Source of the DNA: a bacterium | Lineage (GTDB): Bacteria; Patescibacteriota; Minisyncoccia; UBA6257; UBA9933 | Length of the DNA: 64,000 bases | Assembly: GCA_021796335.1 (NCBI GenBank) | Contig: JAJYHZ010000001.1 | Location: 331,870-395,869 of the forward strand | Direction: 5' to 3' | Part shown: in pieces, positions 1 to 64,000 of the stretch | Layout of the letters: each line of letters opens with the position of its first letter | Numbering within the stretch: position 1 is the first letter of the stretch | The notes under the pieces: generated by a model | Database searches by the model: none | The model's input: the letters and a program-made list of their open reading frames with translations, nothing else | What the model was told of the DNA's origin: nothing | Translations under genes and position numbers: made by a program

Positions 1-802
1 CGCCTGCATAAGCATCAACTGTTTGCTTCCAAGCATTTACCAACTTGTCCGGGGACCAGCCGTAAGAATCCCATAAACTCTTATTATTAACCACTCCTTT
101 TCCGCCCAAATACATTTCTCCCGCATCAGACGGACCGGTCATTTGAATTGCGACAACTGAAGAATCGTTCTTGTATCGCTCTCCGAATACCTTGATAAAA
201 TCCGTCCACTTTTGAAGATAGACACCGTCCCAGGGAACAGGCACGGATATCTGTTGCCCATAAGTGGAATGATAAGAATTTTGATCCGTCGCGGTTACTT
301 TCTGCGCGCCGGCCGCATAAACCCAATCCGGAGTATACGTTCCCGCCGTCACCCGCAACATTGCTTTTTTATTCGCATTTCTAGCCTTAGCAATTAAATT
401 ATCAAAAACGCTCCAGCTATAATTCCCTTCTGAAGGCTCAATCTGATCCCAATGAAGCCTGATCGAAAGTCCGTCGATATCCGGATTATTTAAAATAGCG
501 TCGGAATTCAAATCTTTGTCTTCGGTGTTCCCCGTGCCCAAAGCGTACACGCCGTTTATATCGGAAGAAACAGAAACCTGACCGTCAGAATTTTTATTTT
601 GATTGCCGGATAAAATATTTTTGGAATTCCCATTAGAGCTCGCTTCACTATTTTGATTTGTGTTTCCCTGGTTGTTTTGGTAATTTTGAAAATCAGTTCG
701 ATTTCTATTAAGTTGATTATAAATTTTCTTAACGGCAAGACCTAAAATAATCACTGTAAACAAAATTAATATCGCAATCAATATTTTTTTTGCAATAGAC
801 AT
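1..802 (-). CDS. Partial CDS running off the window start: membrane-anchored glycoside-hydrolase-like (GH5/GH42-type TIM-barrel motif LHWDQIEPSEGNYSW); N-terminus MSIAKKILIAILILFTVIILGLAV
   Basis: Hand translation of the minus strand from ATG (rc 800-802). Long open frame with an N-terminal TM anchor and an N/Q/S-rich linker; the HW..IEP.EG.Y.W motif is typical of clan GH-A hydrolases. Not in the ORF track because no stop lies in the window. Confidence 0.5.
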   Translation of the reverse strand, partial: MSIAKKILIAILILFTVIILGLAVKKIYNQLNRNRTDFQNYQNNQGNTNQNSEASSNGNSKNILSGNQNKNSDGQVSVSSDINGVYALGTGNTEDKDLNSDAILNNPDIDGLSIRLHWDQIEPSEGNYSWSVFDNLIAKARNANKKAMLRVTAGTYTPDWVYAAGAQKVTATDQNSYHSTYGQQISVPVPWDGVYLQKWTDFIKVFGERYKNDSSVVAIQMTGPSDAGEMYLGGKGVVNNKSLWDSYGWSPDKLVNAWKQTVDAYAG

Positions 803-808
803 TCTAAT

Positions 809-1717
809 TTATATTTTTAAATATTTTCTCACCGCAATATAGCTCGAAGCCACTCCCAAAGCCACTCCGAAAGCAATTTGAAAAATCAGGAAAATCGGTA
901 AATGAGAAAGGTAATAAGACCATCCGTTTACGGAAGAAACGAAAATTTTGGAGTATGGCGAAAGGTAATAGACTACAACCGAAATCACGATTGTGCTTAA
1001 TATGCTGCCTATCAATCCGTATAAAATTCCCACCAAAAGATAAGGTCCGCGAATGAAAAAATTGGGCGCTCCGACAAGCCGCATAATTCCCAATTCGTCC
1101 CGGTTTGAATAAATCGTCAGTCTAATCGTATTAAATATAATAAGAGCCGTTATCAAGCTTATTATAATCAGCAACAATAAGCCGCCTTTTTCAACAGTAT
1201 GCTGAATCGATTTCAATCTATTGATAGCAGTCTGATTTTGATCGTATGAAACTTTGTCAATAATGTCTTTGAATTGATCTCCTGCCAAATACGAAGCAAT
1301 AGCCGAGTAATCGCTCAGCTGGGTGGCCTTAATGTTTAATGATGCCGACAGCGGATTACTGCCTAAATCGTTTATTGCCTGAGAAACGGTTTGATCACCT
1401 TGATGCTGAGATTTGAATTGCGCCAAAGCCTGATCGCGGGAAACATAATCGACTTGCTTAACTTCTTTCATGCTCTCCAATGAATTCTGCAAACTCAAAA
1501 TCGAATCTTCGGGGGCGTCAACTTTGAAATATACACTGATGTCGATTTTATCCTGAACATCGTTCAAAACAAGATTTGCCAGCGAATTAAAGATAATCAA
1601 ACCTCCGAATCCGACCAAACTCAGAAAAACAATCGCGATTGCGGCCGTTGAAAGCCATCCGTTTCTCTTAAAATCGTTCATTCCGTATTTGAATACCCTT
1701 GATAAAGTTGTAATCAT
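809..1717 (-). CDS. ftsX: Cell division permease FtsX
   Basis: 302 aa with 4 TM; FtsX-like topology with a periplasmic loop and C-terminal TM cluster; sits immediately downstream of ftsE. Confidence 0.85.
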   Translation of the reverse strand: MITTLSRVFKYGMNDFKRNGWLSTAAIAIVFLSLVGFGGLIIFNSLANLVLNDVQDKIDISVYFKVDAPEDSILSLQNSLESMKEVKQVDYVSRDQALAQFKSQHQGDQTVSQAINDLGSNPLSASLNIKATQLSDYSAIASYLAGDQFKDIIDKVSYDQNQTAINRLKSIQHTVEKGGLLLLIIISLITALIIFNTIRLTIYSNRDELGIMRLVGAPNFFIRGPYLLVGILYGLIGSILSTIVISVVVYYLSPYSKIFVSSVNGWSYYLSHLPIFLIFQIAFGVALGVASSYIAVRKYLKI

Positions 1718-1806
1718 AAATTAATTGGATGTTATAAAGTTTATAAAATTAAAATACTTAACTTTTTAATTTTTCGCTTTATGAACATTACAAACTTTAT
1801 AACTAA

Positions 1807-2499
1807 TTAAACCAAAATATACTTCCCGTCTTCTTCGTCGCGTATAATCCGTCCGCCTTCCAAACTGATAACCCTTTTATTTATCGTATTAACTATATCT
1901 TTATTATGGGTAGCCAGAAGAACCGTCGTGCCTAATTCGTTAATTTTAAGCAGAAGCTTTATAATATCCCAGGTATTTACCGGGTCCAAATTACCCGTCG
2001 GTTCATCGGCGATCAAAACATCCGGATGATTTATCATCGCCCTTGCAATCGCCACCCTTTGCTTTTCGCCGCCGGAAAGTTCCCGCGGAAAATTATTCAT
2101 TTTATCTTTCAAACCCACCATTTCCAAAGCTTGCGGCACGAAATCAATAATGTCCTGCTGGCTCCGTCCCGCCACTTCCAAAGCAAAAGCCACGTTTTCA
2201 AAGGCGGTCTTAGTTGTCAAAAGCCTGAAATCCTGGAAAATAATTCCGATTTTCCTGCGAAGATAAGGAAGCTCATTCGGTTTAAGCCTGTTTACATTAT
2301 AAGAACCGACTGAAACCTTTCCTTTTGTCGGTTTTTCCTCCCCGATAAGCAATTTTATTATGGTTGATTTTCCGGCTCCCGATTTGCCTACCAAGGAAAC
2401 AAATTCCTTTTGATGAATATGGAAACTCGCGTCGTCCAAAGCGGCGGTTTCATGCGAATTTATTTTATAAATTTTCGAGACGTTCTGGAAAATAATCAC
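1807..2499 (-). CDS. ftsE: Cell division ATP-binding protein FtsE
   Basis: Walker A GKSGAGKST, ABC signature [15 protein letters not shown], Walker [12 protein letters not shown]; paired with ftsX. Confidence 0.9.
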   Translation of the reverse strand: MIIFQNVSKIYKINSHETAALDDASFHIHQKEFVSLVGKSGAGKSTIIKLLIGEEKPTKGKVSVGSYNVNRLKPNELPYLRRKIGIIFQDFRLLTTKTAFENVAFALEVAGRSQQDIIDFVPQALEMVGLKDKMNNFPRELSGGEKQRVAIARAMINHPDVLIADEPTGNLDPVNTWDIIKLLLKINELGTTVLLATHNKDIVNTINKRVISLEGGRIIRDEEDGKYILV

Positions 2500-2634
2500 A
2501 CAAATAGGATTTAGGATTCAGCATTTAGAATTTAGGTAATTCCTATATTCTATATTCTTAAATTCCGTATTCTAATTATTTTGATATTATACTATCTTTA
2601 AAATCAACTTATCAACCCTTTTCAAAATAATCCT

Positions 2635-3120
2635 TTACTTTAAATCCATTCTCATCCGCAATAAAAATTCATCAAATCCAAACTTTTTCCAGGCTTTAAT
2701 TCCAATTTTATTTTTTATATGCACAGAAGCTTCAATATTTTTTACACTCTTTGATTTAAACCATTTTGTCATTTCCACTATTCCTTTTTCTCCAATCCCT
2801 AAACGCCTGTATTTTGGGACGACAAACGCGTCTAAAATAATTCCTATTTTTCTTTTCATAAATTGAAGCGGCATCACTGTTGATCCCATAAAAAATCCGA
2901 TCGGAAGCCCGTTCTTTTCTGCTATTAAAATAACGGAATTTCTCTGTTTTAATTTATCCGATAGAAATTTTAAAGTGCCGCGATTTTTAACCGCTTTTCC
3001 CAGTTTATAATAATTATCAAGTTTAATATGATATTCAAGAAGATTATTGGAAAATTTTACTAAATAATTCAAATCTTCCTTTTTCGCTTTTCTGATTTTT
3101 ATATCCTGGATGCTATTCAT
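2635..3120 (-). CDS. GNAT family N-acetyltransferase
   Basis: 161 aa with an R..G.G-like acetyl-CoA motif (RRLGIGEKG) and a GNAT-sized fold. Confidence 0.55.
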   Translation of the reverse strand: MNSIQDIKIRKAKKEDLNYLVKFSNNLLEYHIKLDNYYKLGKAVKNRGTLKFLSDKLKQRNSVILIAEKNGLPIGFFMGSTVMPLQFMKRKIGIILDAFVVPKYRRLGIGEKGIVEMTKWFKSKSVKNIEASVHIKNKIGIKAWKKFGFDEFLLRMRMDLK

Positions 3121-3128
3121 TATAATTT

Positions 3129-4208
3129 TTATCCCAAATTTATTTCCGCTTCTATGAATAAATCCAGATCTCCGCTTAAGACTCTATCCACCTGGGCCGT
3201 TTCCGCGTCAGTTCTGTGATCTTTTACCATTTTATAAGGATTCAAGACATAAGAGCGAATCTGATTTCCCCACTCCGGTTTAACTTTTGTTTTTAATTGG
3301 TTTATTTCCTTTGCCTGCTGTTCTTCCATCAAATTTACCAACCTTGATTTAAGCAACGCCATTGCTTTTTCTCTGTTGCGATCCTGCGATCTTTCCACTC
3401 GCGATGATGCGGCTAATCCTGTCGGGATATGGATTATTTTCACCGCAGTTTCCACTTTATTGACGTTCTGGCCGCCCGGGCCGCCTGCCCGAGAAAATTC
3501 CATTCTCAAATCTTCCGCCGGAATTTGAATATTTTCCGCTTCCATTTGCGGCATTTCCGGCAAAACCTCAACCAAGGCGAATGACGTATGTCTTTTGTCT
3601 TCCGCCGAGTAAGGCGAAACCCGCACAAGGCGGTGAACGCCAGATTCTCTTCTTAAATATCCGTATGCGTAATTTCCTTTCACTTCAAAAGTAATATTTT
3701 TAAACGCCCGGCTTGCCGTTTTCGCCAATTCTCCCTCTGTTTCGTCTATAATTGAAACTTTCCACCCGCGTTTTTCCGCATATTTTGAAAACATTTCAAA
3801 AAGCATCCCCGCCCAATCTTCCGAATCATTGCCCCCGGCCCCGGAAAAAATCGCAATTAAAGCGGATTGTTTATCGTATTTCCCCTTAAATAAATTTTCT
3901 ATCTCCAATTGCCTTATTTTATTCTGAACGCGATCTAAAATTACGGACGCTTCCGAATCTGGCAGTTTCCCGGATCTCAAATCATTAACATTGTTTTCAA
4001 CTTCGTCAATTTTCTTAATTATTTCGTTTAATTCTCCGACTTCCTTTATTTTCTCATCGGCCGCTTCCCTGTTTTTCCAAAAATCCGGGTCGCTGAATTC
4101 AAACTCCAATTCTTTCACGCGATTTCTTTTCTCCTCCACACTGAAAGATTCACCTAATTGGCGAATTTCTTTTTCCAACTCTTCAATTTTTTGTTTTATT
4201 TCATCCAT
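3129..4208 (-). CDS. prfB: Peptide chain release factor 2
   Basis: GGQ motif (GGQNVNKVETAV) and RF2 domain order; a single uninterrupted 359-aa ORF with no programmed frameshift. Confidence 0.9.
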   Translation of the reverse strand: MDEIKQKIEELEKEIRQLGESFSVEEKRNRVKELEFEFSDPDFWKNREAADEKIKEVGELNEIIKKIDEVENNVNDLRSGKLPDSEASVILDRVQNKIRQLEIENLFKGKYDKQSALIAIFSGAGGNDSEDWAGMLFEMFSKYAEKRGWKVSIIDETEGELAKTASRAFKNITFEVKGNYAYGYLRRESGVHRLVRVSPYSAEDKRHTSFALVEVLPEMPQMEAENIQIPAEDLRMEFSRAGGPGGQNVNKVETAVKIIHIPTGLAASSRVERSQDRNREKAMALLKSRLVNLMEEQQAKEINQLKTKVKPEWGNQIRSYVLNPYKMVKDHRTDAETAQVDRVLSGDLDLFIEAEINLG

Positions 4209-4372
4209 AACTATTTACTCGGACCAATTTCAAATAAAATTAATGGAGTCAAACCCAATAATATCCCTAAAAATCCCCAAATGGAAATTTTTTCTTTGAA
4301 ATAAGCCACGTCAATTAAAACAATAGTATAAATTTTACTCTAAATTATTTGTTTAAAAAAATCACATAATTG

Positions 4373-4443
4373 AGCCCCCTGTCAGAATCGAACTGACGTA
4401 TGCGGTTTACGATACCGCTATTCTGCCACTGAATTAAAGGGGC
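4373..4443 (-). tRNA. tRNA-Thr (anticodon CGU)
   Basis: Cloverleaf folded by hand: acceptor GCCCCUU/AGGGGGC, D-stem AUUC/GAAU, anticodon stem GCGGU/ACCGC with loop AUCGUAA, T-arm GUCAG-UUCGAUU-CUGAC; CCA not encoded. Confidence 0.6.
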
Positions 4444-4461
4444 GTAATAATTAAAAAATGC

Positions 4462-5766
4462 TTAACGTTTAATTGTGCTAAGATTATTGGGCATGTATTT
4501 TCTCAAAACTTCCGGCACTACGATGCTTCCGTCCGCCTGCTGATAATTCTCCATAATGGCAACTAACGGTCTTTGGGAAAAAGCAGTAGCGTCATTCATA
4601 TGAACATATGTTATAGTTCCATTTTCTGACCGGACTCTCGTGTTTAATCTGCGTGACTGAAAATCACCGATTAAATCGGACGTATTTGTTTCTCTGTATT
4701 TATTCTGTCCTGGCATCCATGTTTCTATATCAATTTGTCGAACATCCGGCCTGCCCATATCTCCAGTACAAATAGCCACAACTTGATAAGATAGTTTTAA
4801 TTGTCGAACAAGATATTCTTGAATTGCCACAATAAAATTTTGTTCGTTTAAAGAATCTTCCGGCAAAGTGAATGATTCCATTTCTAATTTATCAAACTGG
4901 TGTACGCGCAATATTCCTTTCATGTCTTTATTATATGAACCGGCCTCCCTGCGGAATGCGTTTGAAAAACCGACCATTCTAATCGGCAATTCTTTCCAAT
5001 CTAAAATTTCATCAGCATACATGGCTCCTAGAGTGTGCTCGGCGCTCCCAATTAAATTCAAGTTATCTCTCTCTAATATATACATTTCTTCTGGGTCAAG
5101 ACGTGCCATCCTATTCATCATATCTGGACGAATCATTACCGGCGGGAATATGGGAATAAACGGCTTAGTACTTACAGTTAAATTATTTTCAATGGCAATT
5201 TCTTTTAATTTTTCTTCATTTGTTAAAATCGAAAAGGCAAATTGCATCAAAGCAAATTCCAACAACACAAGCCCGCCCTTCAAATAATTAAATCTCGCTC
5301 CGCTGACTTTGGCCGCGCGCGGAGTATCAATTAAATCTAATTCTTCTGCCAACTGCCAGTGCTCTTTTGGCTTAAATTCAAACTTTGGAATTTCTCCCCA
5401 TTTGCGGATAACAATATTACCGGACGCATCTGGTCCAATTGGAGTATCGTCCGAAGCCATATTGGGAACTTTCAAAAGCAAATCTCTATATTCAACTAAA
5501 ACTCTTTCCAGCTCTTTTTCAAACTTCTCCGTTTCCTCTTTTACGATTTTCCCCCGTTCGATAACTTCTTTCTTATCCTGTTCTTCTGATTGTAATTCCT
5601 TATTCAACTGATTTTTCTCCGCTTTCAGATCATCCGTTTTTATAATCAGATCTCGTCTTCTTTCATCCAATTCCAAAAGCCGGTCAATATCGCATTTAAC
5701 ATTCCTGTTCTCGCAGTTTTTCTTAACTTCATCTGTATTTTCTCGAATAAATTTTATATCTAGCAT
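4462..5766 (-). CDS. serS: Seryl-tRNA synthetase
   Basis: N-terminal coiled-coil arm plus a class II aaRS core (GFSNAFRREAGS motif 2-like, motif 3 region); 434 aa. Confidence 0.9.
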   Translation of the reverse strand: MLDIKFIRENTDEVKKNCENRNVKCDIDRLLELDERRRDLIIKTDDLKAEKNQLNKELQSEEQDKKEVIERGKIVKEETEKFEKELERVLVEYRDLLLKVPNMASDDTPIGPDASGNIVIRKWGEIPKFEFKPKEHWQLAEELDLIDTPRAAKVSGARFNYLKGGLVLLEFALMQFAFSILTNEEKLKEIAIENNLTVSTKPFIPIFPPVMIRPDMMNRMARLDPEEMYILERDNLNLIGSAEHTLGAMYADEILDWKELPIRMVGFSNAFRREAGSYNKDMKGILRVHQFDKLEMESFTLPEDSLNEQNFIVAIQEYLVRQLKLSYQVVAICTGDMGRPDVRQIDIETWMPGQNKYRETNTSDLIGDFQSRRLNTRVRSENGTITYVHMNDATAFSQRPLVAIMENYQQADGSIVVPEVLRKYMPNNLSTIKR

Positions 5767-5845
5767 ATTTTTATAAATTTAATATTAAGCCAATCAAATC
5801 AAAAAATAAACCCCGAACCAGGTAAGAATATTAAAAATTGGCGTT

Positions 5846-5885
5846 AAAAAGCCGGGCCCTTTTAATTATGCCCGGCTTGTTTTGC
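5846..5885 (-). terminator. Rho-independent terminator (bidirectional hairpin AGCCGGGC/GCCCGGCU) downstream of the GGDEF gene
   Basis: 8-bp GC stem flanked by an A-run upstream and a T-run downstream. Confidence 0.5.
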
Positions 5886-5907
5886 CTCCATTTTCCTCTC
5901 CTTCTCC

Positions 5908-6708
5908 TTATGTAACGCAATTACGGCCACGGGCTTTTGATATATACAAAGCCTCGTCCGCAAGCGCTAAAATCTGCTCGCTTGAACAATTCGGCGAGCA
6001 TTCCGCCACTCCAGCGCTCAAAGATAGCGGAATTTTTCCTCCCTGAAAAGAAAAATTATTTTTTACTAAAAAAATTTTTAAGAACTTGTTAACCGACGCC
6101 ACTGCCGTGGCATGGTCAACATTCGGAAGAACAACGATAAACTCATCGCCATGCTTTCGCGCAACGACATCGGCATCCCTCCGAAAAAAAGTTTTTAAAC
6201 TTGCGGCAACAAACTTCAGTGCCGCATCCCCGCCTTCATGTCGCCCGTAGATATCGTTTATTTTTTTAAATTTATCGATATCTAAAAACACCAGCGAAAA
6301 TGTTCCAAAACCCCTCTTTACTCGTTTCACCTGATGATTTAGGTGATAGAGTAAAGCGCTCTCATTAAGAAGACCCGTAAGCCGATCGCGAAATGCGATA
6401 GTGATCTCCTTAAAAAGATGTAACATTCCCTCTTGGTAAGGAAATAAATGGAGCTCAAAAAAATTTTCTCCGAGCTCCCTTAAAGCAACGTCTGGCCGTT
6501 TTTCCGGCAAGGGACATCCTCTGCACGGAATTCTTCGACCAAACATTGAATAGCAGTTTTCCCCTCTCCCGGGAAAAAACTGCAGGCTGGCAGTATTACG
6601 CCAACCAATTCTCCACTCCGGCATAACATACATAACCGGGAATGGGATTACTTCGGGAGAAATGCTCTCGGAGAACAAAAACAACGATTTCATCGATCTC
6701 ATCTTCAT
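5908..6708 (-). CDS. GGDEF-domain protein with a degenerate A-site (HGDEF) and a retained RxxD I-site; Cys-containing N-terminal domain
   Basis: C-terminal ~160 aa match diguanylate cyclase (LTGLLN...DIDKFKKIND...RKHGDEFIVVL...). RDAD sits 5 residues before HGDEF; the N-terminus carries CRGCP. Confidence 0.7.
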   Translation of the reverse strand: MKMRSMKSLFLFSESISPEVIPFPVMYVMPEWRIGWRNTASLQFFPGRGENCYSMFGRRIPCRGCPLPEKRPDVALRELGENFFELHLFPYQEGMLHLFKEITIAFRDRLTGLLNESALLYHLNHQVKRVKRGFGTFSLVFLDIDKFKKINDIYGRHEGGDAALKFVAASLKTFFRRDADVVARKHGDEFIVVLPNVDHATAVASVNKFLKIFLVKNNFSFQGGKIPLSLSAGVAECSPNCSSEQILALADEALYISKARGRNCVT

Positions 6709-6892
6709 CTCCCCCTCTCATATTTCTCCGATTTTCGGAGATTTTTATATAATAACATATTAATATTAAATTTGTCAAGTTTTTAAGATTTTAATGTGTT
6801 GCTTTATTAATTCTCTTAAATTCTATATAATTTTTCTATCAATTTCGTATACGCAACTAAAAACTGATAACTAATCGCTAAAAACCATTTCC

Positions 6893-8002
6893 ATGTTAGC
6901 TATTTACCGGAAATATCGGCCGAAAAAACTTGAGGATTTGTTCGGCCAGGATACAATCGTCCAAATTATTAAAAACTCCGCGGCGGCCGGCCGGCTTGCT
7001 CATGCTTATTTATTTTACGGTTCCCGCGGCGCAGGAAAAACTTCCACCGCCCGCCTAATTGCCAAAATTGCCAACTGCCAAACCCGCCAAACTGATCCCG
7101 AATTTCGAAAACTGGGCGAACCCTGTAATAAGTGTTCCGCATGCCTGGAAATCGATAACGGCCAGGCCCTTGATGTTATTGAAATAGACGCGGCTTCCAA
7201 CCGCGGCATCGAGGAAATCCGCAGCCTTAAAGAAGGCATCCGCCTTTCTCCCACTTCTTATCCTTATAAAGTTTTTATTATCGATGAGGTTCACCAGCTC
7301 ACCAAAGAAGCCTTCAACGCCCTTTTAAAAACTTTGGAAGAACCGCCGCAACACGCGATTTTGATTTTAGCCACAACTGAAATTGAAAAAGTTCCGGCCA
7401 CAATTTCCTCGCGCGCGCAAAAATTCCATTTCAAAAAAGTATCCCTTAAAAACATTACTGATAAACTAGAAAAAATTTGTGAAGCGGAAAATATAAAATA
7501 TTCAAAAGAAGGCTTAGAGTTGATTGCTTCCGCCTCTGATGGCAGTTTCCGCGATGCCGAATCACTGCTTGACCAGATTCTCGGATTGGAAAACGAAATC
7601 TCTGCGCAAGCGGTGGAAAAAATTCTGGGCCGAATCAGCTTTTCCCGAATTGCCGATTTAACTGACCTTTTAATTAAAGGCGATTTAGAAAGATCTTTAG
7701 AATACGTGAATGAAATAAATGAAGAAGGATATAATATCGCGCAATTCAATAAAGAATTAATCCATTATTTCCGCAAAGTCTTGGCTCTGCATTTCAGCCC
7801 TACCCTGGAAAATGAATATAAAAAAATTTTAACGGATTCTGAGATTACTTTATTAAAAAATCACAGCAAAGAATTAACTTCCACCAAAGAACAAAAAATC
7901 ATTAATCTTGTAAAATCGCTTATCCGCGCCTATTCCGAAATGCGCTATTCCCCCTTTGCTTCCGTTCCCCTGGAAATAGCAATTATTGAAAATCTCAAAT
8001 AA
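6893..8002 (+). CDS. dnaX: DNA polymerase III subunit gamma/tau (short form)
   Basis: YRPKKLEDLFGQD...GSRGAGKTS Walker A, a C-x2-C zinc module (CNKCSAC), SRC-like box IIDEVHQL and sensor motifs; 369 aa. Confidence 0.85.
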   Translation: MLAIYRKYRPKKLEDLFGQDTIVQIIKNSAAAGRLAHAYLFYGSRGAGKTSTARLIAKIANCQTRQTDPEFRKLGEPCNKCSACLEIDNGQALDVIEIDAASNRGIEEIRSLKEGIRLSPTSYPYKVFIIDEVHQLTKEAFNALLKTLEEPPQHAILILATTEIEKVPATISSRAQKFHFKKVSLKNITDKLEKICEAENIKYSKEGLELIASASDGSFRDAESLLDQILGLENEISAQAVEKILGRISFSRIADLTDLLIKGDLERSLEYVNEINEEGYNIAQFNKELIHYFRKVLALHFSPTLENEYKKILTDSEITLLKNHSKELTSTKEQKIINLVKSLIRAYSEMRYSPFASVPLEIAIIENLK

Positions 8003-8054
8003 TCGAATTTTTAATTTGAAAAAACTCTTCAAGAATGTATAATTTTTAAGTATT

Positions 8055-8127
8055 TGCCGGATCATCTAATGGTAGGATAGCGGACTTTGAATCCGTTCAT
8101 CTTGGTTCGAATCCAAGTCCGGCAGCA
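8055..8127 (+). tRNA. tRNA-Gln (anticodon UUG)
   Basis: Hand fold: U1-A72 acceptor (UGCCGGA/UCCGGCA), anticodon stem GCGGA/UCCGU with loop CUUUGAA, T-arm CUUGG-UUCGAAU-CCAAG, discriminator G. Confidence 0.65.
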
Positions 8128-8143
8128 GCTATAAAAAAAGGGG

Positions 8144-8290
8144 CGCCGCCGAAGGACGCCCCGAAATCATTCTGGCTAAGGGTGCATCAGTCGAGGACCC
8201 TTTGCTTTGAAACAAAAGGGTACCTCTGATTAAACAACTCCACCAGACGGCGCAGGGTTATTGCGTACTCCCACGCCTTCTTATTTTAAT
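8144..8290. other. GC-rich structured-looking intergenic segment after tRNA-Gln (hairpin GGGGCG...CGCCCC, then GGGUGCAUCAGUCGAGGACCC); candidate small ncRNA of unknown class
   Basis: Local GC well above the surrounding AT-rich intergenic DNA; several stable hairpins; no ORF. Confidence 0.2.
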
Positions 8291-8483
8291 TGCTGGGAAA
8301 ATAATACAACATTTATTTTATTTTGTAAATAGTTGTCAATGAACTCTAACGAAATATTTTTATTAAAAAAATTTTTACAACTTTTTTCTTCCTAATATAA
8401 ATAAAGTATTAATTTCGCCACGAACTGCTGAATTCCAAGGGATTTTTTTAGTTAGGGACATTGATTAGGGTTCCGCCTCGTTC

Positions 8484-8507
8484 AAAAAAAGGGGGCTTAT
8501 GCCCCCC
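8484..8507 (-). terminator. Rho-independent terminator (GGGGGC-UUAU-GCCCCC + U7)
   Basis: Perfect 6-bp GC stem followed on the minus strand by TTTTTTT; lies just 3' of the 8527..8721 gene. Confidence 0.6.
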
Positions 8508-8526
8508 ACTCTTAAATTCAATCTCA

Positions 8527-8721
8527 TTAATATTTTTTTGGCCTCTTGAGTATAATTATTGCAGTCAGGCTGTCATTATTAAAAAAAGTGCCACACACTT
8601 CCCACCCTTCAGCACCCAGCTTATTTAATTCTTTAACCAAATTCAAATCCGCACAGAATCCATCCATTATCTTATATTCCCACATACAAAACACCTCCTG
8701 TAAAAGTTCTACCCCACGCAT
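8527..8721 (-). CDS. Small DUF4177-like protein (likely true start at internal Met, MWEYKI..., ~8685)
   Basis: ~52-aa core YKI...LNKLGAEGWEV resembling DUF4177; own terminator. Confidence 0.45.
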   Translation of the reverse strand: MRGVELLQEVFCMWEYKIMDGFCADLNLVKELNKLGAEGWEVCGTFFNNDSLTAIIILKRPKKY

Positions 8722-8905
8722 AAATGGACTGTTAACTTTATATAATAAAAACTAATCGAGGTCAATTTATTTCAAGGTTTATTCAATAAGTTTCCAACAC
8801 TGAACCATAAGTTCAACAATTCGACTCACTTTGCTCTCTTATGGCTATAGCCATAAAATCAAAAACCTTAAATTAAAGTTAAAGCAAAATTATATTTTCT
8901 TAAAT

Positions 8906-9631
8906 CTATTTTACGATAAATCGTCCGTACATTCCCTTGCTTGCGTGATCATAATACTGGCAAAGATAATAATAAGTGCCGGAAGACGGAGCCTGAAAAG
9001 TAACCGAACTTTCGGGATAAAGAGATTTTTGTGCATCTTCTGATTGGCGGGGAGGAAGAACGGGTATGCCGACAAAATAATTCGACATCCCCATCATGGA
9101 AAGCACCGGATAGGGCGGAGCATCGGGTGTTATTACAACTCCATGATTCATCCCGCTGCCATAATCCATGTTAATAAAATTAATAGTAATGGTGGATCCG
9201 GCCGGAACAATAATAGTCGGGTTTACAAGACCGGCAACTTCAAAAGTTGTATCGGGAAAATCCGGCTGAACTGCAGCCATAGCAATTTCTATCCGATCGC
9301 CGGTAAAGGTCGCCTGATTTTTGGCTTTATCTATATGTGCGGAATCGGCTGTTTGTTTAAGAAGCTGCATCGCATCGACAAAACTTATTTGGCGCCCTTC
9401 TCGTTGATTATATTGATTATAATTGCCCATCATTCCGCCCAAACCTCCCGCCATCCCGTCGGCTCCAACATAATTCTGTCCTTGATTGGCTGTTATTTGG
9501 TCACTGGCAGGAATTTTTTGCCCGGAGGATAAGAATGATTGCCCATTTTTATTATAAAAAACCACTCCGTATGCGACTAAAATGCCAATCACGGCAATTC
9601 CGGTTCCAGTGATTATGTATCTTTTTTTCAT
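8906..9631 (-). CDS. Membrane-anchored cupredoxin-like (type-1 copper) domain protein
   Basis: N-terminal TM; C-terminal ligands H(GVVITPD)...C-x4-H-x4-M (YYLCQYYDHASKGMYG), typical of plastocyanin/azurin-like folds. Confidence 0.5.
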   Translation of the reverse strand: MKKRYIITGTGIAVIGILVAYGVVFYNKNGQSFLSSGQKIPASDQITANQGQNYVGADGMAGGLGGMMGNYNQYNQREGRQISFVDAMQLLKQTADSAHIDKAKNQATFTGDRIEIAMAAVQPDFPDTTFEVAGLVNPTIIVPAGSTITINFINMDYGSGMNHGVVITPDAPPYPVLSMMGMSNYFVGIPVLPPRQSEDAQKSLYPESSVTFQAPSSGTYYYLCQYYDHASKGMYGRFIVK

Positions 9632-9824
9632 AATTTTATAATTGAATTAAATTCAAAACCTGCGCCTAAATTAATCCTAACCCAGACCAAACACAAAAAA
9701 CAAGATTCAAGTCATACGAATAGCTTAATCATATTTTTTAATTTTAATAATTTGTAACAAACCTCATTTCCGATCGTATATTAATTATGGTTGAAAGGTC
9801 GGCAAATTTATTTATTCGAAAATA

Positions 9825-10517
9825 ATGATCAAGAAAATAATAACGGGCTTGGGAATTATCAGCGCAATAGCGGGTTTAAGCGCTGCTGTTTTGACGAATG
9901 CTCAAACAACAGAAACAACTGCAACACCGTCGTCCGGAGAACATTCGATTTTAAACGTCGGACCTCAGGGGCGCGTTCTTATGCGTGGAACCATAGCTTC
10001 GGTTTCCAGCGGCATTATCACCGTAAACAGCTGGGGCGGAGTTTGGACTGTTAATGTTTCTTCATCTGCCAAAGTGCTTCCGGCAGCAGCCAATAATGAC
10101 ATCACTCAATTCAAAACCGGAGATTTTGTCGGGGTTCAAGGAACTGTTTCGACGTCAGCCAATTTCACGATTGATGCCAGTTTAGTCCGCGATTGGACAT
10201 ATCGCCAAGCGATGAATCAAGAACGCAGACAGAATGTTCAGTCAGCCAGCCAAACGATTAAAAGCGGCACTCCTAAAAACTACGCAGGTACAGTCAGTAA
10301 TATAAGCGATTCGTCATTTACCCTTACAAACAAAAAAGGGACTGCCTTTACCGTAGATGTTCCGACAGGAACCGAAGTCGTAAACCGTAATTGGATCAAT
10401 CTCCCTATTGCGAACATTCAAAATGGCGATCAAGTTCATGCGTGGGGCATAAATTCAAGCAGCACGATTGCCGGTCAAATTGTTCGAGATATTTCGATTC
10501 CGAGCAAATCCCATTAA
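9825..10517 (+). CDS. Secreted protein with two DUF5666-like beta repeats
   Basis: Signal peptide/TM; internal repeat GT(I/V)S..S....(I/F)T(V/L)....G..(W/F)TV(N/D)V. Confidence 0.45.
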   Translation: MIKKIITGLGIISAIAGLSAAVLTNAQTTETTATPSSGEHSILNVGPQGRVLMRGTIASVSSGIITVNSWGGVWTVNVSSSAKVLPAAANNDITQFKTGDFVGVQGTVSTSANFTIDASLVRDWTYRQAMNQERRQNVQSASQTIKSGTPKNYAGTVSNISDSSFTLTNKKGTAFTVDVPTGTEVVNRNWINLPIANIQNGDQVHAWGINSSSTIAGQIVRDISIPSKSH

Positions 10518-10546
10518 ATTTCTAATTCAAGTGCTGTATAAATAAA

Positions 10547-10581
10547 AATCCATCCGCCGCGGCGGATGGATTTTTATTTTA
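10547..10581. terminator. Bidirectional rho-independent terminator between convergent genes
   Basis: Stem AUCCAUCCGCCGC/GCGGCGGAUGGAU flanked by A-rich and T-rich runs. Confidence 0.6.
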
Positions 10582-10597
10582 ATTCTTAAGCCACGGC

Positions 10598-12100
10598 TTA
10601 AACCTCGGCTAAATCCGATCCTAATGATTTTTCCAATTTATGCTCGTCTTTTATTTTTATCCCCAGAGCGGTGACGGCTCCCAAAAGAAGAATAACCGCC
10701 GCCACGATATATACATTAGAATAAGCCACTACTTGAGCCTTAAGTATGATTAATCCGATAAATTGTTTTATTGTTTCCGGATTTTTAACGTAAAGAGAAC
10801 TGAACTGTGACGTTTTTATAACGTTCGAATTTATGGAATTGTTCAAAATAGTGGTGAATATTGCTATACCAAAAGCTCCCGCTATATTCCTCGCCAAAGC
10901 TAAAATTGAAGATGCGATTCCCACTTCGCTGACCGGAACACTGGAAGCGATAATATTCGTCCTCTGTGCCATCCCCAACCCCATGCCGAAAACCATTATG
11001 ACCATCGGGATTATAATTGCCAAGGGCCCGGAGCGCGGATCAAGGTACGAGAAAAGATAAACGCCAACTGTCGCGATAAAAGTTCCGCCGGCAATCACGT
11101 AGCGCGTTTGAACCTTCCCTATTAAACTTCCGCCCAAAGGAGAAGCAATCATTAAAGTAAACGCCATCGGCATAAAGAGATAGCCGGCCTGAGTCGCGCT
11201 ATAGCCCAAAAACGTCTGGGCGAAAATCGGAATCAAAAAAATACTTCCCATCATCGCCATAAAAATTATCGAGGTATTTATAAGTGTGATTGAAAAAATG
11301 CTATTCCTGAAAAATTTGAAATCGACAATTGGTTCTTCATGGTTTCGTTCGATATGATAAAAAATTGATCCGAAAGCTATAACCAAAAAGTACATCAAAA
11401 AACTCCAGCCGGAAAACCAGCCCCAATTAAGACCCTGGTCGAGAACTAAAACCAAAGCTGAAAGTGCCACCCCTAAAGTTATAGCGCCCCACCAGTCAAA
11501 ACGCGCCGTTTTTCTCTCTGATTTCGATTCTTCGATAAATGCCAGCGCCATAAATAACCCGATAAGTCCAACCGGCAAATTGACCAAAAATATGGACCGC
11601 CATCCGAAATAATCTATAAGAGGACCGCCGATAAGCGGTCCGAAAACCGATGCCATGGCAAAAGAAGCTGTCCAAATTCCCAAAGCTTGAGCTCTTTCTT
11701 TTCCGTTTTCAAAAGTGAAAGCTAAAATCGCCATTGCTGTCGGATAATCGGCCGAACCGGCTATGGCTTGAATAACCCGGAAAACAATCATGGAACTTAA
11801 ATTCCATGAAAACCCGGCTAAAATCGAACCTCCTATGAAAATCAGAAAACCGAGAATATATACCTTTTTCCGACCAACCGTATCGCCAAGTTTCCCCCAA
11901 ATCGGAACAAAAATCGCGTTCGCCAAAATATAAGCCGTGGCAATCCATCCGGCCGCTGAGACGGTTATCCTAAAATCGTTGATTATTTTCGGCAAAGCCA
12001 GATTAACCACCGTCTGATCTAATCTTCCCAAAAAAGTTCCTATGATGACGGTAATAAGTACAATCCATTTCAAATTTTTCCCGTCTTTTTTCGGCATCAA
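10598..12100 (-). CDS. MFS transporter, DHA2 (EmrB/QacA-like, 14 TMS) drug:H+ antiporter
   Basis: 500 aa; motif A-like GxLaDrxGrkk (GKLGDTVGRKK); 14 predicted TM segments. Confidence 0.8.
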   Translation of the reverse strand: MMPKKDGKNLKWIVLITVIIGTFLGRLDQTVVNLALPKIINDFRITVSAAGWIATAYILANAIFVPIWGKLGDTVGRKKVYILGFLIFIGGSILAGFSWNLSSMIVFRVIQAIAGSADYPTAMAILAFTFENGKERAQALGIWTASFAMASVFGPLIGGPLIDYFGWRSIFLVNLPVGLIGLFMALAFIEESKSERKTARFDWWGAITLGVALSALVLVLDQGLNWGWFSGWSFLMYFLVIAFGSIFYHIERNHEEPIVDFKFFRNSIFSITLINTSIIFMAMMGSIFLIPIFAQTFLGYSATQAGYLFMPMAFTLMIASPLGGSLIGKVQTRYVIAGGTFIATVGVYLFSYLDPRSGPLAIIIPMVIMVFGMGLGMAQRTNIIASSVPVSEVGIASSILALARNIAGAFGIAIFTTILNNSINSNVIKTSQFSSLYVKNPETIKQFIGLIILKAQVVAYSNVYIVAAVILLLGAVTALGIKIKDEHKLEKSLGSDLAEV

Positions 12101-12822
12101 TTCTTATAAACCCAAATTTTTGCCGACATTCCGTTTTTCAATTCCGGATACTGACCGGCATCGAATCTTATTTTTACGTCAAAATCGTTTTCCTGCCTTT
12201 GGTTGGAAATATTAAAAACCACGTCGGAGTTTTTTGAAGTCGGGCTTATTTCATCGACAACTCCCTGATATTGTTTCGAACCGAAAGCGTCAATGGTAAA
12301 AATAGCCCTGTCTCCGACATGAATCTCGTCAAGACCCTTATCCTCTTCAAGTTGGCCTACAACCCGCAATTCTTGCGGCTGAATCATCGTGACCACAGCT
12401 TGTCCCGGATTAAATAATGTTCCTATATTCTTGTTTACCGAAATAATCAGCCCTCCCACCTGGGATTTTATAAGCTGATTTCCGACCAAAGCGACTGCAG
12501 TATCCGGACCGATTGTGTCCCCTTCCTGGACATAAACGTTCTGAAGTATGCCTGAGATTTGCGGCGCCAGTTGAATTTGCGGCGCTGAAATTTGCGAATT
12601 TTCTATATAAACTCTCGAATCCGCAACCTTCATGTAAGCAAAAGCGCCGATCGCTCCCCCGACAACAAGAATCAAAAAAGCGCTGATCATCATTATTCTG
12701 CGATTCAGTTTCTTGATTTCCGCTTCTTCGGATTTAATTTCTTTTGTAATCTTCTTTTCTTTATCAATGATTTCTTTTTCCAAATTTTTTACAGAATTAT
12801 TCTCCATATTTTTATTCTCCAA
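12097..12822 (-). CDS. Short HlyD-like barrel-sandwich membrane fusion protein
   Basis: N-terminal TM, lipoyl-like and beta-barrel segments (VYVQEGDTIGPDTAVALV...); start overlaps the upstream gene by 11 nt and stop overlaps the MFS start by 4 nt. Confidence 0.55.
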   Translation of the reverse strand: MENKNMENNSVKNLEKEIIDKEKKITKEIKSEEAEIKKLNRRIMMISAFLILVVGGAIGAFAYMKVADSRVYIENSQISAPQIQLAPQISGILQNVYVQEGDTIGPDTAVALVGNQLIKSQVGGLIISVNKNIGTLFNPGQAVVTMIQPQELRVVGQLEEDKGLDEIHVGDRAIFTIDAFGSKQYQGVVDEISPTSKNSDVVFNISNQRQENDFDVKIRFDAGQYPELKNGMSAKIWVYKN

Positions 12823-14422
12823 AATTAATAACTTTATCGCCCTCGGAAAGACCTCTTAAAATTTCTATTTTTCCGTCCGCGCTTTCAATACCCGTTGTTA
12901 CAATCTTTTGAATCGGCTGTCCGCCGGAACCCGGAATCAAAACAATCATTTCATCATTTTTTCTCATTACGGCTTCCCGCGGCAAAATAAGGACGCTTTG
13001 GTCTGTAACTGTAATAATGGAAACATTTGCCGTCATTCCCGCTTTAACACGGGAATCATCATTGTTAAATTGCAAAACAACTTTATAGCTTGGAGCTCCG
13101 TTAACGACGGTTTGAGCCGGATCTATAGTAACCACCTTGGCGGGGAAAACCGGACTAGAACCGTAAGCATCCAAGGTCACATTTGCGTCATTACCCGTTT
13201 TTATTTTAGCGATATCCGCCTCGGAAACATAGGTATCTATTTCAAACTGCTTGCCGGAAATAAGAGAAATTGCTGAAACATTGGGCGAAGCGATTTCCCC
13301 CAACTTGGCGTTAACCGCCGAAACTATTCCGGAAAACGGGGCTGTAATTATTCCTTTGGCAATTTGAGCCTGAACATTTTTCAGGGTAGCCAAATAATGA
13401 TCGACTTGAGCTTGTTGAGCGTCGATTTCTTCCTGCGTATAACCAGCCTTAGTGACATTTAATTGATCCTGATAAGTTTGCACAACCAATTTTTGAGATT
13501 TAATTGTCTGGGATTCGGCATTTAATTCAGAAATAGCGCCGTTTACTTCCGTTCTCGCAATACTTAAATTATTTTTATACGAATCTATGCTTGACTGAGG
13601 AAAAGAAGGGGTCGGAACCGCCGATGATAAAGCATTTACGAGAATATCCAGAAAATCTCGTATCGCCGCCAGATGGTTTTGTGAATTTTCGATTTCATTT
13701 TCCAGATCGGAATCGGAAGAATTTGAGCTCATAGTCTCAAGTTCCGAATTCCAACTTGCCAATTCGCTATTTACCGCCGCCCTCTGGGATTCAGAATTTA
13801 TTTTAAGTTGATTATCCGCGGGCTGAAAATTCAATGCAGGCAATTGAGTTTCAGGATTGGTAAAAAGATCATCCGTTTGCTTGCGTACGGCATCATCGGC
13901 TTTGGAATAAGCGTCCTGAATAGTGTCGTAAACGCCGGAATAAATGTTATTCAAATCCTGCTGAGCTTTTTGAAGCTGAGTAGTCGAAAGCGCGACCTGT
14001 TCCGGCCTCGGGCCGTTTTCCATTTCCTTGAGTTTTGCCGTCTGACCGTCTACGTCGGCCTGAGCCTGGTTAAGTTGCGCCACCAAATCGGAATTAGATA
14101 ATTCGACGAGAGTCTGCCCGGCCGAAACGCTTTGTCCGATTTGAACGTTTACTAATGCGATTTTCCCGCCTATTACGAATCCCAAATCGGCCGATTGAGC
14201 CGGATTGACTTGTCCGGAAACATCAACTTCCTGCGTTATCGCACCCCTCTCCACCTGGGAAATTTTATAGGCGGGCAGAACGGAATTGGATTTGTAATAC
14301 GCATAACTCACTCCGGCAATTAAAATTATTGCCGCGCCGGCGCCGATAATATAAGGATGCTTTAATAACTGGATTTTTTTGATTTTATTCATCCGCATGA
14401 ACTTCTTTATTAAAATTAGCAA
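12812..14422 (-). CDS. Efflux periplasmic adaptor (membrane fusion protein) with a long coiled-coil hairpin
   Basis: TM anchor, lipoyl half (VSGQVNPAQSADLGF..GKI), ~250-aa Q/A/L-rich coiled coil, C-terminal beta-barrel/MPD. Confidence 0.7.
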   Translation of the reverse strand: MLILIKKFMRMNKIKKIQLLKHPYIIGAGAAIILIAGVSYAYYKSNSVLPAYKISQVERGAITQEVDVSGQVNPAQSADLGFVIGGKIALVNVQIGQSVSAGQTLVELSNSDLVAQLNQAQADVDGQTAKLKEMENGPRPEQVALSTTQLQKAQQDLNNIYSGVYDTIQDAYSKADDAVRKQTDDLFTNPETQLPALNFQPADNQLKINSESQRAAVNSELASWNSELETMSSNSSDSDLENEIENSQNHLAAIRDFLDILVNALSSAVPTPSFPQSSIDSYKNNLSIARTEVNGAISELNAESQTIKSQKLVVQTYQDQLNVTKAGYTQEEIDAQQAQVDHYLATLKNVQAQIAKGIITAPFSGIVSAVNAKLGEIASPNVSAISLISGKQFEIDTYVSEADIAKIKTGNDANVTLDAYGSSPVFPAKVVTIDPAQTVVNGAPSYKVVLQFNNDDSRVKAGMTANVSIITVTDQSVLILPREAVMRKNDEMIVLIPGSGGQPIQKIVTTGIESADGKIEILRGLSEGDKVINFGE

Positions 14423-14486
14423 GAATTTTAATTACGCAATTTTCAAAAAAGAAATTAATTATTTTTTTATATTCCGCATCGATAAA

Positions 14487-14921
14487 TCATATGCGAGGTT
14501 CGATATTTTCGACCAGTTCTTTCAGCAATTTCGTAATAATTTTCACCTTTCTTTCCCCCATTTTTCTGAGGCTTTTTGATACCGGACTCGAATCCAGCCC
14601 TTCCCTTATTCTCTTTACCAAGGCTGAACCTTTGGAAGTTATTTCTATCGGGATTTTTCTCCTGTCTTTCGGATCAGATCGCCGTATTACCATTTTTTTG
14701 TTCTCTAAAAAATCAACCACCGGAACCAATGAAGGCGGACTCACCAGCATCTCCCGGGAAATTTCGCGAATTGATTTTTTTCCGGAATAAATAAGCGTCA
14801 AAACAGCGTATTGCAAGGGCGTCATTCCAGAACTGGTCTTTGCTAATCGTTTTTCCAAATCAACTTTGGAATATCTTAAAATCCTAGAAAGTAATTTTTT
14901 AATCTCTGTATTATTATTCAC
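14487..14921 (-). CDS. MarR family transcriptional regulator (first gene of the efflux operon)
   Basis: wHTH TPLQYAVLTLIY...SIREISREMLVSPPSLVPVVDFLENKKMVIRRSDPKDRRK. Confidence 0.8.
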   Translation of the reverse strand: MNNNTEIKKLLSRILRYSKVDLEKRLAKTSSGMTPLQYAVLTLIYSGKKSIREISREMLVSPPSLVPVVDFLENKKMVIRRSDPKDRRKIPIEITSKGSALVKRIREGLDSSPVSKSLRKMGERKVKIITKLLKELVENIEPRI

Positions 14922-14980
14922 TTAATTAAATATTAACCAACTTAATCAATTTGTCAAACTGTTTTTATCTTAGCGCATTT

Positions 14981-15013
14981 GAGAAAAAAATACCGTCCCG
15001 CTAAGCGGGACGG
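14981..15013 (-). terminator. Rho-independent terminator (CCGUCCCGC-UAA-GCGGGACGG + U-run) for gene 15040..15396
   Basis: Perfect 9-bp stem; T7 run on the minus strand. Confidence 0.6.
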
Positions 15014-15039
15014 CTTTCACCTCCTTTCGTTTTTACTGG

Positions 15040-15396
15040 CTATCTCGTCTGACAACGCGGGCCGGAAAAATCATCATAATTACAAACCCAAGAAAAATTA
15101 CTTTCAGGAAAGATAAAGGACCTTCCCCGCAAACCATAGCGATCCAGGATTTTATCCCTGGCAGCGGTTATTGGCTCCAGTTTTTTGTTCTCTTGCCATT
15201 CCTGCGAAGTTTCGTTATTGCAAACTTCGCAAAACTTCTTTTCCAGCTGGTTCAGGCGGTTGTAATCGCCGCCCGACACCAGGCCTGCCCGGAGAAGTTC
15301 CCCGGGCGTATAGGGGATCATCCGGTATTTTACCACGAAGATACCGGATATTATGACAAATAAAACCAAAATTAAACCGAATCCGAATCCTTTCAC
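15040..15396 (-). CDS. Hypothetical membrane-anchored Cys-containing protein
   Basis: 118-aa ORF with an N-terminal TM; no recognisable domain. Confidence 0.35.
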   Translation of the reverse strand: MKGFGFGLILVLFVIISGIFVVKYRMIPYTPGELLRAGLVSGGDYNRLNQLEKKFCEVCNNETSQEWQENKKLEPITAARDKILDRYGLRGRSFIFPESNFSWVCNYDDFSGPRCQTR

Positions 15397-15506
15397 TATT
15401 CACCTCCGATGATTTATTAACTGCTTTTAAATGTATACTATAATATAGAATAAATATCAATCGATGTTTATATAATTTATATAGATTTCTTTATTTTATA
15501 TACCGT

Positions 15507-15674
15507 TTACCTGACCATTAATCCGATTGCCATCCCCAGATAATACGGCCAAATCAGAATGGCCAAAATTCCTTTCCAAAAAAACGGGATCTGCAAAAAT
15601 CCTAAAGTAAACAGCCATCCGACAATCCATAAAACTCCGGAAAAGCTATGCTGTTCGATCTTAATTCTTTCCAT
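15507..15674 (-). CDS. Small (55 aa) two-TM membrane protein immediately downstream of the Cu-ATPase
   Basis: Hand translation MERIKIEQHSFSGVLWIVGWLFTLGFLQIPFFWKGILAILIWPYYLGMAIGLMVR; below the ORF-track size cutoff. Confidence 0.3.
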   Translation of the reverse strand: MERIKIEQHSFSGVLWIVGWLFTLGFLQIPFFWKGILAILIWPYYLGMAIGLMVR

Positions 15675-15734
15675 AATTCAATTATACCAATAAATTGCAG
15701 AAAATGACTTGAATGGACTTGAGCGCAAATTTAT

Positions 15735-17792
15735 TCACGCATTCAGATTAATGCGGCGGAGCATCATTGCATTTATTACCACAATCACGGTCGAAGCGCT
15801 CATAAGAAGAGCCCCTATTTCCGGCCGCAATATAAACCCTATTCCCGCAAAAATTCCCGCAGCCGACGGAATCGTTATAATATTGTATCCGAAAGCCCAG
15901 ACAAGATTTTGAACCATTTTGCCGTAAACCTTTCTCGATAGAATTAAAAGTCTGGCGATATCTTCAGGATTATTTCTCGTCAATATAACGTCTCCGGCCT
16001 CTACCGCCACGTCAGTTCCCGCGCCTATCGCAATGCCGACGTCGGACTGCATCAAGGCCGGGGCATCGTTTACTCCGTCTCCGACCATAAGGACAATATT
16101 ATTTTTTTCTTGTAATTCTTTAATGTGCCGAAATTTGTCTTCCGGTAAAACTTCCGAAAAATAATCGTCTATTTTCAGTTCTTCGGCAACTTCCTTGGCC
16201 GCCAGTTCGTTATCACCGGTTATCATAGCCACTTTTATCCCGAGCGAATGCAATTTTTTCACAGCCTCATAGGATTCTTTTTTAATTTCATCGGCAAGAA
16301 CAATAAGCCCGATCGTTTTTTTGTCATCAGCTACAAAAATTATCGTTTTCCCTTTTTCCGAAAGCTTTTCCGCTTCTTTTTGGGCTTTATTAATGTCTAT
16401 GCCAAATTCCGCCAATAGTGATTTATTTCCAATAAAATAATTCCTGCCGGAAATTTTAGCGCGGCTGCCCTTTCCAATAATACTTTCGAATTCAGAGGCT
16501 TCCGCGAAATCCGTTCCTTTTGCTGCGGCATATTTAACAACAGATTGGGCGATTACATGAGAAGAATGACGATCTATGGAAGACGCGACTTGCAAAATTT
16601 CATCCTGATTGAAATTATCAAATGCCAAAATATCCGTAATTCCAAATTGTCCCCTAGTTAAAGTGCCTGTTTTATCAAAAACAACATAATCGGCTTTCTT
16701 AATTACTTCAAATTTTGATAAGTCCTTGATGAATACCCCGTTTTTCGCCGACAACGAAGTGGCTATCGTGGTAACCGTAGGTATGGCAAGGCCAAGAGCA
16801 TGCGGGCAAGCGATGACAAGAACGGTAATCGCGAGAGTGATGCTGAAAACAAATGATTCTCCTACGATAAAAAACCAAATAATAAAAGCCAGCACGGCGA
16901 CCGAAACGACGATAAAAGTCAGCAGAGCCGAAGCTTTATCCGCAATTCTTTGCGAATTTGGCTTTGTTTGCTGAGCCGAAGCGATTAATTTTTGAATTTG
17001 ACCTATGGTTGAACGCTCTCCAACACGGATAATTCTAACGGTTAAAAATCCGTCCATAACAATCGATCCCGCCACAACCGAACTGCCCCTTTGTTTTTCA
17101 ACCGGCTTTGACTCTCCGCTGATGAGCGATTCGTCTATATTTGATTGTCCTTCAATCACCGTTCCGTCAGCCGGAATTCTTTCTCCCGATTTTACGGAAA
17201 CCAGATCATTTTCCCTGAGACTGCCGATATCAACATCTTCTTCATTGTTGCCCGATAACCGGTGCGCTCTTTTTGGAAGCAGTTTTGCAACCTCCGCCAA
17301 AGCATCTCCCGCAGCAAGGCTTGAACGCGCTTCGAGATAATGACCGAATAAAAGCACCCATATAAGAGTTGCTATTTCAAGATAAAATTCTGCGTTAAGG
17401 AACGGATAGAAAGTGGAAGCAGCCGAAAATAAGTAACCGGCCCCTACCGCAAGCGACACCAAAGTCATCATCCCGTATTTACGCATTTTTATCTCATGCC
17501 AGGCATGCTGGAAAAAAACCAGCGAAAAACCGAAAATTATCGTTGCAATCCCGAATTGAATCCATTTATCCAAATTGAACGCCGGAAAGCTTAAAATCCC
17601 TGCAACAGCCTTATTTGTTAAAGCCAAAGGAACAAGAAGAACGGTTACGATTAAAAAGCGCCGCAAAAAATCTCGGGCCGATCTATTATTTATATCTGAA
17701 CCATGTTCCCCGGTATTATTCTGATGGTTTTCATGGCCGGAATGATTATGGTCTGAATGATCATACATATTTTTATAATTGCAACAATCCAT
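15735..17792 (-). CDS. Copper-translocating P1B-type ATPase, CopB-like (His-rich N-terminus, CPH motif)
   Basis: N-terminal His-rich DHSDHNHSGHENH, TM6 CPH (ACPHALGLAIP), DKTGTLT, GDGVNDAPAL, HP-like region. Confidence 0.85.
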   Translation of the reverse strand: MDCCNYKNMYDHSDHNHSGHENHQNNTGEHGSDINNRSARDFLRRFLIVTVLLVPLALTNKAVAGILSFPAFNLDKWIQFGIATIIFGFSLVFFQHAWHEIKMRKYGMMTLVSLAVGAGYLFSAASTFYPFLNAEFYLEIATLIWVLLFGHYLEARSSLAAGDALAEVAKLLPKRAHRLSGNNEEDVDIGSLRENDLVSVKSGERIPADGTVIEGQSNIDESLISGESKPVEKQRGSSVVAGSIVMDGFLTVRIIRVGERSTIGQIQKLIASAQQTKPNSQRIADKASALLTFIVVSVAVLAFIIWFFIVGESFVFSITLAITVLVIACPHALGLAIPTVTTIATSLSAKNGVFIKDLSKFEVIKKADYVVFDKTGTLTRGQFGITDILAFDNFNQDEILQVASSIDRHSSHVIAQSVVKYAAAKGTDFAEASEFESIIGKGSRAKISGRNYFIGNKSLLAEFGIDINKAQKEAEKLSEKGKTIIFVADDKKTIGLIVLADEIKKESYEAVKKLHSLGIKVAMITGDNELAAKEVAEELKIDDYFSEVLPEDKFRHIKELQEKNNIVLMVGDGVNDAPALMQSDVGIAIGAGTDVAVEAGDVILTRNNPEDIARLLILSRKVYGKMVQNLVWAFGYNIITIPSAAGIFAGIGFILRPEIGALLMSASTVIVVINAMMLRRINLNA

Positions 17793-17928
17793 CTTTTAAA
17801 TCAAGGTTAATAAATCAGGATTAAATCGTCTTAAAAAGAATATCATTTGGTTTTGATAAATCCAACATAACAAAAACCGGCGCTTTTTGGGTCTTATTTT
17901 TTCAATGTTATTATAGTACACTTCTAAA

Positions 17929-18294
17929 ATGGATTCTTTGACTCCAACAACTTGCCCGTTTTGCCATACAGCAATTTCAGCTGCAGATTATTTTTGTCCG
18001 AATTGCGGGAAAAAATTAAAAGACAAACCTCCTGCAACAACAATATCCAAACAAATAATTGTCTATTTAGTCAGTTTGCTCCTGCCTCCATTCGGAATTG
18101 TTTATGCCTGGAGATATTTAAAACAAGCCGACGGAAAATCCCAAAAAATCGGGATTGCGGCCGTTGTTTTAACCGTTATTGCCCTGGCTCTCACAATTTG
18201 GGCAACTAAATTAATGATTGATTCGATAAATCAACAACTAAATTCTTTTAATTCTTCATACAATCTGAATAATCTCAATAATTACGGGTTTTAA
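17929..18294 (+). CDS. Zinc-ribbon (CPFC...CPNC) membrane protein
   Basis: N-terminal C-x2-C-x13-C-x2-C ribbon followed by 2 TM helices. Confidence 0.45.
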   Translation: MDSLTPTTCPFCHTAISAADYFCPNCGKKLKDKPPATTISKQIIVYLVSLLLPPFGIVYAWRYLKQADGKSQKIGIAAVVLTVIALALTIWATKLMIDSINQQLNSFNSSYNLNNLNNYGF

Positions 18295-18300
18295 AAAACA

Positions 18301-18328
18301 AATAACCCGGCCTATCGGCCGGGTTATT
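18301..18328. terminator. Bidirectional terminator (AACCCGGCC-UAUC-GGCCGGGUU)
   Basis: 9-bp GC stem between convergent genes; T-run on the minus strand. Confidence 0.55.
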
Positions 18329-18403
18329 TGTCCTCACTTGTATTACGGCATTATACCGTTAAATTAGATACGATGCAATTATGGCATATTGGTGCGAACA
18401 ATA

Positions 18404-19147
18404 TTAAATCTTCCAATCGTCTATTTTAAAATCTCCGTTTTTTTTAACCGTGAAATATGCTTTCAAAAAAGCTTTTATATATGAAAACTCCAGAGACATT
18501 CCCTCCTTTTCAAACCGTCGCGGAGAACTTTTCACTGCTATCTTGGGATCAAAAACAACTCTTCCTTTTTTCCGGCTGATTATCATTGCTATGATTGCAT
18601 CATCTCCCCAAAACATCAAAGGAGGCAACCCGCCTATTTTGTCTAAAACTTCCTTTTTTACGGCAAAATTCCCGCCGATAATAACTCCCCCTTTTCGCCC
18701 GAAAACAAACAACAGTAATTTATCGACTTTCGGTAAAAATAAATCCGTAAAAATATGATTTGCCAAATTTTTAATTCCTTTGAATCCGTAATCAAATGGT
18801 CCCGAAACAGCAGCAACTTTTTCATCTTTAAAATCATTTTCTATCTTCGACAACCAATTTGCTGGCGCAATCGAATCCGCATCTAAAAAAGCGATTATTT
18901 CGCCCTCTGATTCCAAATAACCTCTGTTTCGCGCCATATTAGTCCCCCTTTTTGTTTCCAGTATGACTTTGTCGGCTCCCGATTTTTTCGCGATTTCCGA
19001 GGTCTTATCCGTCGAATTATTATCAACCGCAATTATCTCATAATCCCCGCGATTTATCTTCTGGTTTAAGAGACTTTTTATCGCCTGTTCGATATGCTTT
19101 TCCTCGTTATGCGCCGGTATTACAACTGAAAATTTCATCTCACACAT
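18404..19147 (-). CDS. GT2 family glycosyltransferase (polyprenol-phosphate sugar transferase-like), copy 1
   Basis: VVIPAHNEE...DNNSTD...FLDADS (DxD); ~240-aa DPM1/GtrB-like minimal GT-A. Confidence 0.8.
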   Translation of the reverse strand: MCEMKFSVVIPAHNEEKHIEQAIKSLLNQKINRGDYEIIAVDNNSTDKTSEIAKKSGADKVILETKRGTNMARNRGYLESEGEIIAFLDADSIAPANWLSKIENDFKDEKVAAVSGPFDYGFKGIKNLANHIFTDLFLPKVDKLLLFVFGRKGGVIIGGNFAVKKEVLDKIGGLPPLMFWGDDAIIAMIISRKKGRVVFDPKIAVKSSPRRFEKEGMSLEFSYIKAFLKAYFTVKKNGDFKIDDWKI

Positions 19148-19279
19148 AACTCCCGTCAGAGCGTCACAAAGTTATTCTTTGAATCTGCCCAATCCTTTAA
19201 CGTGAAGCCTTAATGTTTTCTTTCGACTAAAATAATTATCATTTATCGATTTTAGCAAATAAACGAAAAATAATTTGGA

Positions 19280-19299
19280 GAAGTTATGTGCGGAATTCA
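19280..19299 (-). promoter_or_regulatory. Conserved 20-nt motif ATGAATTCCGCACATAACTT, copy 1 of 3, ~135 nt upstream of the GT2 start
   Basis: Near-identical 20-mers at 22832-22851 and 27499-27518, all in the same orientation upstream of minus-strand genes. Confidence 0.4.
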
Positions 19300-19302
19300 T
19301 TA

Positions 19303-19941
19303 TCATTTTTTAATTTTTCTTTTTTTTCTAAAATAAAAAAACAAAACTGCCAAAACTGCTATAACAGCGACTGATATGTATATTCTTAATAAGCTGGGCA
19401 AAATGCTATAGCTCTTTCCTATTATATAACCAAGCATTATGAACTGACCAATGCCGAGTATTACTCCGGGAATATTAAATTCCAAAAATTTATCAAAAGC
19501 AAGATTAAAAGTTCCTGCTATAAAGGGCATAATCCATGAAAGCGGCCCGGCCAATCTGGCAGCAAAAACCGCGAAATTTCCGTATTTGTTGAAAAAATTT
19601 TCACCCCGTTGATAATTTTTTTCTGAAAAAATTCTGTTAAAAACCCGCCGCTTGTTTAAATACAAGAAAAAGCGGCTGCCCACTTTTCTACCGATCCAAA
19701 AATTAGTGCTGTCTCCCGATATGCCTCCCAAATATAAAGCCAATAATACAAACCATAAATTCAGATAACCTATCGCGACTAAAAATCCTCCTCCCACGAA
19801 AAAAATTTCTCCGTAGACAAACGGCGAAGTTATTATCAAAGTTTCAAAATAAGACCCCAAGAACAATATCAAGTAAGCATAGTGCTGATGCGTAAAAATC
19901 CATTGAACAAACGAATTAACTGCCGCTGGCAATGATAGCAT
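19303..19941 (-). CDS. DedA/VTT family membrane protein, copy 1
   Basis: Multi-TM with the DedA signature region (F.E....SPFVYGE...G). Confidence 0.7.
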   Translation of the reverse strand: MLSLPAAVNSFVQWIFTHQHYAYLILFLGSYFETLIITSPFVYGEIFFVGGGFLVAIGYLNLWFVLLALYLGGISGDSTNFWIGRKVGSRFFLYLNKRRVFNRIFSEKNYQRGENFFNKYGNFAVFAARLAGPLSWIMPFIAGTFNLAFDKFLEFNIPGVILGIGQFIMLGYIIGKSYSILPSLLRIYISVAVIAVLAVLFFYFRKKRKIKK

Positions 19942-19950
19942 TTTTATTTA

Positions 19951-20661
19951 TTATTCGAAATCCTTGTTAAAAAATACTTTTAAATATTCCACGATGTAAT
20001 TAAAAATCATTTTTGAAAAACCGTATTTTTCAAACCTTCTCGTGGAACTTCTGACCAATAAATCGGGATCAAAAAGCACTTTCCCGACCTTGCGGCTTAT
20101 TAACATTGCAACAGCCGCATCGTCCCCCCAATATTTCAAAGGAGGCAATCCGCCGATTTTTTCCAATGCAATGCGTTTTGCCGCAAAATTTCCGCCGAAA
20201 ATCATTCCGTTTTTTCTTCCGAAAACGACTCTTAAGACGTCCAAACCGAAACCTAATAAATATTTATCATAGAATCTTAGAAGAAAATAAGGAAGCCCCT
20301 TAACTCCGTACTCATAAGGACCGGAAACAGCCGCCACTCCTTTTTTATTGAGATCCTCATCAATTTTTTCAAGCCAGTTAGGTATCGGACTTGAATCCGC
20401 ATCCAAAAACGCTACTATTTCCCCCTTCGAAATTTTAAATCCCGCCTGTCTGGCAATATTTGTGCCCTTTTCCGGCTCTTTTATTACCACATCCGCCCCT
20501 TCTTTTTTAGCCTCTTCGTACGTGTTATCCGTAGAATTATTATCGACAACTATAATTTCAAATTCGCTTCTGTCAACGACATTCTGCTCTTTCAAAGCTC
20601 TTATCGAGTTCTTAACATACTTTTCCTCGTTGTATGCCGGAATCACTATACTATATTTCAT
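19951..20661 (-). CDS. GT2 family glycosyltransferase, copy 2 (paralog of 18404..19147)
   Basis: Colinear with copy 1 (IVIPAYNEE...DNNSTD...FLDADS...GGNFA). Confidence 0.8.
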   Translation of the reverse strand: MKYSIVIPAYNEEKYVKNSIRALKEQNVVDRSEFEIIVVDNNSTDNTYEEAKKEGADVVIKEPEKGTNIARQAGFKISKGEIVAFLDADSSPIPNWLEKIDEDLNKKGVAAVSGPYEYGVKGLPYFLLRFYDKYLLGFGLDVLRVVFGRKNGMIFGGNFAAKRIALEKIGGLPPLKYWGDDAAVAMLISRKVGKVLFDPDLLVRSSTRRFEKYGFSKMIFNYIVEYLKVFFNKDFE

Positions 20662-21262
20662 GGTTTTTCCTTTTTCTGATATGCCTGAAAATTTTCTTAA
20701 ATCCTAAAATCATTAGGAATATTATAACTAAAATAATTACTATTCTCATAAGCCCTAACTTTACGATTACGGAATTCCATTCCTTCCCAAGTAGTCTGCC
20801 TAAAATCGCGTAACCACCGCTCCAGGTTATCGCCGATAATAAAACCGTAGTTAAAAATACTCTGGGCGGGATTTGAATCAATCCCGCGGCAACGGAAACA
20901 TAACCCCTTGCATAAGGTATCAGCCTTCCCAGATAAATTTCCGTTTTTCCTCTTTTGGATATTTTTTCTTTAAAAGAGTCGATTTTTCCAACCGGCAGCC
21001 ATTTCGGCGACTTTTTTTCCAATTCCATTCCGAAAAAATAAAAAACAAAGTATAGAATGGAAGTCCCCGTAAAATCTCCGGCAACCACTGTCAGAAATAC
21101 CAGCGGAAAACTCAAAACCCCCATATAAGCTAGATAGCCGGAAAATAATAGAACCAGTTCGTTCGGAACAGGATTGGGCACTCCGATTTCCTGCAGAAAA
21201 ACCAGTAGGAAAATCGCCAGATATCCGTGATGTGTTATATATGAAACAATATCAGCCGGCAT
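20651..21262 (-). CDS. DedA/VTT family membrane protein, copy 2
   Basis: Paralog of 19303..19941; its stop overlaps the GT2 copy-2 start by 11 nt. Confidence 0.7.
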   Translation of the reverse strand: MPADIVSYITHHGYLAIFLLVFLQEIGVPNPVPNELVLLFSGYLAYMGVLSFPLVFLTVVAGDFTGTSILYFVFYFFGMELEKKSPKWLPVGKIDSFKEKISKRGKTEIYLGRLIPYARGYVSVAAGLIQIPPRVFLTTVLLSAITWSGGYAILGRLLGKEWNSVIVKLGLMRIVIILVIIFLMILGFKKIFRHIRKRKNHEI

Positions 21263-21285
21263 ATCTGATGAGTATAAACCATTTT

Positions 21286-22083
21286 TTATCGAGAAAGAAG
21301 AAGCATAACCGGATCATGGTCGGAAAGAGCCGGCTTTAAATGAATAGGCGAGTAAGAATCGATTTTGAAATTATATTTTGTGATATTTTTCACGAAAATA
21401 TAATCGAGCCGCGCCGATTTTTTCGTCCTCAGCCTGTTAACAAGGGGATTTTCCAACCTGTAACTCGGTATTATAATCTCTTCTTTGACCAAAACCGGAT
21501 GGATAAATCCGTTTTCTAAAAACAGCTGGGCGTCTTCGGTGTCCGTAATGCCATGCTGATTTAAATCACCCGTAAAAATTGCGGGTAATTCCTTGCGCCT
21601 GGAAACAATTTCGAAAATTCTTTTTAGCTGGCTTGAACGTATCTTCTGGTCGAAATTATAGTCTCCGGAGTGTAAATGACTATTTACCACGTATAACGAT
21701 CCCGCCGGAGTTTCCAAAACTGCCTCCAGAATACCTTTCCTGCCGAAATATTCAAAGATTGAATATTCGAAAATCTTAAAAGGCGTAAATTTATCCTCTT
21801 TTATTTTGAATTTCGAAAATATAACCAAGCCGCCGGTTGTATCCAGAATCGTGAACGGCACCAATCTTTTTTTGTCGAGTCCCCGAGTCGCGTAATAGCC
21901 TTTGGACGCTAAAAAATTATATATTAATTTTCTGTCATCGACATCAAACGATTCTTGCAAGCAAATTATGTCCGCGTCCAGTTCCGATAAATATTTTGCT
22001 ATAAGCCCGACTCTTTTGTACCTTTCTTTTACGAATAAGAACGGAAGGTCCCAGATATTGAAACTGATTATCTTCATAGTCAT
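21286..22083 (-). CDS. Endonuclease/exonuclease/phosphatase (EEP) family protein
   Basis: N-terminal SFNIW, LQE motif, C-terminal SDHDPVMLLL. Confidence 0.75.
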   Translation of the reverse strand: MTMKIISFNIWDLPFLFVKERYKRVGLIAKYLSELDADIICLQESFDVDDRKLIYNFLASKGYYATRGLDKKRLVPFTILDTTGGLVIFSKFKIKEDKFTPFKIFEYSIFEYFGRKGILEAVLETPAGSLYVVNSHLHSGDYNFDQKIRSSQLKRIFEIVSRRKELPAIFTGDLNQHGITDTEDAQLFLENGFIHPVLVKEEIIIPSYRLENPLVNRLRTKKSARLDYIFVKNITKYNFKIDSYSPIHLKPALSDHDPVMLLLSR

Positions 22084-22284
22084 TATTTTTTATTTTAAAC
22101 CAAAAATAAGAGCAAGAAAAATTTTCCTCTATTTTTAGGCCAGGTAAGAGATAAAATGGAGAATCTTGTATTTTGGACGAGTAATACCGCAGCGAAGGCT
22201 TAAAACAACTAGCTTACTGCAAATTATGTGAATGAAAAGAGTTGCGACTACGCTCCAGAATTTTATTCCAGCAAGACCTTCATT

Positions 22285-22725
22285 TTAATTTGAACTTGAA
22301 TTTGTCGCCGGCCTTAATTGAATTGTCTGAGCAGTAATACTACCATCCGAATTTTGAGTTCCCGAAACAAAAATTTGGGATCCCGTTTGAATGTCGGCGC
22401 TTGAACCACTTACAGGCTTAGTTATGGCAGTAGAAGACGAGTAAAAAACGATTTCCGAGCTCCCATCCTTTAATTTCACGGTTATACTCTGGCTATCTTT
22501 TGATAATACATTTCCACTGATAACATTTCCACCGTTCTGCGTACCGCCCCGAAAACTGCCGATGCCCGAACCGCGCAATGATTGCAATAATTGCATCTTT
22601 TGGCTCTGCGGCATATTTTGAATATCCTGAGCCGTAATATTTTTTCCGGAAGAACCGGATCCGATAAAAAATCCCGCTATCCCGACCACTACCGCAATTA
22701 TCGCCGTTACATAATTTCTTTTCAT
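22285..22725 (-). CDS. Secreted DUF5666-like Ser/Gly-rich protein
   Basis: Signal anchor; motif ITVKLKDGSSEIVFYSSSTAITK. Confidence 0.45.
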   Translation of the reverse strand: MKRNYVTAIIAVVVGIAGFFIGSGSSGKNITAQDIQNMPQSQKMQLLQSLRGSGIGSFRGGTQNGGNVISGNVLSKDSQSITVKLKDGSSEIVFYSSSTAITKPVSGSSADIQTGSQIFVSGTQNSDGSITAQTIQLRPATNSSSN

Positions 22726-22831
22726 CCCGCATGCAGCTTCTCTGTTGATTTTATAAAAATTTTATTTTTATGAAATCAGACATGAAACCCGATTAGATTT
22801 ATCCTCCCACAAATAAATTTTTATTTTAAAG

Positions 22832-22851
22832 AAATTATGCGTGGGATTCAT
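22832..22851 (-). promoter_or_regulatory. Conserved 20-nt motif ATGAATCCCACGCATAATTT, copy 2 of 3, ~110 nt upstream of 22285..22725
   Basis: See copy 1. Confidence 0.4.
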
Positions 22852-22983
22852 GATTTCTTTTCTTGTAATATCACTCGACCAAGTGATTTTATCCACATTT
22901 TTCAGAAATAATATAATATTGTTGATTAAAGAAAATTTTATTTATGTCTGTACATTTAAATTTATTTGCGAATTTCAATGGGT

Positions 22984-24198
22984 TTACTCATAGCGCAACG
23001 CTTCTATTGGATTAAGTTTCGAAGCGCGTTGTGCGGGATAATACCCGAAAACGATTCCTATTATCGCTGACACGCCAAACGCCAATAAGATTGAAAACAG
23101 CGAGACTTGCGTCGCCATTCCCATAAAATTGGAAATTAATAAAGACAGCAGAAATCCCAAAACAATTCCTAAAAATCCTCCCGCAAAAGTCAGCAGAATC
23201 GCTTCCGCTAAAAATTGTAGGTTAATATCGCGCTTCTTTGCGCCGATTGCTTTTCTTAAACCAATCTCCCGCGTCCTTTCCGTTACTGTCGTAAGCATCA
23301 TATTCATAATACCTATTCCTCCCACTATAAGTGAAATCCCCGCCACCGAAGCCAAAAGGATTGTGAATGTATTGGTAACCGATGACGCAGTTGATACGAT
23401 ATCCGCCTGATTCATGACAGAAAAATCAGCCGATTGCGGATTAGATATGCGATGCCGCGCAAGTAAAAGATCCGTTATTTGTTGCTGAATATCCGCCATA
23501 GAGTTTTGATCCGGTGCCTGAATGCTGATAGTTGAAACATAATCCACGCCAGCTAAAAGATGCTGCGCGGTCGTAATAGGTATAATTAAAAAATCATCCT
23601 GGTTTAAAAAGCCGCTCGATCCTTTTGAAACCGTAATACCGATGATATTGAAATCTATTCCGTTGATGCGCACTATTTTTCCGATAGGGTCAACTCCGTC
23701 TCCGAACAAATCGCTGGCCGTTGTCGGTCCGATTACCGCCACCCGCGCCATGCTTCGCACCTGATCGCTGGTTATAAAGGATCCTTCGGCAATGTCGTAT
23801 TTTCTTATTTGAACGTATTCCGGTGTAGTTCCTATTACCTGAGTATTCGTATTTTGCCCCGGCACGATTACCTGGTATCTCTTTGTGATATCCGGAGCGA
23901 CAGCCACGCCGCTGATATCGCTTGCTATGGCATCGGCATCAGCCTGAGTCAAAGTTGTTGCCGAACCTCTTCCGGCGCTGACTACGCCGCTACGCTGAGA
24001 TCCCGGCATGACGACAATTAAATTGGAGCCGATGGATTGAATACTCGCCTGAATAGAATTTTGCGCTCCTTGGCCGATCGCAATCATGGCGATAACCGAT
24101 CCGATTCCAATTACAATTCCAAGGATAGTCAATCCGGAACGGACTTTATTGGAGAGTAAAGCAAAAGTTGTTTCTTGTAATAGGTCAGAATAATCCAT
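22984..24198 (-). CDS. ABC transporter permease, MacB/FtsX-like
   Basis: 404 aa with N-terminal TM, large periplasmic domain and C-terminal 3 TM FtsX domain. Confidence 0.85.
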   Translation of the reverse strand: MDYSDLLQETTFALLSNKVRSGLTILGIVIGIGSVIAMIAIGQGAQNSIQASIQSIGSNLIVVMPGSQRSGVVSAGRGSATTLTQADADAIASDISGVAVAPDITKRYQVIVPGQNTNTQVIGTTPEYVQIRKYDIAEGSFITSDQVRSMARVAVIGPTTASDLFGDGVDPIGKIVRINGIDFNIIGITVSKGSSGFLNQDDFLIIPITTAQHLLAGVDYVSTISIQAPDQNSMADIQQQITDLLLARHRISNPQSADFSVMNQADIVSTASSVTNTFTILLASVAGISLIVGGIGIMNMMLTTVTERTREIGLRKAIGAKKRDINLQFLAEAILLTFAGGFLGIVLGFLLSLLISNFMGMATQVSLFSILLAFGVSAIIGIVFGYYPAQRASKLNPIEALRYE

Positions 24199-24371
24199 TT
24201 TAAATAAAATAATATGTTTAATTTATTTCCATGCGCTATATCGTACTATATAGCACCCAAAATTGAATATTGATTTTTTATTTGATCGTCGCAAATTAAA
24301 AATTTTCATAATTTCTTCATTCTTTCCACAATTCAAATTTTCAACTTCATAATAATTTGTCATTACGGACT

Positions 24372-25073
24372 TTATAACTTTATAACTCGCTTATTTTCAT
24401 TCTTCTTGTCTTCCAGAACCGACCCGTCTTTAATATGAATAATTCTTTCCGCATGTTCGGCCACATAAGGTTCATGCGTAATAAGCACAACTGTTTTCCC
24501 TTCTGCATTTAATCTCTGGAACGTTCCCAAGACAATGTCTCCTGTTTTCGTATCCAGATTGCCGGTCGGTTCGTCCGCCAGAATAAGCGACGGACTGTTC
24601 ACCAATGCGCGGGCGATTGCCACTCTTTGCATCTGCCCTCCTGAAAGCTGGTTTGAAAGGTTGTAAAATCTTGACTCGTCAAATCCCGCACTTCTAAGCG
24701 CTTTAATTGCTCTTTCTTCCCTTTCTTTCTTGGGAATACCCGCGTATATCAAAGGCAAGGAAACGTTTCTTACTACGGTAGCTCTCGGCAAAAGATTAAA
24801 GGCTTGAAAAACAAAACCGATTTTATTTTTCCGTATATCGGCCAATTCATCGTCAGAGAATTTTGAAACATCTTTACCGTCCAAAAAATATTCGCCACTA
24901 CTGGGCGAATCAAGTGCGCCTAAAATATGCATTATCGTCGACTTGCCCGAACCGGATGGACCCATTATCGCCACAAATTCGCCGTCTTTTATTGTAAAAG
25001 AAATCCCTTTCAAAACTTTGGCTTCAACGCCGCCGGGATAATATGATTTTGTAATATTTTTAATTTCTATCAT
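24372..25073 (-). CDS. ABC transporter ATP-binding protein (MacB/LolD-type)
   Basis: [35 protein letters not shown]. Confidence 0.9.
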
Positions 25074-25240
25074 GAAAATAGTTTATAAAGTTATAATATT
25101 CATAAAGTTTGTAATATTTTTATAATGATAAACTTTAGATTCATATTCACTTTATTAACTTTAAAATATAAAGTCCCAATCTAATATCTGACGATCGTCA
25201 AATATTAGATTGGTTATACACATTGACATATGAAATTATT

Positions 25241-26896
25241 TTAACCACCAAATCCGCCGAGCATTCTGAAGCCGCGGCCGCCCGCCGCTGGACTTTTATT
25301 TGCAGACGCATTATTAGTTGTCGCATTTGTCGCCGCGGATCCGGCAATTATCCTTGTCACAACATTATCCCCCTCATTAACCCCGCTTAAAATTTCCGTA
25401 TTCGTATCGTTTTGAATTCCCGTCTGAACCGGCATTTGCGAAACGCTGCCATCCTTGTTTAAAACCTGAACATAACTGCTGTTTCCCTGCGTTTTTATCG
25501 CGCTATTTAGAACATATAAAGTATCTTGCTTTATATCGGTGATAATTGATGTATTTACGGTCATTCCCGGCTTCACACTGTTTAAATCCGTATTAAACCC
25601 TATCTGCACGTTATAAGTGGTAACTCCCTGACTAACAGTTCCCACAACATCAATTTGATCAACCGTTCCCGCCAAAGTTAAATTAGGGAGAGCGTCAAAA
25701 GACAAGGTTGCTTTTTGCCCCAACTTTACGTTGGCGGCATCAACTTCGTTTAATGAAATCTCGGCGATTTTTTGCTTGGTTATCAAAGTTACAGCCGCCG
25801 AAGATGAATCGGTCTGTTGGCCGGGGATTAAATTCACTTGCGCAACTTGCCCGTCAAAAGGAGCCGTTATCACGGTATTGCTCAAAGAATTTTCCGCAAC
25901 CTGCACCTGTGCATTAGCGCTATCTACCTGAGCTTGAGCCGCTGCCAAATCTTCCGAAGTTGCCGGCTGTACCTTTAAATTGTAATTTGCTTGAGCTTGA
26001 TTCAAAGATATCTGTGCCGAATCGATTTGCTGCTGAGCGCTTTCAATCGCCTGAGTCTGACTTTGCAAAGCAGTTTGATAAGCGTTGTAATTGGTTAAAT
26101 AATTACTCGCCGCTTTATTCGGAAGCGTAATCGTCCATGAATCATTTACATTTATTCCGCTTGGAAATTGAATGTATAATCCTTTGGTGCCGAATGGCGT
26201 TGGAATACCGTAATTGATTTGATTGCCGCCGATATTTTCCAAACCGCTTATAGAATAGTAATCGGGCTTTGTGCTAAACGAGCTGTGCAAGGTTATCACA
26301 TACTGACCTTCCTGCTGCCCGCTATATGTTCCGGTTATTGTCGGCGATGAAGATGAAATATTATTTATATCCGGAGCGGCGGAAATATCGGAATTCAAAT
26401 AATTTCTGTATGCGTTATTAACTGCTATCTGCTGCTGATTCTTCACATTATCCAAATTCTGCTTGGCATTATTGAGCGCAAGCTGCGCGGCATCAACCGA
26501 CGATTGACTTACGGCAACATCCGCATTAGTTGCACCTGCCGCCAACTTTTGGTAGCTGGCCTGCGCGCTTTCCAATCCGGCTTTTGCCTGCGCAATACTT
26601 GCCAGGGCGCTCTTCTGATCCAATACCACCAAAGTTTGACCGTCTTTTACATATTGGCCGGCTTTAACATCGACAGCAACAACAGTTCCGGAAGTCTGGG
26701 ATTTTAAATCAAGCTGGTTAGAAGGGGAAACTTGTCCAGTACCGGTTACATAAGATGTTATAGTTCCCTTCTCAACTGGAGCGGTAACATACTGCGTCGC
26801 CTGAGTGCTTGGCTTTAAAGCATAGATTCCCAACCCTATAACTGCCACACCCACAACTCCAATCAAAATTTTATGTTTTTTGGAATATTTTTTCAT
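25241..26896 (-). CDS. Periplasmic adaptor (MacA/HlyD-like) with an extended coiled coil and Gly-rich C-terminal tail
   Basis: TM anchor, lipoyl motif, long A/Q/N-rich coiled coil, barrel domains, C-terminal GGRGFRMLGGFGG. Confidence 0.7.
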   Translation of the reverse strand: MKKYSKKHKILIGVVGVAVIGLGIYALKPSTQATQYVTAPVEKGTITSYVTGTGQVSPSNQLDLKSQTSGTVVAVDVKAGQYVKDGQTLVVLDQKSALASIAQAKAGLESAQASYQKLAAGATNADVAVSQSSVDAAQLALNNAKQNLDNVKNQQQIAVNNAYRNYLNSDISAAPDINNISSSSPTITGTYSGQQEGQYVITLHSSFSTKPDYYSISGLENIGGNQINYGIPTPFGTKGLYIQFPSGINVNDSWTITLPNKAASNYLTNYNAYQTALQSQTQAIESAQQQIDSAQISLNQAQANYNLKVQPATSEDLAAAQAQVDSANAQVQVAENSLSNTVITAPFDGQVAQVNLIPGQQTDSSSAAVTLITKQKIAEISLNEVDAANVKLGQKATLSFDALPNLTLAGTVDQIDVVGTVSQGVTTYNVQIGFNTDLNSVKPGMTVNTSIITDIKQDTLYVLNSAIKTQGNSSYVQVLNKDGSVSQMPVQTGIQNDTNTEILSGVNEGDNVVTRIIAGSAATNATTNNASANKSPAAGGRGFRMLGGFGG

Positions 26897-26902
26897 AAGA
26901 AA

Positions 26903-27361
26903 TTAATTACTGTTAACCCTTATTAATCTGGCCTCAATCTGGCCCTGGTTATTCGGGGTTCCGATCGCGATAATTTGATTGTTCACTTTAATATCCTGCA
27001 GCTGCAAAGTTCCGCTTGCATCGCTAATCACCGTTGTCGATGAAGCGATAATTATTTTATCGTTGTTATCTTTATCCTTAATTGCCAAAGCATTGCCATT
27101 TATGCTTTCCACCTTTCCGACAACTCCATGAGCATTTATAAATTTCCCCCGAATAAATCCGAATGGCCCGTCTCCCGTTATCGGTCCGAAAGGCATCATT
27201 GAACCGAAATTCCTGTCGTAATTCTCTTTCCATGAATAAGAAAATCTTGCTCTGTGATAACCGACGAATACCCCGAAGCTGAATGCCAAAATCATAATTA
27301 TCAAAGATAAAATTATTCCCGCGATTATTTTTAAATTTTTTGATTCCGTTAAATTTTTCAT
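26903..27361 (-). CDS. Membrane-anchored DUF5666-like protein
   Basis: TM anchor; repeats GVVGKVESINGNALAIKD... and GTLQLQDIKVNNQIIAIG.... Confidence 0.4.
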   Translation of the reverse strand: MKNLTESKNLKIIAGIILSLIIMILAFSFGVFVGYHRARFSYSWKENYDRNFGSMMPFGPITGDGPFGFIRGKFINAHGVVGKVESINGNALAIKDKDNNDKIIIASSTTVISDASGTLQLQDIKVNNQIIAIGTPNNQGQIEARLIRVNSN

Positions 27362-27498
27362 CCCATATACGATTTCCCTCCTAAAAATTATTTTGAAAAA
27401 TAATTTTTAATTCTGAAATCATTTTTTATCTTTTTTACGTTTTATATTAAATCAATCTTAAATCCCGAATATAGTTTATCTAAACATTCAAATAAATA

Positions 27499-27518
27499 AA
27501 ATTATGCGCGGGATTCAT
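27499..27518 (-). promoter_or_regulatory. Conserved 20-nt motif ATGAATCCCGCGCATAATTT, copy 3 of 3, ~140 nt upstream of 26903..27361
   Basis: See copy 1. Confidence 0.4.
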
Positions 27519-27922
27519 ACTCGTGATTCGTTAAACTCCGGCGAGTATAATCTTCTGCTGTTTTTCAAGAAAATAAATGACTCGACTATTACAAATAGAA
27601 ATACCAAAGATATAAGAGCCTGCTCCAGGGGAAATGATTCAACCAAACTCAAAGAAAAATCTCTCCAGTTGGCAAATGCATCCGCCGGATCATTAACCAG
27701 CAACCTTAAAAAATACCCGAATTCGGACTGAAAAATACTCTGGGTAAACAAATAAAAGATAAAGCTAAATCCTCCGATTGAAAAAGACGCTAAAGCTCCA
27801 AAAACAGCCACCCTTTTCCTAAAAATGGCTTTTTTTTCGGCCTTTATCCGCCCTTTAATATCGTTAAAAAGCTGTTTAGGCGGTCTTATCGGCTTAATCT
27901 CCGCGATATCTTTTTCTTCCAT
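27515..27922 (-). CDS. Putative membrane anti-sigma factor (downstream of the ECF sigma)
   Basis: 135 aa with a single central TM; position right after the sigma gene; no conserved motif seen. Confidence 0.3.
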   Translation of the reverse strand: MEEKDIAEIKPIRPPKQLFNDIKGRIKAEKKAIFRKRVAVFGALASFSIGGFSFIFYLFTQSIFQSEFGYFLRLLVNDPADAFANWRDFSLSLVESFPLEQALISLVFLFVIVESFIFLKNSRRLYSPEFNESRV

Positions 27923-27946
27923 AACTATAATTACGGAAGAAAATTT

Positions 27947-28498
27947 TTATTTTGGTGCATTACCCTTTTTTCTAATCGCAAGAATCCCTCTTCTATATGT
28001 GCTTTTAACCGTATTTAAAGGCTTTTTCATCATTTCGGCAATTTCCTTAAAAGTGAATTTATCAACATCGTGAAGCGTTATAATCCGCTTATGTTCGGAA
28101 CTTAAATTGCCGAACAAAAGTTTTTTCTCATACGGGTCGTCCAGTCGGTCCAATTTTGCGGTTAAAATATCCATTAAACCATTTTCGCCGGCGTCTTTTT
28201 CCAATACAGAGAACGGGATCTCTGTTTTTTTTCTCAGCCAATCGATGCAGGTATTTTCGGCAATCGCAAAAATCCAGGTTTTAAACTTCTTTCCCTGATC
28301 GAATTTTTTGATATTTTTCCAGACTTTTATGAAAATTTCCTGGGAAATATCGGAAGCGTTATTCGGGTTTCCGGTATAGCGCCGGACAAATCCGTACATT
28401 AAAGGTAGATAGCGCTTAACCAGTTTCTCGAAAGCGATTTCATCGCCGTCCAAATACGCTTTTATCAAATCTTCATCGGAAAATTTATTTAGATCCAT
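27947..28498 (-). CDS. ECF-type RNA polymerase sigma-70 factor (start at MDLNKF; ORF-track upstream extension is probably not translated)
   Basis: Region 2 (DISQEIFIKVWKNIKKF, FKTWIFAIAENTCIDWLRK) and region 4 HTH (TFKEIAEMMKKPLNTVKSTYRRGILAIRK). Confidence 0.75.
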   Translation of the reverse strand: MDLNKFSDEDLIKAYLDGDEIAFEKLVKRYLPLMYGFVRRYTGNPNNASDISQEIFIKVWKNIKKFDQGKKFKTWIFAIAENTCIDWLRKKTEIPFSVLEKDAGENGLMDILTAKLDRLDDPYEKKLLFGNLSSEHKRIITLHDVDKFTFKEIAEMMKKPLNTVKSTYRRGILAIRKKGNAPK

Positions 28499-28572
28499 AA
28501 AATTTTGATTAACGTGATTATAGCACAAACGTTTAAATTCTATTATAAATAAAAATGTGACGAAGGTCAAAA

Positions 28573-29541
28573 TTATTTAAATTTTTCATTTTTGATTTTG
28601 TTTAAAATTTCCTTCAGATTTTCCAAACTATCCCAATCGTAAATGGAAATCGGCAATGCCGTTTTGTTCAGTTTCTTCAAATCAGTAATTTTTTTCTTTG
28701 TTTCTTCAGGTCTAATTAGATCTGTTTTTGTCAAAAACAAATACTCCGCCTTTTTTGCCAACCCAAAGCTGTATTTCTTTAATTCATTTTTAATCGTCTG
28801 ATAATCTTTTTTCGGATTTTCCGATTCGGCGGAAATAAAATGAAACAGGATTTTCGTTCTTTCGATATGCCTCAGGAATTTAATACCCAATCCTTTTCCC
28901 GTCGATGCTCCTTCAATCAATCCCGGAATATCTGCCAAAATCAATTCGTAATAGACTCCCAAATTCGGCTCAAGGGTAGTAAACGGATAATTGGCCACCT
29001 TGCTTTTGGCCGCCGTTAATTCGTTTAGTAAACTTGATTTGCCCGCATTGGGAAGCCCGACAAATCCTACATCAGCAATCAGTTTTAATTCCAATCTGAT
29101 TGCAAATTTTTCGCCCGGCAAACCTTCTTGAAATCTTTCCGGACTCGGATTTTTTGGTGATCTGAATAAAAAATTCCCTTTCCCGCCATGGCCTCCGCTT
29201 GCGATCAAGATCCTTTCGCCGATTTTCACAATTTCCTTTTCTTCGCCGGTATCCAAATTATGAATAACCGTACCGATTGGAATTTTAAGCACGACATTCT
29301 CTCCGGCGCGGCCGTCATTAAACTGCGGCTTCCCATTCTGACCATTTTCCGCATAAAATTCTTTTTTGTTTCTAAACTGTTTTAACGCGCTTAAATCCGC
29401 GGTGCCCTCCAAAAAAACATTGCCGCCGTTTCCCCCGCTGCCTCCGGCAGGCCCAAGACTCATCAGATTCTTATTCCAGGCAACCGCTCCCCTGCCTCCG
29501 TTTCCTCCTCCCGTTTTAATTATTACGTCATCAATGAACAT
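28573..29541 (-). CDS. obg: GTPase Obg (start MFIDDV...)
   Basis: Obg fold Gly-rich N-terminus (GGGNGGRGAVAW, GGSGGNGG), G1 GLPNAGKSS, G3 DIPG, G4 TKTD. Confidence 0.85.
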   Translation of the reverse strand: MFIDDVIIKTGGGNGGRGAVAWNKNLMSLGPAGGSGGNGGNVFLEGTADLSALKQFRNKKEFYAENGQNGKPQFNDGRAGENVVLKIPIGTVIHNLDTGEEKEIVKIGERILIASGGHGGKGNFLFRSPKNPSPERFQEGLPGEKFAIRLELKLIADVGFVGLPNAGKSSLLNELTAAKSKVANYPFTTLEPNLGVYYELILADIPGLIEGASTGKGLGIKFLRHIERTKILFHFISAESENPKKDYQTIKNELKKYSFGLAKKAEYLFLTKTDLIRPEETKKKITDLKKLNKTALPISIYDWDSLENLKEILNKIKNEKFK

Positions 29542-29551
29542 AATACTAAAA

Positions 29552-31459
29552 TTAAATGGTTTTTGGGTTGGATTCAACTAGGTAATCATTATGAACAAAA
29601 AACAGCCGGGCGGTATTCGCCAAAACAATTATCGAACTTACCTCATGGAATATTGCGGTCTGGAGTAATGTAATGACACCGAAAACAGCAAGAGCGCCTG
29701 CGATAACATGAATTGCCGTGGCTGAAATAAGATCCTGTTTTATGACTGAAATTATTCTTTTCGCATTATTGATTACTTCCGGAATTTTCAAAAGATTCTC
29801 TTCAACAAGCACGACATCCGCCGCATTAGTCGCAATATCCGTCCCGCGCACTCCCATTGCTATTCCGACAGCAGCCGCGGAAAGAGCGGGAGCGTCGTTA
29901 ATTCCGTCTCCGACCATAATCGCATGCTCATTTTTCAACTCCATCTCGTGAATCCGTGAAATTTTGTCCTGAGGCGAAAGATTGGCCGCGACTGCAGACT
30001 TATCAAGTTTTAAAAGTTCCGAAATATAGTTTGCGACCATCCGGTCATCTCCCGTCAAAATATGCAAATCATATCCTTCATTTTTCAATATCTGGATTAC
30101 TTTTGGCGTTTCCGGCCGCAACATATCGGCTATGAATATTCCGCCCAAGAGTTCTCCGTTTTTTGAAACAAAAACCGGCGTTTCTCCGTTATTTTCCCGC
30201 TCTGCGGCAATATTTGTAAAATCCTTATTGAATGTCACACGCTGATTCTCCAGAAATTTTCTGCTTCCCACCGCAAATTTATCGCCGCTTCGTTCGGCGG
30301 TAAGACCTCCGCCTTTCACGGTATGAACCTCCGAAAATTCGTTAATGGCAATATTTTTTTGCTCCGCTTCGCGGATAATCGCCCGGGCAATTTCATGCTC
30401 TGATTTTTTCTCCATCCCGGCCGCAAGCGCCAAAAAATTATTCTCGGCGGCATAATTATTCTCGTTTATTAAAACAACGTCTCGAACTGATGGCAAACCA
30501 ACAGTCAATGTTCCGGTTTTATCAAAAACGATATGTTTAATTTTAGTAAGATCTTCTATGGTTTCGGAATTTTTTATAAGAATTCCGATTTTAGCCGCCG
30601 TACTTATTCCGATACTGGCGGAAACCGGACCAATAATGGCGAAAATAATCGGAACCATGGCAATCCAAAGTCCCAAAGCATGGAAAAGATTGCCGGTCAG
30701 AGCATATACCGCAATAACCAAAAATGCGGCAACAACGGAAGTATACTTTGCATATTGATCGATAAATCGCGCAATTGGCGCTTTTTCCCGTCCCGCCTCT
30801 TCGGCAATTTTCCTTATTTGAGAAATCGTGGAATTTTCCCCCACCCGGGTAGCCCGTACCTCAAAATAATCCCCGGCATTAATGGATCCCGCCGGAATCT
30901 CAACTCCTTTTGCGGCAGAAATCGGCCGTGATTCGCCGGAAATTACCGATTCATCAAGCAATGCGGCATCGGAAATCAGAATACCGTCCGCTGGAACGCG
31001 GCCACCCGGCCGCACAGCGATCGTATCGTTAATTTTAATACCGGCAATATCAATTTCCTTAATTTCCTCTCCTATCTTAATAAATCCGGTATGCGGAAGA
31101 TAAACCGTTATTTTTTCAAGAGATTTCCGCACCCTTTGCAGAATAATATCCTTAAAAAGATCTCCGAAAATCATAATAAGGACAAAAGCTGCGGCAATGG
31201 AAATGGAATTAAGATACACTAAAAGATATACGGTAAGCAGCATGGAAATGCCGATATCGAATCTTCGATGAAAAATATCTTTTAAAGCGTTCATTGCCCG
31301 CGGCCATAATGCGATCGTAAGAAAAATAAACCCCGGCCATTTAAGCGGTAAATGATAATGATTCGAAGCCGCGTATAACAGCAATATAACGGGAAATAAG
31401 GCTCTAATAAGGAAACTTAGAATTATTTTTTTCATCTTGAGATTTATTTCAGCTGCCAT
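29552..31459 (-). CDS. P1B-like P-type ATPase lacking the canonical CPx/CPC transmembrane metal-binding motif and any N-terminal metal-binding domain
   Basis: DKTGTLT, TGDD, GDGINDAPAL and a 6-TM heavy-metal-pump-like layout; the TM6 position has IIGPV instead of CPC/CPH/SPC and there are no HMA or His-rich segments. Confidence 0.7.
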   Translation of the reverse strand: MAAEINLKMKKIILSFLIRALFPVILLLYAASNHYHLPLKWPGFIFLTIALWPRAMNALKDIFHRRFDIGISMLLTVYLLVYLNSISIAAAFVLIMIFGDLFKDIILQRVRKSLEKITVYLPHTGFIKIGEEIKEIDIAGIKINDTIAVRPGGRVPADGILISDAALLDESVISGESRPISAAKGVEIPAGSINAGDYFEVRATRVGENSTISQIRKIAEEAGREKAPIARFIDQYAKYTSVVAAFLVIAVYALTGNLFHALGLWIAMVPIIFAIIGPVSASIGISTAAKIGILIKNSETIEDLTKIKHIVFDKTGTLTVGLPSVRDVVLINENNYAAENNFLALAAGMEKKSEHEIARAIIREAEQKNIAINEFSEVHTVKGGGLTAERSGDKFAVGSRKFLENQRVTFNKDFTNIAAERENNGETPVFVSKNGELLGGIFIADMLRPETPKVIQILKNEGYDLHILTGDDRMVANYISELLKLDKSAVAANLSPQDKISRIHEMELKNEHAIMVGDGINDAPALSAAAVGIAMGVRGTDIATNAADVVLVEENLLKIPEVINNAKRIISVIKQDLISATAIHVIAGALAVFGVITLLQTAIFHEVSSIIVLANTARLFFVHNDYLVESNPKTI

Positions 31460-31565
31460 AAAGCGTTCCCCGAGCTTACGCTTGAGGCATTGACTCTTTC
31501 AGACATTCGGCGGCAGGCGGCCGGAAATTCCGGCGCGCTTGCAAATTTTAGAATCATTGAAAAAT

Positions 31566-33992
31566 TTACGCAGTCGCAACATCGGGAACTTTCATAATCC
31601 AATAGGCTAGTAATTTTATCCGGTCATTGAAAAGAAACCATACAAGCGCATAAACCCACACAAAAAGTGCCCAACCCCAGCCGATTGGCGCCATAAATAT
31701 TCCGTAAACCGCGATAAAAGTGGCAACGGCTTGGGTAACGACAACTGCCCAAAACAATATTTTCGCCGGTCGCTTGGACCAGAACGGTCCTCGTGTGCGG
31801 GTAAGAAAAATAGTAAGATGCCCTGCCACAGAAAGCTTCAGGTACATAAGAGTCTGGATGTGCAATTTGTCGATATGGAATATCCGTTCGCCCAGATAAA
31901 AAAGTATAAACGTTGACACGACGCCAATCACGCCAAGCACGGTGGAAATACCAATAACTGTTTTCATTTCCCAGGCTTCCGGTTTTTTTTGATAATTAAC
32001 TTTGTCGTACGCAATGGAAAGAATCGCACCGTCGTTTAAAAGGGCAAGTATGACAATCATGATAGCCGTCACGGGATAAAAATTAAAAATAATAATGGAA
32101 AGAGTCATAAAGAAAAGCACACGCAAAGTCTCTGCCATTCGGTAAATCGCATAACTTTTCATTCGCTGAAAAATTTTTCGACTTTCTTTAATGGCATCGA
32201 TTATCACGGAAAGTCCCGGGGTAAGAAGAACAATTGACGCCGCTGCACGCGCGGCATCGGTTGCGCCGGAAACGGCAATTCCGCAATCCGCCCGCTTCAA
32301 AGCCGGAGCATCATTTACGCCATCGCCCGTCATTCCGACAATATGTCCGTGCTTTTGGAGAGCCCCCACTATGTTAAATTTATGTTCGGGGAATACCTGA
32401 GCGAATCCGTCCGCCTGCTCTATTTCATGAACGGTATTTTTATCTAAATCTTCACTGGTATTGGCGGATAATTCGCTCGCGTCAAAAAAATTTTCGCCCA
32501 TGCCCAGCTGCCTCGCTGTTTCTTTTGCGATTGCAAGCTGATCTCCCGTAACCATCTCCACTTTGACGCCCATATCGCGGGCAGTTGCAATGGTTTCCTT
32601 GGCGTCCAAACGTGGCGGGTCAAAAAGAGGCAGTATGCCTAAAAACTGCCATGCGCCTTCTTCATCCGTACGAGCAACGCCAAGCGAACGATACCCGCGC
32701 TTCGCGAATTCATCCACTGCTTCTTGCACGCGAAATTCAACCGCGCTTCTATTTTCCGCAAGCGCAAGAATTATCTGTACAGCTCCCATTGTTGTTTTAA
32801 AAATTTTTCCGTCCGGCGTTTTAACCGACGCCTCAGAACGCTTGCTTACCGGATCAAACGCCCGAAAATGAACGATCTCGTACGAATAAAGTTCGTTTTG
32901 ATTTTTTAGTCCGTTAATAACCGCGATATCTATAACGTCATTGTCTTCGGCTCGCGCGGCAAGAGCTCCCATAAGGACAATCTCTTCAGGGTTTAGATTG
33001 TTTAAGGTGAACGGCTCACCGAGCGTTAATGTATTTTGAGTAAGCGTTCCGGTTTTATCCGAACAAAGTGTGTCTATTCCGGCCAATTCTTCAATAGAAG
33101 AAAGTCTGCTTACAATTGCTTGCTTTTTGGCAAGAATCCGCGCACCAACCGCCATCGTAACTGAAAGAACAGTCGGCATTGCAACTGGAATTGCGGCAAT
33201 AAGCAAAACAAGGACAAATTCCAGAGTCGTCAAAAAAGGATCCCCTCTGAAAATAGCTATGCTAAGAATAAGCAGCACAAGAACCACGGCAAGAATAATA
33301 AGATAATTTCCTATTGCAATAACCGCACGCTGAAAATGGCTCATATCATGCGATTTCCCGGCAAGTTTTGCGGTTTTTCCAAAATAAGTTCGGCTGCCAG
33401 TTCCGTAAATAAACGCATCAATTTCACCGCGACGGACAATGGAACCGGAATAAACGGGGTCATTCGTGCTTCTGGTTACGGGAAGCGATTCGCCGGTAAG
33501 CGTGGACTGGTCCACTTCGATAGGATCGCCATCCAAAAGCCGCGAATCAGCCGGAATAATATCGCCGAGTCTTATGCGGATAACGTCTCCGGGAACAAGC
33601 AAACGCGCCTCTTTCGATATCCATTTTCCGTCACGCCTGACAAGCGCCTTAATCGCAAGTTTTGCCTTAAGCGCTTCGATTACGTTGCCCGCCTGGTATT
33701 CTTCAAAAAAACCTACTAATGCATTTGCGAAAAGCAAGACCAGAATGATAAAAAAGTCCGCCCAATGTCGTACGCCTGCCGACAGAATAAGAGCAGCTTC
33801 AATCATCCAAGGAATCGGCCCCCAGAAATAAGAAAAAAATTTAAAAAACGGATTCTGTTTTTTTTCTGCGATTTCATTCGGACCATATTCTGAAAACCGC
33901 TTTTCCGCTTCAGCAGAAGTAAGTCCGCCCGAAGTCGCGCCAAGCTCTCTTTCTAATTCGCTTAAAGATACCGATTGCGGATTATCAATCAT
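31566..33992 (-). CDS. P3A-type (plasma-membrane H+-ATPase-like) P-type ATPase
   Basis: 808 aa with the N-terminal GLTSAEAEKR..YGPNE signature of P3A pumps, CSDKTGTLT, MVTGDQ, GDGVNDAPALKRADCGIAV and 10 TM. Confidence 0.8.
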   Translation of the reverse strand: MIDNPQSVSLSELERELGATSGGLTSAEAEKRFSEYGPNEIAEKKQNPFFKFFSYFWGPIPWMIEAALILSAGVRHWADFFIILVLLFANALVGFFEEYQAGNVIEALKAKLAIKALVRRDGKWISKEARLLVPGDVIRIRLGDIIPADSRLLDGDPIEVDQSTLTGESLPVTRSTNDPVYSGSIVRRGEIDAFIYGTGSRTYFGKTAKLAGKSHDMSHFQRAVIAIGNYLIILAVVLVLLILSIAIFRGDPFLTTLEFVLVLLIAAIPVAMPTVLSVTMAVGARILAKKQAIVSRLSSIEELAGIDTLCSDKTGTLTQNTLTLGEPFTLNNLNPEEIVLMGALAARAEDNDVIDIAVINGLKNQNELYSYEIVHFRAFDPVSKRSEASVKTPDGKIFKTTMGAVQIILALAENRSAVEFRVQEAVDEFAKRGYRSLGVARTDEEGAWQFLGILPLFDPPRLDAKETIATARDMGVKVEMVTGDQLAIAKETARQLGMGENFFDASELSANTSEDLDKNTVHEIEQADGFAQVFPEHKFNIVGALQKHGHIVGMTGDGVNDAPALKRADCGIAVSGATDAARAAASIVLLTPGLSVIIDAIKESRKIFQRMKSYAIYRMAETLRVLFFMTLSIIIFNFYPVTAIMIVILALLNDGAILSIAYDKVNYQKKPEAWEMKTVIGISTVLGVIGVVSTFILFYLGERIFHIDKLHIQTLMYLKLSVAGHLTIFLTRTRGPFWSKRPAKILFWAVVVTQAVATFIAVYGIFMAPIGWGWALFVWVYALVWFLFNDRIKLLAYWIMKVPDVATA

Positions 33993-34058
33993 ATCTTTAA
34001 ATTATAGTTCTTGAAAAATAAATTTCAATTTGTCAAAATCCTCTCAAAAAATAAAATG

Positions 34059-35807
34059 CTATTTTGTAACCGAAGAATTATTCATCGATTGCAAATTCCA
34101 AAAATTTCTATAAACACTGTTTTGTTTGTCTAATAAATCTTGATGATTCCCGATTTCCACGATCTTGCCTCTCTCTAAAATGATTATTTTATCCGCATTC
34201 ATAACAGTGCTCAACCTGTGCGCTATTATAAAAGTGGTCCTATTTTTAATTAATCTTTCCAAAGCTTCTTGAACCAATTTTTCGGAAACCGAATCCAGCG
34301 AAGAAGTGGCTTCATCTAAAATGAGAAATTTGGGGTTGCGCAAGATTGCCCTTGCAATCGCAATTCTCTGTTTTTGCCCACCTGAAAGTTTTATTCCTCT
34401 TTCTCCGACTATTTGATTGTACTTTTTCGGGAAACTTTTAATAAAACTATCTGCATTTGCCGCCCGAGCCGCTGCCACGATTTCTTCAGTCGTCGCTTTC
34501 GGATTCCCGTATTTGATATTATTTTTAATCGTATCATTAAATAAAATAATCTCCTGAGGGACTAAGACCATATTACTTCTCAACGACTTAAGGGTAATTT
34601 TTCTGATATCTTTCCCATCAATTAAAATTTTTCCGGAATTAGGCAAATAATATCTGCCCAGCAAACGGGCCAAAGTTGATTTCCCCACTCCGCTTTTCCC
34701 TACAATTGCCGCGGTCTCTCCGGAATTTATTTTAAAAGATACATTGTTTAAAATCGGTTTTTTCTTCTTATACCCAAAACTGACATTTTCAAAAATAACT
34801 TCTCCCTTCATCTCGCTCAAATCTTTTGCTCCCGGAAAATTTTTTTCTTTCAAAACGTCGTAATATTGGGCAGCCTTCTTTACACTCAAAACACCCACTC
34901 TGGCCAAACGATATTGTTCCGCCAATTGTGACAACGGCGAGAAAATGAATCCAATATACCCTATAAACATAACCAATGTCCCTGGAGTAAGGGAGTTATT
35001 TCTCAACATAAAAACGCTTATTGAAAAAATAGAAACAAAACTGAAACTGAAAATCACCCTTTGCCAAGCATTCATTTTATGCCAAATCATCAGCCACCTC
35101 ATATAAGTCTGTCCCACAGCATTAAATCCCCTGGAATTTTTCTGCCTTTCATATCTTTCAGTTACCGCCGCTTTAACCGATTCCGTATTCAAAACAACAT
35201 CGTAAATATTTCCATAAACACGGTCCCATCCTTGATTAATGGTTTTTTGATTTTTGACTATTTCTTTTGTGTATTGAAATGTCACTAAAACATACAAAAA
35301 TCCGGAAATTAATAAAATCAAACTTAATTTCCACTGCACAAAAATAAGAATAATCAATCCAACAATTAAAGAAACCATTCCCGGCAAGAAATTGAATAAC
35401 GTTCTTTCAATCAAGGCTGAAAGTTGATCCATTCCCCTGTCAATTCTTTTTAAAACTTCTCCGATCTTTTTCTCTTTATGAAATTTTAAAGGCACCTCGG
35501 TTAGATGAGAGTAGAGATCAACGTACATTTCATTGGAAACGTCATTTGCTATTTCCGAAGCAATCCTCTTCGTCCATAAATCCAACCAATCGCCCAGAAG
35601 CGACAAAAAAAGCCAGACCGCAATAATTCCGAATATCAAATCTAAAGAAGAGCTCGGTTTTATAGCAATATCAACCAATTTCCCGTAAAGATAAGGGATA
35701 AAAGCCGTTATGGCGCTTACGAATAAAGCGGCAAAAATCCCCCGGAAAAACTTCCTTTTTTCGATCCTTTCCCATATTAAATTGAATTCTTTGGGAAGTT
35801 TTACCAT
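34059..35807 (-). CDS. ABC exporter, fused permease-ATPase (MsbA/type I exporter-like)
   Basis: 6 N-terminal TM plus NBD: GKSGVGKST, LSGGQKQRIAIARAIL, ILDEATSSLD. Confidence 0.85.
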   Translation of the reverse strand: MVKLPKEFNLIWERIEKRKFFRGIFAALFVSAITAFIPYLYGKLVDIAIKPSSSLDLIFGIIAVWLFLSLLGDWLDLWTKRIASEIANDVSNEMYVDLYSHLTEVPLKFHKEKKIGEVLKRIDRGMDQLSALIERTLFNFLPGMVSLIVGLIILIFVQWKLSLILLISGFLYVLVTFQYTKEIVKNQKTINQGWDRVYGNIYDVVLNTESVKAAVTERYERQKNSRGFNAVGQTYMRWLMIWHKMNAWQRVIFSFSFVSIFSISVFMLRNNSLTPGTLVMFIGYIGFIFSPLSQLAEQYRLARVGVLSVKKAAQYYDVLKEKNFPGAKDLSEMKGEVIFENVSFGYKKKKPILNNVSFKINSGETAAIVGKSGVGKSTLARLLGRYYLPNSGKILIDGKDIRKITLKSLRSNMVLVPQEIILFNDTIKNNIKYGNPKATTEEIVAAARAANADSFIKSFPKKYNQIVGERGIKLSGGQKQRIAIARAILRNPKFLILDEATSSLDSVSEKLVQEALERLIKNRTTFIIAHRLSTVMNADKIIILERGKIVEIGNHQDLLDKQNSVYRNFWNLQSMNNSSVTK

Positions 35808-35930
35808 AAAATTAAAAAGCGACTAATAAATAATCGCTATTTAACGAATATTAAATTATACCACAAAGAATATAATAGTCAATCGAAAGGTAAATAATGC
35901 CTTTCGGTTATTTTGGAGGCCCGATTTATT

Positions 35931-36731
35931 CTAACTTATTATATGCCATTTTTTTACCTCAGCTTCTCGGGTTAATTTGTTATTTCTATTTACAACTGCT
36001 TTGATTTTTGAATATTCAAGCATTGGCAGATCATTCATGCTATCGCCCACTCCGATCAATGGCTTTGATTCACTGTCTATATAGCGCTTAATGCAATCAA
36101 CTTTGCCGATTCCCAGCGTAAATGGCTCTATGAAATCATCTATAAAAATTCCGTTTTCTTTCTTTAACCTCATGCCTATGCAATCCGCCGATAAGTTATA
36201 ATATTTTAAAGCAGCTTTTATAACCGGCTCCGAAGATGCCGTTATAACATAAACCCTTATCCTTTTGGAAATGATATTGCTCATCAAATTAATCACATTT
36301 TTTCTAATAACCAGTCCTTTTGCGATTTCGACTCCGAAAAGATTACCTCTGACTGGAATATTGCCCTCGGATTTGATTGTTGCAACGGTTAATTTTGCGA
36401 CATCTTCTTCCGTAAATCCTGCCAAGGTCCTGACCGCGTATTTATAAGAATCTGTAAATCCATCCTTGAGAAGATCATGATATTTAAGAAAAACTTGTTT
36501 ATGATAATCTTCTCTATTTTCGGCCAATGAGCAATTCTCAACCAATTTGCCGTTCTTTATTAAAGAATTCCTGCACATATAAGCAAGCAAGGCCTCTTGG
36601 ACGTCATTCACTATGCAACTGTTATCAAAATCAAAAACCGCGAAATTCTCTCCAGTTATATTTTTCTGAAGCTCTTTTTTAATATCTTCTGATATGGAAG
36701 TTAAAATGTCATTCATCTTATAATCAGCCAT
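35931..36731 (-). CDS. HAD-IB family hydrolase (phosphoserine-phosphatase-like)
   Basis: Motif I FDFDNS, motif IV GVGDSMNDLPML. Confidence 0.6.
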   Translation of the reverse strand: MADYKMNDILTSISEDIKKELQKNITGENFAVFDFDNSCIVNDVQEALLAYMCRNSLIKNGKLVENCSLAENREDYHKQVFLKYHDLLKDGFTDSYKYAVRTLAGFTEEDVAKLTVATIKSEGNIPVRGNLFGVEIAKGLVIRKNVINLMSNIISKRIRVYVITASSEPVIKAALKYYNLSADCIGMRLKKENGIFIDDFIEPFTLGIGKVDCIKRYIDSESKPLIGVGDSMNDLPMLEYSKIKAVVNRNNKLTREAEVKKWHIIS

Positions 36732-36764
36732 ACGCTATTTATATTATTGCTATTAGCCGATCAG

Positions 36765-37340
36765 CTATTTCGTCTTCACCCCCTGATCCCAATAAAATCC
36801 GGGAATAAAAATGGAGACTTGAGCGTTTTTTCTGGCATTATTCAACCAATCGTTTATGTTGCTTCCCCCCATTGCCAGCCGTCCGTCCAAAATTTCTTCT
36901 TTGGCCTGAGGAATTAATACGTAATCTTTGAACTCATAATTGGATAAACCGTATAAAATTTCCGTTCCTTGTTTAAGACTTTGATCATCCAAATTTATGT
37001 TGCTTAATTTATTGTCCAGAATTTGATTCAAATCATTTGAAGAAATTCGTTTGGCTAATTCTTGGTCAATCAGAGAATCATCTACCATGGAATCCAAAGT
37101 TGCTCTTTTTATCTCATTTTGAGAACCGCTGGAATCCAAAATCTTCAGATCTTTATTTTCTATCTTTAAATCGTTTTGGTAAAAATGCCGGGCAATGTCG
37201 TAATTGCGGGAAAATTGATAAAAGAAAATGGGCTTTCCATTTACCGTCGCAACCGGCCAATAACCGACAAAAACCAAGATTAAAATAACCGCCAAAACGA
37301 CTAAACCTATTATTATTGAAATTTGTTTAATGGACATCAA
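36765..37340 (-). CDS. Membrane-anchored hypothetical protein (SurA-N-like chaperone region?)
   Basis: 191-aa ORF with N-terminal TM; weak resemblance only. Confidence 0.35.
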   Translation of the reverse strand: MMSIKQISIIIGLVVLAVILILVFVGYWPVATVNGKPIFFYQFSRNYDIARHFYQNDLKIENKDLKILDSSGSQNEIKRATLDSMVDDSLIDQELAKRISSNDLNQILDNKLSNINLDDQSLKQGTEILYGLSNYEFKDYVLIPQAKEEILDGRLAMGGSNINDWLNNARKNAQVSIFIPGFYWDQGVKTK

Positions 37341-37395
37341 AAAATAGTTAATGAGTTCGCGTGTTAACGGATTATTTTAAATTTATTAATAACCC

Positions 37396-37656
37396 TTACT
37401 GGGTGATAATCATCATTTGTTCATCCGGCTTTTTGTAGTTGAATTTCGATCTTAGTTCCTTTTCTAAATTTTGAGGGTTGGAGAAATAATCGACTTGCGC
37501 CTTTAAATCCGCATTCTCTTTTTGAATAGAATTGTATTCATCCGTCATTTGCGTAAGATCGTTCTTTAATTTCTGTTCTTGTCGGAATGTGATAATCGTT
37601 TGCGCAAGTAATGCCCCCGCAAAAATAACCAATATCGCAAAAATAACTTTTTTCAT
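37396..37656 (-). CDS. Septum formation initiator FtsB/DivIC-like
   Basis: 86 aa with N-terminal TM followed by a coiled coil (KLKNDLTQMTDEYNSIQKENADLKAQVDYF); DivIC-like size. Confidence 0.5.
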   Translation of the reverse strand: MKKVIFAILVIFAGALLAQTIITFRQEQKLKNDLTQMTDEYNSIQKENADLKAQVDYFSNPQNLEKELRSKFNYKKPDEQMMIITQ

Positions 37657-37680
37657 TCCGTTTATTATATAACAGCCGCA

Positions 37681-39465
37681 TCACTTCTTCAAAAGTTCCT
37701 TGAATACTTCCGCAGAAATATTTACTTTTGCCATTCCCAGCAGTTTTTTCTTTCCTTCCTTCTGTTTTTTCCATAATTTCATTTTTCTCGTCCTATCTCC
37801 CCCGTACAGATATCCCGTCACGTCCTTCCTCATGGCCGGAATCGTTTCCCGAGCGATGATTCTTGATCCGTTAACGACCTGAATCGCTTGAAGAAATTGC
37901 TGCTGAGGCAACAACCTTTTCAATCTCTCCGCCATTTGTCTGGCTTCGTATTCCATTTCCGATTTCGGAACGATGCGCGAAAGACCGGTTACCATATCGC
38001 CTGCCACTAAAACATCGATTCTCGCCAAATCCGCTTTTTTATAATCGCTTAATTGGTAGCTGAAAGAAGCGAACCCATGCGTTGCCGATTTCATCTGATC
38101 GTCGAAATCCGAAATTAATTCCACCAAAGGCATTTGCGTTTTTATTAAAATCCTTTCTCCTATGTTTTCCGTTTCCAAATTCCCCATCCTGAAAACATCT
38201 TTCAACTTCAAAATGCTCCCAAGATAAACTGCCGGAGTCAAAATTTCCAAATCAATCATCGGTTCCCAAATCTCTTCATATTCAGCCGGCAAATCTCCCG
38301 GTTTATCTATTGTGATAAATTTATTTCTCGCTTTTACGTTGTATGAAACCGAAGGAAAAGAATTCACCGTCCGTACATTAAATTCTTTTTCCAGCCTTTG
38401 GCTCGTAATTTCAAAATGAAGCTTTCCCAAAAATCCAACTTTAAATCCGCGCCCCAAAACTTCGTTTGCATCCGGTTCTATTTTTAATGCCGGATCGTTT
38501 AATCTTAATTTTTGGAAAGATTTTTTTAATTCTTCGTATTTATCTCCTTCGTTCGGAAAAAAGGATACAAAAACCCTTGCCTGCGGCTCTTCGTATCCGC
38601 CAATAGCCTCGTCTCCGATCGTATCTCCGATTTTCAACTTATCCGGATCTTTTATTCCCGTCGCGATGTATCCGATATCTCCGGCCTCGATTTTATTTTC
38701 CGCTTTCATTTGCGGGCTGAAATATCCAATTTCTTTTATTTTTATTTTTGCATTTGCCGCAATCAGTTTTGTATCCTGATGAGCCCTGAATTCTCCGCCG
38801 AAGACCCTCACAAAAGCGATTATTCCCTTGTGATCGTCATAAAGCGAATCAAACACCAATGCAGAATTTTTATAATTTTTTCCTTCGGCATTCCGCGTTC
38901 TTTCGGCATATTTCTGCGACAACGCAGGAGCGGGAATTTTTTCAATAATGCCCCGCAATAAATCTTCAACCCCGGCTCCGGTTTTTCCGGAAATCCTATA
39001 AATTTCATTTTCTTCGCAACCGATTAATTTTGCGGTTTCTTTAATGATTTCGTTAAGTTGCACCGGATTAAGATCAATTTTATTCACTGCGCCGATTATT
39101 TTTAATCCAGCCTTTTTCGCCATCTCAAAATTCGCCAAAGTTTGCGCTTGAATTCCCTGAGTCGCGTCTACCAGCAAAACCACCCCTTCCACGGCCTTAA
39201 AAGACCGCGAAACCTCATACCCGAAATCCGGATGCCCGGGAGTATCAATCAGATTCAGAATATATCCATCATAAACCATCCTGACAGGAGTCATTTTTAT
39301 CGTAATTCCTCTTTCCCTCTCCAATTCCAACGAATCCAAAAATTGATCCTTCATTTCTCTTGGCTCAACTGTTTTGGTTATTTCCAACATTCTATCTGCT
39401 AATGTAGATTTTCCATGATCAATATGCGCGATAATGCAAAAATTCCGAATATTTTCTAAAATCAT
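37681..39465 (-). CDS. lepA: Elongation factor 4 (LepA)
   Basis: NFCIIAHIDHGKSTLADR G1, DTPGH G3 and LepA C-terminal domain; 594 aa. Confidence 0.9.
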   Translation of the reverse strand: MILENIRNFCIIAHIDHGKSTLADRMLEITKTVEPREMKDQFLDSLELERERGITIKMTPVRMVYDGYILNLIDTPGHPDFGYEVSRSFKAVEGVVLLVDATQGIQAQTLANFEMAKKAGLKIIGAVNKIDLNPVQLNEIIKETAKLIGCEENEIYRISGKTGAGVEDLLRGIIEKIPAPALSQKYAERTRNAEGKNYKNSALVFDSLYDDHKGIIAFVRVFGGEFRAHQDTKLIAANAKIKIKEIGYFSPQMKAENKIEAGDIGYIATGIKDPDKLKIGDTIGDEAIGGYEEPQARVFVSFFPNEGDKYEELKKSFQKLRLNDPALKIEPDANEVLGRGFKVGFLGKLHFEITSQRLEKEFNVRTVNSFPSVSYNVKARNKFITIDKPGDLPAEYEEIWEPMIDLEILTPAVYLGSILKLKDVFRMGNLETENIGERILIKTQMPLVELISDFDDQMKSATHGFASFSYQLSDYKKADLARIDVLVAGDMVTGLSRIVPKSEMEYEARQMAERLKRLLPQQQFLQAIQVVNGSRIIARETIPAMRKDVTGYLYGGDRTRKMKLWKKQKEGKKKLLGMAKVNISAEVFKELLKK

Positions 39466-39556
39466 TTTAAAAAATCCTCTGCAAGAGGATAAAAATTCAT
39501 CTGTTATTTATTAATCATGCCCTAAAAACCCTGCCTTGACAAGAGAGAGAGAAGAT

Positions 39557-39874
39557 ATGATGTATTATAAAGGTAATCAAAAAATTAATAAATCTTTTAT
39601 GGAAAAATACGAATCGCCTTTCGAAGGAGATAAAAAAGCAGAAGAAATAATGGCTGAAGGAGAAAGGAAAATGAGCGAGTAAAGAAAAGATGCTTATTAC
39701 AACGGTTTTCGTATGGGGTTTGAAAAGGGGGTATCAAGGTTTACTGACGAAATTAAAAATAAAACAGAAGGAGAAAGAAAATTGCACCTTAATGATAGAA
39801 TTGAAATTGGAATGAATAGCGACAATACAATAAAGGAAGAGTCCGTCGAGTTAATCATCTCACCGGAGATATAG
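39557..39874 (+). pseudogene. Purine-rich 105-codon frame interrupted by an in-frame TAA (39680-39682); two tandem paralogous mini-ORFs (41 aa + ~53 aa) or a disrupted small gene
   Basis: Strong GAGAGAGAAG RBS before the ATG; halves share YY.G....F.EK......EGERK. Confidence 0.25.
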
Positions 39875-39964
39875 TTATTGATGTCGCGAACAACCGTCCT
39901 TTTCATGATAATGAAATAGAGATAAACATAAAGAAGATTACAAAAATAAGGCACTTAAAAAATA

Positions 39965-40002
39965 AATAAAAAAAGAATCGGACATTGTCCGATTCTTTTT
40001 GC
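39965..40002. terminator. Bidirectional terminator (GAAUCGGAC-AUU-GUCCGAUUC flanked by A7/U5)
   Basis: 9-bp stem between A- and T-runs. Confidence 0.6.
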
Positions 40003-40029
40003 TAACATCTAATTTCTAAAAACTAACAA

Positions 40030-40836
40030 CTAGTCAGTGCTCATATCCAAAATTTTCCCGAAAAATTCTTTTTGCTGCTCCTTAAAATTATCCTTTATGA
40101 CTTCCTTTACCAATTCCGCATAAATATGATGTTTTCCGAATCTATTTATTTTTTTCGTGAAAATTTCCCGTTCTTTTTTCTGAACTTCTATTTTGAACTG
40201 CTGGCCGTCGAAAATTTTCTGAATATCAAACGCTTTAAAATCCGCGCCATCTTCGCATCCGTAAGAAATGACTTTGCCGGCGAAATTATTCGCTAAATTT
40301 TTCACCCTCTGATCATCCGTATTCAGAATTGCCAGCCCGTTCCAAGGCAACGCCTTGATTAGTTTTCCGTATTCCGCCGCAATCTCGTCCAAACTCTCAA
40401 AATTTTCCCTGTAAATAGCTGTAATTCCGTTTAAAATAACCGCGTTCGGCCTGACAATGCTTAACAAATAATCCATATCGTCCGGATGGTCGATTGCCAT
40501 TTCCAAAATCAAATAATCCGGAGATTTCTTTTTCTTTGAGGGAATCACTGATTTTAATCCTTTCCATAATATTTTAATCCATTTTTCGAAATCTTTTTCC
40601 GCTCCCGGCAATCCCAAAATAGAAAGCGGCAATCCGATTTCCGCGTTAAAATTTTTCTTATTTGCGCCGAACGAAAAGCTGCGTTCTTTTAAAGCTTCTA
40701 TTATTTTGTCTTTCAGCCAAATTCTTCCCGTTGTCCCGCTGATTACAATTACGTACGGTTTGTTTTCCGCCAAATAAATTTTGGCCAGCCACTTAAGTTT
40801 AAATTGAACTATTTTTTTAAGTGAATTATTAATCAT
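40030..40836 (-). CDS. Mur ligase family protein, truncated (central/C-terminal domains only)
   Basis: VIVISGTTGR P-loop-like Mur ligase middle domain; 268 aa is short for MurC-F. Confidence 0.45.
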   Translation of the reverse strand: MINNSLKKIVQFKLKWLAKIYLAENKPYVIVISGTTGRIWLKDKIIEALKERSFSFGANKKNFNAEIGLPLSILGLPGAEKDFEKWIKILWKGLKSVIPSKKKKSPDYLILEMAIDHPDDMDYLLSIVRPNAVILNGITAIYRENFESLDEIAAEYGKLIKALPWNGLAILNTDDQRVKNLANNFAGKVISYGCEDGADFKAFDIQKIFDGQQFKIEVQKKEREIFTKKINRFGKHHIYAELVKEVIKDNFKEQQKEFFGKILDMSTD

Positions 40837-40857
40837 TATAATTTTGCCTTTTTGATT

Positions 40858-42096
40858 TTAATTTAAGGTATGTACTTTAACTTTTTTTGGTATAATTTTT
40901 AAAATTGGCTTTGGTTGGCTCTCAAAATATGCTTTTATCCGCCTGAATGCTTCGTCAATATCTTCCTTTGATCTGCCGAAAGAAACCCGAAAATGGCCTT
41001 CTCCGCTCGGACCGAAAGCCACTCCCGGCACCACAGCCACGTGCGCTTTTTCCAATAAGTCCAGAGCAAACTCCCAAGAATTTTTATTTCCCAAAATCTT
41101 CGGAAAGACAAAATATGAGCTGTTTGGTTTTTGATATGACAAATACTCCGATAAATCATCCAAACGCCCGCAAATCAAATTTCTTCTTTCTTCAAATTCT
41201 TTACTGAATTTTTTAACTTCTTCTCCTCCGAAATCCAAAGCAGCCATAGCCGCGTATTGCGAAATTACGGGCGCGCAAGTTACCAAAGAATCGTGCACTT
41301 TTAAAATTTCTTTCACAATTTCTTCATTGCTATGAAGAAATCCGGCTCGCCATCCTGTCATAGCGTATGCTTTTGACAAGCTGAAGAACCGGATGACAAT
41401 ATTCCTGTATTCCGGCATCTGCGCCAAACTAAACAACTTATAATTCGCGGATTCGGATGCTATTTGCAGGGGATCGCTATATATGAAATCCTTGTAGACC
41501 TCGTCGCTTAGAATGAAAAATTTCTTCTTCAAGGCCAGTATAGCTATTCTCAGCAAATCCTCTTTCGGATAAACAGTCCCGGTTGGATTATTGGGGTTAC
41601 AGAATAAAATCGCCGCCGTTCTGGAATTTATTTTTCTCTCAAGACTGTCAAAATCGATACCCCATCCTTCACTTTCTAGCAAATTGACAAAAACCGGCTT
41701 ACCGCCGGCCACTTTCACCGCCTCTGCATAAGAAGTATAACTTGGAGAAAATATAATTACCTCATCTTTTTTTTGATCAATTAAGGCAATCAACGAAGCT
41801 GTAATTCCCTCGATTGATCCGGCAGTCACAATGATTTCCTTTTCAAAATCATAATACATTCCTTCTTGCGCCAACGCATATTCTATGGATTCCCTCAATT
41901 CCGGCAAACCCATTGTTAAAGAATACTTCGCAACGCTTCCTTTGTTTAACGCTTTAATAGCCGCCTTTTTAACCACTTCCGGCGTATCGAACGAAGGAAT
42001 TCCCTGCGCCAATGAAACCACGTCCGGAATTTTTGAAGCCAAAATCTCGATTTGTTTGATGGGAGAAAGATTTATTTTCTGAGTTCGCGAAAACAT
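40858..42096 (-). CDS. Pyridoxal-phosphate-dependent aminotransferase, class I/II (aspartate/aromatic-type)
   Basis: SLAQGIPSFDTP, NPNNPTG, SLSKAYAMTGWRAG (Lys-PLP). Confidence 0.85.
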   Translation of the reverse strand: MFSRTQKINLSPIKQIEILASKIPDVVSLAQGIPSFDTPEVVKKAAIKALNKGSVAKYSLTMGLPELRESIEYALAQEGMYYDFEKEIIVTAGSIEGITASLIALIDQKKDEVIIFSPSYTSYAEAVKVAGGKPVFVNLLESEGWGIDFDSLERKINSRTAAILFCNPNNPTGTVYPKEDLLRIAILALKKKFFILSDEVYKDFIYSDPLQIASESANYKLFSLAQMPEYRNIVIRFFSLSKAYAMTGWRAGFLHSNEEIVKEILKVHDSLVTCAPVISQYAAMAALDFGGEEVKKFSKEFEERRNLICGRLDDLSEYLSYQKPNSSYFVFPKILGNKNSWEFALDLLEKAHVAVVPGVAFGPSGEGHFRVSFGRSKEDIDEAFRRIKAYFESQPKPILKIIPKKVKVHTLN

Positions 42097-42140
42097 TTAA
42101 GTAAAAATTTAATTTATCATAGCAAAATTACTTTTATTCT

Positions 42141-42632
42141 TCAATCACCGCCTTCATCTCCATAATTTTTCGGAATTACGAGATTATTTGAATTAGAGCT
42201 AGTTGCGTTATTTTTTTGAAGTTGTTGTTTATTGATTATTTGATTCAAATCACCGACCAAATATGCCGCCAGCAAATTGTCTGCATAACTTGAATGAGGC
42301 CCGCCCTTACCTCCCTTTGTGTTAAAGGCTTGCGTAGCATCTTGGCCGCAATACGGCAACATTGATTGCACTCCTCCTGGGTGGATTGGCAGATAACTCG
42401 TTACATCATAGATTTTATTGCCAATTATCATCCAACAACTATTTTCGGAATTGTGTTTCGCGACTTCTTTTAAATTTAAAGTTATCTGCCCCAAGTTTTG
42501 AATTGTGGTTGTAGGCACTCCTCCGCCCGGCGAAATATTTGAAACCGGCGCGTTTCTGCCAAGCCCCAAAATGGCTATTGCGATAACTGCCGTCCAAAAT
42601 ATTATCAGCGATATTCCAATCAATTTTTTCAT
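42141..42632 (-). CDS. Membrane-anchored cytochrome b5-like heme-binding protein
   Basis: H-P-G-G motif (YLPIHPGGVQSM) and second His region; N-terminal TM; 4-nt overlap with the upstream reductase gene. Confidence 0.7.
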   Translation of the reverse strand: MKKLIGISLIIFWTAVIAIAILGLGRNAPVSNISPGGGVPTTTIQNLGQITLNLKEVAKHNSENSCWMIIGNKIYDVTSYLPIHPGGVQSMLPYCGQDATQAFNTKGGKGGPHSSYADNLLAAYLVGDLNQIINKQQLQKNNATSSNSNNLVIPKNYGDEGGD

Positions 42633-43924
42633 AAATTAAATTTTTCAAAATGAATATTCTCTGCAGGAACTCCATAACTTAAAAATTGGCTTTTTAAATC
42701 TTCCATCATCGGTCCGGGCCCGCAAAGAAAGATTTCTTTGCTTTTTACCTCTTTTATTTCGTTTATTGATCTACAGCTGATTTTACCCTGATCGCTGGAA
42801 CACCATGAAAACACCCGGAATTTTTCATTTGTTTTGGCAATTTTAAAAAACTCATCCAAAAAAATTGCATCTTTTCCGCCTTTAAAACTGTAGAAAAAAT
42901 CCACATTAAATTCGTTTTTATTTAAACTCCTGGCCATACTTAAGAACGGTGTTATCCCGATTCCTCCCGCCACCCAAATTTCATCCGCCTTACCGCTTGC
43001 TATTGAAAACTGTCCGTAAGGACCTTCTATTTCAGCCGCCATTCCTTCTTTTAAATCCTTATTTAAGACAGCTGTGTAATCCCCCAAAACCTTAATAGCC
43101 AACTTTAAAGATTTATCGAATATTCCCGAAGAAATTGAAAAAGGATGCGCTTCGGAAGCTATTCCTTCTCCTTTAAATTTTACAAAAATAAATTGCCCCG
43201 GAGAAAATTTTAACGATTCATTTTGCGGCAATAATTCAACTTCTATGACATCATCTGCCAAATGAGTTACTTTTGAAACAACGTATTCTAATTTTCTTTT
43301 AGTCAACCTCTCATTCGCAATTTTATATCCCGTTAAAAGCAAAGCTATAATCGCCAATCCCAAAATATAAATCCTTAAAAATTGATCGTAGAAAATGCTG
43401 CTTGGTATCAAAAAAGAATGAAGTCCGCCAAAAAATAATGCCAAAGGCAAAATACTGTGAGTCGTTTTCCAAACCTGGTACGAAATTTTATCTTTCACAA
43501 AGAAAGTCAGATAAAGCAAAATCATCATCAAGCCCAATCCAATTATTCCCAGTAACACAGGGAAATCATTCGTGAAAAATAACGAAGCGGCATTTGCCCA
43601 TGAAATCCGGGCATATCTTACCACCAAAAGCAAGGGATGAAATATCAGCAAAGTAAAAGCCGCCCCTCCCAAAATGTGGTGATTGGCATAGGCATTATCC
43701 AATCCGCCAAAAGCTTTATCTAGCCATTTTGACCGATTGCTTAAAATCAAGGCGACTGAAAATAAAACCATTCCTGCCAGCCCCGACATTTGCCCGAAAC
43801 TTGTTGAAATTAATCCCAAATCAACGAATTTGTTTGCGGGCGCGATTACAAACCAACGCAAGAGCGGAATTATCGTTAATATAAAAATTAAAAGCAAACT
43901 CCGATTGCTTTTTTTCTTAAACAT
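42629..43924 (-). CDS. NOX/FRE-family ferric reductase-like transmembrane flavocytochrome (bis-heme TM domain + FAD/NAD(P)H-binding FNR domain)
   Basis: TM His pairs (ANHHILGG..FHPLL; THSILP..LHSFL), HPFSISS (FAD), GGIGITPFLSM (NAD). Confidence 0.75.
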   Translation of the reverse strand: MFKKKSNRSLLLIFILTIIPLLRWFVIAPANKFVDLGLISTSFGQMSGLAGMVLFSVALILSNRSKWLDKAFGGLDNAYANHHILGGAAFTLLIFHPLLLVVRYARISWANAASLFFTNDFPVLLGIIGLGLMMILLYLTFFVKDKISYQVWKTTHSILPLALFFGGLHSFLIPSSIFYDQFLRIYILGLAIIALLLTGYKIANERLTKRKLEYVVSKVTHLADDVIEVELLPQNESLKFSPGQFIFVKFKGEGIASEAHPFSISSGIFDKSLKLAIKVLGDYTAVLNKDLKEGMAAEIEGPYGQFSIASGKADEIWVAGGIGITPFLSMARSLNKNEFNVDFFYSFKGGKDAIFLDEFFKIAKTNEKFRVFSWCSSDQGKISCRSINEIKEVKSKEIFLCGPGPMMEDLKSQFLSYGVPAENIHFEKFNL

Positions 43925-43941
43925 TAAAAAAATACAAGAGT

Positions 43942-44402
43942 TTAAATTATTTGATAATAGTCTTCCTTTTCAGTCACCAAATCAAGGCGCAGATATCTTA
44001 ACCAGTTTGGCTTAACCTTGAAAACCGCGAAATCTTTTCCTTCTAATTTTAAAAACGGACCGTAGTAAAGATTCTTCAGATCGGGATCAATGGTTATTTT
44101 GTCCAAATAAGGCAAACCCTCTCCTTTCAGCCATTCCGCCTCGCCGTTTAATTGAACCGTGCCCGGCGCAAGTTCCGTTCCTATCACCATGGCAATGTTT
44201 TTGTTATTTTGCAAATTTTTAAACTTTCTGGTCCTTTGTCTGGTTATGAAATAAAAATTCAAATCATCATCGAAAAAAACATTGTAATCGCTCCGTTCGC
44301 TCTGCCGTCTTCTGAGACAGTGGAAAGCGCCGCCAATTTATGCGCCTTTAAGAAACTAATCAATTCTTCCTTTAAAGCCTGTTTGTCATAATTTTCTTCC
44401 AT
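43942..44402 (-). pseudogene. PNPOx-like FMN-binding split-barrel protein, frameshifted at an A7 homopolymer (44273-44279)
   Basis: N-terminal 47-aa ORF (MEENYDKQALKEELISFLKAHKLAALSTVSEDGRANGAITMFF...) continues in the +1 frame as the 43942..44262 ORF; the joined sequence matches the family pattern LATV.EDGRP...F..DD..iYF.T....K..NL..N..v. Confidence 0.55.
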
Positions 44403-44452
44403 GAATCAATTATACAATAAATTTTAAAATTAAAAACAAGACAAGGGATTAG

Positions 44453-44758
44453 TTAACCGACCTGCAGAAAAACAACTCCGGCAATAATCAAAACAATTCC
44501 GGTGATATTCCAAAAAGATATCTGTTCATGCCATGATAGATATCCGATTAAGAAAGCAAGGCTGTTCGTTACAGCCGTGGCGATAAACCAAATTACGATA
44601 AATCTTGGCGCCGTCGCGTAGCTCCATAAAAACAAGAATTGAAATATTAAAATAAGCGGGATCGCATAAATAAAATCATTCAAAAAATTCCCCCGCAAAA
44701 AATAAATAGTCCCGATTTGCAACAAGGCCGCAACGATTATCGCAAAAATGTAAATCAT
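44453..44758 (-). CDS. Small 4-TM membrane protein (SMR/EamA-half-like)
   Basis: 101 aa, 4 hydrophobic helices; sits immediately 3' of the GT4 gene. Confidence 0.4.
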   Translation of the reverse strand: MIYIFAIIVAALLQIGTIYFLRGNFLNDFIYAIPLILIFQFLFLWSYATAPRFIVIWFIATAVTNSLAFLIGYLSWHEQISFWNITGIVLIIAGVVFLQVG

Positions 44759-44764
44759 AATATT

Positions 44765-46039
44765 TTATTTGCTCTTAAAACAGGATTGATAAATTTTTAA
44801 ATGGTCCAAAACCAGGCGCGGAAATAAAAATTTTTTGATTACGGTTTTCTTAGCCGTCTCTCCCATTTTTTTCTTTTTTGCCGGATCTGCCAAAAAAAGA
44901 TTGATTCTTTCCGCAAGATCGGCGGGCGTTTCCGCGATAAAACCGTTTTCCCCGTCAGTAATTTGCTTGCGGATTCCAGACGCCGGCCCTCCAATTACCG
45001 GCTGGCCTTTCCACATTGCTTCCACAACCGTTAATCCAAATCCTTCTTTTATCGAATTCTGCACGATGACATCCGCGCCGTTTTGCGCCATAATCGTAAA
45101 TTCCTCGACATTCTTTCCTTTAGGATCGAAAAAAATGTAGATATCTTCCGATTTTTTGGCAACCGCTTCGATATCTTTATAAATAACTGCCGCTGCCGGA
45201 TTATCTTTTGCCTTGTTAAAACCGACCAAAACCAGCCGTGCTTCGGGATGCGTGCTTTGTACCAGCCGAAACGCCTGTATGACCCCCAGCGGATTTTTCC
45301 AAATGTCAAAGCGCGATATTTGGGCTACAAGCGGATAATCCGCTGGTATGCCACCTTGTTTTTTTAAATAGCGCCGTGCTTCTTTTTTGGAAACGATTTT
45401 TTGTTTTGGCGATAACGGATCGATTGCCGGCGTAAAAATTTTCAGCTTCGAATGCGGCAAATCACCGTTCACAAACTCGCTGTTACTGAAAACAATTCTA
45501 TCGTAAACACCGATAGCCGGAAGGATTTTCTCCCAAACCGGTTTAAACGCGGCAGACGTATCAATATGGCAGAAAAAAATTTTTTTCTTTTCAAAACCCA
45601 AGTAAGTTCCGGCAAAAAGCGGCTGCGGATCGTTTATAACTATTATGTCGCAGTCGATTTTTTCGATTTCCGCGGCAAGGAGTTTATTAACCCGCTGGTA
45701 CTCCACCCAATCTTTATTGCTGATTTTAACCGGAGCGCCCTGCAAAGCGTTATGGATTTTATTGGTTATATCAAAAAATTTTTTGTCGATTTCCGGATTT
45801 ATGGAATACCAATCGCTTTGGATTCCCAATGAGCGAAAATACGGAATCAGGCTCTTGAGCAATTCCGCCACTCCTCCGCCAACGCCCGTGGCGTTTATAT
45901 GAACCACCCGTTTGCCCTTTAAAAAAGAAGCTCTCGTCAGCAATTCTTTTTTTTGTTTTTCCGTCAAAAATTTCAGAAAATCCGCCGGATGAATTTGTCT
46001 TGAGACAATGATTTTTTTAAGCACCTTTTCTCCTGTCAT
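44765..46039 (-). CDS. GT4 family glycosyltransferase (TreT/sucrose-synthase-like retaining GT-B)
   Basis: HINATGVGGGVAELL N-terminal motif, C-terminal E..K region (KEGFGLTVVEAMWKGQPVI). Confidence 0.7.
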   Translation of the reverse strand: MTGEKVLKKIIVSRQIHPADFLKFLTEKQKKELLTRASFLKGKRVVHINATGVGGGVAELLKSLIPYFRSLGIQSDWYSINPEIDKKFFDITNKIHNALQGAPVKISNKDWVEYQRVNKLLAAEIEKIDCDIIVINDPQPLFAGTYLGFEKKKIFFCHIDTSAAFKPVWEKILPAIGVYDRIVFSNSEFVNGDLPHSKLKIFTPAIDPLSPKQKIVSKKEARRYLKKQGGIPADYPLVAQISRFDIWKNPLGVIQAFRLVQSTHPEARLVLVGFNKAKDNPAAAVIYKDIEAVAKKSEDIYIFFDPKGKNVEEFTIMAQNGADVIVQNSIKEGFGLTVVEAMWKGQPVIGGPASGIRKQITDGENGFIAETPADLAERINLFLADPAKKKKMGETAKKTVIKKFLFPRLVLDHLKIYQSCFKSK

Positions 46040-46061
46040 GCTTACAAATTCCTGTTAACGA

Positions 46062-46757
46062 TTAAACCGTTTTTTCTTTCTCCGCTTCCTGAACATTTAT
46101 CGCTTTTTCAACCGCCTTTTGCGTTTTTTGGAATCCCAATAGCGAAAAAACCACCAGGCTGCCCAGAACTATTCCGACTAAATTAAATATAAAAATTACA
46201 AAAGCCAGCCGGCTGGTCACCAGATTAAAAGAACTCAAACTGATTCCCAAAGCGGAGAGCGGCGGGACCAGAGAAACCGCGATGGCTATTCCCGGCAGGA
46301 TATCAATAATGTCTTTTCTTGACCAGGCGAAAGTTGCGGCCATGCCCGAAGCGATTGCCACAAAAAAATATAAAATCGCCACACGCAGGGAATTATCAAA
46401 AATTGAAATTGTCTGCGGACTGCCGAATAAAATCGCCAGCAGAAATGAAACCACCACGACCGCCAAGGCAGATTTTAAAATCAAAACAGTCGGAGCCTTC
46501 AGCGCCTTGAATTCCCCCACTATTATTCCCAGCGCGATTACCAAAATGGGAGTCAAAAGCGGCGCTACCAGCATCCCGCCGATTACGATTGTCGAATTTC
46601 CCAAAAGCAGCCCGCAAGCGACTATAAGAGAAGACAAAATCAATAAAGTGTAGTAAATCGAATTGGGTTGGCTTTTTTTGAATAATTCCTCGACAGTGGC
46701 ATACTGATCAGTTTTTTTTATCTCCAAAATTTTTAAACTGTTTTTTTCGTTCGCCAT
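46062..46757 (-). CDS. DUF389-like multi-TM membrane protein
   Basis: 6-7 TM with LVAPLLTPI-type motif. Confidence 0.45.
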   Translation of the reverse strand: MANEKNSLKILEIKKTDQYATVEELFKKSQPNSIYYTLLILSSLIVACGLLLGNSTIVIGGMLVAPLLTPILVIALGIIVGEFKALKAPTVLILKSALAVVVVSFLLAILFGSPQTISIFDNSLRVAILYFFVAIASGMAATFAWSRKDIIDILPGIAIAVSLVPPLSALGISLSSFNLVTSRLAFVIFIFNLVGIVLGSLVVFSLLGFQKTQKAVEKAINVQEAEKEKTV

Positions 46758-46817
46758 AATCCCATTTTATTTAAAGCAGCGCCGTAAATCAAACTAACAA
46801 AAAATCCCGAAAATAAA

Positions 46818-48053
46818 TTACTGTGTTGGACCGACGATAAAATGCACCAGATAGTTTGGTTGACTGGTAGTCGCGTTCTGCGCGCTTAAATCTATCTGGC
46901 CCTGCCCGTCAAACTCATAATAATATGACCAGCAGTTTGCAGTAGCCTGGTATGCCTGGCCATAAGGGCCGGCATTAGAAATCCAGGTTGAAGTCGCATT
47001 ACCGCTTACTGTTTTGAATTGCAAATTATTGTTTTTGTCCGGAAAGTCGTTTTTCGGCAAGTTAATGAAAAGCCGCGTCGTCTCCGGAATGTTTTGCGTG
47101 GAACCGTTGGAAATTCCCCCGCAAACCAAAATTTTCGTATCGCTTGATATATTGGAAAACTGCGGAAGAATTTGTAAAGGATTATTTGACAAAATTTGTT
47201 CCACCTCCTGATAACCCGGCAAAAACGCGTAATTGTATCTCGCCGGCAAAGCAAAAATATAACTGGAATTATAGCCCAGCAAAGAAGGATTTATCGGCGC
47301 CGCTCCGATATGAAATTGATTTTGAAGTAAAGCATCCCACTGATCCGGAGTAAAAATCATTATCGGAATATCCTGGTAAGGATTTTGCGAAGTCCACTGC
47401 GGATTTCTGATTAGAATTTCCGTTCCTGTTGCGAAAGGAATATCTCCCGTCGGACCGCTGGTATAACCTTCCCATGCGCTGGTTGTAGTCGTAAAGCCGT
47501 TCCAATCCTGCGGCAAAGCAAAGCTGAATCCGTATTGATTGTCCACGTAATCAACCGGCCCTTGCGCTTGCGCCTGCGGTGGCGGATAACCGGAAAAACT
47601 TGTTATAAGCCATACATTGTTAACGTATCCGACTGTTGATTTTATCGGATATTCGCCGCTGTTTCCTCCGGTTGCCAAATTTTGGCTCGACATCTCTATT
47701 ACATCGCCGTCCACCTCATAAGAATTATTTCCGATTTTTTGAATCGCGGTTATTTGAATGCTGTCAGGCCATGGACTGGAAACCAACCTGCCCGGCGCTT
47801 GCGACGGATTATTTTCCCACTGCGCCAACAAAGCCGGCGCCGCGTAATTTTTATAAGTACTGTCCATCTCCGAAATCGCGTTCGGATCCAACAAAGAAAC
47901 ATTTTTTAAAACACTGCCAAAATTTTCCACCGCATTTTTTACCGCCGCCTCGTTCGCCTGCTCTCTTTGAACCGCCTTATGCTGATACCAAAAATACGCC
48001 CCCGCTCCCCCGACTACAATAATAATTGATATTGCAATAAATATTTTTTTCAT
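46818..48053 (-). CDS. Large secreted/membrane-anchored hypothetical protein (Q/N/G/T-rich)
   Basis: 411-aa ORF with signal anchor and no recognised domain. Confidence 0.4.
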   Translation of the reverse strand: MKKIFIAISIIIVVGGAGAYFWYQHKAVQREQANEAAVKNAVENFGSVLKNVSLLDPNAISEMDSTYKNYAAPALLAQWENNPSQAPGRLVSSPWPDSIQITAIQKIGNNSYEVDGDVIEMSSQNLATGGNSGEYPIKSTVGYVNNVWLITSFSGYPPPQAQAQGPVDYVDNQYGFSFALPQDWNGFTTTTSAWEGYTSGPTGDIPFATGTEILIRNPQWTSQNPYQDIPIMIFTPDQWDALLQNQFHIGAAPINPSLLGYNSSYIFALPARYNYAFLPGYQEVEQILSNNPLQILPQFSNISSDTKILVCGGISNGSTQNIPETTRLFINLPKNDFPDKNNNLQFKTVSGNATSTWISNAGPYGQAYQATANCWSYYYEFDGQGQIDLSAQNATTSQPNYLVHFIVGPTQ

Positions 48054-48117
48054 TTAGGTTAGACTCCATTCAGTTGTACTAATGATACCAAAAAATTCGG
48101 AGTTGGTTAATTCAAGA

Positions 48118-48765
48118 TTAAAAAAATCTAGAAAGAGATTTTGTAATTACATCTATATTATTTTTTTGGCAATATGATTTTATATCGTTTTCAAAACACT
48201 CAGATTTTGTTTTTATGTTTTTTATAGGAGGCGGAATTAAATCGATGCTATAAACAAAATAAATAGAACCATCTTTGCCATCTAATTGCTTAATTCCTTT
48301 ATTTATCATTTCTTTTGCTTTGCTAATTAATCGTTTATAATTCTCTTCATCATTTTCCAAAAAAAACTCAAACGATCCTGCTGAGCTACCCTCAAGTATG
48401 CCACCCTGCTCCCGCATCTTTTTAATTAAATTTTTCTTAACATCACTATTATTTAAATTTTTTACTTCAATATATTTTTTAGTTTTTTCTAAAAAAATAT
48501 CTGGTCCTGAATTTTTATCAGATAAAAAAACTGGCTTATCACTTCCATATTCAGCGGCAACTAAGATTTCCGCCAATTTATCAATTAATTGATTAATATT
48601 TTTTATATTTTCAAATTTATTACGAAGTAAATTTAATTGATCCTCATTTAAATGGCTTAAATTTTTATTAACTCTATTTATCCAATTCTGATACATGCTT
48701 TGGTCATCCCGATTTATCCAATCTTTAGCAGCTTGACATTTGTTTAACACATTTAAAATATCCAT
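48118..48765 (-). CDS. Hypothetical protein, very AT-rich gene at the left edge of the accessory island
   Basis: 215-aa ORF with GC visibly below neighbours; its start codon abuts the recombinase-remnant frame. Confidence 0.4.
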   Translation of the reverse strand: MDILNVLNKCQAAKDWINRDDQSMYQNWINRVNKNLSHLNEDQLNLLRNKFENIKNINQLIDKLAEILVAAEYGSDKPVFLSDKNSGPDIFLEKTKKYIEVKNLNNSDVKKNLIKKMREQGGILEGSSAGSFEFFLENDEENYKRLISKAKEMINKGIKQLDGKDGSIYFVYSIDLIPPPIKNIKTKSECFENDIKSYCQKNNIDVITKSLSRFF

Positions 48766-48767
48766 AA

Positions 48768-48971
48768 AATATTCTTTATCAAATCAAACTTGAAACTATT
48801 TTTGAAAATAAAGATGACGCGGAAACCGAAATTATAAAGGTTATCACCTCTAAAATATCAGATAATATCGGACAATTTATAGAATTTCTGATAATTTGTC
48901 CTTCTCTGCGGTGTGTATTGGACGAAGTTCGAATGTATTTCGGACAAAATCCGCAGGATTTTGACGAATGA
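48768..48971 (+). pseudogene. Remnant of a large serine recombinase 3' end (no start; homologous to the C-terminus of recombinase 59509..61248)
   Basis: Open frame ...ETIFENKDDAETEIIKVITSKISDNIGQFIEFLIICPSL... aligns with ...ETIFENKNKAETEIIKVITSKISDNIGQFMEFLVNCPSL... of recombinase 2. Confidence 0.5.
48790..48911 (+). repeat. Direct repeat R1a (122 bp, ~88% identical to R1b at 61016-61137)
   Basis: Hand alignment; an identical 43-bp core AAATTATAAAGGTTATCACCTCTAAAATATCAGATAATATCGG. Confidence 0.7.
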
Positions 48972-49118
48972 CACTTGCGCCTCGGCCGCGCTCGACAAGC
49001 TCGCGCGGGGCAAAACCCAAAAATTTCCCATCATTTTTATTTGCGGCTCCCCCCACACCCCCGCCGCGAAGCGGAAAATTTGAAAGGAAGGAAATTTTTG
49101 GTTTTGTCGCCACCACTT
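48907..49118 (-). repeat. Inverted repeat X-A (212 bp; reverse complement of X-B 53758-53970; 1 substitution + 1 G-run indel)
   Basis: Base-by-base comparison of the reverse complement. Confidence 0.8.
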
Positions 49119-49157
49119 CACTCCTCCAAAAAGGCTTATAAGTCATATTAGCATTTT

Positions 49158-49413
49158 TGCCGGTTTTACGCCCGCCTTTTCTCCGTCGTTTGCGTCGGCC
49201 CGAGGCGCTCCCGTCTCCGCGTTTGGTGGTAGTTCGGTAATCCGCTCACACTTTGCAAGCACCTCGCACTGGCCGCTCACATCCGTTCGCGATGCCTGCT
49301 CGGTACTTGCTTCGTGTTCGCTCGGTGGCTTCGGCGGTGTCAGTGGTAGCTCTTTGTGCTTGCCCACCCGCCCAGTGCACGCACAAGCCCGTCCGCTGAC
49401 GCGGGCGGCTCCC
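49158..49413 (-). other. GC-rich (~60% GC) 255-bp non-coding element immediately 3' of the nucleotidyltransferase stop, with short internal direct repeats (CCGCTCACA x2, GCTCGGT x2, GTTCGC x2) and inverted segments; candidate structured RNA or decayed foreign fragment
   Basis: Sharp GC jump versus flanks; no plus-strand ORF; the only ORF (49143..49490, minus) is low-complexity and overlaps the NTase 3' end. Confidence 0.3.
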
Positions 49414-49416
49414 TTA

Positions 49417-50184
49417 TTACCAAATTGCTTGATTCCAATTTCCTGCCAAGGTTGTTTGTGCCAAGTTCTTAATTTTTTGTTTCTCGGCAAGCGTTAATTC
49501 ACCCGACACTTCATTACTTTGGTTTGAGGGGTCATTGATAACTTTATTTTCAAAATCATTGACTAAATAGTTCATTATTTTTACAAAATTATTCGCTGGG
49601 CTTGAGCCGATCAACCCAGTGCCTTTCAGAGCTTCAATAACTGAGAGTTCAAGATAGAAGGAAGGGAAATCTAAATTGTGTAATTTTCTCCAAATTTTTA
49701 TAGCCTTAATATCAGATACTCTACCAGAATTTTTTACAAGATTGATATGCGCATCAATGTTGGTTTTTGTCCAAGTTTTTGCTTTTCTTTTCCAAATGGA
49801 GTGGTCGAGTCCGAGAATATGATGTTTTACACCTGCAACAACATCAATTTTTAATCCGGTATGATCAATTCCAACAGATACATTTTGTTCTCGCGCTGTA
49901 TATCCAGCCCCATTAAACCTATTTCGTAGAGTGTTATAAACATTCTCAAGTGTATTGCAAGTGCTTACTGATTGGTCAAGTGAAATAAATATATCAATAT
50001 CTGTCGTACCTGTGATAGCTGTTCCTTTAGCAATCGATCCAGAAAGTTTTAGGATATATGAATGCCCATTTGCCCACGCGTGAATGTGCGGTTTTAATTC
50101 GTCAATTTTATTCTGAACAACATATGTAATGTTCGGAGTGTGTTGGGCAACAATTTGTGTTATGTATTGGTCGTTCTCGTTCAT
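49417..50184 (-). CDS. cGAS/DncV-like (SMODS/CD-NTase-like) Pol-beta nucleotidyltransferase
   Basis: GS(49-50)...TDIDIF (D62, D64) and a third acidic strand KIDVV (D114), plus the C-terminal helix AIKIWRKLHNLDFPSFYLELSVIEAL typical of cGAS/DncV-like enzymes; 255 aa. Confidence 0.6.
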   Translation of the reverse strand: MNENDQYITQIVAQHTPNITYVVQNKIDELKPHIHAWANGHSYILKLSGSIAKGTAITGTTDIDIFISLDQSVSTCNTLENVYNTLRNRFNGAGYTAREQNVSVGIDHTGLKIDVVAGVKHHILGLDHSIWKRKAKTWTKTNIDAHINLVKNSGRVSDIKAIKIWRKLHNLDFPSFYLELSVIEALKGTGLIGSSPANNFVKIMNYLVNDFENKVINDPSNQSNEVSGELTLAEKQKIKNLAQTTLAGNWNQAIW

Positions 50185-50187
50185 AAA

Positions 50188-50694
50188 TTATTTTTCGTAA
50201 CTAGTCGTAATCATTGCCGTTACAATGTCATTAAGAAGTCTCCCACGGAAGTTTGTGACAGCAGTATGTCTTTTGCCATCAAGATTTTTCATTTGCTCAT
50301 CGGGAATTCTGCCTTTTTCATATGGGGCGTACACAATCAGCGCGCATGTATCTGGCTTTTTTTCAAGAATTTGAGCAATATCACTTGCCCAGTCATGCCA
50401 GAATACAAGATAGACGGATGCTTCTTCTGCTTTCCCTATATCTTTCGCGTCTGTAATTTCAAAAATATTTTTTGTTCGAAAAAGTTTGGAGTCATTGAGC
50501 AGACTTCGCAGACTACTTACATTGTCTCCTTTGGCAAAAACTGCAATTTTTCTTTTCGCAAGCCCATTTCCAAGACGATAAAGAGCAGGAAATACTCCTC
50601 TAGTCCACAGGATAAATCCCCATATAATTCCTACCACCAAAACGATAGTTTCGATTACGCCTATAAAAGCAAGTATTTCTAACATTTTTGACAT
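50188..50694 (-). CDS. Small TM protein (N-terminal ~27-aa hydrophobic segment + ~125-aa soluble domain) encoded 3 bp upstream of the NTase; candidate effector/sensor
   Basis: 168-aa ORF, translationally coupled spacing; no recognised domain by eye. Confidence 0.4.
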   Translation of the reverse strand: MSKMLEILAFIGVIETIVLVVGIIWGFILWTRGVFPALYRLGNGLAKRKIAVFAKGDNVSSLRSLLNDSKLFRTKNIFEITDAKDIGKAEEASVYLVFWHDWASDIAQILEKKPDTCALIVYAPYEKGRIPDEQMKNLDGKRHTAVTNFRGRLLNDIVTAMITTSYEK

Positions 50695-50720
50695 AAATTT
50701 TTTGTGGATAACCCGTACTT

Positions 50721-50740
50721 GTTTAGGTTATGTTTAGGTA
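50721..50740. promoter_or_regulatory. Tandem direct repeat GTTTAGGT-TAT-GTTTAGGT in the 59-bp divergent promoter region between the TM/NTase operon and the LexA-like gene; candidate operator
   Basis: Exact 8-bp direct repeats; a TATACT -10-like hexamer lies 7 nt before the LexA ATG. Confidence 0.3.
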
Positions 50741-50753
50741 GTATACTCTAACT

Positions 50754-51380
50754 ATGGAAAAGAAGTCAAGCATGGGAACAGGCAAACCATCAAAGCGACA
50801 AGCGGAGATACTGCAGTTTGCCAGAGAATATCGTAGGGAAAATGGCTACTCGCCGGCATTGACCGAAATTGCGAAGCATTTTGGTATATCTATTCCAACA
50901 GTTCACGAGCACATTTCACATTTGCGAGAGAAGAACCTGCTTACAGCTGAAAGAGGTAAAAAACGATCTATTCAAGCACTTCGCGATCACAAGTCGCCGG
51001 TCGTAGAAATACCACTCATGGGATTTATTGCAGCGGGTGGTCCGATTGAGGCAATTAGAGAACCGGAGCCGATAGAAGTTCCGCGGAGTATGCTCTCTTC
51101 CGGTGCAAATTTTTACGCACTCAAGGTTACGGGACGAAGCATGATTGAAGAGGGCATTTCTGACGGCGACATTGTGATTGTACGCGAACAGCAAAGTGTT
51201 GATGACGGAGAAAAAGCCGTTGCGTATATGCCGGACAGAAATGAAGTTACGCTTAAAAAAATTTATAGAGAGAAGGATCGCGTTAAACTTGTGCCCGCCA
51301 ACAAATACATGAAGCCTTTTTACGAAACGAATGTGGAAATACAAGGAAAGGTCGTGGGGGTTCTTAGGAAAGAATTTTAA
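50754..51380 (+). CDS. LexA-like repressor (N-terminal wHTH + C-terminal S24 peptidase, Ser/Lys dyad)
   Basis: N-terminal KRQAEILQFAREYRRENGYSPALTEIAKHFGISIPTVHEHISHLREKNLL; C-terminal GRSMIEEGISDGDIVIV...VTLKKI. Confidence 0.8.
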   Translation: MEKKSSMGTGKPSKRQAEILQFAREYRRENGYSPALTEIAKHFGISIPTVHEHISHLREKNLLTAERGKKRSIQALRDHKSPVVEIPLMGFIAAGGPIEAIREPEPIEVPRSMLSSGANFYALKVTGRSMIEEGISDGDIVIVREQQSVDDGEKAVAYMPDRNEVTLKKIYREKDRVKLVPANKYMKPFYETNVEIQGKVVGVLRKEF

Positions 51381-51383
51381 TAA

Positions 51384-52973
51384 ATGATAAAAAATTTTAT
51401 GTCTTTAGTATCTATACCAGAAGCATCAAAATGGGCTACCGATTATCTTGAAAAAGAGGTATCCCCGACAAATATTTCTTACCTTGTGCAATATGGCAAG
51501 GTAAAAAAGCATGGCGAGAACGGCTCCACCTTAGTTGATCTTGGTGATCTTAAAAAATACTACGAATCTTACAATGGAAAACGCGAGATAAGTTGGAAAA
51601 AAAACCTCGGTAGTGATTTAAACTGGACACTTTCATTTGATAACTTACGAGAGAAAGATACAACCAAGCATGTACATAGGCTCCATCCATACAAAGGTAA
51701 ATACATCCCCCAGCTCGTTGAGTATTTTATAGATACACACACGGACGATTTCAAAAAGGAGGCATATTTTAAATCTGGCGATATTATTCTTGATCCATTT
51801 TTGGGTTCAGGAACAACACTTATTCAAGCACTGGAAATGGGTATCCATTCCGTTGGGATAGATGTTTCGGAATTTAATTGCATGATTGCCAGTTGTAAAG
51901 CGACACACTACAACAATGAGTATTTGCAAAAAGCGATCAAAAAAATGCTCTCTGCGCTAGACACATTTGAGCATGATAATAAAATCCAAGAATTTGAAAC
52001 TGAGCTTTTGGCTGAGCTTGCTAAGTTTAATAATGTCCATTTCCCTGGTTACGATTTTAAGTACAAACTAAATCAGGGAAATTTTAACGAAAAGAAATTT
52101 TCTACCGAGAAAGAGCGCGAGTTTTTGCCTGTATACCAAAAATTGCTCAAAAAGCACGCAATCAAACTAAAACAAGATAAATCAGACTCTTTCCTCGATA
52201 TCTGGTTTATGGACAATGTTCGCCGAGAGATAGATCATGTCTTTCAGACGATCAAACAAGAAAAAGATGTTAAGACCCGCAAAATCCTTGCGCTTATTTT
52301 GAGTCGAACAATCAGGTCATGTCGAGCAACAACGCATAGCGATTTGGCAACGCTCAAGGAGCCACAGCTTACGACATACTACTGCTATAAACACAAGAAA
52401 ATATGCAAACCACTTTTCTCGATTAAGACAATGCTCAATCGCTATGCGTTTGATACATTGAGTCGAATCCGTGAATTTAACACCTTACGCAAGCCGGTTC
52501 ACTACTCCGCAATAACTGGTGACTCTCGAACTGTAGATATTTTTGAGAAAGTAGAAAAACAGAATCCAGAATTTTCTAAAATTCTTAAGAAACAAAAAAT
52601 AGCAGGTATTTTTTGTTCACCTCCTTATGTTGGACAAATTGACTATCACGAACAGCACGCCTACGCTTATGACTTACTTGGATTTAAACGAAAAGATGAT
52701 TTGGAAATAGGCCCATTGTATAAAGGGCAAGGACAAGAAGCTCGTCGATCGTACGCGCAAGGAATTGCCGATGTGTTAAATAATTGTAAACAGTATCTCA
52801 AAGCAGATTTTGATATTTTCCTTGTAGCAAATGACAAATATAATCTTTATCCAAAAATTGCAGAAAAGTCAGGTATGAAGATTGTAAATCAATTCAAGCG
52901 CCCAGTGTTAAATCGTACGGAACGCGATCGTAATCCTTACTCAGAAATAATTTTCCACTTTAAATCAAAATAA
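51384..52973 (+). CDS. DNA methyltransferase, alpha-class amino-MTase (motif I DPFLGSGTT N-terminal, motif IV SPPY C-terminal), N4C/N6A-type
   Basis: FxGxG AdoMet motif ILDPFLGSGTTLIQA and catalytic IFCSPPY ~280 aa later. Confidence 0.75.
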   Translation: MIKNFMSLVSIPEASKWATDYLEKEVSPTNISYLVQYGKVKKHGENGSTLVDLGDLKKYYESYNGKREISWKKNLGSDLNWTLSFDNLREKDTTKHVHRLHPYKGKYIPQLVEYFIDTHTDDFKKEAYFKSGDIILDPFLGSGTTLIQALEMGIHSVGIDVSEFNCMIASCKATHYNNEYLQKAIKKMLSALDTFEHDNKIQEFETELLAELAKFNNVHFPGYDFKYKLNQGNFNEKKFSTEKEREFLPVYQKLLKKHAIKLKQDKSDSFLDIWFMDNVRREIDHVFQTIKQEKDVKTRKILALILSRTIRSCRATTHSDLATLKEPQLTTYYCYKHKKICKPLFSIKTMLNRYAFDTLSRIREFNTLRKPVHYSAITGDSRTVDIFEKVEKQNPEFSKILKKQKIAGIFCSPPYVGQIDYHEQHAYAYDLLGFKRKDDLEIGPLYKGQGQEARRSYAQGIADVLNNCKQYLKADFDIFLVANDKYNLYPKIAEKSGMKIVNQFKRPVLNRTERDRNPYSEIIFHFKSK

Positions 52974-52976
52974 TTT

Positions 52977-53759
52977 ATGGCTTTATCTAAAGAACAAGTA
53001 AATAGTGTTGAAGAAGTTTTGAAAGCAAGTTTGCGTAATAAGTTTCAAAACTATAAACCCGAACCGGCATCAATGCCTTTTCATACACGACTACTCGGCA
53101 AGGATAGACTTGCTTTATATTCTTTCATTCATTCCCTCAACACAAACTTCGGCACAAGTATTTTTGAGCCGGTCGGTCTTGCTCTGGCTCAGAAAAACTT
53201 CAAAATGGCCGTTTCGCAAGCTACAGCTGGAAATCAGATCAGTTCCGCCGCCCAAGCAGAAATTCAGAAGATTATTGATGGTCTTACAACGGCAACGAGT
53301 ACCCCTAATAAAAAAGCTGAAATTGAAAGAATAAGAAAAGTTTGTCAGACAGGAGAGATGATTAAAGTAAAACCAACAAAGGTTGATTTAATGTTTGAGT
53401 CAAAAGACGGTGCATTTTATTTGTTTGATATTAAGACTGCAAAACCAAATGCCGGCGGATTCAAAGAGTTTAAACGCACCCTGCTTGAGTGGGTTGCTGT
53501 TGTTTTGGCAAATAAACCAGATGCGAATATAAATACTTTTATTGCAATTCCTTACAATCCTTACGAGCCAGAACCCTATACTCGATGGACAATGCGAGGA
53601 ATGCTTGATCTTGAAAATGAGCTTAAAGTAGCAGACGAATTTTGGGACTTTCTCGGAGGCAAGAATACTTACAAGGACTTACTCGATTGTTTCGAGCGTG
53701 TAGGTATTGAGTTGAGAGATGAAATTGATGACTACTTTAAGCGCTTCAACAAGAAATAA
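52977..53759 (+). CDS. Type II restriction endonuclease-like, PD-(D/E)XK (TdeIII-like)
   Basis: 4 bp after the MTase; PD...D-I-K (VDLMFESKDGAFYLFDIKTAKPN); size/pattern of small Type IIP REases. Confidence 0.55.
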   Translation: MALSKEQVNSVEEVLKASLRNKFQNYKPEPASMPFHTRLLGKDRLALYSFIHSLNTNFGTSIFEPVGLALAQKNFKMAVSQATAGNQISSAAQAEIQKIIDGLTTATSTPNKKAEIERIRKVCQTGEMIKVKPTKVDLMFESKDGAFYLFDIKTAKPNAGGFKEFKRTLLEWVAVVLANKPDANINTFIAIPYNPYEPEPYTRWTMRGMLDLENELKVADEFWDFLGGKNTYKDLLDCFERVGIELRDEIDDYFKRFNKK

Positions 53760-53970
53760 GTGGCGGCGACAAAACCAAAAATTTCCTTCCTTTCAAATTT
53801 TCCGCTTCGCGGCGGGGGGTGTGGGGGGAGCCGCAAATAAAAATGATGGGAAATTTTTGGGTTTTGCCCCGCGCGAGCTTGTCGAGCGCGGCCGAGGCGC
53901 AAGTGTCATTCGTCAAAATCCTGCGGATTTTGTCCGAAATACATTCGAACTTCGTCCAATACACACCGCA
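53758..53970 (+). repeat. Inverted repeat X-B (213 bp; partner of X-A), starting at the REase stop codon
   Basis: See X-A. Confidence 0.8.
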
Positions 53971-54085
53971 AAAATTGAAAATCGGAATTGGAAGCCGAAA
54001 TGGGGTCGCGCCGCAGGCGCGACACAAACGCATTCCCGCCAAAAATTCCCGAATCCAAAAGGTTTTTCCACGCTCCGCGTGGCTC
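53966..54085 (+). repeat. Inverted repeat Y-B (120 bp; identical reverse-complement partner Y-C at 55487-55606), immediately upstream of recombinase 1
   Basis: Base-by-base comparison. Confidence 0.8.
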
Positions 54086-54106
54086 CTCGTTTGCCAATAC
54101 AATTCT

Positions 54107-55699
54107 ATGAATAATCAAACCAAAAAGTTTTTCATATATACTCGCAAGTCTACGGACGACAAAGACAGACAGGTTCGTAGTATTTCCGACCAACTTTCGG
54201 AATTGAAAGAGTTAGCAAGGAAAGAAGATTTAGATATTGTTGATGTCTTTGTCGAAAAGCAGACCGCCAAAATACCAGGCCGTCCGGTGTTTGGTGAAAT
54301 GTTGGAGCGAATGGAAAAAGGTGAAGCAACTGGTATTTTGGCGTGGCATCCCGATAGACTTGCTCGCAACTCGGTAGATGGAGGAAAAATCATCTACCTC
54401 ATTGATACTGGTGTAATTTCTGAAATGAAATTCCCAACTTTTTGGTTTGATCCGACACCGCAAGGCAAATTCATGCTTTCAATCGCTTTTTCGCAATCCA
54501 AATATTATGTGGACAATTTGTCGGAGAATATTAAGCGTGGTCATCGTAACAAAGTGAAGGACGGAATATGGCCTCAAATGTCGCCGCTTGGCTATGTGAA
54601 CAAAAACAAGCGCATTGTGCCCAACCCCGAAATTGCTCCACTTATTAAAAAGACATTTGAGGCATATGCAACAGGTTCTTTCACTTTGCGCGAACTCCGC
54701 GACAAATTTAACGCACTTGGATTGAAGCGAAAAAGCGGAAAGGAACTTGCGGTGTCGAATTATCAAAAACTTCTCAAAAATCCTATTTACACTGGCTTAA
54801 TGCGGTATAACGGAGAGATTTTTGAGGGTAAGCACGAACCGATTATTTCAAAGAAACTTTTTGATTCTGTTCAGGAAGTGATGATGAGAAAATCTAAGCC
54901 GAAATCTCGCGGACTGAAACCATATTTGTATCGCGGATTTTTCCGTTGCGGAGAATGTGGTTGCTTCATCACCACCGAAACGCAGAAAGGTCATAACTAT
55001 TTACGATGTACGAAACGGAAAAATCTTTGCTCACAAAGATACACGCGAGAAGAAATCATCACTTCCGAAATTCAAAAGGAAATCAAAAAAGTTTCTTTGC
55101 CACTCGATTGGGCTAAATGGATGTTGGCGGAAAACGAAAAGGACAAATCAGTAGAAGCCCAATCGTCTACGCTTTTTGCCGACAAAACAAAAGCCGATAT
55201 TTCTCTTTTGGATTCTAAAATAGAGAAGCTGATGAACGCTTATTTAGAGAGCGCACTTTCACTAGAGGAATATCGGGACGCTAAAAGTGTGTTGGTCAGT
55301 CAAAAACAGCTTCTCAAAGAGAAATTATCGGCTTTTGAGCAAAAAGCGAATAATCGGTTCGAACTTACCGAAAAGTTTTTGAAATACAATATAGAATTGG
55401 CAAACGAGGGAACAAATGAAGAAAAACTTCATTTGTTCAAAAAAGTCGGTTCGAACTTTCAGATTAAGGATCGAACCGTCTTTTTTGAGCCACGCGGAGC
55501 GTGGAAAAACCTTTTGGATTCGGGAATTTTTGGCGGGAATGCGTTTGTGTCGCGCCTGCGGCGCGACCCCATTTCGGCTTCCAATTCCGATTTTCAATTT
55601 TTGCGGAGAGTGGTAGACGACGTTCGCACCTATTGGCAAACAACGCCTAACCGCGTATTTATCCCTAATCTTACACTAGAAACAGCAAAAATCAATTGA
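54107..55699 (+). CDS. Large serine recombinase 1 (resolvase/invertase N-terminal domain + recombinase domain + zinc ribbon + coiled coil)
   Basis: YTRKSTDDKDRQ (catalytic Ser region), ILAWHPDRLARN, C-x2-C...C zinc ribbon FRCGECGCFITT...YLRCTKRK. The ORF-track N-terminal extension (53819-54106) is read-through of repeat X/Y; the C-terminus overlaps Y-C. Confidence 0.8.
   Translation: MNNQTKKFFIYTRKSTDDKDRQVRSISDQLSELKELARKEDLDIVDVFVEKQTAKIPGRPVFGEMLERMEKGEATGILAWHPDRLARNSVDGGKIIYLIDTGVISEMKFPTFWFDPTPQGKFMLSIAFSQSKYYVDNLSENIKRGHRNKVKDGIWPQMSPLGYVNKNKRIVPNPEIAPLIKKTFEAYATGSFTLRELRDKFNALGLKRKSGKELAVSNYQKLLKNPIYTGLMRYNGEIFEGKHEPIISKKLFDSVQEVMMRKSKPKSRGLKPYLYRGFFRCGECGCFITTETQKGHNYLRCTKRKNLCSQRYTREEIITSEIQKEIKKVSLPLDWAKWMLAENEKDKSVEAQSSTLFADKTKADISLLDSKIEKLMNAYLESALSLEEYRDAKSVLVSQKQLLKEKLSAFEQKANNRFELTEKFLKYNIELANEGTNEEKLHLFKKVGSNFQIKDRTVFFEPRGAWKNLLDSGIFGGNAFVSRLRRDPISASNSDFQFLRRVVDDVRTYWQTTPNRVFIPNLTLETAKIN
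55487..55606 (-). repeat. Inverted repeat Y-C (120 bp) overlapping the recombinase 1 3' end
   Basis: See Y-B. Confidence 0.8.
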
Positions 55700-55964
55700 A
55701 GTTTTTGTTTTGTTTATTCTAAAAAGCCAGTGAAATAATAAAAAATCGGCGCGAGAGCGCGATTTTTTATTATTTGGCGGTTTAAAATTAATTTTGGCCT
55801 ATTGACAAGCTACGAAACGAAGAGTAAAGTACCGCTAACGGAGCGGAAAGAAAAGCACCGCAAAGTATCGCACCATAAGTAAAGTACCAATTGTTTGTTA
55901 AAAAGATTTATTATTGCTTAGATAAGTTAAATATATTCGGCGCCGCGAAATTTTCGCGGATTTT

Positions 55965-56984
55965 TTATTTACCATCTATTATCTTTTTTATAATATCAAT
56001 ATTAGTCAAATTTGGAGCTTCTTCTTTTGAGAGATATCCTGAAATACTAGGATCAAAAATTGACTGTGCAACTTGAATAATTAAAGCATCTTTTATTTGT
56101 GGATCATCGGTAGAATTTATAAAGGCTTTAAACGAAGCTAATGCGTTTGCTCTATGCTTGTTAATCACTGCTAAATGATTATGTGCATTCAAGTTCTTAA
56201 CACACTGAGCAATAAATAAAAATCCAGCAGATAAAATAAAAAGTTTTGTAATAGCTACACTTACGGATAAAGTAGTACCAACATTATTAAAGTAATGGTA
56301 GTAAATTACTATTAATATAACGGCGAGCACTATTTCTCCAACGATTGACCCAGCAAGACATTTCCACCAAAAGGTAGTTTTTTCTTGATGATATTGTGCT
56401 TGTTCTCCAAATATTTCGGAGTATTTAACTACAACATCTTTAGTGCTAAATTTTCTTGCTTCTTCAATAATTTCATTTATTTTGTTTTTTGTTTCCTCAC
56501 CTTGTGTTTTTGCTTCATTTAATATTTTTGCAACTTCCTCATTTGTATTTTTTGCTTCTTGATAGATTTTCTTAAAAGATTGATCAGTATTATTTAGCTC
56601 TTCTCTAATTTTATTAAAACTACCTTCTTGAATTAATATAAAGAAATAGTGGGAATTAAACGAATTGAAAAAATTTTGCCACTGGCTATTTATTTGAGAA
56701 ATTAAATTACGTCTTTGTCCAGCCGGATCTCCAGAATTAACATCAAAAGAGGAAATTTGATTTGAAAAATTCAAGAAATTCTGTAAAAAACTCTCCAACT
56801 CGCTCTCTCTTTGAGAAAAAATTTGCCTAAAAATGCTTAGATTTTTTATAAAGAAATTTAAAAATTCTAAAAATAATTTTAAAGTTGAATCAACCTCCTC
56901 AAAATTCAAAGGTCCTAAATCTTTTCTTTTTAACGATTCTGCGTCTATCGAATTTAATTTATTAACTAACTCATCATTTATCAT
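55965..56984 (-). CDS. Orphan hypothetical protein: N-terminal helical/coiled-coil region + C-terminal 2-TM module
   Basis: 339-aa very AT-rich ORF; TM pair WWKCLAGSIVGEIVLAVILIVIYY / LSVSVAITKLFILSAGFLFIA; sits between recombinase 1 and the R-M 2 operon. Confidence 0.45.
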   Translation of the reverse strand: MINDELVNKLNSIDAESLKRKDLGPLNFEEVDSTLKLFLEFLNFFIKNLSIFRQIFSQRESELESFLQNFLNFSNQISSFDVNSGDPAGQRRNLISQINSQWQNFFNSFNSHYFFILIQEGSFNKIREELNNTDQSFKKIYQEAKNTNEEVAKILNEAKTQGEETKNKINEIIEEARKFSTKDVVVKYSEIFGEQAQYHQEKTTFWWKCLAGSIVGEIVLAVILIVIYYHYFNNVGTTLSVSVAITKLFILSAGFLFIAQCVKNLNAHNHLAVINKHRANALASFKAFINSTDDPQIKDALIIQVAQSIFDPSISGYLSKEEAPNLTNIDIIKKIIDGK

Positions 56985-56999
56985 ATTTATTAAAAATTT

Positions 57000-57620
57000 C
57001 TATTTAGCAGTTTCAAAAATCTTTTTAACTAATTCTTTTCTCGCATAAAACGCCCGGCTTGTTGAGCCATGGCCGGCTCCTTTTGTCCTTGCTTGTATCC
57101 ACTTGCCGTCTCTGCCAGTTAAACTGCTGAATCCCTTTTTGATCAATTTATTTCTTATAAAATCGTAATCAGCTTTTATCTCTTTGATTAATTCGTCAGT
57201 TTCAACAAAATCCAAACTAACAACTTTTATTATTTTAGCCTCTTGAGAATTTTTGCCATTCCACATAACCGCGCAAAAAATCATTGACTTTAATTTCGCC
57301 CAACAGTGGCTTTCAAAAAATTCGTGTTTCTTTAATTCTTCCGGATTAATCATTGTTATCGCCATTGTTTCTTTTGGCACAAGTTCGTTTTTAACATAGC
57401 GAAACGCCACTGATTTTAATTCATATGAAAGTCCGTTCGGCGCTTTTGAAACATTTGTTTGAAGTCCGGCTAACCGTTCCAAAATTAAGCCCTTCCAGCC
57501 TTTATTTTGTTTGCCGGTTTCATAAGTTGTTATTTTGTATTGCAGGGCTAATTTTCTTAAATCTTTGCCAATATATTTTTTAAGATTTTTAATTGCGTTT
57601 GCTCTCGTAACGATTTTCAT
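57000..57620 (-). CDS. MutH/Sau3AI/DpnII-family restriction endonuclease (GATC-type)
   Basis: KGWKGLILERLAGL...GLSYELKSV matches the MutH/Sau3AI core. Confidence 0.7.
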   Translation of the reverse strand: MKIVTRANAIKNLKKYIGKDLRKLALQYKITTYETGKQNKGWKGLILERLAGLQTNVSKAPNGLSYELKSVAFRYVKNELVPKETMAITMINPEELKKHEFFESHCWAKLKSMIFCAVMWNGKNSQEAKIIKVVSLDFVETDELIKEIKADYDFIRNKLIKKGFSSLTGRDGKWIQARTKGAGHGSTSRAFYARKELVKKIFETAK

Positions 57621-57623
57621 ATT

Positions 57624-58436
57624 TTAATTTGTGAATAATTTATTTTTTAAATTTTTATCCAAATATTCAAACCTTTTTATTGATAAATCTAAATAATTTT
57701 TATTATTATCAATGCCGATAAATTTTCTGCCTAATAAATTTGCCATTATTCCGGTTGTTGAGCTTCCAGTAAAAGGATCAATGATCAAATCCCCTTGATT
57801 AGTGCTTGCCAATATAATTCTTTTTAGCAAATCTTCCGGTTTTTGTGTTGGATGTTTGCCAAATTTTTTTTCTATCGGCTTAGGCGTACCAATTGCCCAA
57901 ACAGATCTCATTTGCTTGTTTGGTTTTTTAATAAAATCTTCCGGCCAATTGCCGTTTTTCATTTTATCGTAATTAAAAGTATGTTTTGCTTTTTTATCTT
58001 TCCTCGCCCATATCAACGTTTCGTGGCTGGCAGTAAAAAATCTGCAACTTAAATTTGGCGAAGCGCTGGGCTTAAACCATGAAACATCATTGAGGATATG
58101 GAATTTAGAAACCTGCAAAGCAAAACCGCAAATATAAATTGAGTGGTAAGTTCCGCTAATCCAAATTGTGCCATGAGGTTTTAAAACTCTTTTACATTCT
58201 TGGATCCAGTCCAAATGAAAATCAAAATCTTTCTTCAATCCATTGCTTCGATCCCATTTGCCTTTATCAACGCTGACCATTTTCCCAGCATGCACCGTAA
58301 AGCCGCCGTTAGATAAAAAATAGGGCGGATCGGCAAAAATCATATCAACCGAATTTTCAGGAAGCGTTTTTAATAGTTCTAAGCTATCAGTATTGTATAA
58401 GGTAAAATCGCCTTTTTTATAATATGGCTTGTGCAT
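57624..58436 (-). CDS. Beta-class DNA N6-adenine/N4-cytosine methyltransferase (DPPY before FxGxG), cognate of the DpnII-like REase
   Basis: FADPPYF ... IIDPFTGSSTTG. Confidence 0.8.
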   Translation of the reverse strand: MHKPYYKKGDFTLYNTDSLELLKTLPENSVDMIFADPPYFLSNGGFTVHAGKMVSVDKGKWDRSNGLKKDFDFHLDWIQECKRVLKPHGTIWISGTYHSIYICGFALQVSKFHILNDVSWFKPSASPNLSCRFFTASHETLIWARKDKKAKHTFNYDKMKNGNWPEDFIKKPNKQMRSVWAIGTPKPIEKKFGKHPTQKPEDLLKRIILASTNQGDLIIDPFTGSSTTGIMANLLGRKFIGIDNNKNYLDLSIKRFEYLDKNLKNKLFTN

Positions 58437-58438
58437 AA

Positions 58439-59392
58439 TTATTTATTTAAATTGTAGCTTTGTTTAACAAGCGCGAAAATAGCGTCGGTATCTTTTGTGT
58501 TTTCAAATTTGATTTCATAATCGCCATTACCCCAATGTCCGATTATTTTAGGTTTTGTTAAATCACGAGCAAGCTTTTTCGGATCATTTAATTGTCCACT
58601 TTTTACATTAAGAAATATTTTTAAGCCATATTGTTTAATGACAATATCAACAAAATTAGTTGAGGTTTTATAGGCAATATATTTTGCCTTTGCTTCTTCA
58701 ATAATATTTTGATCAAGGGAAAGTATGCGCTCTCTTAAATCTTGAAATAATTTTAAAGTTTCTTTTTTTATTCCAGACAAATGATCATCCACTGAATAAA
58801 TTTTTTGCAGTTGCCCCTCTTTTGATTTCTGCGTCTTGCCCTTTTTTATAATTCCAGCTGTTGAAATTTTAATTTTTTGATAATTTTCTGGCTCAACATA
58901 CAAAATATTTTCGTTATAAATACGATAACGCAAAAGTTCAATATTTATTGGTAAAATATCCGCTGTATCAAGATCAAATTTATTATAAGATTCAGCTATG
59001 CAAATAACGCGAGGAGAATCCCAGTCAATATCTATATTAATTTTTTTATTTTGGCAAAGCAATTTAAAATCTGCTTTATGATCTAAAAGCCAACGCAAAT
59101 AAGACAATCCTTGATTTATAACATTATCATTTTGATTTTTCTTATATTCGATAATGCAAGGTGATCCATTTTTATCTATTCCCAAAGTATCCATTCTTCC
59201 ACCCCAACCCGTCGAATATTCATGAGCAAGAAAATTTATATTCAAAATTTCTTCCAAATTATTTTCAAACAATTCTTGCAAGTTTTTTTCTAAATCTAAC
59301 TCTTTTGCAGTTAATTTCTTAACAATTAAGTTGTTTATTTTAAATAAGGCCATAGCTCTAATTGTTGATAATTTTACGCCAATTTTAGCCAA
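58439..59392 (-). CDS. PD-(D/E)XK nuclease-superfamily-like protein (N-terminal Hjc/NucS-like D...EYK motif) with uncharacterised C-terminal domain; first gene of the R-M 2 operon
   Basis: GWGGRMDTLGIDKNGSPCIIEYKK; 3-bp spacing to the MTase. Confidence 0.4.
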   Translation of the reverse strand: MAKIGVKLSTIRAMALFKINNLIVKKLTAKELDLEKNLQELFENNLEEILNINFLAHEYSTGWGGRMDTLGIDKNGSPCIIEYKKNQNDNVINQGLSYLRWLLDHKADFKLLCQNKKINIDIDWDSPRVICIAESYNKFDLDTADILPINIELLRYRIYNENILYVEPENYQKIKISTAGIIKKGKTQKSKEGQLQKIYSVDDHLSGIKKETLKLFQDLRERILSLDQNIIEEAKAKYIAYKTSTNFVDIVIKQYGLKIFLNVKSGQLNDPKKLARDLTKPKIIGHWGNGDYEIKFENTKDTDAIFALVKQSYNLNK

Positions 59393-59508
59393 TAAACAAC
59401 ATCATTTCACGAGTCAAACTTGACTCGCAAACAATGCTACAAACTCTCAAAATAAGCCTATTGCGCTATTTTCAGCAAAGTAATAATATCGTCGTAATAA
59501 CAAACTTT

Positions 59509-61248
59509 ATGGACACCGAAACCAAGCTCAAATACATCTCCTACACCCGAAAAAGCACTGAAAGCGAGGACAGGCAGATTTTATCGTTAGATGATCAAGA
59601 AAAAGAATTGAAGGTTATTGAAAAACGCAATAATTTGAATATCGTCCAAAGATTTGCCGGAACTTCCAACGGCGAAAGCCAATCCGCCCATAAAAGAGGC
59701 AGGCCGATATTTAATTTCATAATGGGTCAGATCGATAAAGGCAAAGCCAACGCTTTATTAGTTTGGCATCCCAACAGATTAGCCAGAAACGCTTATGACG
59801 GAGGTTTGATTATAACTTTAATGGATGAAAATAAGTTAATTGAAGTAAAAACCGCCCATAGGACTTATTCCAATACTCCGGAGGATAAATTTATGCTCCA
59901 ATTGGAATTCGGCATGGCCAAGAAATCATCGGACGACAACAGCGTTGCCGTAAAAAGAGGGTTAAAAACAAAACTGGAAATGGGTTGGTATCCCAGTAGA
60001 GCGCCGTTAGGATATTTGAATTCAATAACCAAAGAAAAAGGATCAAATGAAATAATCAAAGATCCTGAAAGGTTTGAATTAATAAAAAGAATGTGGCAAA
60101 TGATGATTACAGGAAATTATACTCCGCCTCAAATATTACAAATTGCCAACAAGGAATGGAATTTGAAAACCAGACCGACCAAGAAATACGCAGGGCTAAA
60201 ATCTTTATCCCGAAGCGCGATTTATAAAATCTTCACTAATCCTTTTTATTACGGATTTTTTGAGTATCACAATAATTTATACAAAGGCAATCACGAACCA
60301 ATGATAACCGAGGAGGAATTTGACCGCGTGCAAAAATTCTTAGGCAGACGAGGAAATCCCAGAGCCATAACAAAACGTTTCGCTTTTACCGGATTAATGA
60401 AATGCGGAAATTGCGGAGCCATGATAACCGCCGAGGAGAAAACCAAAAGGCAAAAGAACGGCAATGTCCACCATTATGTTTATTACAGGTGTACCAAAAG
60501 AAAAGACGAACATTGCCCTGAAAAAGCTATAAGGTTAGACGAATTAAATAATCAAATAAACCAGATAATCAACGCCTTAACAATCTCTGACGAATTCAGA
60601 AATTGGGCCATTAAATACCTGCACGAAATAAGAAAAACCCAAGCTAAGGCTAATGAAAAAGGAATTGAAAACAAGCAAAAGGAATTAACCAGAATTATAA
60701 AGCAATTAGACAGCCTTTTACTCAAATACACGGCTCCGGAAAATTCAGACGGAAATCTTATCTCAAGCGACGAATATCAAGCTCTCAAAACCCGCCTTAT
60801 TAAGCAAAAATTAGCCCTTGAAAGCGATTTAACGGATCAAGGAAAGCAAATCAACGAATGGGTTGAATTAAGCGAAAGAACGTTCAATTTTGCCAGATAC
60901 GCGAGCATCCATTTCAACAACGGAGATATGGAAACCAAAAGAGCTATTTTCGCATGCTTAGGTTCTCACCTTATTATAAAAAATCAAAAACTGAGCATTG
61001 ATCTGCATCCAATGTTTGAAACTATTTTTGAAAATAAGAATAAAGCAGAAACTGAAATTATAAAGGTTATCACCTCTAAAATATCAGATAATATCGGGCA
61101 ATTTATGGAATTTTTGGTAAATTGTCCTTCGTTGCGGAGGCGGAAGGATTCGAACCTTCGAGAGGATTTCTCCCCTAACATCTTAGCAGGATGCTGCTTT
61201 AAACCACTCAGCCACGCCTCCACACTAATTGAGTTTAGGAAATATTAA
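59509..61248 (+). CDS. Large serine recombinase 2 (start MDTETKLKYISYTRKST...; C-terminal boundary uncertain because the ORF reads through the antisense tRNA-Ser)
   Basis: YTRKSTESEDRQ, LLVWHPNRLARN, zinc ribbon MKCGNCGAM...YYRCTKRKDEHC, C-terminal coiled coil; colinear with recombinase 1. Confidence 0.8.
   Translation: MDTETKLKYISYTRKSTESEDRQILSLDDQEKELKVIEKRNNLNIVQRFAGTSNGESQSAHKRGRPIFNFIMGQIDKGKANALLVWHPNRLARNAYDGGLIITLMDENKLIEVKTAHRTYSNTPEDKFMLQLEFGMAKKSSDDNSVAVKRGLKTKLEMGWYPSRAPLGYLNSITKEKGSNEIIKDPERFELIKRMWQMMITGNYTPPQILQIANKEWNLKTRPTKKYAGLKSLSRSAIYKIFTNPFYYGFFEYHNNLYKGNHEPMITEEEFDRVQKFLGRRGNPRAITKRFAFTGLMKCGNCGAMITAEEKTKRQKNGNVHHYVYYRCTKRKDEHCPEKAIRLDELNNQINQIINALTISDEFRNWAIKYLHEIRKTQAKANEKGIENKQKELTRIIKQLDSLLLKYTAPENSDGNLISSDEYQALKTRLIKQKLALESDLTDQGKQINEWVELSERTFNFARYASIHFNNGDMETKRAIFACLGSHLIIKNQKLSIDLHPMFETIFENKNKAETEIIKVITSKISDNIGQFMEFLVNCPSLRRRKDSNLREDFSPNILAGCCFKPLSHASTLIEFRKY
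61016..61137 (+). repeat. Direct repeat R1b (122 bp; partner of R1a), the 3' end of recombinase 2, abutting the tRNA-Ser 3' end
   Basis: See R1a. Confidence 0.7.
61135..61221 (-). tRNA. tRNA-Ser (anticodon GCU), long variable arm
   Basis: Hand fold: acceptor GGAGGCG/CGCCUCC, D-stem GCU/AGC, anticodon stem GCAUC/GAUGU with loop CUGCUAA, variable arm AGGGGA-GAAA-UCCUCU, T-arm GAAGG-UUCGAAU-CCUUC, discriminator G. Confidence 0.7.
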
Positions 61249-61495
61249 AAGTATCTTCAAGCCTTCTCTTTAATTGCCCTAAAGCTCTCGCGTTCAGTTT
61301 TAAATTATGTTCTCGTTTTCTCGCGTCATTTTCAGAAAGATAGGCTTCATAATAAATTAATTTAAACGGTATTCTTGATTTTGTAGAAATTGATCTCCCT
61401 GAATTATGCTCTCCAATTCTTCTCCGTAAATTATCAGTGGAACCAATATAAAAGTCATTATCTTTTAAGCTTTTTAGAATATAAACAAAGAACAT
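61235..61495 (-). CDS. Small GIY-YIG nuclease-domain protein (COG2827/YhbQ-like)
   Basis: FFVYILKSLKDNDFYIGSTDNLRRRIGEHN + conserved E...N; flanked by 17-bp inverted repeats AAACTCAATTAGTGTGG (61218-61234 rc / 61503-61519). Confidence 0.65.
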   Translation of the reverse strand: MFFVYILKSLKDNDFYIGSTDNLRRRIGEHNSGRSISTKSRIPFKLIYYEAYLSENDARKREHNLKLNARALGQLKRRLEDTFNIS

Positions 61496-61831
61496 ATTAA
61501 AAACTCAATTAGTGTGGGGGCACGCCTCCAGTAGAGCTAAAATTAGCACAAATTTAATGTTTTATCAATTTAATTGATAGACTATGGAGTAAATAAATTG
61601 ACATTGACAACAATATCTAAAATTGTTTATTAAAAGTTAGGCTCATTCGAGCAACGCACATTTATTTTTAAATATGGAGGGTTTATAAAATACCTATATC
61701 AAATCGGCGACTATATTTATTGCCTTGCATAAATGGGGACGTACGGAAAATTGACCGTACCGAGACTTTTAACGACTACATTCGCACTCAGATTGATTAT
61801 CAACCGAGAGTGCTAACCTTTTAAGGAGGAG

Positions 61832-63010
61832 ATGATGAGAAAATCGCGTTTGCCCCAAGGAGGCGAAAACATCTTTCAGAAAATCAAAAGAATTTCCGCG
61901 GAAGCCGAAGCCAAGGGCGTGAAGATTTACCGCCTGTCCATTGGTCAGCCCAAAGGCCCGGCCATCGAGAGTGCAAGAAAAGCGGCTTCATTGGCCATAC
62001 TGTCAGATGAAGAGCGAATGCACGAATATCAGGACAATGGTTCGCCCGGCTGTCCCGACTTCGCGAAAAAATTCGTGCAGGCACATATATCATCAGTATC
62101 GCTTGACGGTGCTGATGTGGCTTACTTGCCGATCCCCGGCATTAAGCCGATGCTCCCTCAGGTAATAATGGCATGCGGTAAAAACGTAATAGTCGCGGGA
62201 ATGACCAGACCCGGCTATCCGGTTCCCGAAACATGGGCAAACTACCTTGACCAGATCTACATCCCCTTATCGACCAATCCGGATAACTATTTTCTTTGTC
62301 ACTCAGACGAATTGTCGAGTGGCAGCGTTGATTTAGTCATGTGCAATTACCCGCACAATCCAAGCGGGCAAATTGCAACACGGGAATTCTGGGAAAACTT
62401 TTGCGAAATATGCGTTGAAACCAACACGCGGCTTTTTAACGATGCCGCATATGCCATGCTGGCACATTCGCCTAAGGCCTGTACACTGGCTGAAGTTGCC
62501 ATAAAATTTCCTTTATCCTGGGCCGAAGCATATTCGGCCTCAAAAGTAATCGGAAATGGCACTGGCTGGCGCATAGCAGCTATGGTCGGTTCTCCGGATT
62601 TTATCGGAGACATTGCCACTATTAAAGGCAACACCGACAGCGGCTTCAATGCCGCGCTCGCCAACGGCGTTTTGACTGCCGTAGAAAAAGACAAGGCAAC
62701 AATCGACTCCATCCGCGAGACCTATGCTGCAAGGCTATCCTGGCTTAACACCGTGTTAGGCAGCTATGGCATGAAACTTGCCGTGGAGCCAAGCGCCGGA
62801 TTCTTCAGTTTGTTTATGGTTCCCCGGAAAGCTTTTGGTCAGTCCATAAAAGATGCCGAACAATTCAATACCTTGATGATACAGAACACCGGAATAGTTG
62901 GTGTTCATTTTAGGGAGTACATCAGGTATTCGGTCACCGCGCCGCTCGAAAATATCGAGTGGCAGGAAACAATCCATGAAGGGTTCAAAAAAGCAAACGT
63001 TTCGTATTAA
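61832..63010 (+). CDS. LL-diaminopimelate aminotransferase (DapL)-like class I aminotransferase; GC-elevated gene
   Basis: IYRLSIGQP (DapL IGD..P-like), NYPHNPSG, SASKVIGNGTGWRIA; strong RBS AAGGAGGAG; local GC ~50%. Confidence 0.65.
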   Translation: MMRKSRLPQGGENIFQKIKRISAEAEAKGVKIYRLSIGQPKGPAIESARKAASLAILSDEERMHEYQDNGSPGCPDFAKKFVQAHISSVSLDGADVAYLPIPGIKPMLPQVIMACGKNVIVAGMTRPGYPVPETWANYLDQIYIPLSTNPDNYFLCHSDELSSGSVDLVMCNYPHNPSGQIATREFWENFCEICVETNTRLFNDAAYAMLAHSPKACTLAEVAIKFPLSWAEAYSASKVIGNGTGWRIAAMVGSPDFIGDIATIKGNTDSGFNAALANGVLTAVEKDKATIDSIRETYAARLSWLNTVLGSYGMKLAVEPSAGFFSLFMVPRKAFGQSIKDAEQFNTLMIQNTGIVGVHFREYIRYSVTAPLENIEWQETIHEGFKKANVSY

Positions 63011-63028
63011 CCCTCGAACAAAACTTAA

Positions 63029-63058
63029 AACCCCCCGGCTTACCGGGGGTTATTTTTT
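63029..63058 (+). terminator. Rho-independent terminator (AACCCCCCGG-CUUA-CCGGGGGUU + U6)
   Basis: 9-bp GC stem + TATTTTTT. Confidence 0.7.
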
Positions 63059-63135
63059 AATTTCTAAAATTTGCTCAAAAATAAATCCCCTCTTGCGAAG
63101 GGATTTCCTTAAAAATTCAGGGAGTAATTAATTTC

Positions 63136-63366
63136 TTATTTTATTATTGCGCCGATGCACATCATTCCATCGCAAGGATTGCGCGAAGTTACATATAATG
63201 CGAACTCTTTGGCTTCGCGCTTATCGGTGATGATATGCGAACTCCTTGTCATCACCATGCATCCTTTGCAATCGGCTGCGCACTCTACGATTTTCTCTGT
63301 TGTCTCCGGAGCTTCCATCATGGTTATCACCGTAATGGTTGCTCCGTTTTTACTTCTGTTCATCAA
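63136..63366 (-). CDS. Small Cys-rich protein (C-x3-C-x2-C ... C-x4-C)
   Basis: 76-aa ORF with 5 Cys; GC-elevated; function unknown. Confidence 0.35.
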   Translation of the reverse strand: MMNRSKNGATITVITMMEAPETTEKIVECAADCKGCMVMTRSSHIITDKREAKEFALYVTSRNPCDGMMCIGAIIK

Positions 63367-63485
63367 ACACTCCTCCTTTGACGTTTTTAATACGGGCTTT
63401 TAACCCGTTTTTTATAAAAATTAGCCTCCCAAAAATAAAGTAGCTTTTTTTATTATTTATTATTTTAACAAATTAGTCAAGAGTT

Positions 63486-63531
63486 AAAAATAAAAAATAT
63501 CAGAGGTGGCATCGTTAACGCTGCCACCTCT
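63486..63531 (-). terminator. Rho-independent terminator (AGAGGUGGCA...UGCCACCUCU + U-run) for the MoaD/ThiS-like gene
   Basis: 10-bp stem; T-rich tract on the minus strand. Confidence 0.6.
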
Positions 63532-63548
63532 TAAAAATCATCACATCC

Positions 63549-63836
63549 CTACCCGCCGGAAATAGCGGGAATAACGGAAATCTCATCGCCGTTATTCAAC
63601 TGAGTTTTATCACCGCCAAGGAATCGGTAATCATTTTCATTTATGAAAAAATTAATAAATTTATTAATTGATCCGTCTCCCTTGAAAAACCTTTCTTTTG
63701 CCTCCGGACGAAGTGCGACAAGCTCGTTAAGCGCATCCCGTAAAGTGAAATTTTCCGAATTTGTTTCGATTTTTATCTCACCTTCACCGAATAAACGCGA
63801 AAGAATTTGGCTGTTTAATAAAAAGGTGATTTTCAT
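63549..63836 (-). CDS. MoaD/ThiS-family ubiquitin-like sulfur-carrier protein (C-terminal GG)
   Basis: 95-aa beta-grasp-sized ORF ending ...VIPAISGG. Confidence 0.55.
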   Translation of the reverse strand: MKITFLLNSQILSRLFGEGEIKIETNSENFTLRDALNELVALRPEAKERFFKGDGSINKFINFFINENDYRFLGGDKTQLNNGDEISVIPAISGG

Positions 63837-64000
63837 TTTTCCTCCTTTTCAATCGTTATTGCGTTTTGAAAGTGCCCTTTATGTGAACCCTTTTCGGGGG
63901 TAATTTAAAAAACAAAAAATCGCCTTTCATAGACGACGTATCCAAAAAAATTTTGTATCTTTCCCAAATGGGATGGATTTCACACCTTTTCCGAATCGGA

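Follow-up and report, generated by a model that had tools for sequence, protein, structure and literature searches.

Repeated 20-nt motifs before envelope genes of a Patescibacteria genome as probable left arms of eroded, MITE-like gene-start insertion elements

In a 64,000-nucleotide stretch of a Patescibacteriota contig (the window), three 20-nt motifs lie upstream of envelope-related genes. These motifs are probably the left arms, together with the left direct repeat, of three old and partly eroded MITE-like palindromic insertion elements located at gene starts, whose family is widespread among ultra-small Patescibacteria (CPR). The window copies are degenerate members of this family, and not an ECF promoter or operator.

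Results

The three copies in the window

A search of the window with ATGAATYCCRCRCATAAYTT returned matches with 0 mismatches at 19281-19300, 22832-22851 and 27499-27518, all on the minus strand, on which the flanking genes are encoded as well. When up to 3 mismatches were allowed, 100 dinucleotide shuffles of the window gave a mean of 0.16 matches and never 4. A fourth match, at 43600 on the plus strand with 3 mismatches, looks like a chance occurrence. The exact matches bear out the threefold repeat in one orientation that had been described in an earlier note on this DNA; its coordinates for copies 2 and 3 stand, and those for copy 1 (19280-19299) are shifted by one base. The downstream genes that it named, a GT2 glycosyltransferase (18404-19147) and two DUF5666-like proteins (22285-22725 and 26903-27361), were also recovered. 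From motif to start codon, the distance is 133 nt for copy 1 (142 nt if the probable true start at 19138 is taken), 106 nt for copy 2 and 137 nt for copy 3. What all three copies share is essentially the 20-mer alone, with one further short block common to copies 2 and 3, and the view that conservation acts on the nucleic acid rather than on a peptide holds.

Three features had been overlooked. A partial reverse complement of the motif precedes each downstream start codon (GGGAGTTATGTGTGAG-ATGAA, GCATGCGGG-ATGAA and TATATGGG-ATGAA); ATGAA forms a direct repeat at both ends of each window copy; and the upstream gene has its stop codon next to the motif, or overlapping it, in copies 1 and 3 (Table 1). 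The TGA of the DedA/VTT gene lies at 19303-19305, upstream of copy 1, and that of the putative anti-sigma gene (27515-27517) falls inside the ATGA of copy 3. Copy 2 begins 133 nt past the stop of a MacB/FtsX permease gene.

Copy 1 is the best preserved in the window, with both arms present and 2 mismatches between its left arm and the family consensus ATGAATCCCACACATAACTT. A long-range helix of 16 bp is kept in both its predicted MFE and centroid structures; the fold of the whole element is not significantly more stable than those of shuffles (z = -1.34). The GT2 start given by the ORF finder, 19147, falls within the right arm, and the true start is probably the ATG of the right direct repeat, from which the protein would begin MKFSVVIP.... 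The MFE structure of copy 2 pairs AUCCC..GCAU with AUGC-GGGAU, and proximal GTGTGGGAT partners like that of copy 2 are present in many family members. The right arms of copies 2 and 3 have decayed and the left arms are much better kept, a difference that may reflect a separate role of the left arm that depends on its sequence.

Table 1. Insertion elements, their parts and a related coding cassette in the window
Feature	Position	Strand	Description
Element copy 1	19134-19300	-	167 nt, from left ATGAAT to right ATGAA; between DedA/VTT gene and GT2 gene
Copy 1 left flank and left arm	19277-19300	-	ATGAAT-TCCGCACATAACTT-CTCC; 20-mer plus 4 extra paired bases
Copy 1 right arm	19139-19154	-	GGGAGTTATGTGTGAG, directly 5' of start codon; 1 mismatch to GTTATGTGTGGGATGAA
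Copy 1 right direct repeat ATGAA	19134-19138	-	Native N-termini across the family begin at the equivalent ATG
Element copy 2	22721-22851	-	131 nt; upstream of DUF5666 gene 22285-22725; right arm eroded
Copy 2 left flank and left arm	22832-22851	-	ATGAAT-CCCACGCATAATTT
Copy 2 proximal partner	22806-22819	-	AATTTATTTGTGGG; local pairing with left arm possible
Copy 2 right-arm remnant	22721-22734	-	GCATGCGGG plus direct repeat/start codon ATGAA
Element copy 3	27357-27518	-	162 nt; between putative anti-sigma gene and DUF5666 gene 26903-27361; right arm eroded
Copy 3 left flank and left arm	27499-27518	-	ATGAAT-CCCGCGCATAATTT
Copy 3 proximal partner	27460-27469	-	TTCGGGATTT, pairs with UGAAUCCCG (MFE and centroid fold)
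Copy 3 right-arm remnant	27357-27369	-	TATATGGG plus direct repeat/start codon ATGAA
Related coding cassette	61220-61529	-	GIY-YIG ORF between arms, at tRNA-Ser 5' end
Cassette direct repeat	61521-61529	-	GGAGGCGTG; equals first 9 nt of tRNA-Ser
Cassette left arm	61501-61520	-	CCCCCACACTAATTGAGTTT
Cassette GIY-YIG ORF	61235-61495	-	86 aa; PF01541, E=3.5e-16
Cassette right arm	61220-61236	-	AAACTCAATTAGTGTGG; abuts base 1 of tRNA-Ser (61134-61221)

Architecture and pairing of the arms

Across the family, the consensus of the 20-mer is ATGAAT-CCCACACATAACTT. About 115-140 nt further on comes its inverted partner, AAGTTATGTGTGGG-ATGAA, directly at the native start codon of housekeeping genes that are unrelated to one another. 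The canonical element, of about 115-140 nt, reads [ATGAA]T-CCCACACATAACTT(GYAC), a variable interior, and (GYRC)AAGTTATGTGTGGG-[ATGAA], with arms of the form CCCACAC.../...GTGTGGG. Most elements measure 112-141 nt (131-167 nt for the window copies), and short hairpin-only versions of 43-76 nt exist. At the loci examined, the 20-mer is always paired with its inverted partner at the start codon; the right arm, AAGTTATGTGTGGGATGAA, lies 93-122 nt downstream of the left arm and has 0 mismatches in most loci. Because the element sits exactly at the start codon, the first five bases of the gene (ATGAA) are present at both ends. The downstream ORFs all read (V)QVMCGM[K/N], and the native N-termini start at the last ATG, which is that of the right repeat (for instance, in L3, L24, L9 and SSB). 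The 20-mer stands directly behind a co-directional gene in 36 of 52 cases, often with the TGA of its ATGA as the stop of that gene.

The arms pair as a helix of 20-22 bp, in which the A and U of the start codon take part. Among 52 distinct copies, 92.9% of cells are paired, versus 28-52% when the partners are slid, and double changes occur at 9 helix pairs; for example, pair 21:48 is GC in 28 copies, AU in 20, UA in 2, CG in 1 and GU in 1, and is unpaired in none. The observed values were matched by 0 of 500 shuffles. On the sense strand there are 28 G.U pairs versus 9 A.C pairs. As judged from these alignments, compensatory changes, and changes that allow G.U pairs on the sense strand, keep the arms paired. 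The canonical elements have predicted folding energies of -42 to -52 kcal/mol (z = -5.3 to -6.9). Interiors differ strongly, even inside one genome, and the arms are near-invariant between lineages.

Distribution of the family

Family loci number about 40 in Patescibacteria genomes, plus 31 in metagenomes. The genome scan gave 48 loci, about 40 of them in CPR-labelled MAGs; two MAGs hold at least 11 and at least 7 copies, respectively. The 6 matches outside CPR are mostly located within ORFs and are compatible with chance. When viral contigs were searched for both full arms, neither turned up. The genes behind the elements are unrelated and encode ribosomal proteins, a tRNA synthetase, ClpB, PolA, FtsH and others. 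At gathering score, Rfam covariance models detected only tRNAs, rRNA and RNase P in the window and in 18 loci, and the best sub-threshold matches (E about 0.2) were to unrelated families. A description of this family is absent from Rfam and from the literature searched.

Insertion at gene starts

Filled and empty orthologous sites differ by a 5-bp ATGAA duplication. For instance, the rplN/rplX junction is empty in L096 (GTAGTATGAAAGTC) and filled in L044 (GTGGTATGAAT[CCC...GGG]ATGAAAGTC); similarly, the rplP/rpmC junction is filled in L044 and empty in L095, L096 and L099. The ribosomal-protein operon of L044 carries two copies that are 100% identical over 127 nt and have different flanks; four copies on one contig have interiors that are 85-90% identical and different neighbours. 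The same junction is independently occupied by other arm families in L064, L095 and L099. Non-consensus flanks are still direct repeats (ATGGAT/ATGGAT, GTGGAC/GTGGAC and ATGAAG/ATGAAG), and the interior keeps a fixed orientation with respect to the downstream gene (plus/plus in 34 of 34 comparisons). On the basis of these sequence comparisons, the element is inserted DNA, present in many copies and recently copied. The duplication model is not exact, since the sixth base of the left flank is almost always T, whatever the sixth base of the gene, and one copy (L044a) has a left flank that is inverted, not direct.

A syntenic relative, L049, has the same cluster as the window (ECF sigma, anti-sigma, DUF5666, MacAB, DUF5666, DedA and GT) without any of the three window copies; its corresponding junctions are of 3, 61 and 12 nt and contain no core match.

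Versions encoding a GIY-YIG protein

Long versions of 304-307 nt have identical arms with an ORF of 85-86 aa between them that encodes a GIY-YIG protein; in L003, L028, L029 and L031 this ORF lies exactly between the arms, with a different neighbour each time. The window holds a related cassette (I6), whose 21-nt arms are 95% complementary, at the 5' end of a tRNA-Ser gene (Table 1). Homologous cassettes occur at the 5' ends (base 1) of tRNAs in other CPR genomes, with CCCCCACACYAATTGAG arms and direct repeats of 7-9 nt. The GIY-YIG homologues are 65-80% identical across lineages, versus a maximum of 53% for the HlyD of the window, and their closest solved relatives are the UPF0213 proteins 1zg2 and 1ywl. 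ORF-less derivatives are more numerous than coding copies.

With GIY-YIG homing genes of the T4 seg type and with UPF0213/YhbQ, this protein shares the PF01541 catalytic domain (E about 1e-16), an intergenic position between conserved genes and signs of horizontal spread. It differs from homing enzymes in its length of about 86 aa, which leaves no separate DNA-binding domain, and in being enclosed by inverted and direct repeats; homing, like any other activity of the protein, is putative. No transposase of a known family or IS-family link to the element was seen, and we know of no GIY-YIG nuclease that transposes DNA or is recognised as a transposase. We infer that the best candidate for an enzyme that mobilises the element is the GIY-YIG protein.

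Discussion

Comparison with known elements

The element resembles MITEs in several respects. It is small (below about 500 bp), and in ORF-less versions the only ORFs are short, variable uORFs. It has terminal inverted repeats, of which 16 bp are left in window copy 1 and which are eroded in copies 2 and 3, and a target-site duplication in which the left sixth base is usually T and one flank is inverted. It is also multi-copy, with presence/absence polymorphism at orthologous sites.

The Neisseria MITE known as CREE or NEMIS is co-transcribed as a long hairpin, which RNase III may either bind or cleave, and affects neighbouring expression (PMC2649163, PMC2229807). Both elements are of about 100-160 bp, non-coding and multi-copy, with terminal inverted repeats and short direct repeats near gene starts. 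However, CREE shows no tie to start codons and the sequence that it duplicates is TA, whereas the present element duplicates ATGAA; CREE also contains an IHF site, and its ends create promoters. RNase III action is a property of CREE, and for the present element it is only proposed. We know of no CREE that carries a GIY-YIG gene. Identity with the Correia element is ruled out by the unrelated arm sequence (a 26-bp Correia repeat in CREE), the ATGAA duplication and the hosts, Patescibacteria instead of Neisseria, so that the resemblance is functional only. Identity with REP/BIME, a short palindrome (20-40 nt) with a conserved 5' GTAG that flanks a RAYT (Y1) gene, was also rejected on the arm sequences, which have no GTAG head and begin with CCC.

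Rickettsia palindromic elements are described, in a passage of PMC10969869 citing Ogata 2000 and 2002, as selfish elements of about 100-150 bp in reduced genomes, with stable hairpins and gene-compatible positions. They lie in frame inside coding sequences and are translated, whereas the present element stands outside the ORF at its first codon, with ATGAA duplicated. Among insertions in CPR rRNA genes, GIY-YIG ORFs occur in non-intron sequences, and many ORF-less insertions are under 200 bp (PMC11270868). The ends of rRNA intervening sequences (IVS), like those of the present element, pair into a long helix, and the host RNA therefore still works after excision by RNase III. Compared by description, the IVS and CPR insertions lie within rRNA genes, whereas the present elements target the start codons of mRNAs and the 5' ends of tRNAs.

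Alternative explanations

The earlier note favoured a shared promoter, operator or ECF-sigma target co-regulating three envelope genes. In its favour are three same-strand copies near an ECF sigma/anti-sigma pair and a -10-like hexamer (CATAAT or TAACTT) in the motif. This reading is unsupported and, in our judgment, extremely improbable. In other CPR lineages, the identical motif is found before dozens of housekeeping genes with no relation to each other; it makes up one side of a helix, the start-codon region being the other side, and it mostly abuts the stop of a co-directional upstream gene. A scan with a sigma-70-like consensus found no promoter-like site at any of the three copies, no motif copy lies upstream of the ECF sigma gene itself (27947-28570), and the L049 cluster retains the ECF pair without the motif. 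The fallback readings of the same note, a small repeat that is mobile or the beginning of a conserved leader, were essentially right. It is very doubtful that the element is a place where a tyrosine recombinase acts, in the manner of Xer/dif or integron attC, to exchange genes or cassettes. The attC R''/R' boxes are RYYYAAC/GTTRRRY, and the core of dif arms is CATAA/TTATG; the CATAAC ... GTTATG of the present arms is close to both. Like attC (57-141 nt), the element is an imperfect palindrome of similar size in which structure rather than sequence is under selection; its ends are conserved, its centre varies, and it is located after a stop and before the next start. The direct repeat of ATGAA, in which only the left copy is followed by the element's T, agrees with a crossover within a short core. 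However, neither an integrase, an attI nor a cassette array lies next to the copies, which have core housekeeping operons as neighbours; the helix is paired throughout and lacks the unpaired spacer and extrahelical bases that define attC; and the GIY-YIG nuclease is the only associated protein. Identity with integron attC was rejected, since the boxes match at 6/7 positions (ACATAAC/GTTATGT) but the helix is continuous, the neighbours are ribosomal and core genes, and there is no array.

A cis-regulatory leader RNA selected by the host, with mobility secondary or absent, is also unlikely, albeit less so than either of these. In such a leader, the left AUGAAU would start a uORF lacking a Shine-Dalgarno sequence (MNPTHNL...), through termination-reinitiation at AUGA overlaps or leaderless initiation; its translation would melt the helix masking the real start, with the proximal GTGTGGGAT partner as the alternative fold, a logic like that of an erm-type leader or a ribosome shunt. 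The covarying helix that takes in part of the start codon, its sense-strand G.U excess, the near-invariance of the arms despite interior divergence and the better conservation of the left arms in the window agree with this. In addition, what comes before the left ATG is a stop overlap (TGA within ATGA, 11 cases), an SD-like run or a -10-like hexamer at 6-12 nt, and 6 of 6 elements of 133 or 136 nt have a uORF of 43-44 codons ending at a UGA that overlaps the main AUG. However, uORF length is otherwise unconstrained (8-44 codons), no Rfam family matched in the window and loci searched, and the associated genes have no common function, which argues against a riboswitch-like regulon. In close relatives, the orthologous junctions carry no insert and the genes share just an ATGA overlap. 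Identical copies 1 kb apart, together with different arm families at the same junction, point to insertion events.

Implications

Some features weigh against the preferred reading of gene-start insertion elements. Recent transposition by itself would not give near-invariant arms around a variable interior, a pattern which suggests that the arms are selected in situ or that a cassette-like mechanism operates. The near-exclusive location at start codons is stronger than a preference for ATGAA targets combined with purifying selection obviously predicts.

We propose that the element would be co-transcribed with the downstream gene, and that the original promoter, Shine-Dalgarno sequence or upstream stop would remain joined to the left ATGAA copy. 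The long helix would loop the insert out of the mRNA, setting the old initiation signals beside the real AUG; alternatively, it may serve as an RNase III site through which the insert would be removed from the mRNA. By either route the insertion would be tolerated and the gene still expressed, and the element may modulate its translation.

The window copies and the element to which they belong

The degenerate 20-mer ATGAATYCCRCRCATAAYTT matched the window at 19281-19300, 22832-22851 and 27499-27518 with no mismatches, compared with the 0.16 matches expected by chance in shuffled sequence when three mismatches are allowed. The three copies described in the earlier note, near an ECF sigma pair and upstream of envelope and secreted-protein genes, are therefore real, and all lie on the minus strand, as does the coding sequence of every neighbouring gene. 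The likeness among the three upstream regions is essentially restricted to the 20-mer, with one extra short block common to copies 2 and 3. The 135-aa ORF that follows the ECF sigma gene has no Pfam match and is presumed to encode the anti-sigma factor.

A genome scan for the 20-mer, with one genome per species, returned 48 loci. About 40 of them are in MAGs that bear the label Saccharibacteria, Paceibacterota, Sungiibacteriota or Patescibacteria; one MAG holds at least 11 copies, and a second at least seven. These lineage labels are loose, because the L14 proteins of the MAGs labelled "Saccharibacteria" are closest to Sungbacteria. The six matches outside the Patescibacteria (CPR) fall mostly within ORFs, as chance predicts. 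Nearly all downstream ORFs "begin" with (V)QVMCGM[K/N], encoded by GTGCAAGTTATGTGTGGGATGAA, the reverse complement of the motif, and the last ATG marks the native N-terminus (for instance, L3 MKALLG... and L24 MKVKKGD..., and likewise L9, SSB, RRF, ClpB, PolA, FtsH, TyrRS and others). This right arm is exact at most loci, 93-122 nt 3' of the left arm, and the full architecture reads ATGAAT-CCCACACATAACTT(GYAC) ... variable interior ... (GYRC)AAGTTATGTGTGGG-ATGAAn. Variants include short versions of 43-76 nt that consist of the hairpin alone, copies in tandem and forms of 304-307 nt.

A scan of metagenomes with two 14-nt cores as query, unbiased for the flanks, added 32 elements with the same flanks. 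The left flank is ATGAAT in most of these, and the right flank ATGAA[A/C/T]. Several arm families are known (CCCACACATAACTT, CCCGTTAGAG and CCCCCACACYAATTGAG), and every one seen starts with CCC and ends with GGG beside the gene start. Carriage by phages was rejected, since the 14-mer cores gave only chance single matches in viral contigs (the architecture in 0 of 120 loci) and both full arms had no match in the viral collection.

Within the window, none of the three copies has lost its left ATGAAT or the ATGAA of the start codon, and the substitutions of copy 1 relative to the consensus are mostly G.U-compatible. The true GT2 start is most probably 19138 (MKFSVV...), with the ORF-finder's 19147 falling within the right arm. 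The left arms of the three copies match one another at 16-19 of 20 positions, while decay has gone much further in the right arms of copies 2 and 3; this difference suggests that the left arm may have a sequence-specific role besides pairing with the distal arm. To look for further elements in the window, whether of this or of another arm family, relaxed motif searches and a generic direct-repeat and inverted-repeat scan at gene starts were run; between them they yielded only copy 1 and a cassette with a GIY-YIG nuclease ORF between its arms.

Other repeats were recorded in this part of the window. A 140-nt direct repeat (73% identity, 18507-18646 versus 20027-20166) lies within the neighbouring ORFs 18404-19147 and 19951-20661, probably a pair of glycosyltransferase paralogues. 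Two palindromes with no spacer, perfect or nearly so, occur at 10540-10579 (20-nt arms) and 25176-25213 (19-nt arms); the latter falls between the HlyD and ABC ATPase genes and has a terminator-like score.

Features of the window associated with the palindromic element
Feature	Positions	Strand	Basis or remarks
GT2 glycosyltransferase	18404-19147	minus	Pfam
DedA/VTT	19303-19941	minus	Pfam
DUF5666-like protein	22285-22725	minus	Pfam
MacB-type permease	22984-24198	minus	Pfam
ABC ATPase and HlyD adaptor	same neighbourhood		Pfam
DUF5666-like protein	26903-27361	minus	Pfam
ECF sigma	27947-28570	minus	Pfam
Copy 1	19134-19300	minus	right arm GGGAGTTATGTGTGAG kept; 16-bp long-range helix in MFE and centroid
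Copy 2	22721-22851	minus	start-adjacent remnant only, GCATGCGGG; proximal partner can pair with left arm
Copy 3	27357-27518	minus	start-adjacent remnant only, TATATGGG; proximal partner can pair with left arm
GIY-YIG cassette	61220-61529	minus	86-aa UPF0213-like gene; adjoins 5' end of tRNA-Ser 61134-61221

Insertion and duplication at gene starts

Comparison of related loci reveals that the palindromes, which have inverted ends, are DNA that was inserted and duplicated at gene starts. In locus L096, whose L14 is 93% identical to that of locus L044, rplN and rplX overlap by ATGA at an empty junction (...GTAGTATGAAAGTCAAAAAAGG); the same junction is filled in L044 (...GTGGTATGAAT[CCC...GGG]ATGAAAGTCAAAAAAGG), and a 5-bp duplication of ATGAA surrounds the element. 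Likewise, the rplP/rpmC junction measures 2-4 nt in L095, L096 and L099, and holds an element in L044. The two L044 copies are 100% identical across 127 nt with unrelated flanks, an identity that shows their copying to be recent. A 265-kb contig carries four copies with 85-90% interior identity before different downstream genes, and other subfamilies extend across several genomes. Rare non-consensus flanks remain direct repeats (ATGGAT/ATGGAT, GTGGAC/GTGGAC), and the orientation of the interior relative to the downstream gene is fixed (plus/plus in 34 of 34 comparisons).

The rplN/rplX junction contains a CCCACAC-type element with another interior in L064, different arms (ATGAAT-CCCGTTAGAAGC...GCTTCTAACGGG-ATG) in L095, and a third palindromic insert flanked by ATGAAG/ATGAAG in L099; it is a recurrent target that was occupied independently. 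At rplP/rpmC, L097 has a CCCGTTAGAGA-type element. Start-codon palindromic inserts of other families at the same ribosomal-protein junctions were located at 1966-2095 in L095, 948-1154 in L097 and 1966-2046 in L099. In one of these families, the arms CCCGTTAGAG.../...CTCTAACGGG are preceded by ATGAAT or ATGAGT and followed by ATG(AA); another consists of a 74-nt insert flanked by ATGAAG/ATGAAG.

The nearest syntenic relative of the window among those fetched, L049 (HlyD 51% identical), has the order sigma, anti-sigma, DUF5666, HlyD, ABC, FtsX, a 148-aa protein, DedA and GT, where the 148-aa protein, without a Pfam match, takes the place of the second DUF5666 gene. Its junctions measure 3, 61 and 12 nt, and a search of L049 for the element core gave no match.

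The sequences upstream of the left end are those expected if the element had hit a start codon and the original signals, be they ATGA coupling, an SD or a leaderless-type promoter, had stayed with the left ATGAA. In 36 of the 52 distinct elements, a co-directional ORF ends no more than 16 nt from the left end; for 11 of these 36, as for window copy 3, the stop codon is supplied by the TGA within the ATGA of the element. Of the other 16 elements, which no gene abuts, about 10 have a TANNNT hexamer (TATAAT, TACAAT, TATACT or similar) ending 6-12 nt before the left ATG, and several others have SD-like runs directly upstream. These flanks suggest that leaderless promoters and ATGA coupling may be frequent in CPR. 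TATAAT-like hexamers ending 6-12 nt 5' of the duplicated start codon were noted at six loci (L007, L031, L033, L043, L047 and L062), and imply that many genes in these Patescibacteria were probably leaderless before insertion.

A conserved helix on the sense strand

An alignment of the 52 distinct elements revealed that the arms pair end to end in a helix of 20-22 bp, conserved on the sense strand and extending into the start codon, and that selection maintains this pairing. In this helix 92.9% of cells are paired, versus 28-52% with slid partners; double changes occur at nine pairs, and none of 500 column shuffles reached the observed pairing values. Four pairs directly inside the invariant core covary freely; pair 21:48, for instance, is GC in 28 elements, AU in 20, UA in two, and CG and GU in one each, with none unpaired. 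The helix takes in U6:A63 and A5:U64, the A and U of the start codon, and the two copies with C...G at the start-codon pair position have a GTG start. Canonical elements fold at -42 to -52 kcal/mol (z -5.3 to -6.9), with the long-range helix in both MFE and centroid structures. On the sense strand, 28 G.U pairs stand against nine A.C mismatches, the signature expected if the transcribed strand must fold; because the sequences are related, this excess counts as moderate evidence and falls short of a formal test.

Association with a GIY-YIG nuclease

Four long elements, each from a different MAG and each preceding a different gene, carry an ORF of 85-86 aa that exactly fills the space between the arms, has its stop codon within the right arm, and encodes a GIY-YIG domain (PF01541, E about 1e-16) of the UPF0213 type. 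Around the window homologue (61235-61495) lie inverted repeats of 17-21 bp (CCCCCACACTAATTGAGTTT / AAACTCAATTAGTGTGG) and a direct repeat of 9 nt that equals the first 9 nt of the adjacent tRNA-Ser. The same cassette design was found in four contexts sampled from other CPR genomes, at tRNA-Ser, tRNA-Trp and tRNA-Glu (direct repeats GGAGGCGTG, GGGGCATCG and GGCCCTG); in a fifth, an ORF-less CCCACACCAACTTC hairpin lies directly upstream. Homologues of the GIY-YIG protein reach 65-80% identity in many CPR lineages; the window HlyD has no homologue above 53%. Given that all arm families seen share the CCC start and the GGG end at the gene start, we hypothesize that this protein is the best candidate for recognizing or mobilizing the palindromes. 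A survey of CPR rRNA genes reported GIY-YIG ORFs in non-intron insertions, together with many short ORF-less insertions (PMC11270868). The two components are arranged differently in L032/L051 and L058/L080, where the GIY-YIG gene directly precedes the ORF-less element in front of frr and is not enclosed by it.

The surroundings of the window cassette contain further repeats. A large ORF for a serine recombinase with Resolvase, Recombinase and Zn-ribbon domains (59434-61248, plus strand) extends into tRNA-Ser in antisense orientation, and G+C is low at 56-60 kb. With a 122-nt direct repeat of 89% identity (48790-48911 and 61016-61137, 12.2 kb apart), this ORF suggests that an element of about 12 kb is integrated next to tRNA-Ser. 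Where contigs of other samples have the same GIY-YIG gene, they terminate within about 70 nt past it. Inverted repeats of about 215 bp and 99% identity (48907-49121 and 53758-53971), which contain CCCCCCACACCCCC, enclose 4.6 kb. At about 50-56 kb the sign of the GC skew changes to positive. Genes beyond about 50.7 kb are on the plus strand, unlike most of the remaining window, with three minus-strand ORFs at 49.1-50.7 kb. Together these features may mark an inverted or invertible segment.

Proposed mechanism and competing explanations

A MITE-like palindromic element that targets gene starts probably explains the window copies, in line with the fallback reading of the earlier note, a leader or small mobile repeat. 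The earlier note's preferred roles, a promoter, operator or ECF sigma target, were rejected in view of the distribution and position of the element and of the empty syntenic relative L049, and have very little probability left. An internal outward promoter in the right arm or interior was rejected for unfit hexamer geometry; a conserved TAAAAT block in one subfamily and a CTTG block in another, inspected by eye, gave no consistent -35/-10 spacing.

A pure host regulatory leader would share the sense-strand helix; set beside the empty junctions and identical copies, it is unlikely. A search of the window and of 18 loci against Rfam at gathering thresholds found no model for the element, and relaxing the limit to E<=1 for two elements brought no useful match. 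A Shine-Dalgarno sequence before the right arm was rejected, as none was consistent. A recombinase site is improbable. A short conserved peptide was also rejected: minus-strand MNPTHN(L/F) and plus-strand M(R/C)GIH run on into unrelated sequence of variable length, and no codon signal can be read in the arms because they are 100% identical at the DNA level.

For the MITE-like element we propose four steps, in order of falling confidence. The element would be co-transcribed with the downstream gene. The helix would then loop the insert out, so that the gene is still expressed, by either of two routes. It may move the former SD, coupling stop or 5' end close to the true AUG, much as split ribosome-binding sites are bridged by a hairpin in phage T4. 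Alternatively, the 20-22 bp duplex may be offered to RNase III, as in rRNA IVSs and Correia elements (PMC11270868, PMC2649163). Translation from the left AUG (uORF MNPTHNL...) may open the helix; all six elements of 133 or 136 nt have a uORF of 43-44 codons ending at a UGA that overlaps the main AUG. Finally, and with least confidence, the GIY-YIG nuclease may mobilize the element.

A bolder reading, which we regard as possible and hold tentatively, is a new class of mobile cassette in Patescibacteria, powered by a minimal GIY-YIG nuclease of about 86 aa, that inserts at start codons or base 1 of tRNAs, duplicates the first 5-9 nt of the gene, and is self-neutralized by the 20-22 bp RNA helix, through RNase III excision or bridging of the old initiation signals to the real AUG. 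If so, ORF-less derivatives would by now sit among the signals that govern expression of a few per cent of genes, ribosomal-protein operons among them.

Comparison with known elements and implications

The element works like bacterial MITEs of the Correia, ERIC or RPE kind and has the structural MITE features tested here. In contrast to them, it is strictly tied to the first codon of a gene and duplicates ATGAA; its arms are near-invariant across lineages while its interiors are free; several arm families share CCC.../...GGG ends; and it has a GIY-YIG-bearing version and relatives at tRNA starts. The literature searched, including a 2024 review of prokaryotic MITEs, contained no description of it.

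CPR genomes are tiny, tightly packed and usually called poor in mobile DNA. Our findings indicate that small palindromic insertions lie precisely between the expression signals and start codons of essential CPR genes. For annotation, gene callers run ORFs into the right arm and create spurious "VQVMCGM" or "MCEM" N-termini, GT2 included, an artefact likely present in public annotations of these genomes. Such repeated upstream "motifs" are not regulator binding sites, and regulon inference should therefore exclude them. The helix is a candidate global post-transcriptional feature of CPR gene expression, and the targeting of gene starts, together with a possible nuclease-only mechanism of mobilization, is now open to direct testing.

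Follow-up and report, generated by a model that had tools for sequence, protein, structure and literature searches.

A Type I CBASS with a Transmembrane REC-like Effector on a Patescibacteria Defense Island, and Its Apparent Joint Control with a Restriction–Modification Operon by a Mobile LexA

Introduction

Among the CBASS categories of Millman et al. 2020 (cited in bioRxiv 10.1101/2022.04.27.489752 and PMC12480259) is type I with a 1TM effector, a two-gene operon of a cyclase and its effector, and our search of the literature found no experimental characterization of this effector class. On the side of the cyclase, the closest solved structures to the enzyme described here come from the CdnC/CdnD–NucC CBASS of E. 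coli MS115-1 and P. aeruginosa (PDB 6p80, 6p82), whose effector, the nuclease NucC, is activated by cyclic tri-AMP (cA3) (PMC11229360). On the side of the effector, the most similar described protein is Cam2, a bioinformatic prediction that combines an N-terminal transmembrane (TM) helix with a C-terminal REC-fold domain and for which cA3 binding, cA3 activation, and membrane disruption are predicted (Hoikkala, Graham and White 2024, PMC11229360). Cam1 and Csx23 are likewise small, with a TM segment at the N terminus and, in the cytosol, a sensor of cyclic oligoadenylates that has a CARF fold in Cam1 and a distinct fold in Csx23, and both bind cA4 (PMC10808066, PMC11014256). Membrane depolarization has been shown for Cam1 and proposed for Csx23 and Cam2 (PMC10808066, PMC11014256, PMC11229360). 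As for regulation, CapH/CapP (an XRE-type HTH repressor and a separate ImmA/IrrE-type metallopeptidase) and CapW (a WYL protein) place a repressor gene beside the CBASS promoter, and its inactivation by DNA damage is expected (bioRxiv 10.1101/2022.04.27.489752; PMC9122588).

Here, we describe a locus from a Patescibacteria (CPR) genome whose cyclase and effector are both already catalogued, so that the system itself only adds a CPR example, and which stands out more for a mobile LexA repressor with apparent joint control of CBASS and restriction–modification (R-M). The locus has the two-gene operon of type I CBASS with 1TM, and differs from it by its CPR host, its effector-first order, and the LexA gene at the regulator position. 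Its effector shares the described architecture of Cam2, belongs to one sequence family with a protein encoded right after a cmr operon, and is, like Cam2, linked to NucC-type cA3 signaling, but it is coupled to a CD-NTase, whereas Cam2 is coupled to Cas10. Compared with CdnC/CdnD, the cyclase is 45–65 residues shorter and only 17–19% identical; most of its relatives have NucC as their effector, whereas here a membrane protein takes the place of the nuclease and HORMA/TRIP13 are absent. Finally, a repressor gene again adjoins the CBASS promoter and its inactivation by DNA damage would again be expected, yet the regulator is a single canonical LexA, which is neither the XRE-type repressor and metallopeptidase of CapH/CapP nor a WYL protein like CapW, and which also heads an R-M operon.

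Results

The window, that is, the whole 64-kb stretch of DNA that was analyzed, contains at a tRNA-Ser an island of ~12 kb that carries the CBASS pair, the LexA, two R-M systems, and two serine recombinases (table 1). Locating the repeats, the R-M genes, and the recombinases bore out the mobile defense island between inverted repeats that the first-pass annotation had proposed. The inverted repeat A/B is 97% identical between 48896-49062 and 53815-53981 and extends to 48896-49118 and 53758-53981, and copies B and C are 94% identical between 53938-54085 and 55487-55634. In the R-M operon headed by LexA, each R-M gene starts 3 bp after the preceding gene, and the methyltransferase and the endonuclease match Pfam N6_N4_Mtase (2.5e-16) and RE_TdeIII (2.6e-95) as well as PADLOC MTase_II (2.5e-226) and REase_II (7e-20). 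The second R-M system matches Pfam MutH (4.8e-11) and N6_N4_Mtase (8.3e-60). Between the inverted repeats, the CBASS pair is otherwise accompanied only by a GC-rich noncoding element, LexA, and R-M genes, without Cap2/Cap3 or HORMA/TRIP13.

Table 1. Features of the island and their positions in the window
Position	Strand	Feature	Basis
48820..48912	+	att-like ~93-nt direct repeat, left copy bounding the ~12-kb island	~92% identical to 61046-61138
48896..49118	.	Repeat copy A at the left end of the cassette with CBASS, LexA, and R-M; opposite in orientation to B	
49126..49416	-	GC-rich (64%) noncoding element, conserved, directly after the cyclase stop	
49417..50184	-	CD-NTase, SMODS-type cyclase, short clade, 255 aa	PADLOC, PDB profile, AF2/Foldseek, catalytic residues
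50188..50694	-	Effector, 168 aa: single TM helix at the N terminus, then a REC-like (flavodoxin-fold) sensor domain; CBASS "1TM"/Cam2-type	
50695..50753	.	Shared control region, overlapping divergent promoters around palindromic AGTATACT	Promoter prediction and sequence reading
50721..50739	+	Candidate LexA operator, direct repeat GTTTAGGT-N3-GTTTAGGT, 11-bp period	Repeat statistics, locus scan
50754..51380	+	LexA, canonical, wHTH and S24 autopeptidase, 208 aa, heads the LexA-MTase-REase operon	
51384..53759	+	Type II R-M: N6_N4 methyltransferase (51384-52973) and TdeIII-family endonuclease (52977-53759)	Pfam, PADLOC
53758..54085	.	Repeat copy B, full unit; left part matches A, right part C; junction ...CCGCA	
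54107..55699	+	Large serine recombinase 1; repeat copy C (55487-55634) in its 3' end	Pfam Resolvase, Recombinase, Zn_ribbon_recom
57000..58436	-	Second R-M: MutH-like endonuclease (57000-57620) and N6_N4 methyltransferase (57624-58436)	Pfam
59434..61248	+	Large serine recombinase 2, at the island's right edge	Pfam Resolvase, Recombinase, Zn_ribbon_recom
61046..61138	+	att-like direct repeat, right copy, abuts the 3' end of tRNA-Ser(GCU) 61134-61221 (-)	

Within the pair, the membrane effector comes first and the nucleotidyltransferase lies downstream of it, and the ORF coordinates agree with the 3-bp gap (50185-50187) and the divergent LexA across 59 bp noted initially. The cyclase matches the PADLOC Cyclase profile PDLC00803 over its full length (2.6e-77, positions 2-253 of 253), which indicates that its short size is also that of a known family, and its score against Pfam SMODS is 25.7 bits, 0.8 bits under the gathering cutoff of 26.5. 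A PDB profile search retrieved CdnC (6p80) at 1.1e-10, and a Foldseek search with the AF2 model (pLDDT 91) placed CdnC and CdnD on top (E 1e-11, TM 0.73-0.75), with the first 14 matches all being bacterial CD-NTases. The remainder of the top 50 consisted of more CD-NTases (including CdnB, CdnE, and CdnG), NF90/NF45, and CCA-adding enzymes, without any ANT or MNT enzyme. As anticipated from the motifs read by eye in the first-pass annotation, the GS, the DxD, the third acidic residue, and the C-terminal helix (KIWRKL..LDFPSFYLELSVIEAL) are all present, and G49-S50, D62-x-D64, and D114 are invariant among 26 homologues. By homology and predicted fold, the 255-aa protein is shown to be a CD-NTase whose GS...DxD...D active site is intact and whose enzymatic product we infer below. 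The cGAS/DncV-like identity first assigned to it is upheld by the PADLOC, PDB profile, and Foldseek matches, and these same results rule out an ANT, Lnu, or MNT enzyme.

The partner of the cyclase had been considered unlike any known CBASS effector class and the whole module possibly reduced or novel, two views that have to be abandoned. Indeed, the 168-aa protein matches the PADLOC "1TM" profile PDLC00664 (2.3e-62, positions 12-173 of 174) and the "C3a59" profile PDLC01057 (6.8e-54), and since it belongs to a catalogued 1TM family and the cyclase to PDLC00803, the module is an ordinary type I CBASS, neither reduced nor novel. The single N-terminal hydrophobic stretch described earlier was recovered, Kyte-Doolittle 19-residue windows exceeding 1.6 only at window starts 1-20, and it is followed by a C-terminal REC-fold domain. 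A family member (P0372; 35% identity, 1e-26) is encoded directly after a cmr operon (Cas10/Cmr2-Cmr6; cmr1-6), from which the effector is, at the level of sequence, homologous to type III CRISPR-associated TM-REC proteins. In other members, the sensor domain is fused to TIR (P0370) or stands behind a nonmembrane N-terminal domain without Pfam match (P0361). The effector profile retrieved nothing among PDB sequences at E up to 10 and revealed no sequence link to Cam1 or Csx23, and a scan of viral contigs found no relatives of the effector.

The two genes are also co-conserved, as the first-pass annotation had supposed: the effector gene precedes that of the cyclase in 8/8 closest genome loci and in all eight of the contigs that carry a 94%-identical cyclase (P0002), and 46/73 metagenome loci have, after the effector, a cyclase-like ORF that the profile of the cyclase picks up. 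In sampled loci without a match to that profile, other SMODS types follow the effector instead, and the same effector family is also found after longer SMODS and SMODS+AGS_C cyclases. Conversely, when the loci of related cyclases are considered, one downstream protein cluster recurs in 55/80 of them, and its three tested representatives are NucC (2.9e-88 to 8.2e-100).

The LexA carries both expected Pfam domains, LexA_DNA_bind (1.3e-9) and Peptidase_S24 (2e-26), and aligns over its full length with T. maritima LexA (3k2z, 1.4e-35) and at ~1e-22 with E. coli LexA. Its A93-G94 cleavage site, S129 (GRSM), and K168 (TLKK) align with A84-G85, S119, and K156 of E. coli and are intact, in keeping with the LexA-type S24 repressor initially recognized. 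Its control region, kept in L001 and L003-L005, combines a predicted sigma-70-like CBASS promoter on the minus strand (TTGACT 50769-50764, 18-nt spacer, TATACT 50745-50740; 10/12 consensus positions) with a candidate lexA promoter on the plus strand, read straight off the sequence (TTGTTT 50719-50724, 17-nt spacer, TATACT 50742-50747). The candidate operator begins directly after the CBASS -10 hexamer, and covers the -35 and spacer of the lexA promoter together with +1 to +20 of the overlapping CBASS promoter. It occurs once in the 64-kb window, and an exact repeat of 9 nt with a period of 11, as seen here, arose in 1/2000 shuffles. When 1.6 Mb of loci were scanned with up to two mismatches, all 21 matches fell in the short control region adjoining a lexA of the window's subgroup, including a copy at a contig edge (L118) and those of two R-M-only loci (L164 and L165). 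More broadly, direct repeats of 11-12-bp period, specific to each LexA subgroup, were found in or beside TTGAC-N17/18-TATACT promoters in 14/15 representative intergenic regions.

A LexA-like gene is adjacent to the pair in the window, in L001-L007, and in L011. Among 68 informative metagenome effector loci, LexA-like genes flank 31, seven of which have them co-directional and directly upstream of the effector, and none was detected in the other 37. The three-gene LexA-MTase-REase operon is found in L001, L003, L004, and L164-L166, and in the last three, where no CBASS lies in the vicinity, the operon is headed by a LexA homologue 87-89% identical to that of the window. The position of LexA is taken in non-CPR relatives by an HTH_3 protein and a HExxH protein, which recalls CapH/CapP. 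In one of these loci (L123), the 341-aa partner of the HTH protein shows only an HExxH motif and no Pfam match, so that "CapP-like" is to be taken as a lead rather than a result.

As for the GC-rich 3' element, the stretch 49158-49416 reaches 63.7% G+C versus 36-38% in the genes of the CBASS pair. Copies lie within ~10 nt after the cyclase stop in L001, L084, L085, and L167-L174, where L167 has it as an inverted pair, and in L104 a copy lies at a greater distance downstream, beyond a different CBASS operon. Rfam searches of 44-58 kb, of the whole window, and of 48780-49450 gave no credible match for this element or the repeats: only three far-subthreshold matches were obtained in the element's region (E 0.13-2.1), one of which, short, lies within the element (Acido-Lenti-1, 18 bits vs a 37-bit cutoff). 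Single-sequence folding gave z of -1.4 (sense) and -0.5 (antisense), and alifold on 2 and 9 copies kept a hairpin with no usable covariation, the covariation term of -0.18 being due to the near identity of the copies. No match to phage genomes was found by blastn. Separately, a lost NucC-like effector hidden downstream of the cyclase was considered and rejected, as tblastn of the relatives' post-cyclase genes against 48700-49500 recovered no remnant.

Discussion

Taken together, the explanation that we consider best, and reasonably probable, is that of a type I CBASS carried as island cargo, with a cA3-triggered membrane effector and under LexA control. In such a system, phage infection would lead the cyclase to make a cyclic oligoadenylate, with cA3 as the product toward which we lean, because the nearest solved relatives are trinucleotide synthases and because the effector family also serves type III CRISPR, which signals through cyclic oligoadenylates. 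Starting from the TM plus REC-like architecture of the effector, we infer a ligand and an activity for it: the signal would bind the cytosolic REC-like domain, with an invariant Arg, Trp, Tyr, and Asp cluster at the C-terminal ends of strands as a candidate binding site, and the effector would then probably oligomerize, its N-terminal helices breaching or depolarizing the membrane and thereby aborting the infection.

That the pair might be a housekeeping signaling module rather than an immune system strikes us as very improbable: if our literature search turned up no phage assay, whether on this clade or on CPR CBASS at large, both proteins are nonetheless full-length matches to defense-system profiles, the pair has an R-M system on either side within an integrative island, effectors are exchanged between NucC and the TM-REC protein, and the patchy cross-phylum spread at 70-90% identity is typical of mobile defense genes. 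The nature of the signal calls for more caution, since the products of CD-NTases cannot be read from sequence and the effector family is also paired with SMODS and SMODS+AGS_C cyclases of greater length, so that a cyclic dinucleotide or another oligonucleotide, sensed by the same REC-like domain, is an unlikely but far from negligible possibility. Against it stand the 55 of 80 cyclase relatives followed by the cluster whose tested representatives are NucC, the position of CdnC and CdnD as nearest structures, and the presence of the effector family in a type III-B CRISPR locus, a kind of locus that makes only oligoadenylates (PMC11229360). Given that related cyclases mostly pair with the cA3-activated NucC, cA3 is somewhat favored as the signal of the window cyclase.

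With regard to regulation, the island's own LexA probably binds GTTTAGGT-N3-GTTTAGGT and holds down CBASS transcription. RecA on ssDNA, arising from DNA damage or phage replication, would prompt the self-cleavage of LexA at Ala93-Gly94, upon which the expression of the CBASS pair and of the LexA-MTase-REase operon would rise together. Alternatively, LexA could control only its own LexA-MTase-REase operon, in the manner of an R-M C-protein or element repressor, with CBASS having landed beside it under an independent, unregulated promoter. We consider this rather unlikely, even though the close homologues and the GTTTAGGT repeat found at R-M operons without CBASS imply that the juxtaposition with CBASS could be secondary, and even though in CPR loci a methyltransferase of varying type usually comes next after LexA. 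Indeed, it sits uneasily with the seven loci where the effector and cyclase come directly after a LexA-like gene, with no R-M gene between, with the association of LexA-like genes and effector across at least three different cyclase types, with the location of the repeats inside the promoter facing the CBASS genes in most subgroups, and with the start of the window operator right after the CBASS -10 hexamer. The GC-rich element raises a comparable question, as its conservation in more than ten loci, in the closest relatives immediately behind the stop codon of the cyclase, its presence downstream of a CBASS whose cyclase differs, and the retention of a central ~80-nt hairpin with a few compensatory changes could fit a functional noncoding RNA of CBASS, for example a regulator or an infection sensor. 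This reading is nevertheless improbable in light of the Rfam results, the ordinary folding energy, and the covariation term, and the element is absent from most other effector–cyclase loci (L002-L008), while its inverted pair in L167 and its adjoining an att-like repeat fit the end of a mobile element. As for the first-pass annotation's proposal of a 3' element belonging to the module, the element is conserved, but a functional role in the system finds no support in Rfam, folding, or covariation.

The reading that we retain for LexA, on comparative sequence evidence, is that this mobile repressor appears to control CBASS together with the neighboring R-M operon. The parallel with CapH/CapP initially drawn holds in part: the regulatory link is supported by comparison, but its CBASS-specificity is not, as the LexA heads CBASS-less R-M operons and the operator travels with lexA, which makes it a regulator of the island and not of CBASS alone. 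By analogy, the window LexA may nevertheless act like CapH/CapP, though outside that family. In E. coli, a preprint reports that defense systems are negatively correlated with recA expression, so that SOS induction of defense is not a general rule. It is in this context that we put forward, tentatively and with some doubt, that a mobile family of canonical LexA could serve in CPR as a dedicated damage switch of defense cassettes, co-inducing an abortive-infection CBASS and R-M through subgroup-specific tandem-repeat operators located in divergent promoters that overlap, and that the REC fold could be a new class of cA3 receptor.

As a matter of fact, the module is ordinary, a type I CBASS whose kind had been catalogued before, here in a Patescibacteria (CPR) genome, and the significance of the locus lies elsewhere. 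It links the CBASS "1TM" class to the "Cam2" family of type III CRISPR and to NucC-type cyclases, from which the REC-fold domain is predicted to be a possible cA3 receptor. Besides, the locus-encoded canonical LexA, whose candidate operators are recognizable, may represent a third damage-responsive control of CBASS, alongside CapH/CapP and CapW, which here also governs an R-M operon. If this were true, entire defense islands could respond to DNA damage sensed by RecA, and this in organisms whose genomes are very small.

A type I CBASS made up of known, catalogued components

The source is a genome of the Patescibacteria (CPR), and the closest named relatives all come from Patescibacteria, Paceibacterota, Microgenomates and similar groups. 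The three-ORF arrangement described in the first-pass annotation, including its 3-bp and 59-bp spacings, was recovered exactly by ORF calling (see table), but the suggestion that it forms a novel or reduced CBASS-like system is unsupported, since both proteins fall in catalogued families: what the genes encode is a type I CBASS. What we say of it beyond homology, fold and synteny, we infer throughout.

The cyclase matches the PADLOC oligonucleotide-cyclase model PDLC00803 over all 253 model positions (2.6e-77) and Pfam SMODS with 25.7 bits, slightly below the threshold of 26.5, which is probably why its public label is only "nucleotidyltransferase". A PDB search with a profile of 26 homologues, in which G49-S50, D62, D64 and D114 are invariant, returned CdnC of E. 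coli MS115-1 and other CD-NTases. The structures nearest to its AlphaFold model (pLDDT 91) are CdnC and P. aeruginosa CdnD, followed by CdnB, CdnE and CdnG CD-NTases, NF90/NF45 and CCA-adding enzymes, and the top 50 structural matches contain no ANT, Lnu or MNT fold. Profiles, PDB and fold thus bear out the earlier reading as a cGAS/DncV-like enzyme rather than an ANT, Lnu or MNT protein, and the 255-aa protein belongs to a known clade of short CD-NTases.

The partner, in which the single N-terminal hydrophobic segment noticed earlier was found again, had been thought unlike any known CBASS effector class; this was wrong, as it matches the PADLOC CBASS model "Effector 1TM" (2.3e-62). It also matches two accessory models of PADLOC, "C3a59, trans-membrane" (6.8e-54) and "Mem_04", a membrane protein from a type III operon (1.1e-9). 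In its AlphaFold model (pLDDT 85), one long helix spans residues 2-46 and five beta-alpha units come after it. In flavodoxin-like folds, the ligand site lies at the C-terminal strand ends, and it is to the C-terminal ends of the strands that the invariant residues of the effector (F53, N58, W99, D101, Y122-A-P-Y125 and T147-N-x-R-G-R152) map in the alignment and the model. The family, with 284 representatives at 50% identity, includes P0372, a protein 35% identical to the window effector (1e-26) whose gene lies directly 3' of the genes for Cmr1, Cas10/Cmr2, Cmr3, Cmr4, Cmr5 and Cmr6. A TM helix joined to a REC domain in type III CRISPR loci was named Cam2 and predicted to be cA3-activated by Hoikkala, Graham and White (PMC11229360), and the window effector has the same architecture, a likeness judged by the published description of Cam2. 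We count it among our most useful results that the CBASS "1TM" effector class can be equated with the Cam2-type TM-REC family. The sensor domain is modular: in place of the TM helix, the REC-like domain stands behind a TIR_2 domain in P0370 (L081:327-1229) and behind a non-membrane N-terminal domain without Pfam hit in P0361, which by eye looks nucleoside-deoxyribosyltransferase-like or TIR-like.

Coordinates of the features in the window
Feature	Position	Strand	Remark
Effector ORF, 168 aa	50188-50694	-	ORF calling
Nucleotidyltransferase ORF, 255 aa	49417-50184	-	3 bp downstream of the 168-aa ORF
LexA ORF, 208 aa	50754-51380	+	59-bp gap to the 168-aa ORF
CBASS promoter, predicted	50769-50740	-	TTGACT-18-TATACT, 10/12 consensus positions; -10 belongs to palindrome AGTATACT
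lexA -10	50742-50747	+	From same palindrome AGTATACT; 6 nt before lexA ATG
Candidate LexA operator	50721-50739		GTTTAGGT-TAT-GTTTAGGT, directly beside the palindrome
GC-rich element	49158-49416		63.7% G+C
Direct repeat, ~93 nt, left copy	48820-48912		Island boundary
Direct repeat, ~93 nt, right copy	61046-61138		Abuts tRNA-Ser(GCU) 3' end
Repeat A	48896-49118		Inverted relative to B; matches left part of B
Repeat B, full unit	53758-54085		
Repeat C	55487-55634		Inverted relative to B; matches right part of B
ORF, 215 aa	48118-48765	-	Just beyond left island boundary
ORF, 339 aa	55965-56984	-	Between recombinase 1 and second R-M

Co-conservation and the likely signal

The co-conservation of the gene pair is evident: L001-L008, the eight closest-matching genome loci (cyclase identity 73-99%), all have the effector immediately upstream of the cyclase, as do 8/8 contigs encoding the 94%-identical cyclase P0002. 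The more distant cyclases (37-65% identical) are followed instead, in 55 of the 80 genome loci, by a single downstream protein cluster, of which the three representatives tested are NucC (PADLOC PDLC00745, 2.9e-88 to 8.2e-100; Pfam DUF6602), a nuclease activated by cA3 (PMC11229360); these loci include the CPR loci L009-L011, with a cyclase 64-65% identical. Conversely, the effector family also precedes other SMODS types, namely enzymes of 321-360 aa and SMODS+AGS_C enzymes of 435-447 aa. Because effectors are swapped within the cyclase clade, because CdnC and CdnD, whose product is reportedly cyclic tri-AMP, are the nearest structures, and because a member of the effector family is also encoded in a type III CRISPR locus, the signal is probably a cyclic oligoadenylate, with cA3 favoured. 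The link of the TM-REC family to NucC-type signalling, in which cA3 is the probable messenger, is the second of our most useful results.

Some loci carry further genes. In L003 (8772-9287) and L004 (8773-9288), a 171-aa protein encoded about 4 nt after the cyclase matches PADLOC "Effector: Exonuclease" (2.2e-14) and, weakly, the Pfam Rv2179c-like 3'-5' exoribonuclease family, and could add either a third component or another effector to the system. In a Rhodospirillales MAG, two CBASS systems adjoin each other (L064:4407-9460): an HTH protein, a 232-aa protein, the TM-REC effector, a 360-aa cyclase and an E2-like protein make up one, while the other consists of a short cyclase and NucC. In several loci of different lineages (L002:7143-7489, L086, L101:5735-5986 and L123:5753-5998), the regulator and effector genes are separated by a small DUF2188 gene (about 81 aa; Pfam 2.3e-20 in L123), which the window lacks.

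A mobile island and its GC-rich element

The direct-repeat copies are about 92% identical and enclose about 12 kb containing the CBASS, the lexA-methyltransferase-endonuclease genes, serine recombinase 1, a 339-aa protein without assigned function, a MutH-like endonuclease with its methyltransferase, a DUF5655 protein and serine recombinase 2. The inverted repeats reported around the module are present: the 4.6-kb CBASS/LexA/R-M segment is bounded by copies of about 225 nt, and recombinase 1 by copies of 148 nt, one of them within its own 3' coding end. The three repeat copies have one core in common, which ends in CCGCA at the junction within B, an ending that tRNA-Ser shows at its 3' terminus. 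Such a pattern is consistent with att-like sites from nested integrations of serine-recombinase elements, and inversion of either segment is conceivable. The 215-aa ORF (weak SspG match, 3e-4) and the 339-aa ORF, both without Pfam hit, lie in AT-rich stretches of 28-29% G+C.

The GC-rich 3' element signalled earlier is genuine, against 36-38% G+C in the adjoining genes, and conserved: copies stand directly 3' of the cyclase stop in L001, L084, L085 and L167-L174, in L167 as two copies of opposite orientation with about 100 nt between them (1529-1818, plus strand; 1919-2142, minus strand), and L104 has a copy downstream of another kind of CBASS operon. An origin as a remnant of the genes found 3' of the cyclase in relatives was rejected, no remnant being found. 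An Rfam search of the element gave no credible match, its folding energy is not unusual, and its copies are too alike for covariation to be assessed; the end of a mobile element and an RNA are equally likely.

LexA and the shared control region

The divergent gene, read earlier as a LexA-type repressor, is on sequence grounds a canonical lexA: its product gives a full-length match to T. maritima LexA (1.4e-35) and also matches E. coli LexA (about 1e-22), A93-G94 falling on the cleavage site of the E. coli protein and S129 and K168 on its catalytic dyad. It is followed by genes for an N6_N4 methyltransferase and a TdeIII-family endonuclease, each gap being 3 bp, so that the three form a single operon. 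Between L001 and the window, cyclase and effector are 99% and methyltransferase and endonuclease 87-92% identical, when the LexA proteins (L001:6804-7430 and 50754-51380) are only 72% identical, a mosaic that suggests recombination within the cassette.

The effector-cyclase pair has a LexA-like gene beside it both in the window and in L001-L007, and LexA-like genes accompany at least three cyclase types. Among 80 metagenome loci found via the effector, 68 had sufficient upstream sequence, and 31 of these have a LexA-like gene (24 divergent, 7 co-directional directly upstream of the effector); a locally built LexA profile found none in L012-L080, the 69 genome loci from outside the CPR. At the position of LexA, L123, L122 and L064 have an HTH_3 protein and an HExxH-motif protein, a CapH/CapP-like arrangement. 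In L011, a co-directional LexA-like gene precedes the cyclase-NucC pair in a prophage-like region (3089-9514: LexA-like gene, 74-aa ORF, cyclase, NucC) whose neighbours look, by eye, terminase-like and ParB-type-methyltransferase-like; apparently, a CPR prophage carries this CBASS, and the LexA-like protein may serve as its repressor.

The 59-bp intergenic region is near-identical in L001 and L003-L005. The position of the plus-strand -10 suggests a nearly leaderless lexA transcript, and the lexA-methyltransferase-endonuclease transcript may accordingly lack a leader or nearly so (50742-50756). The candidate operator is unique within the 64-kb window, its 9-nt repeat with an 11-bp period was reached by 1 of 2,000 shuffles, and all 21 sites with at most two mismatches in 1.6 Mb of fetched loci fall in the short control region adjoining this subgroup's lexA. 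Other LexA subgroups have their own direct repeats of 6-10 nt (TTTCGAT, TGTTCTA, TTTCAAA, TTTCTAA, TCGAAA; period 11-12 bp), usually within the -35/-10 spacer of the CBASS-facing promoter; LexA boxes in the form of direct repeats have precedents in other bacteria, among them GTTC-N7-GTTC in Alphaproteobacteria (PMC8565304). As the repeats co-vary with LexA subgroup, there is good comparative evidence that the LexA proteins bind these candidate sites.

On this basis, the proposed control of CBASS by LexA stands in part: adjacency and the subgroup repeats in CBASS-facing promoters argue for it, but not for a role confined to CBASS. In L164-L166, a LexA 87-89% identical to that of the window heads the same operon with no CBASS nearby, L164 and L165 sharing the candidate operator, and the LexA subfamily outnumbers the cyclase, with more than 120 clusters at least 78% identical, the named ones from Gracilibacteria, Elusimicrobiota and Taylorbacteria. 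Elsewhere, LexA heads C5-methyltransferase or Vsr-Dcm operons. By eye, only the L096 LexA being profile-tested, L096 (56-1067) and L128 (1283-3403) have a LexA-like gene at the head of an operon for a Vsr-like protein (133 aa) and a C5-methyltransferase, which runs divergently from a CBASS of effector, cyclase and third gene; with L002 and L005, they suggest that LexA heads several methyltransferase operon types. Given the loci with R-M alone, the wider abundance and the other operons, the description that suits this LexA best is a mobile regulator for defence cassettes; R-M is its steadiest partner, and the CBASS often shares or joins its control region. Our literature search, of incomplete coverage, found no published description of a LexA encoded with CBASS. 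The third of our most useful results is that CPR bacteria appear to have CBASS and R-M cassettes under the local control of a mobile canonical LexA.

Follow-up and report, generated by a model that had tools for sequence, protein, structure and literature searches.

A GC-rich non-coding element in the backbone of Patescibacteria defence islands and its probable minus-strand fold

SCCmec, with its CcrAB recombinases, is a large-serine-recombinase island that carries variable cargo and sits at the 3′ end of a conserved gene. To our knowledge, no SCC element with a tRNA-Ser target, a bracketed cargo slot or a structured element of ~290 nt has been described, and we know of no nucleic-acid-structure-dependent step in the life cycle of a serine-recombinase island. 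Integrons use the tyrosine recombinase IntI and ~60-130-nt attC sites with R and L boxes, one per cassette. Stabiliser or terminator hairpins of 3′ untranslated regions (3′ UTRs) and REP/BIME sequences are GC-rich stem-loops which are co-transcribed with operons and block 3′ exonucleases. The genomes of Patescibacteria are tiny, and the acquisition and exchange of defence genes in them are poorly understood. Islands with an oriT as their sole mobility site, near which defence genes are concentrated, were recently described (Ares-Arroyo et al., bioRxiv 10.64898/2026.01.13.699239). In the DIMPL pipeline, long GC-rich intergenic regions of AT-rich genomes are taken as candidates for structured non-coding RNAs (PMC8723152; PMC11109978).

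The locus studied here lies in island 1 of the window, the 64,000-nucleotide stretch of DNA that was analysed. Island 1 belongs to a family of Patescibacteria islands of about 5-8 kb with interchangeable defence cargo, which integrate at the tRNA-Ser 3′ end via a large serine recombinase. The recurring order in the family is tRNA-Ser, recombinase, inverted copy B, cargo, GC-rich element, palindrome and att core (Table 1). The element is always the inner part (~290 nt) of an end module of ~510 nt, which continues with the 110-nt palindrome and the att core. The cargo of the family comprises 187 protein clusters, mostly restriction-modification (RM) or defence, and of 83 loci, 80 have a last upstream ORF that points towards the element. 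In island 1 this upstream cargo is a TM-NTase pair whose two proteins were both assigned to CBASS models by PADLOC. A sequence search of the PDB with the NTase returned CD-NTase entries only (best 6p80, CdnC, E = 2e-5). A Hailong (HalA/HalB) identity found no support at the sequence level, since the NTase had no HalB match and the TM protein no PDB match.

Table 1. Positions of the element, its parts and the surrounding features of island 1
Feature	Position	Strand	Basis or remark
GC-rich non-coding element	49124-49416	minus	GC profile and conservation; no Rfam or protein match
Hairpin 1, CCGCCCGC-GUCA-GCGGACGG	49389-49408	minus	Starts 9 nt past the NTase stop codon
Part 1b, CUUGUGCGUGCACUGGGCGGGUGGGCAAGCACA	49355-49386	minus	10-nt near-palindrome and G-runs; ends at 49354/49355
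Rod-like imperfect hairpin, ~100 nt	49236-49336	minus	RNAalifold, 74 sequences
Apical hairpin H, UCGYGARC-GAA(U)-GYGARCGG with tandem G.A	49273-49293	minus	Pair counts
Most conserved block GAGCGCCUCGGGCCGACGCAAACGACGG, two small hairpins	49183-49210	minus	Served as search pattern
Closing helix region, encloses ~39 nt	49126-49183	minus	Compensatory differences between clades; strands GAGAAAAGGC (49174-49183) and GCCUUUUUGG (49126-49135)
Conserved GGAGGAG	49121-49127		Overlaps the 3′ end of the closing helix
Imperfect 110-nt palindrome, second part of the end module	49007-49118		Inverted-repeat analysis; AT-rich arms 49013-49048 and 49070-49105, GC-rich centre
Att core (P′ arm), attL, left end of island 1	48907-49006		Crossover TGCGG 48907-48911
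Cargo operon upstream of the element	49417-50694	minus	CBASS-like 1TM effector and minimal CD-NTase
Minimal CD-NTase ORF	49417-50184	minus	PADLOC Cyclase PDLC00803, E = 3e-77
CBASS-like 1TM effector	50188-50694	minus	PADLOC Effector 1TM PDLC00664, E = 2e-62
LexA-like S24 repressor, N6/N4 methyltransferase and TdeIII-type restriction endonuclease (other cargo)	50754-53759	plus	Pfam, PADLOC
Copy B, between cargo and recombinase	53758-54085		Inverted repeats I1 (97%), I2 (94%) and I3; crossover 53966-53970
Second, inverted palindrome copy	53758-53869
Large serine recombinase of island 1	54107-55699	plus	Pfam Resolvase, Recombinase and Zn_ribbon_recom; attR crossover 55602-55606

We placed the crossover by comparing the junctions of copies A, B and C and the tRNA. 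Conservation among 41 full-length copies stops at 48908, and over ~68 nt, until the flanks diverge, the att core is 100% identical to the related locus L005. Copy B consists of the inverted recombinase 3′ end, crossover, att core and palindrome, an arrangement that recurs in many family members. The 3′ end of the recombinase gene spans attR, and the C-terminal tail of the protein is variable. Homologues of this recombinase with 84-93% identity adjoin tRNA-Ser in L104, L118, L142, L154 and L156; further homologues of 93% identity, in L175 and L178, are cut by the contig end. In L106 and L134 the element and palindrome occur with recombinases only 48-49% identical to that of island 1; the tRNA genes found beyond the recombinase in these loci are one for tRNA-Arg and one for tRNA-Leu. 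The palindrome is flipped in L005 and in clade 2. A recombination or att site had been proposed earlier as one role of the element. The element does lie beside the recombination site, but the crossover is 250-500 nt off. An attP/attL of the large serine recombinase, which would include the crossover and an imperfect palindrome of ~40-50 bp for recombinase binding, was rejected because the element begins ~215 nt inward of the crossover.

The element comprises the earlier-noted stretch of 49158-49413 together with the 3′ strand of the closing helix. That stretch is the GC-richest part of the whole window (63% versus 39%). The GC content is 0.63 at 49200-49399, compared with 0.35-0.37 in the NTase gene and 0.39 in the whole window, so the rise described after the NTase stop is real. 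The richness does not end at 49158, however, but goes on to ~48960, broken by the AT-rich arms of the palindrome. High GC is kept in all copies of the element although the hosts are AT-rich.

The element is non-coding, as the earlier note had it. The plus strand has no ORF of at least 60 aa, and two of 47-48 aa are present. On the minus strand, the 115-aa ORF with a TTG start (49143-49490) overlaps the NTase ORF by 74 nt as described and matched neither Pfam nor PADLOC; a second ORF has 46 aa. A six-frame translation search against 5.8 billion protein clusters gave no match at E ≤ 1e-3. Since there was no homologue, no codon periodicity and no conserved start codon, and since 1-nt indels are frequent and polymorphic across the element family, we rejected a protein-coding gene, a gene fragment or a coding remnant. 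A small ORF after the conserved GGAGGAG, possibly for an excision factor, was also rejected, because a suitably spaced start is found in only 3 of 40 copies; among those, a long ORF follows in the window's copy only.

The short direct repeats seen earlier are genuine (TGTGAGCGG twice and, on the minus strand, GAGCG four times). They are both strands of a duplicated helix unit, GCGAAC...GUGAGC. The element contains no tandem repeat array and no periodicity of 3 nt or ~11 nt, and an iteron-like or helical-phase spacing of the GAGCG motifs was not significant.

The element is very likely a part of the island backbone rather than an accessory of the NTase. A scan with a 28-nt pattern gave 95 metagenome loci, and the element is conserved in these as well as in L005 and L085-L092. 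The NTase stands beside it in one of the 95 metagenome contigs (L129). The other 94 copies follow unrelated cargo; similarity in these loci begins at the cargo stop codon or at part 2 and extends into the att core. Conversely, the element is absent from all 89 other loci with NTase homologues (79 genome and 10 metagenome loci; blastn and covariance model R1). The idea that it belongs to the NTase module and travels with it thus failed, and an RNA associated with CBASS or CD-NTases was rejected for the same lack of co-occurrence. The TM-NTase cassette of the window shares 98-100% identity with that of L005, and the RM genes share ~78%. The element is ~42-80% identical per 100-nt window and ~80% in its gap-free part, so the anomalous conservation is that of the cassette, not of the element. 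A hypervariable or DGR-like target was rejected, because the element diverges like the rest of the island and its substitutions are not A-specific.

We compared 74 distinct copies of the element with RNAalifold. The consensus fold of the minus strand has -28.5 kcal/mol with 35 pairs, and that of the plus strand -10.6 kcal/mol with 9 pairs. Paired cells amount to 98%, against at most 39% once the partners are slid, and transversions average 0.8 cells per paired column versus 5.1 per unpaired column; both contrasts are inflated because the structure was built on the alignment on which it was scored. Changes on both sides occur in 9 pairs and 53 cells (3.3±1.4 pairs in shuffles; neither value was reached in any of 500 shuffles), and most sequences fall in two clades, so that many of the covarying cells stem from few events. 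Among variants within pairs, G.U is seen in 20 pairs versus A.C in 5. A mutual-information scan was dominated by the two-clade phylogeny, and its Watson-Crick standouts were pairs of hairpin H and the closing helix only. The single-sequence fold is weak and barely beats shuffles (z = -1.5 on the minus strand, -0.5 on the plus strand). The identity of the element to its relatives (72-83%) equals that of the four-fold degenerate sites of the recombinase (69-78%), which indicates a young family in which selection is not visible outside the helices. Covariance model R1 of the rod scored 117 bits (E = 9e-35) at its sole copy in the window; the next-best score there was 11 bits, and the left end of island 2 has no analogous element by this model.

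Compensatory helices, as a structured RNA should have, are thus found on one strand, from few independent events and with the structure taken from the scored alignment. From these comparisons, the minus strand probably has a selected single-strand fold. The earlier reading of the region as the 3′ UTR of the TM-NTase operon gains from this in one respect, as secondary structure is conserved on that strand. The pseudoknot suggested at the same time did not survive. Its pairings, GCAAGCAC/GTGCTTGC and GCACTGG/CCAGTGC, are 83% and 82% paired with uncompensated G.G, C.A and T.T, and GTGCTTGC pairs instead with GCAAGUAC at 49300-49307. A local hairpin, UGCGA-GGUGN-UUGCR, was rejected as well; it is 97.6% paired, shows no both-side change and competes with the better-supported rod.

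The slot of hairpin 1 lies between the constant motifs AGGGAGC and YUUGUGCGCGCAC. Variants of hairpin 1 stay paired (C.A, U-A, U.G, C-G), and unrelated hairpins occupy the slot in L107, L111, L130 and L131, so that it holds a hairpin in every case. At the junction hot spot 49354/49355, a 47-nt hairpin is inserted in L005 and clade 2, the inverted repeat of L085 starts and L093 diverges. The rod is built of the helices GC/GC, ACAC/GUGU, GCAA/UUGC and CAC/GUG, with GA/GA and GAA/GAA internal loops between them; these loops and GGAGGAG are strongly conserved unpaired motifs. In hairpin H, one pair is UA in 31, CG in 23 and UG in 17 copies and another is GC in 47 and AU in 20, and the tip has base-paired extensions in L108, L124 and L179. 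One pair of the most conserved block changes from G-C to G.U in 30 of 74 copies, and the invariance of the block is otherwise uninformative because the search pattern set its positions. The closing helix shows two compensatory differences between clades, AAAAGGC/GCCUUUU versus AAAGGAC/GUCCUUU and A-U versus G-C. The copies in L152 and L187 have internal deletions.

The Rfam check suggested earlier revealed no known RNA family; the window and 7 related loci gave tRNAs only. Against the 4227 families of Rfam 15 in E-value mode, 48700-49600 and positions 6900-7700 of L175 gave chance matches of 16.8-22.4 bits, versus gathering thresholds of 33-100. We found no report of the motif in a literature search. 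The element is a candidate for a new RNA motif without a counterpart in Rfam. An omega-RNA of TnpB/IscB or a retron msr-msd was rejected because island 1 has no gene for TnpB/IscB or a reverse transcriptase, and the 25 commonest cargo families include neither. No similarity to phage or plasmid DNA was found, and two scans of the viral contig collection gave no match. A scan of 48700-49600 detected no canonical intrinsic terminator and no promoter, including upstream of the rod; canonical terminators do occur in this genome (55735-55770). At ~290 nt, the element far exceeds what a terminator needs. Hairpin 1 lacks a U-tract and is followed by CUUGUG, which makes it no canonical terminator. Since its slot always holds a hairpin, a non-canonical 3′-end hairpin is possible.

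The most likely role of the element is a generic 3′-UTR RNA module of the island backbone. That it acts as RNA at all, and does so as a structured RNA in the sense of the cargo, has in our judgement about an even chance. A specific function as 3′ end, stabiliser or insulator is a more tentative suggestion. The RNA would be made by transcription out of whichever cargo operon fills the slot, and hairpin 1 would form or protect the 3′ end of the transcript. The rod may bind protein and/or block exonucleases and read-through. Such an action would stabilise cargo mRNAs and might shield the palindrome and the att site from cargo transcription, and in the excised circle also the convergent recombinase gene. 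Minus-strand 3′ ends would then be expected at hairpin 1 and/or past GCCUUUUU (~49126), continuous with the NTase transcript.

A cis-acting DNA site for mobility, working as folded single-stranded or extruded DNA, is an unlikely alternative, and so are its particular forms, namely an oriT-like site for helper conjugation, a single-strand origin that starts synthesis of the complementary strand after DNA uptake or a packaging site. A strand-specific fold would also fit a single-stranded DNA intermediate, and G.T pairs are tolerated in single-stranded DNA too. The tandem G.A motifs and GNRA-like loops, which are typical RNA features, point instead to RNA. The islands encode no transfer or replication gene save the recombinase, yet the family is widespread and mosaic. 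The element adjoins the palindrome and the att site, and its occurrence with recombinases of different specificity fits a module independent of att recognition. Inverted repeats are present, but no nic-site motif or relaxase was identified in the region of the window examined. If the cargo is the leading region, the transferred strand would be the plus strand, which does not fold. Islands with only an oriT are known (bioRxiv 10.64898/2026.01.13.699239) and many Patescibacteria have a T4SS, but relaxases are rare in this group, with 109 homologues in 103 genomes (PMC12102498).

It is rather improbable that the element is a small regulatory RNA in its own right, trans-acting or antisense, which would for example control recombinase expression or excision in the circle, where the cargo-sense transcript would overlap the recombinase 3′ end in antisense. 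After circularisation, the module sits between the convergent cargo and recombinase genes. The conserved minus-strand fold and its conserved unpaired loops and GGAGGAG would suit such an RNA, and so would a conserved, outward-facing extended -10-like TGCTAAAAT/TGCTAATAT at ~49145-49153, which was seen by eye and missed by the promoter scan. That scan detected no promoter upstream of the rod, however, no target complementarity was identified, and the recombinase tail that would have to be covered is variable.

In a broader view, the GC-rich element and the two palindromes could form a self-contained non-coding cassette for mobility and expression, acting as folded RNA or single-stranded DNA. 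We regard this as quite improbable. Any cargo between the palindromes would become transferable or recombination-competent in Patescibacteria, and the cassette would recruit either the serine recombinase or a factor of the host or of a helper, or serve as a transfer or priming origin.

A functionless relic, either a GC-rich foreign fragment or a decayed gene hitch-hiking on a young, fast-spreading island backbone, is very unlikely. The divergence at the level of four-fold degenerate sites, the non-significant single-sequence fold, the indels, the junction hot spot and the internal deletions of two copies are what a relic would show. Against it stand the lack of a homologue in the six-frame search, the compensatory changes, base-paired extensions and replaced hairpins, the strong strand asymmetry of the consensus fold, the GC richness of every copy in AT-rich hosts and the persistence beside different recombinases. 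A fragment from a high-GC donor would leave the helix-specific constraint unexplained. Finally, a structured or guide-like RNA functionally part of the TM-NTase (CBASS-like) module, as the position immediately behind the NTase, in the same orientation, might suggest, is extremely improbable given the distribution above and the different divergence histories of cassette and element.

The islands represent a compact and apparently widespread family, which moves defence systems of the restriction-modification, CBASS-like and other types. The family combines a serine recombinase directed at tRNA-Ser with a slot between inverted palindrome-plus-att copies and a structured non-coding element on one side. 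If the element is needed for cargo expression or transfer, it would explain how islands with one protein-coding backbone gene are functional and mobile, and model R1 or the 28-nt pattern could serve as a tag for defence islands in CPR metagenomes. As a candidate RNA motif outside Rfam, it offers a testable fold.

Among described systems, the iOriT minimal hitchers (Ares-Arroyo et al., bioRxiv 10.64898/2026.01.13.699239) are likewise small integrative elements with an integrase and a conserved non-coding module, with defence genes beside that module and mosaic families. The present islands differ from those hitchers in having no known relaxase, nic site or helper, in a phylum with few relaxases (PMC12102498), and their element folds on the cargo-sense strand, against the logic of a leading region. 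The DIMPL candidates share the GC-rich intergenic setting in an AT-rich genome and the covariation-supported helices, whereas the present element fits none of the 4227 families of Rfam 15. With 3′-UTR hairpins and REP/BIME it shares a slot that is kept as structure and not as sequence (hairpin 1). It differs in its length of ~290 nt, its defined multi-helix architecture and its conserved purine-rich internal loops, and it has a single copy per window and belongs to one island family. Integron cassettes and attC sites resemble the islands in their interchangeable, co-oriented cargo, in imperfect palindromes that fold on one strand and in a strand-specific constraint on structure rather than sequence. 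Here, by contrast, the enzyme is a serine recombinase, each island has one slot and the structured element lies away from the crossover. SCCmec likewise has a large serine recombinase and variable cargo, inserts site-specifically at a housekeeping gene's 3′ end and shows accretion of elements in tandem. The present islands are far smaller and target tRNA-Ser, and their cargo slot is flanked by the inverted att core and palindrome, with a structured element of ~290 nt on one side.

The GC-rich stretch downstream of the NTase (CD-NTase) gene is a component of the island backbone, and the last cargo gene is almost always oriented toward it. Its unusual composition is real, with 63% GC in the 200-nt window 49200-49399 against 35-37% in the adjacent NTase gene and 39% across the 64-kb Patescibacteria genome fragment. 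The element is non-coding. ORFs of the plus strand reach 47-48 aa only, and the 115-aa TTG ORF of the minus strand overlaps the NTase gene by 74 nt, as the earlier note had stated. No homologue was found at E <= 1e-3 with a concatenated six-frame translation, and 1-nt indels are polymorphic across the element family. Of 40 copies, only 3 have a start codon correctly spaced behind the conserved Shine-Dalgarno-like GGAGGAG, and the window's copy is the only one with a long ORF behind it. The short repeats described in the earlier note are present; its direct repeats come from a helix unit (GCGAAC...GUGAGC) that occurs twice, in hairpin H and at the base of the rod, and they represent the two strands of this unit. 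Neither a tandem array nor a 3-nt or ~11-nt periodicity was found in the element.

Features of the island segment, in window positions
Feature	Position	Strand or orientation	Remarks
Flank W	48790-48906		88% copy of rec2 3' end
Repeat copy A	48896-49118		
110-nt palindrome	49007-49118		L005:5125-5220
GGAGGAG	49121-49127		Shine-Dalgarno-like
TTG ORF, 115 aa	49143-49490	minus	
GC-rich stretch	49158-49413	minus (cargo-sense)	
Rod	49236-49336	minus	helices GC/GC, ACAC/GUGU, GCAA/UUGC, CAC/GUG; GA/GA and GAA/GAA loops between
Apical hairpin H	49273-49293	minus	UCGYGARC-GAA(U)-GYGARCGG, tandem G.A
NTase ORF	49417-50184	minus	
LexA-like S24/HTH repressor	50754-51380	divergent from TM-NTase pair	
N6/N4 methyltransferase			
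TdeIII-type endonuclease			
Repeat copy B	53758-54085	inverted	
rec1, large serine recombinase	54107-55699		
Repeat copy C	55487-55634		
rec2, second serine recombinase	59434-61140		island 2
tRNA-Ser(GCT)	61134-61221	minus	

Both minus-strand genes upstream of the element are full-length matches to PADLOC CBASS models, the NTase to Cyclase PDLC00803 (E = 3e-77) and the TM protein to the '1TM' effector PDLC00664 (E = 2e-62). Because of these matches, a weak CdnC match of the NTase in the PDB and no HalB match in the same search, the pair is classed by similarity as a putative CBASS-like minimal CD-NTase with a 1TM effector. The LexA-like repressor is kept in related islands (L086-L091) and could exert SOS-type control of the CBASS-like operon or of the RM genes. 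In L093, L094, L099, and L100, whose NTase homologues are 87-90% identical, a three-gene variant comprising a 175-aa protein, a 445-aa SMODS + AGS_C protein and a 257-aa NTase replaces the 1TM effector.

The earlier note had suggested, as one candidate role, that the element belongs to the NTase module, which was contradicted by both a survey of loci and R1, a covariance model built for the central rod. Among 80 genome loci with NTase homologues at 37-99% identity, the element was found only in L005 (99% NTase identity). Contigs L085-L092, whose NTase is 94% identical, also carry it, and contigs with 87-90%-identical NTases share no more than its first ~40 nt. With R1, the window gave a single copy at 117 bits (next best hit 11 bits), and the 89 other NTase loci gave none. 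In a comparison of the window with L005, identity is 98-100% over the TM-NTase cassette (49404-50712), ~78% over the RM and LexA genes, and 42-80% per 100-nt window over the element, which has indels and is about 80% identical where gap-free. Cassette and element therefore have separate histories. The nearly identical cassette (L005:3410-4780) has sharp boundaries, one at the LexA-TM intergenic region and the other 13 nt beyond the NTase stop, and looks like a unit recently swapped on its own between islands.

The genes of island 1 are bracketed by one repeat in three copies, A, B, and C. Around the crossover TGCGG, the junctions read W-TGCGG-P' in A, X-TGCGG-P' in the reverse complement of B, and X-TGCGG-Z in C, where X is the 3' end of the rec1 gene. 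The rec2 gene abuts the tRNA-Ser gene via the same TTGCGG. The simplest reading of these junctions is that islands accreted in tandem at the tRNA-Ser 3' end, with island 1 at ~48907-55606, island 2 at ~55607-61134, and a remnant of an older island, including flank W, to the left. Since the junctions are read in this way, copy A would be the attL of island 1, copy C its attR, and copy B an internal inverted attP-like copy. The copy B unit (recombinase 3' end, TGCGG crossover, att core, and palindrome) lies inverted between cargo and recombinase in every well-covered family member, giving in effect a second, oppositely oriented attP-like site. The palindrome itself has opposite orientations ('flip/flop') in the two family clades and also in copies A and B of a single island. 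Both recombinase ORFs cross the crossover site (55487-55699; 61026-61248), so that their last ~20-35 residues vary with integration state; for rec2, these residues are translated from tRNA-Ser in antisense. A separate recombinase and minus-strand RM-like cargo belong to island 2. An island without recombinase, where copy B follows a Ser-type tRNA (ARAGORN: Asn-GTT) by ~90 nt (L005:41-431), appears to be an immobilised derivative.

A 28-nt pattern taken from the most conserved block of the element, used to scan metagenome contigs, yielded 95 loci, of which one (L129, the same contig as L088) carries the NTase. In the others, the match to the window begins directly behind the NTase-stop position, or at ~49350, and extends via the palindrome to the att core, ending at 48908. 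Many contigs break within the palindrome, as expected for a repeat. The recurrent order on long contigs is tRNA-Ser, recombinase (84-93% identical to rec1), inverted copy B, cargo, GC element, palindrome, and att core. The element is always one-sided, B-side copies never contain it, and the last upstream ORF faces it in 80 of 83 loci by crude ORF calls. The cargo is very diverse (187 protein clusters), most commonly methyltransferases, restriction enzymes, GmrSD, ResIII, and AAA_15/21 ATPases. L106 and L134 keep the same GC element and palindrome beside recombinases only 48-49% identical to rec1. These two loci lack the P' core, and beyond the recombinase lies a tRNA-Arg or tRNA-Leu gene. The element is therefore not tied to any one att specificity. 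L137 and L189 also combine it with recombinases of 48-49% identity and a different P' core, and the non-coding module appears to be swapped between recombinase lineages. At L085:1598-2140, half a palindrome is flanked by element part 2 as a 221-nt inverted repeat with 91% identity. Adjoining a PIG-L gene and having no att core, this is a rearranged or degenerate island end.

Single-sequence folding is thermodynamically unremarkable (z = -1.5 for the minus strand, -0.5 for the plus strand), and the Rfam search proposed in the earlier note gave nothing above noise. A conserved fold specific to the cargo-sense strand emerges from A7, an alignment of 74 distinct element copies. RNAalifold predicts 35 pairs (-28.5 kcal/mol) on this strand and 9 pairs (-10.6 kcal/mol) on the opposite strand. 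Scored on the same alignment from which the structure was inferred, 98.0% of cells at the predicted pairs are paired, compared with 26-39% after shifting partners by 1-3 columns. Changes on both sides occur at 9 pairs and in 53 cells, against 3.3+-1.4 pairs and 11+-6 cells in shuffles, and none of 500 shuffles reached these counts, although the cell counts overstate events because most sequences belong to two clades.

Four parts of the fold are best supported. In hairpin H, one pair varies as UA 31, CG 23, and UG 17 and another as GC 47 and AU 20, and three loci (L108, L124, and L179) have extra base-paired insertions at the tip. In the rod, L124 and L179 carry CGCC/GGCG instead of GCAA.CAC/GUG.UUGC. 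The closing helix reads AAAAGGC/GCCUUUU or AAAGGAC/GUCCUUU depending on the clade, with a further A-U pair swapped for G-C. The hairpin-1 slot, bounded by constant AGGGAGC and YUUGUGCGCGCAC, is filled by a GC hairpin that shows wobble and compensated variants, and by entirely different hairpins in L107, L111, L130, and L131. One-sided changes on the cargo-sense strand mostly yield G.U (20 pairs with G.U versus 5 with A.C), and G-to-A and C-to-U are roughly equally frequent in unpaired columns. Transversions average 5.1 cells per unpaired column and 0.8 per paired column. The two long-range pairings of the earlier note fail, being 82-83% paired with uncompensated mismatches. The element family is young; identity to relatives (72-83%) equals that of recombinase four-fold degenerate sites (69-78%), so alignability alone is no evidence of selection, and the most conserved block is imposed by the search pattern.

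The element most likely acts as an RNA, transcribed from any cargo operon in the slot, with a role as a 3'-UTR module. No promoter or canonical terminator was found by scanning 48700-49600. Unlike this end of island 1, island 2 carries canonical terminators of the A-tract/GC-hairpin/T-tract type at its left end (55735-55770 and 55938-55975), showing that classical intrinsic terminators exist in this genome. The transcript of whichever operon occupies the slot would run into the element, where hairpin 1 may serve as a 3'-end or terminator-type hairpin and the rod with its tandem-G.A units as a protein-binding, stabilising or insulating structure. The rod could stop cargo transcription from passing through the palindrome and att site and, in the excised circle, from going antisense into the recombinase.

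The main alternative is a DNA-level mobility site folding as single-stranded DNA, whether oriT-like, a priming origin or a site for packaging. Such a site would suit these islands, as they lack transfer functions of their own, and islands with oriT only and defence genes next to it were recently described (bioRxiv 10.64898/2026.01.13.699239). However, relaxases are scarce in Patescibacteria (PMC12102498), and the strand transferred under a leading-region model would not be the one that folds. A separate regulatory sRNA and a neutral relic are less likely. An NTase-specific RNA is essentially excluded.

A 3'-UTR role would be unsurprising in kind, and with its putative function the element is of interest for CPR mobile elements and ncRNA discovery. 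In the literature searched, we found no description of a cargo slot that lies between inverted att-plus-palindrome copies, or of a one-sided ~290-nt structured element of this type, which is absent from Rfam. With known serine-recombinase genomic islands, the island shares the tRNA-gene site and the defence cargo.
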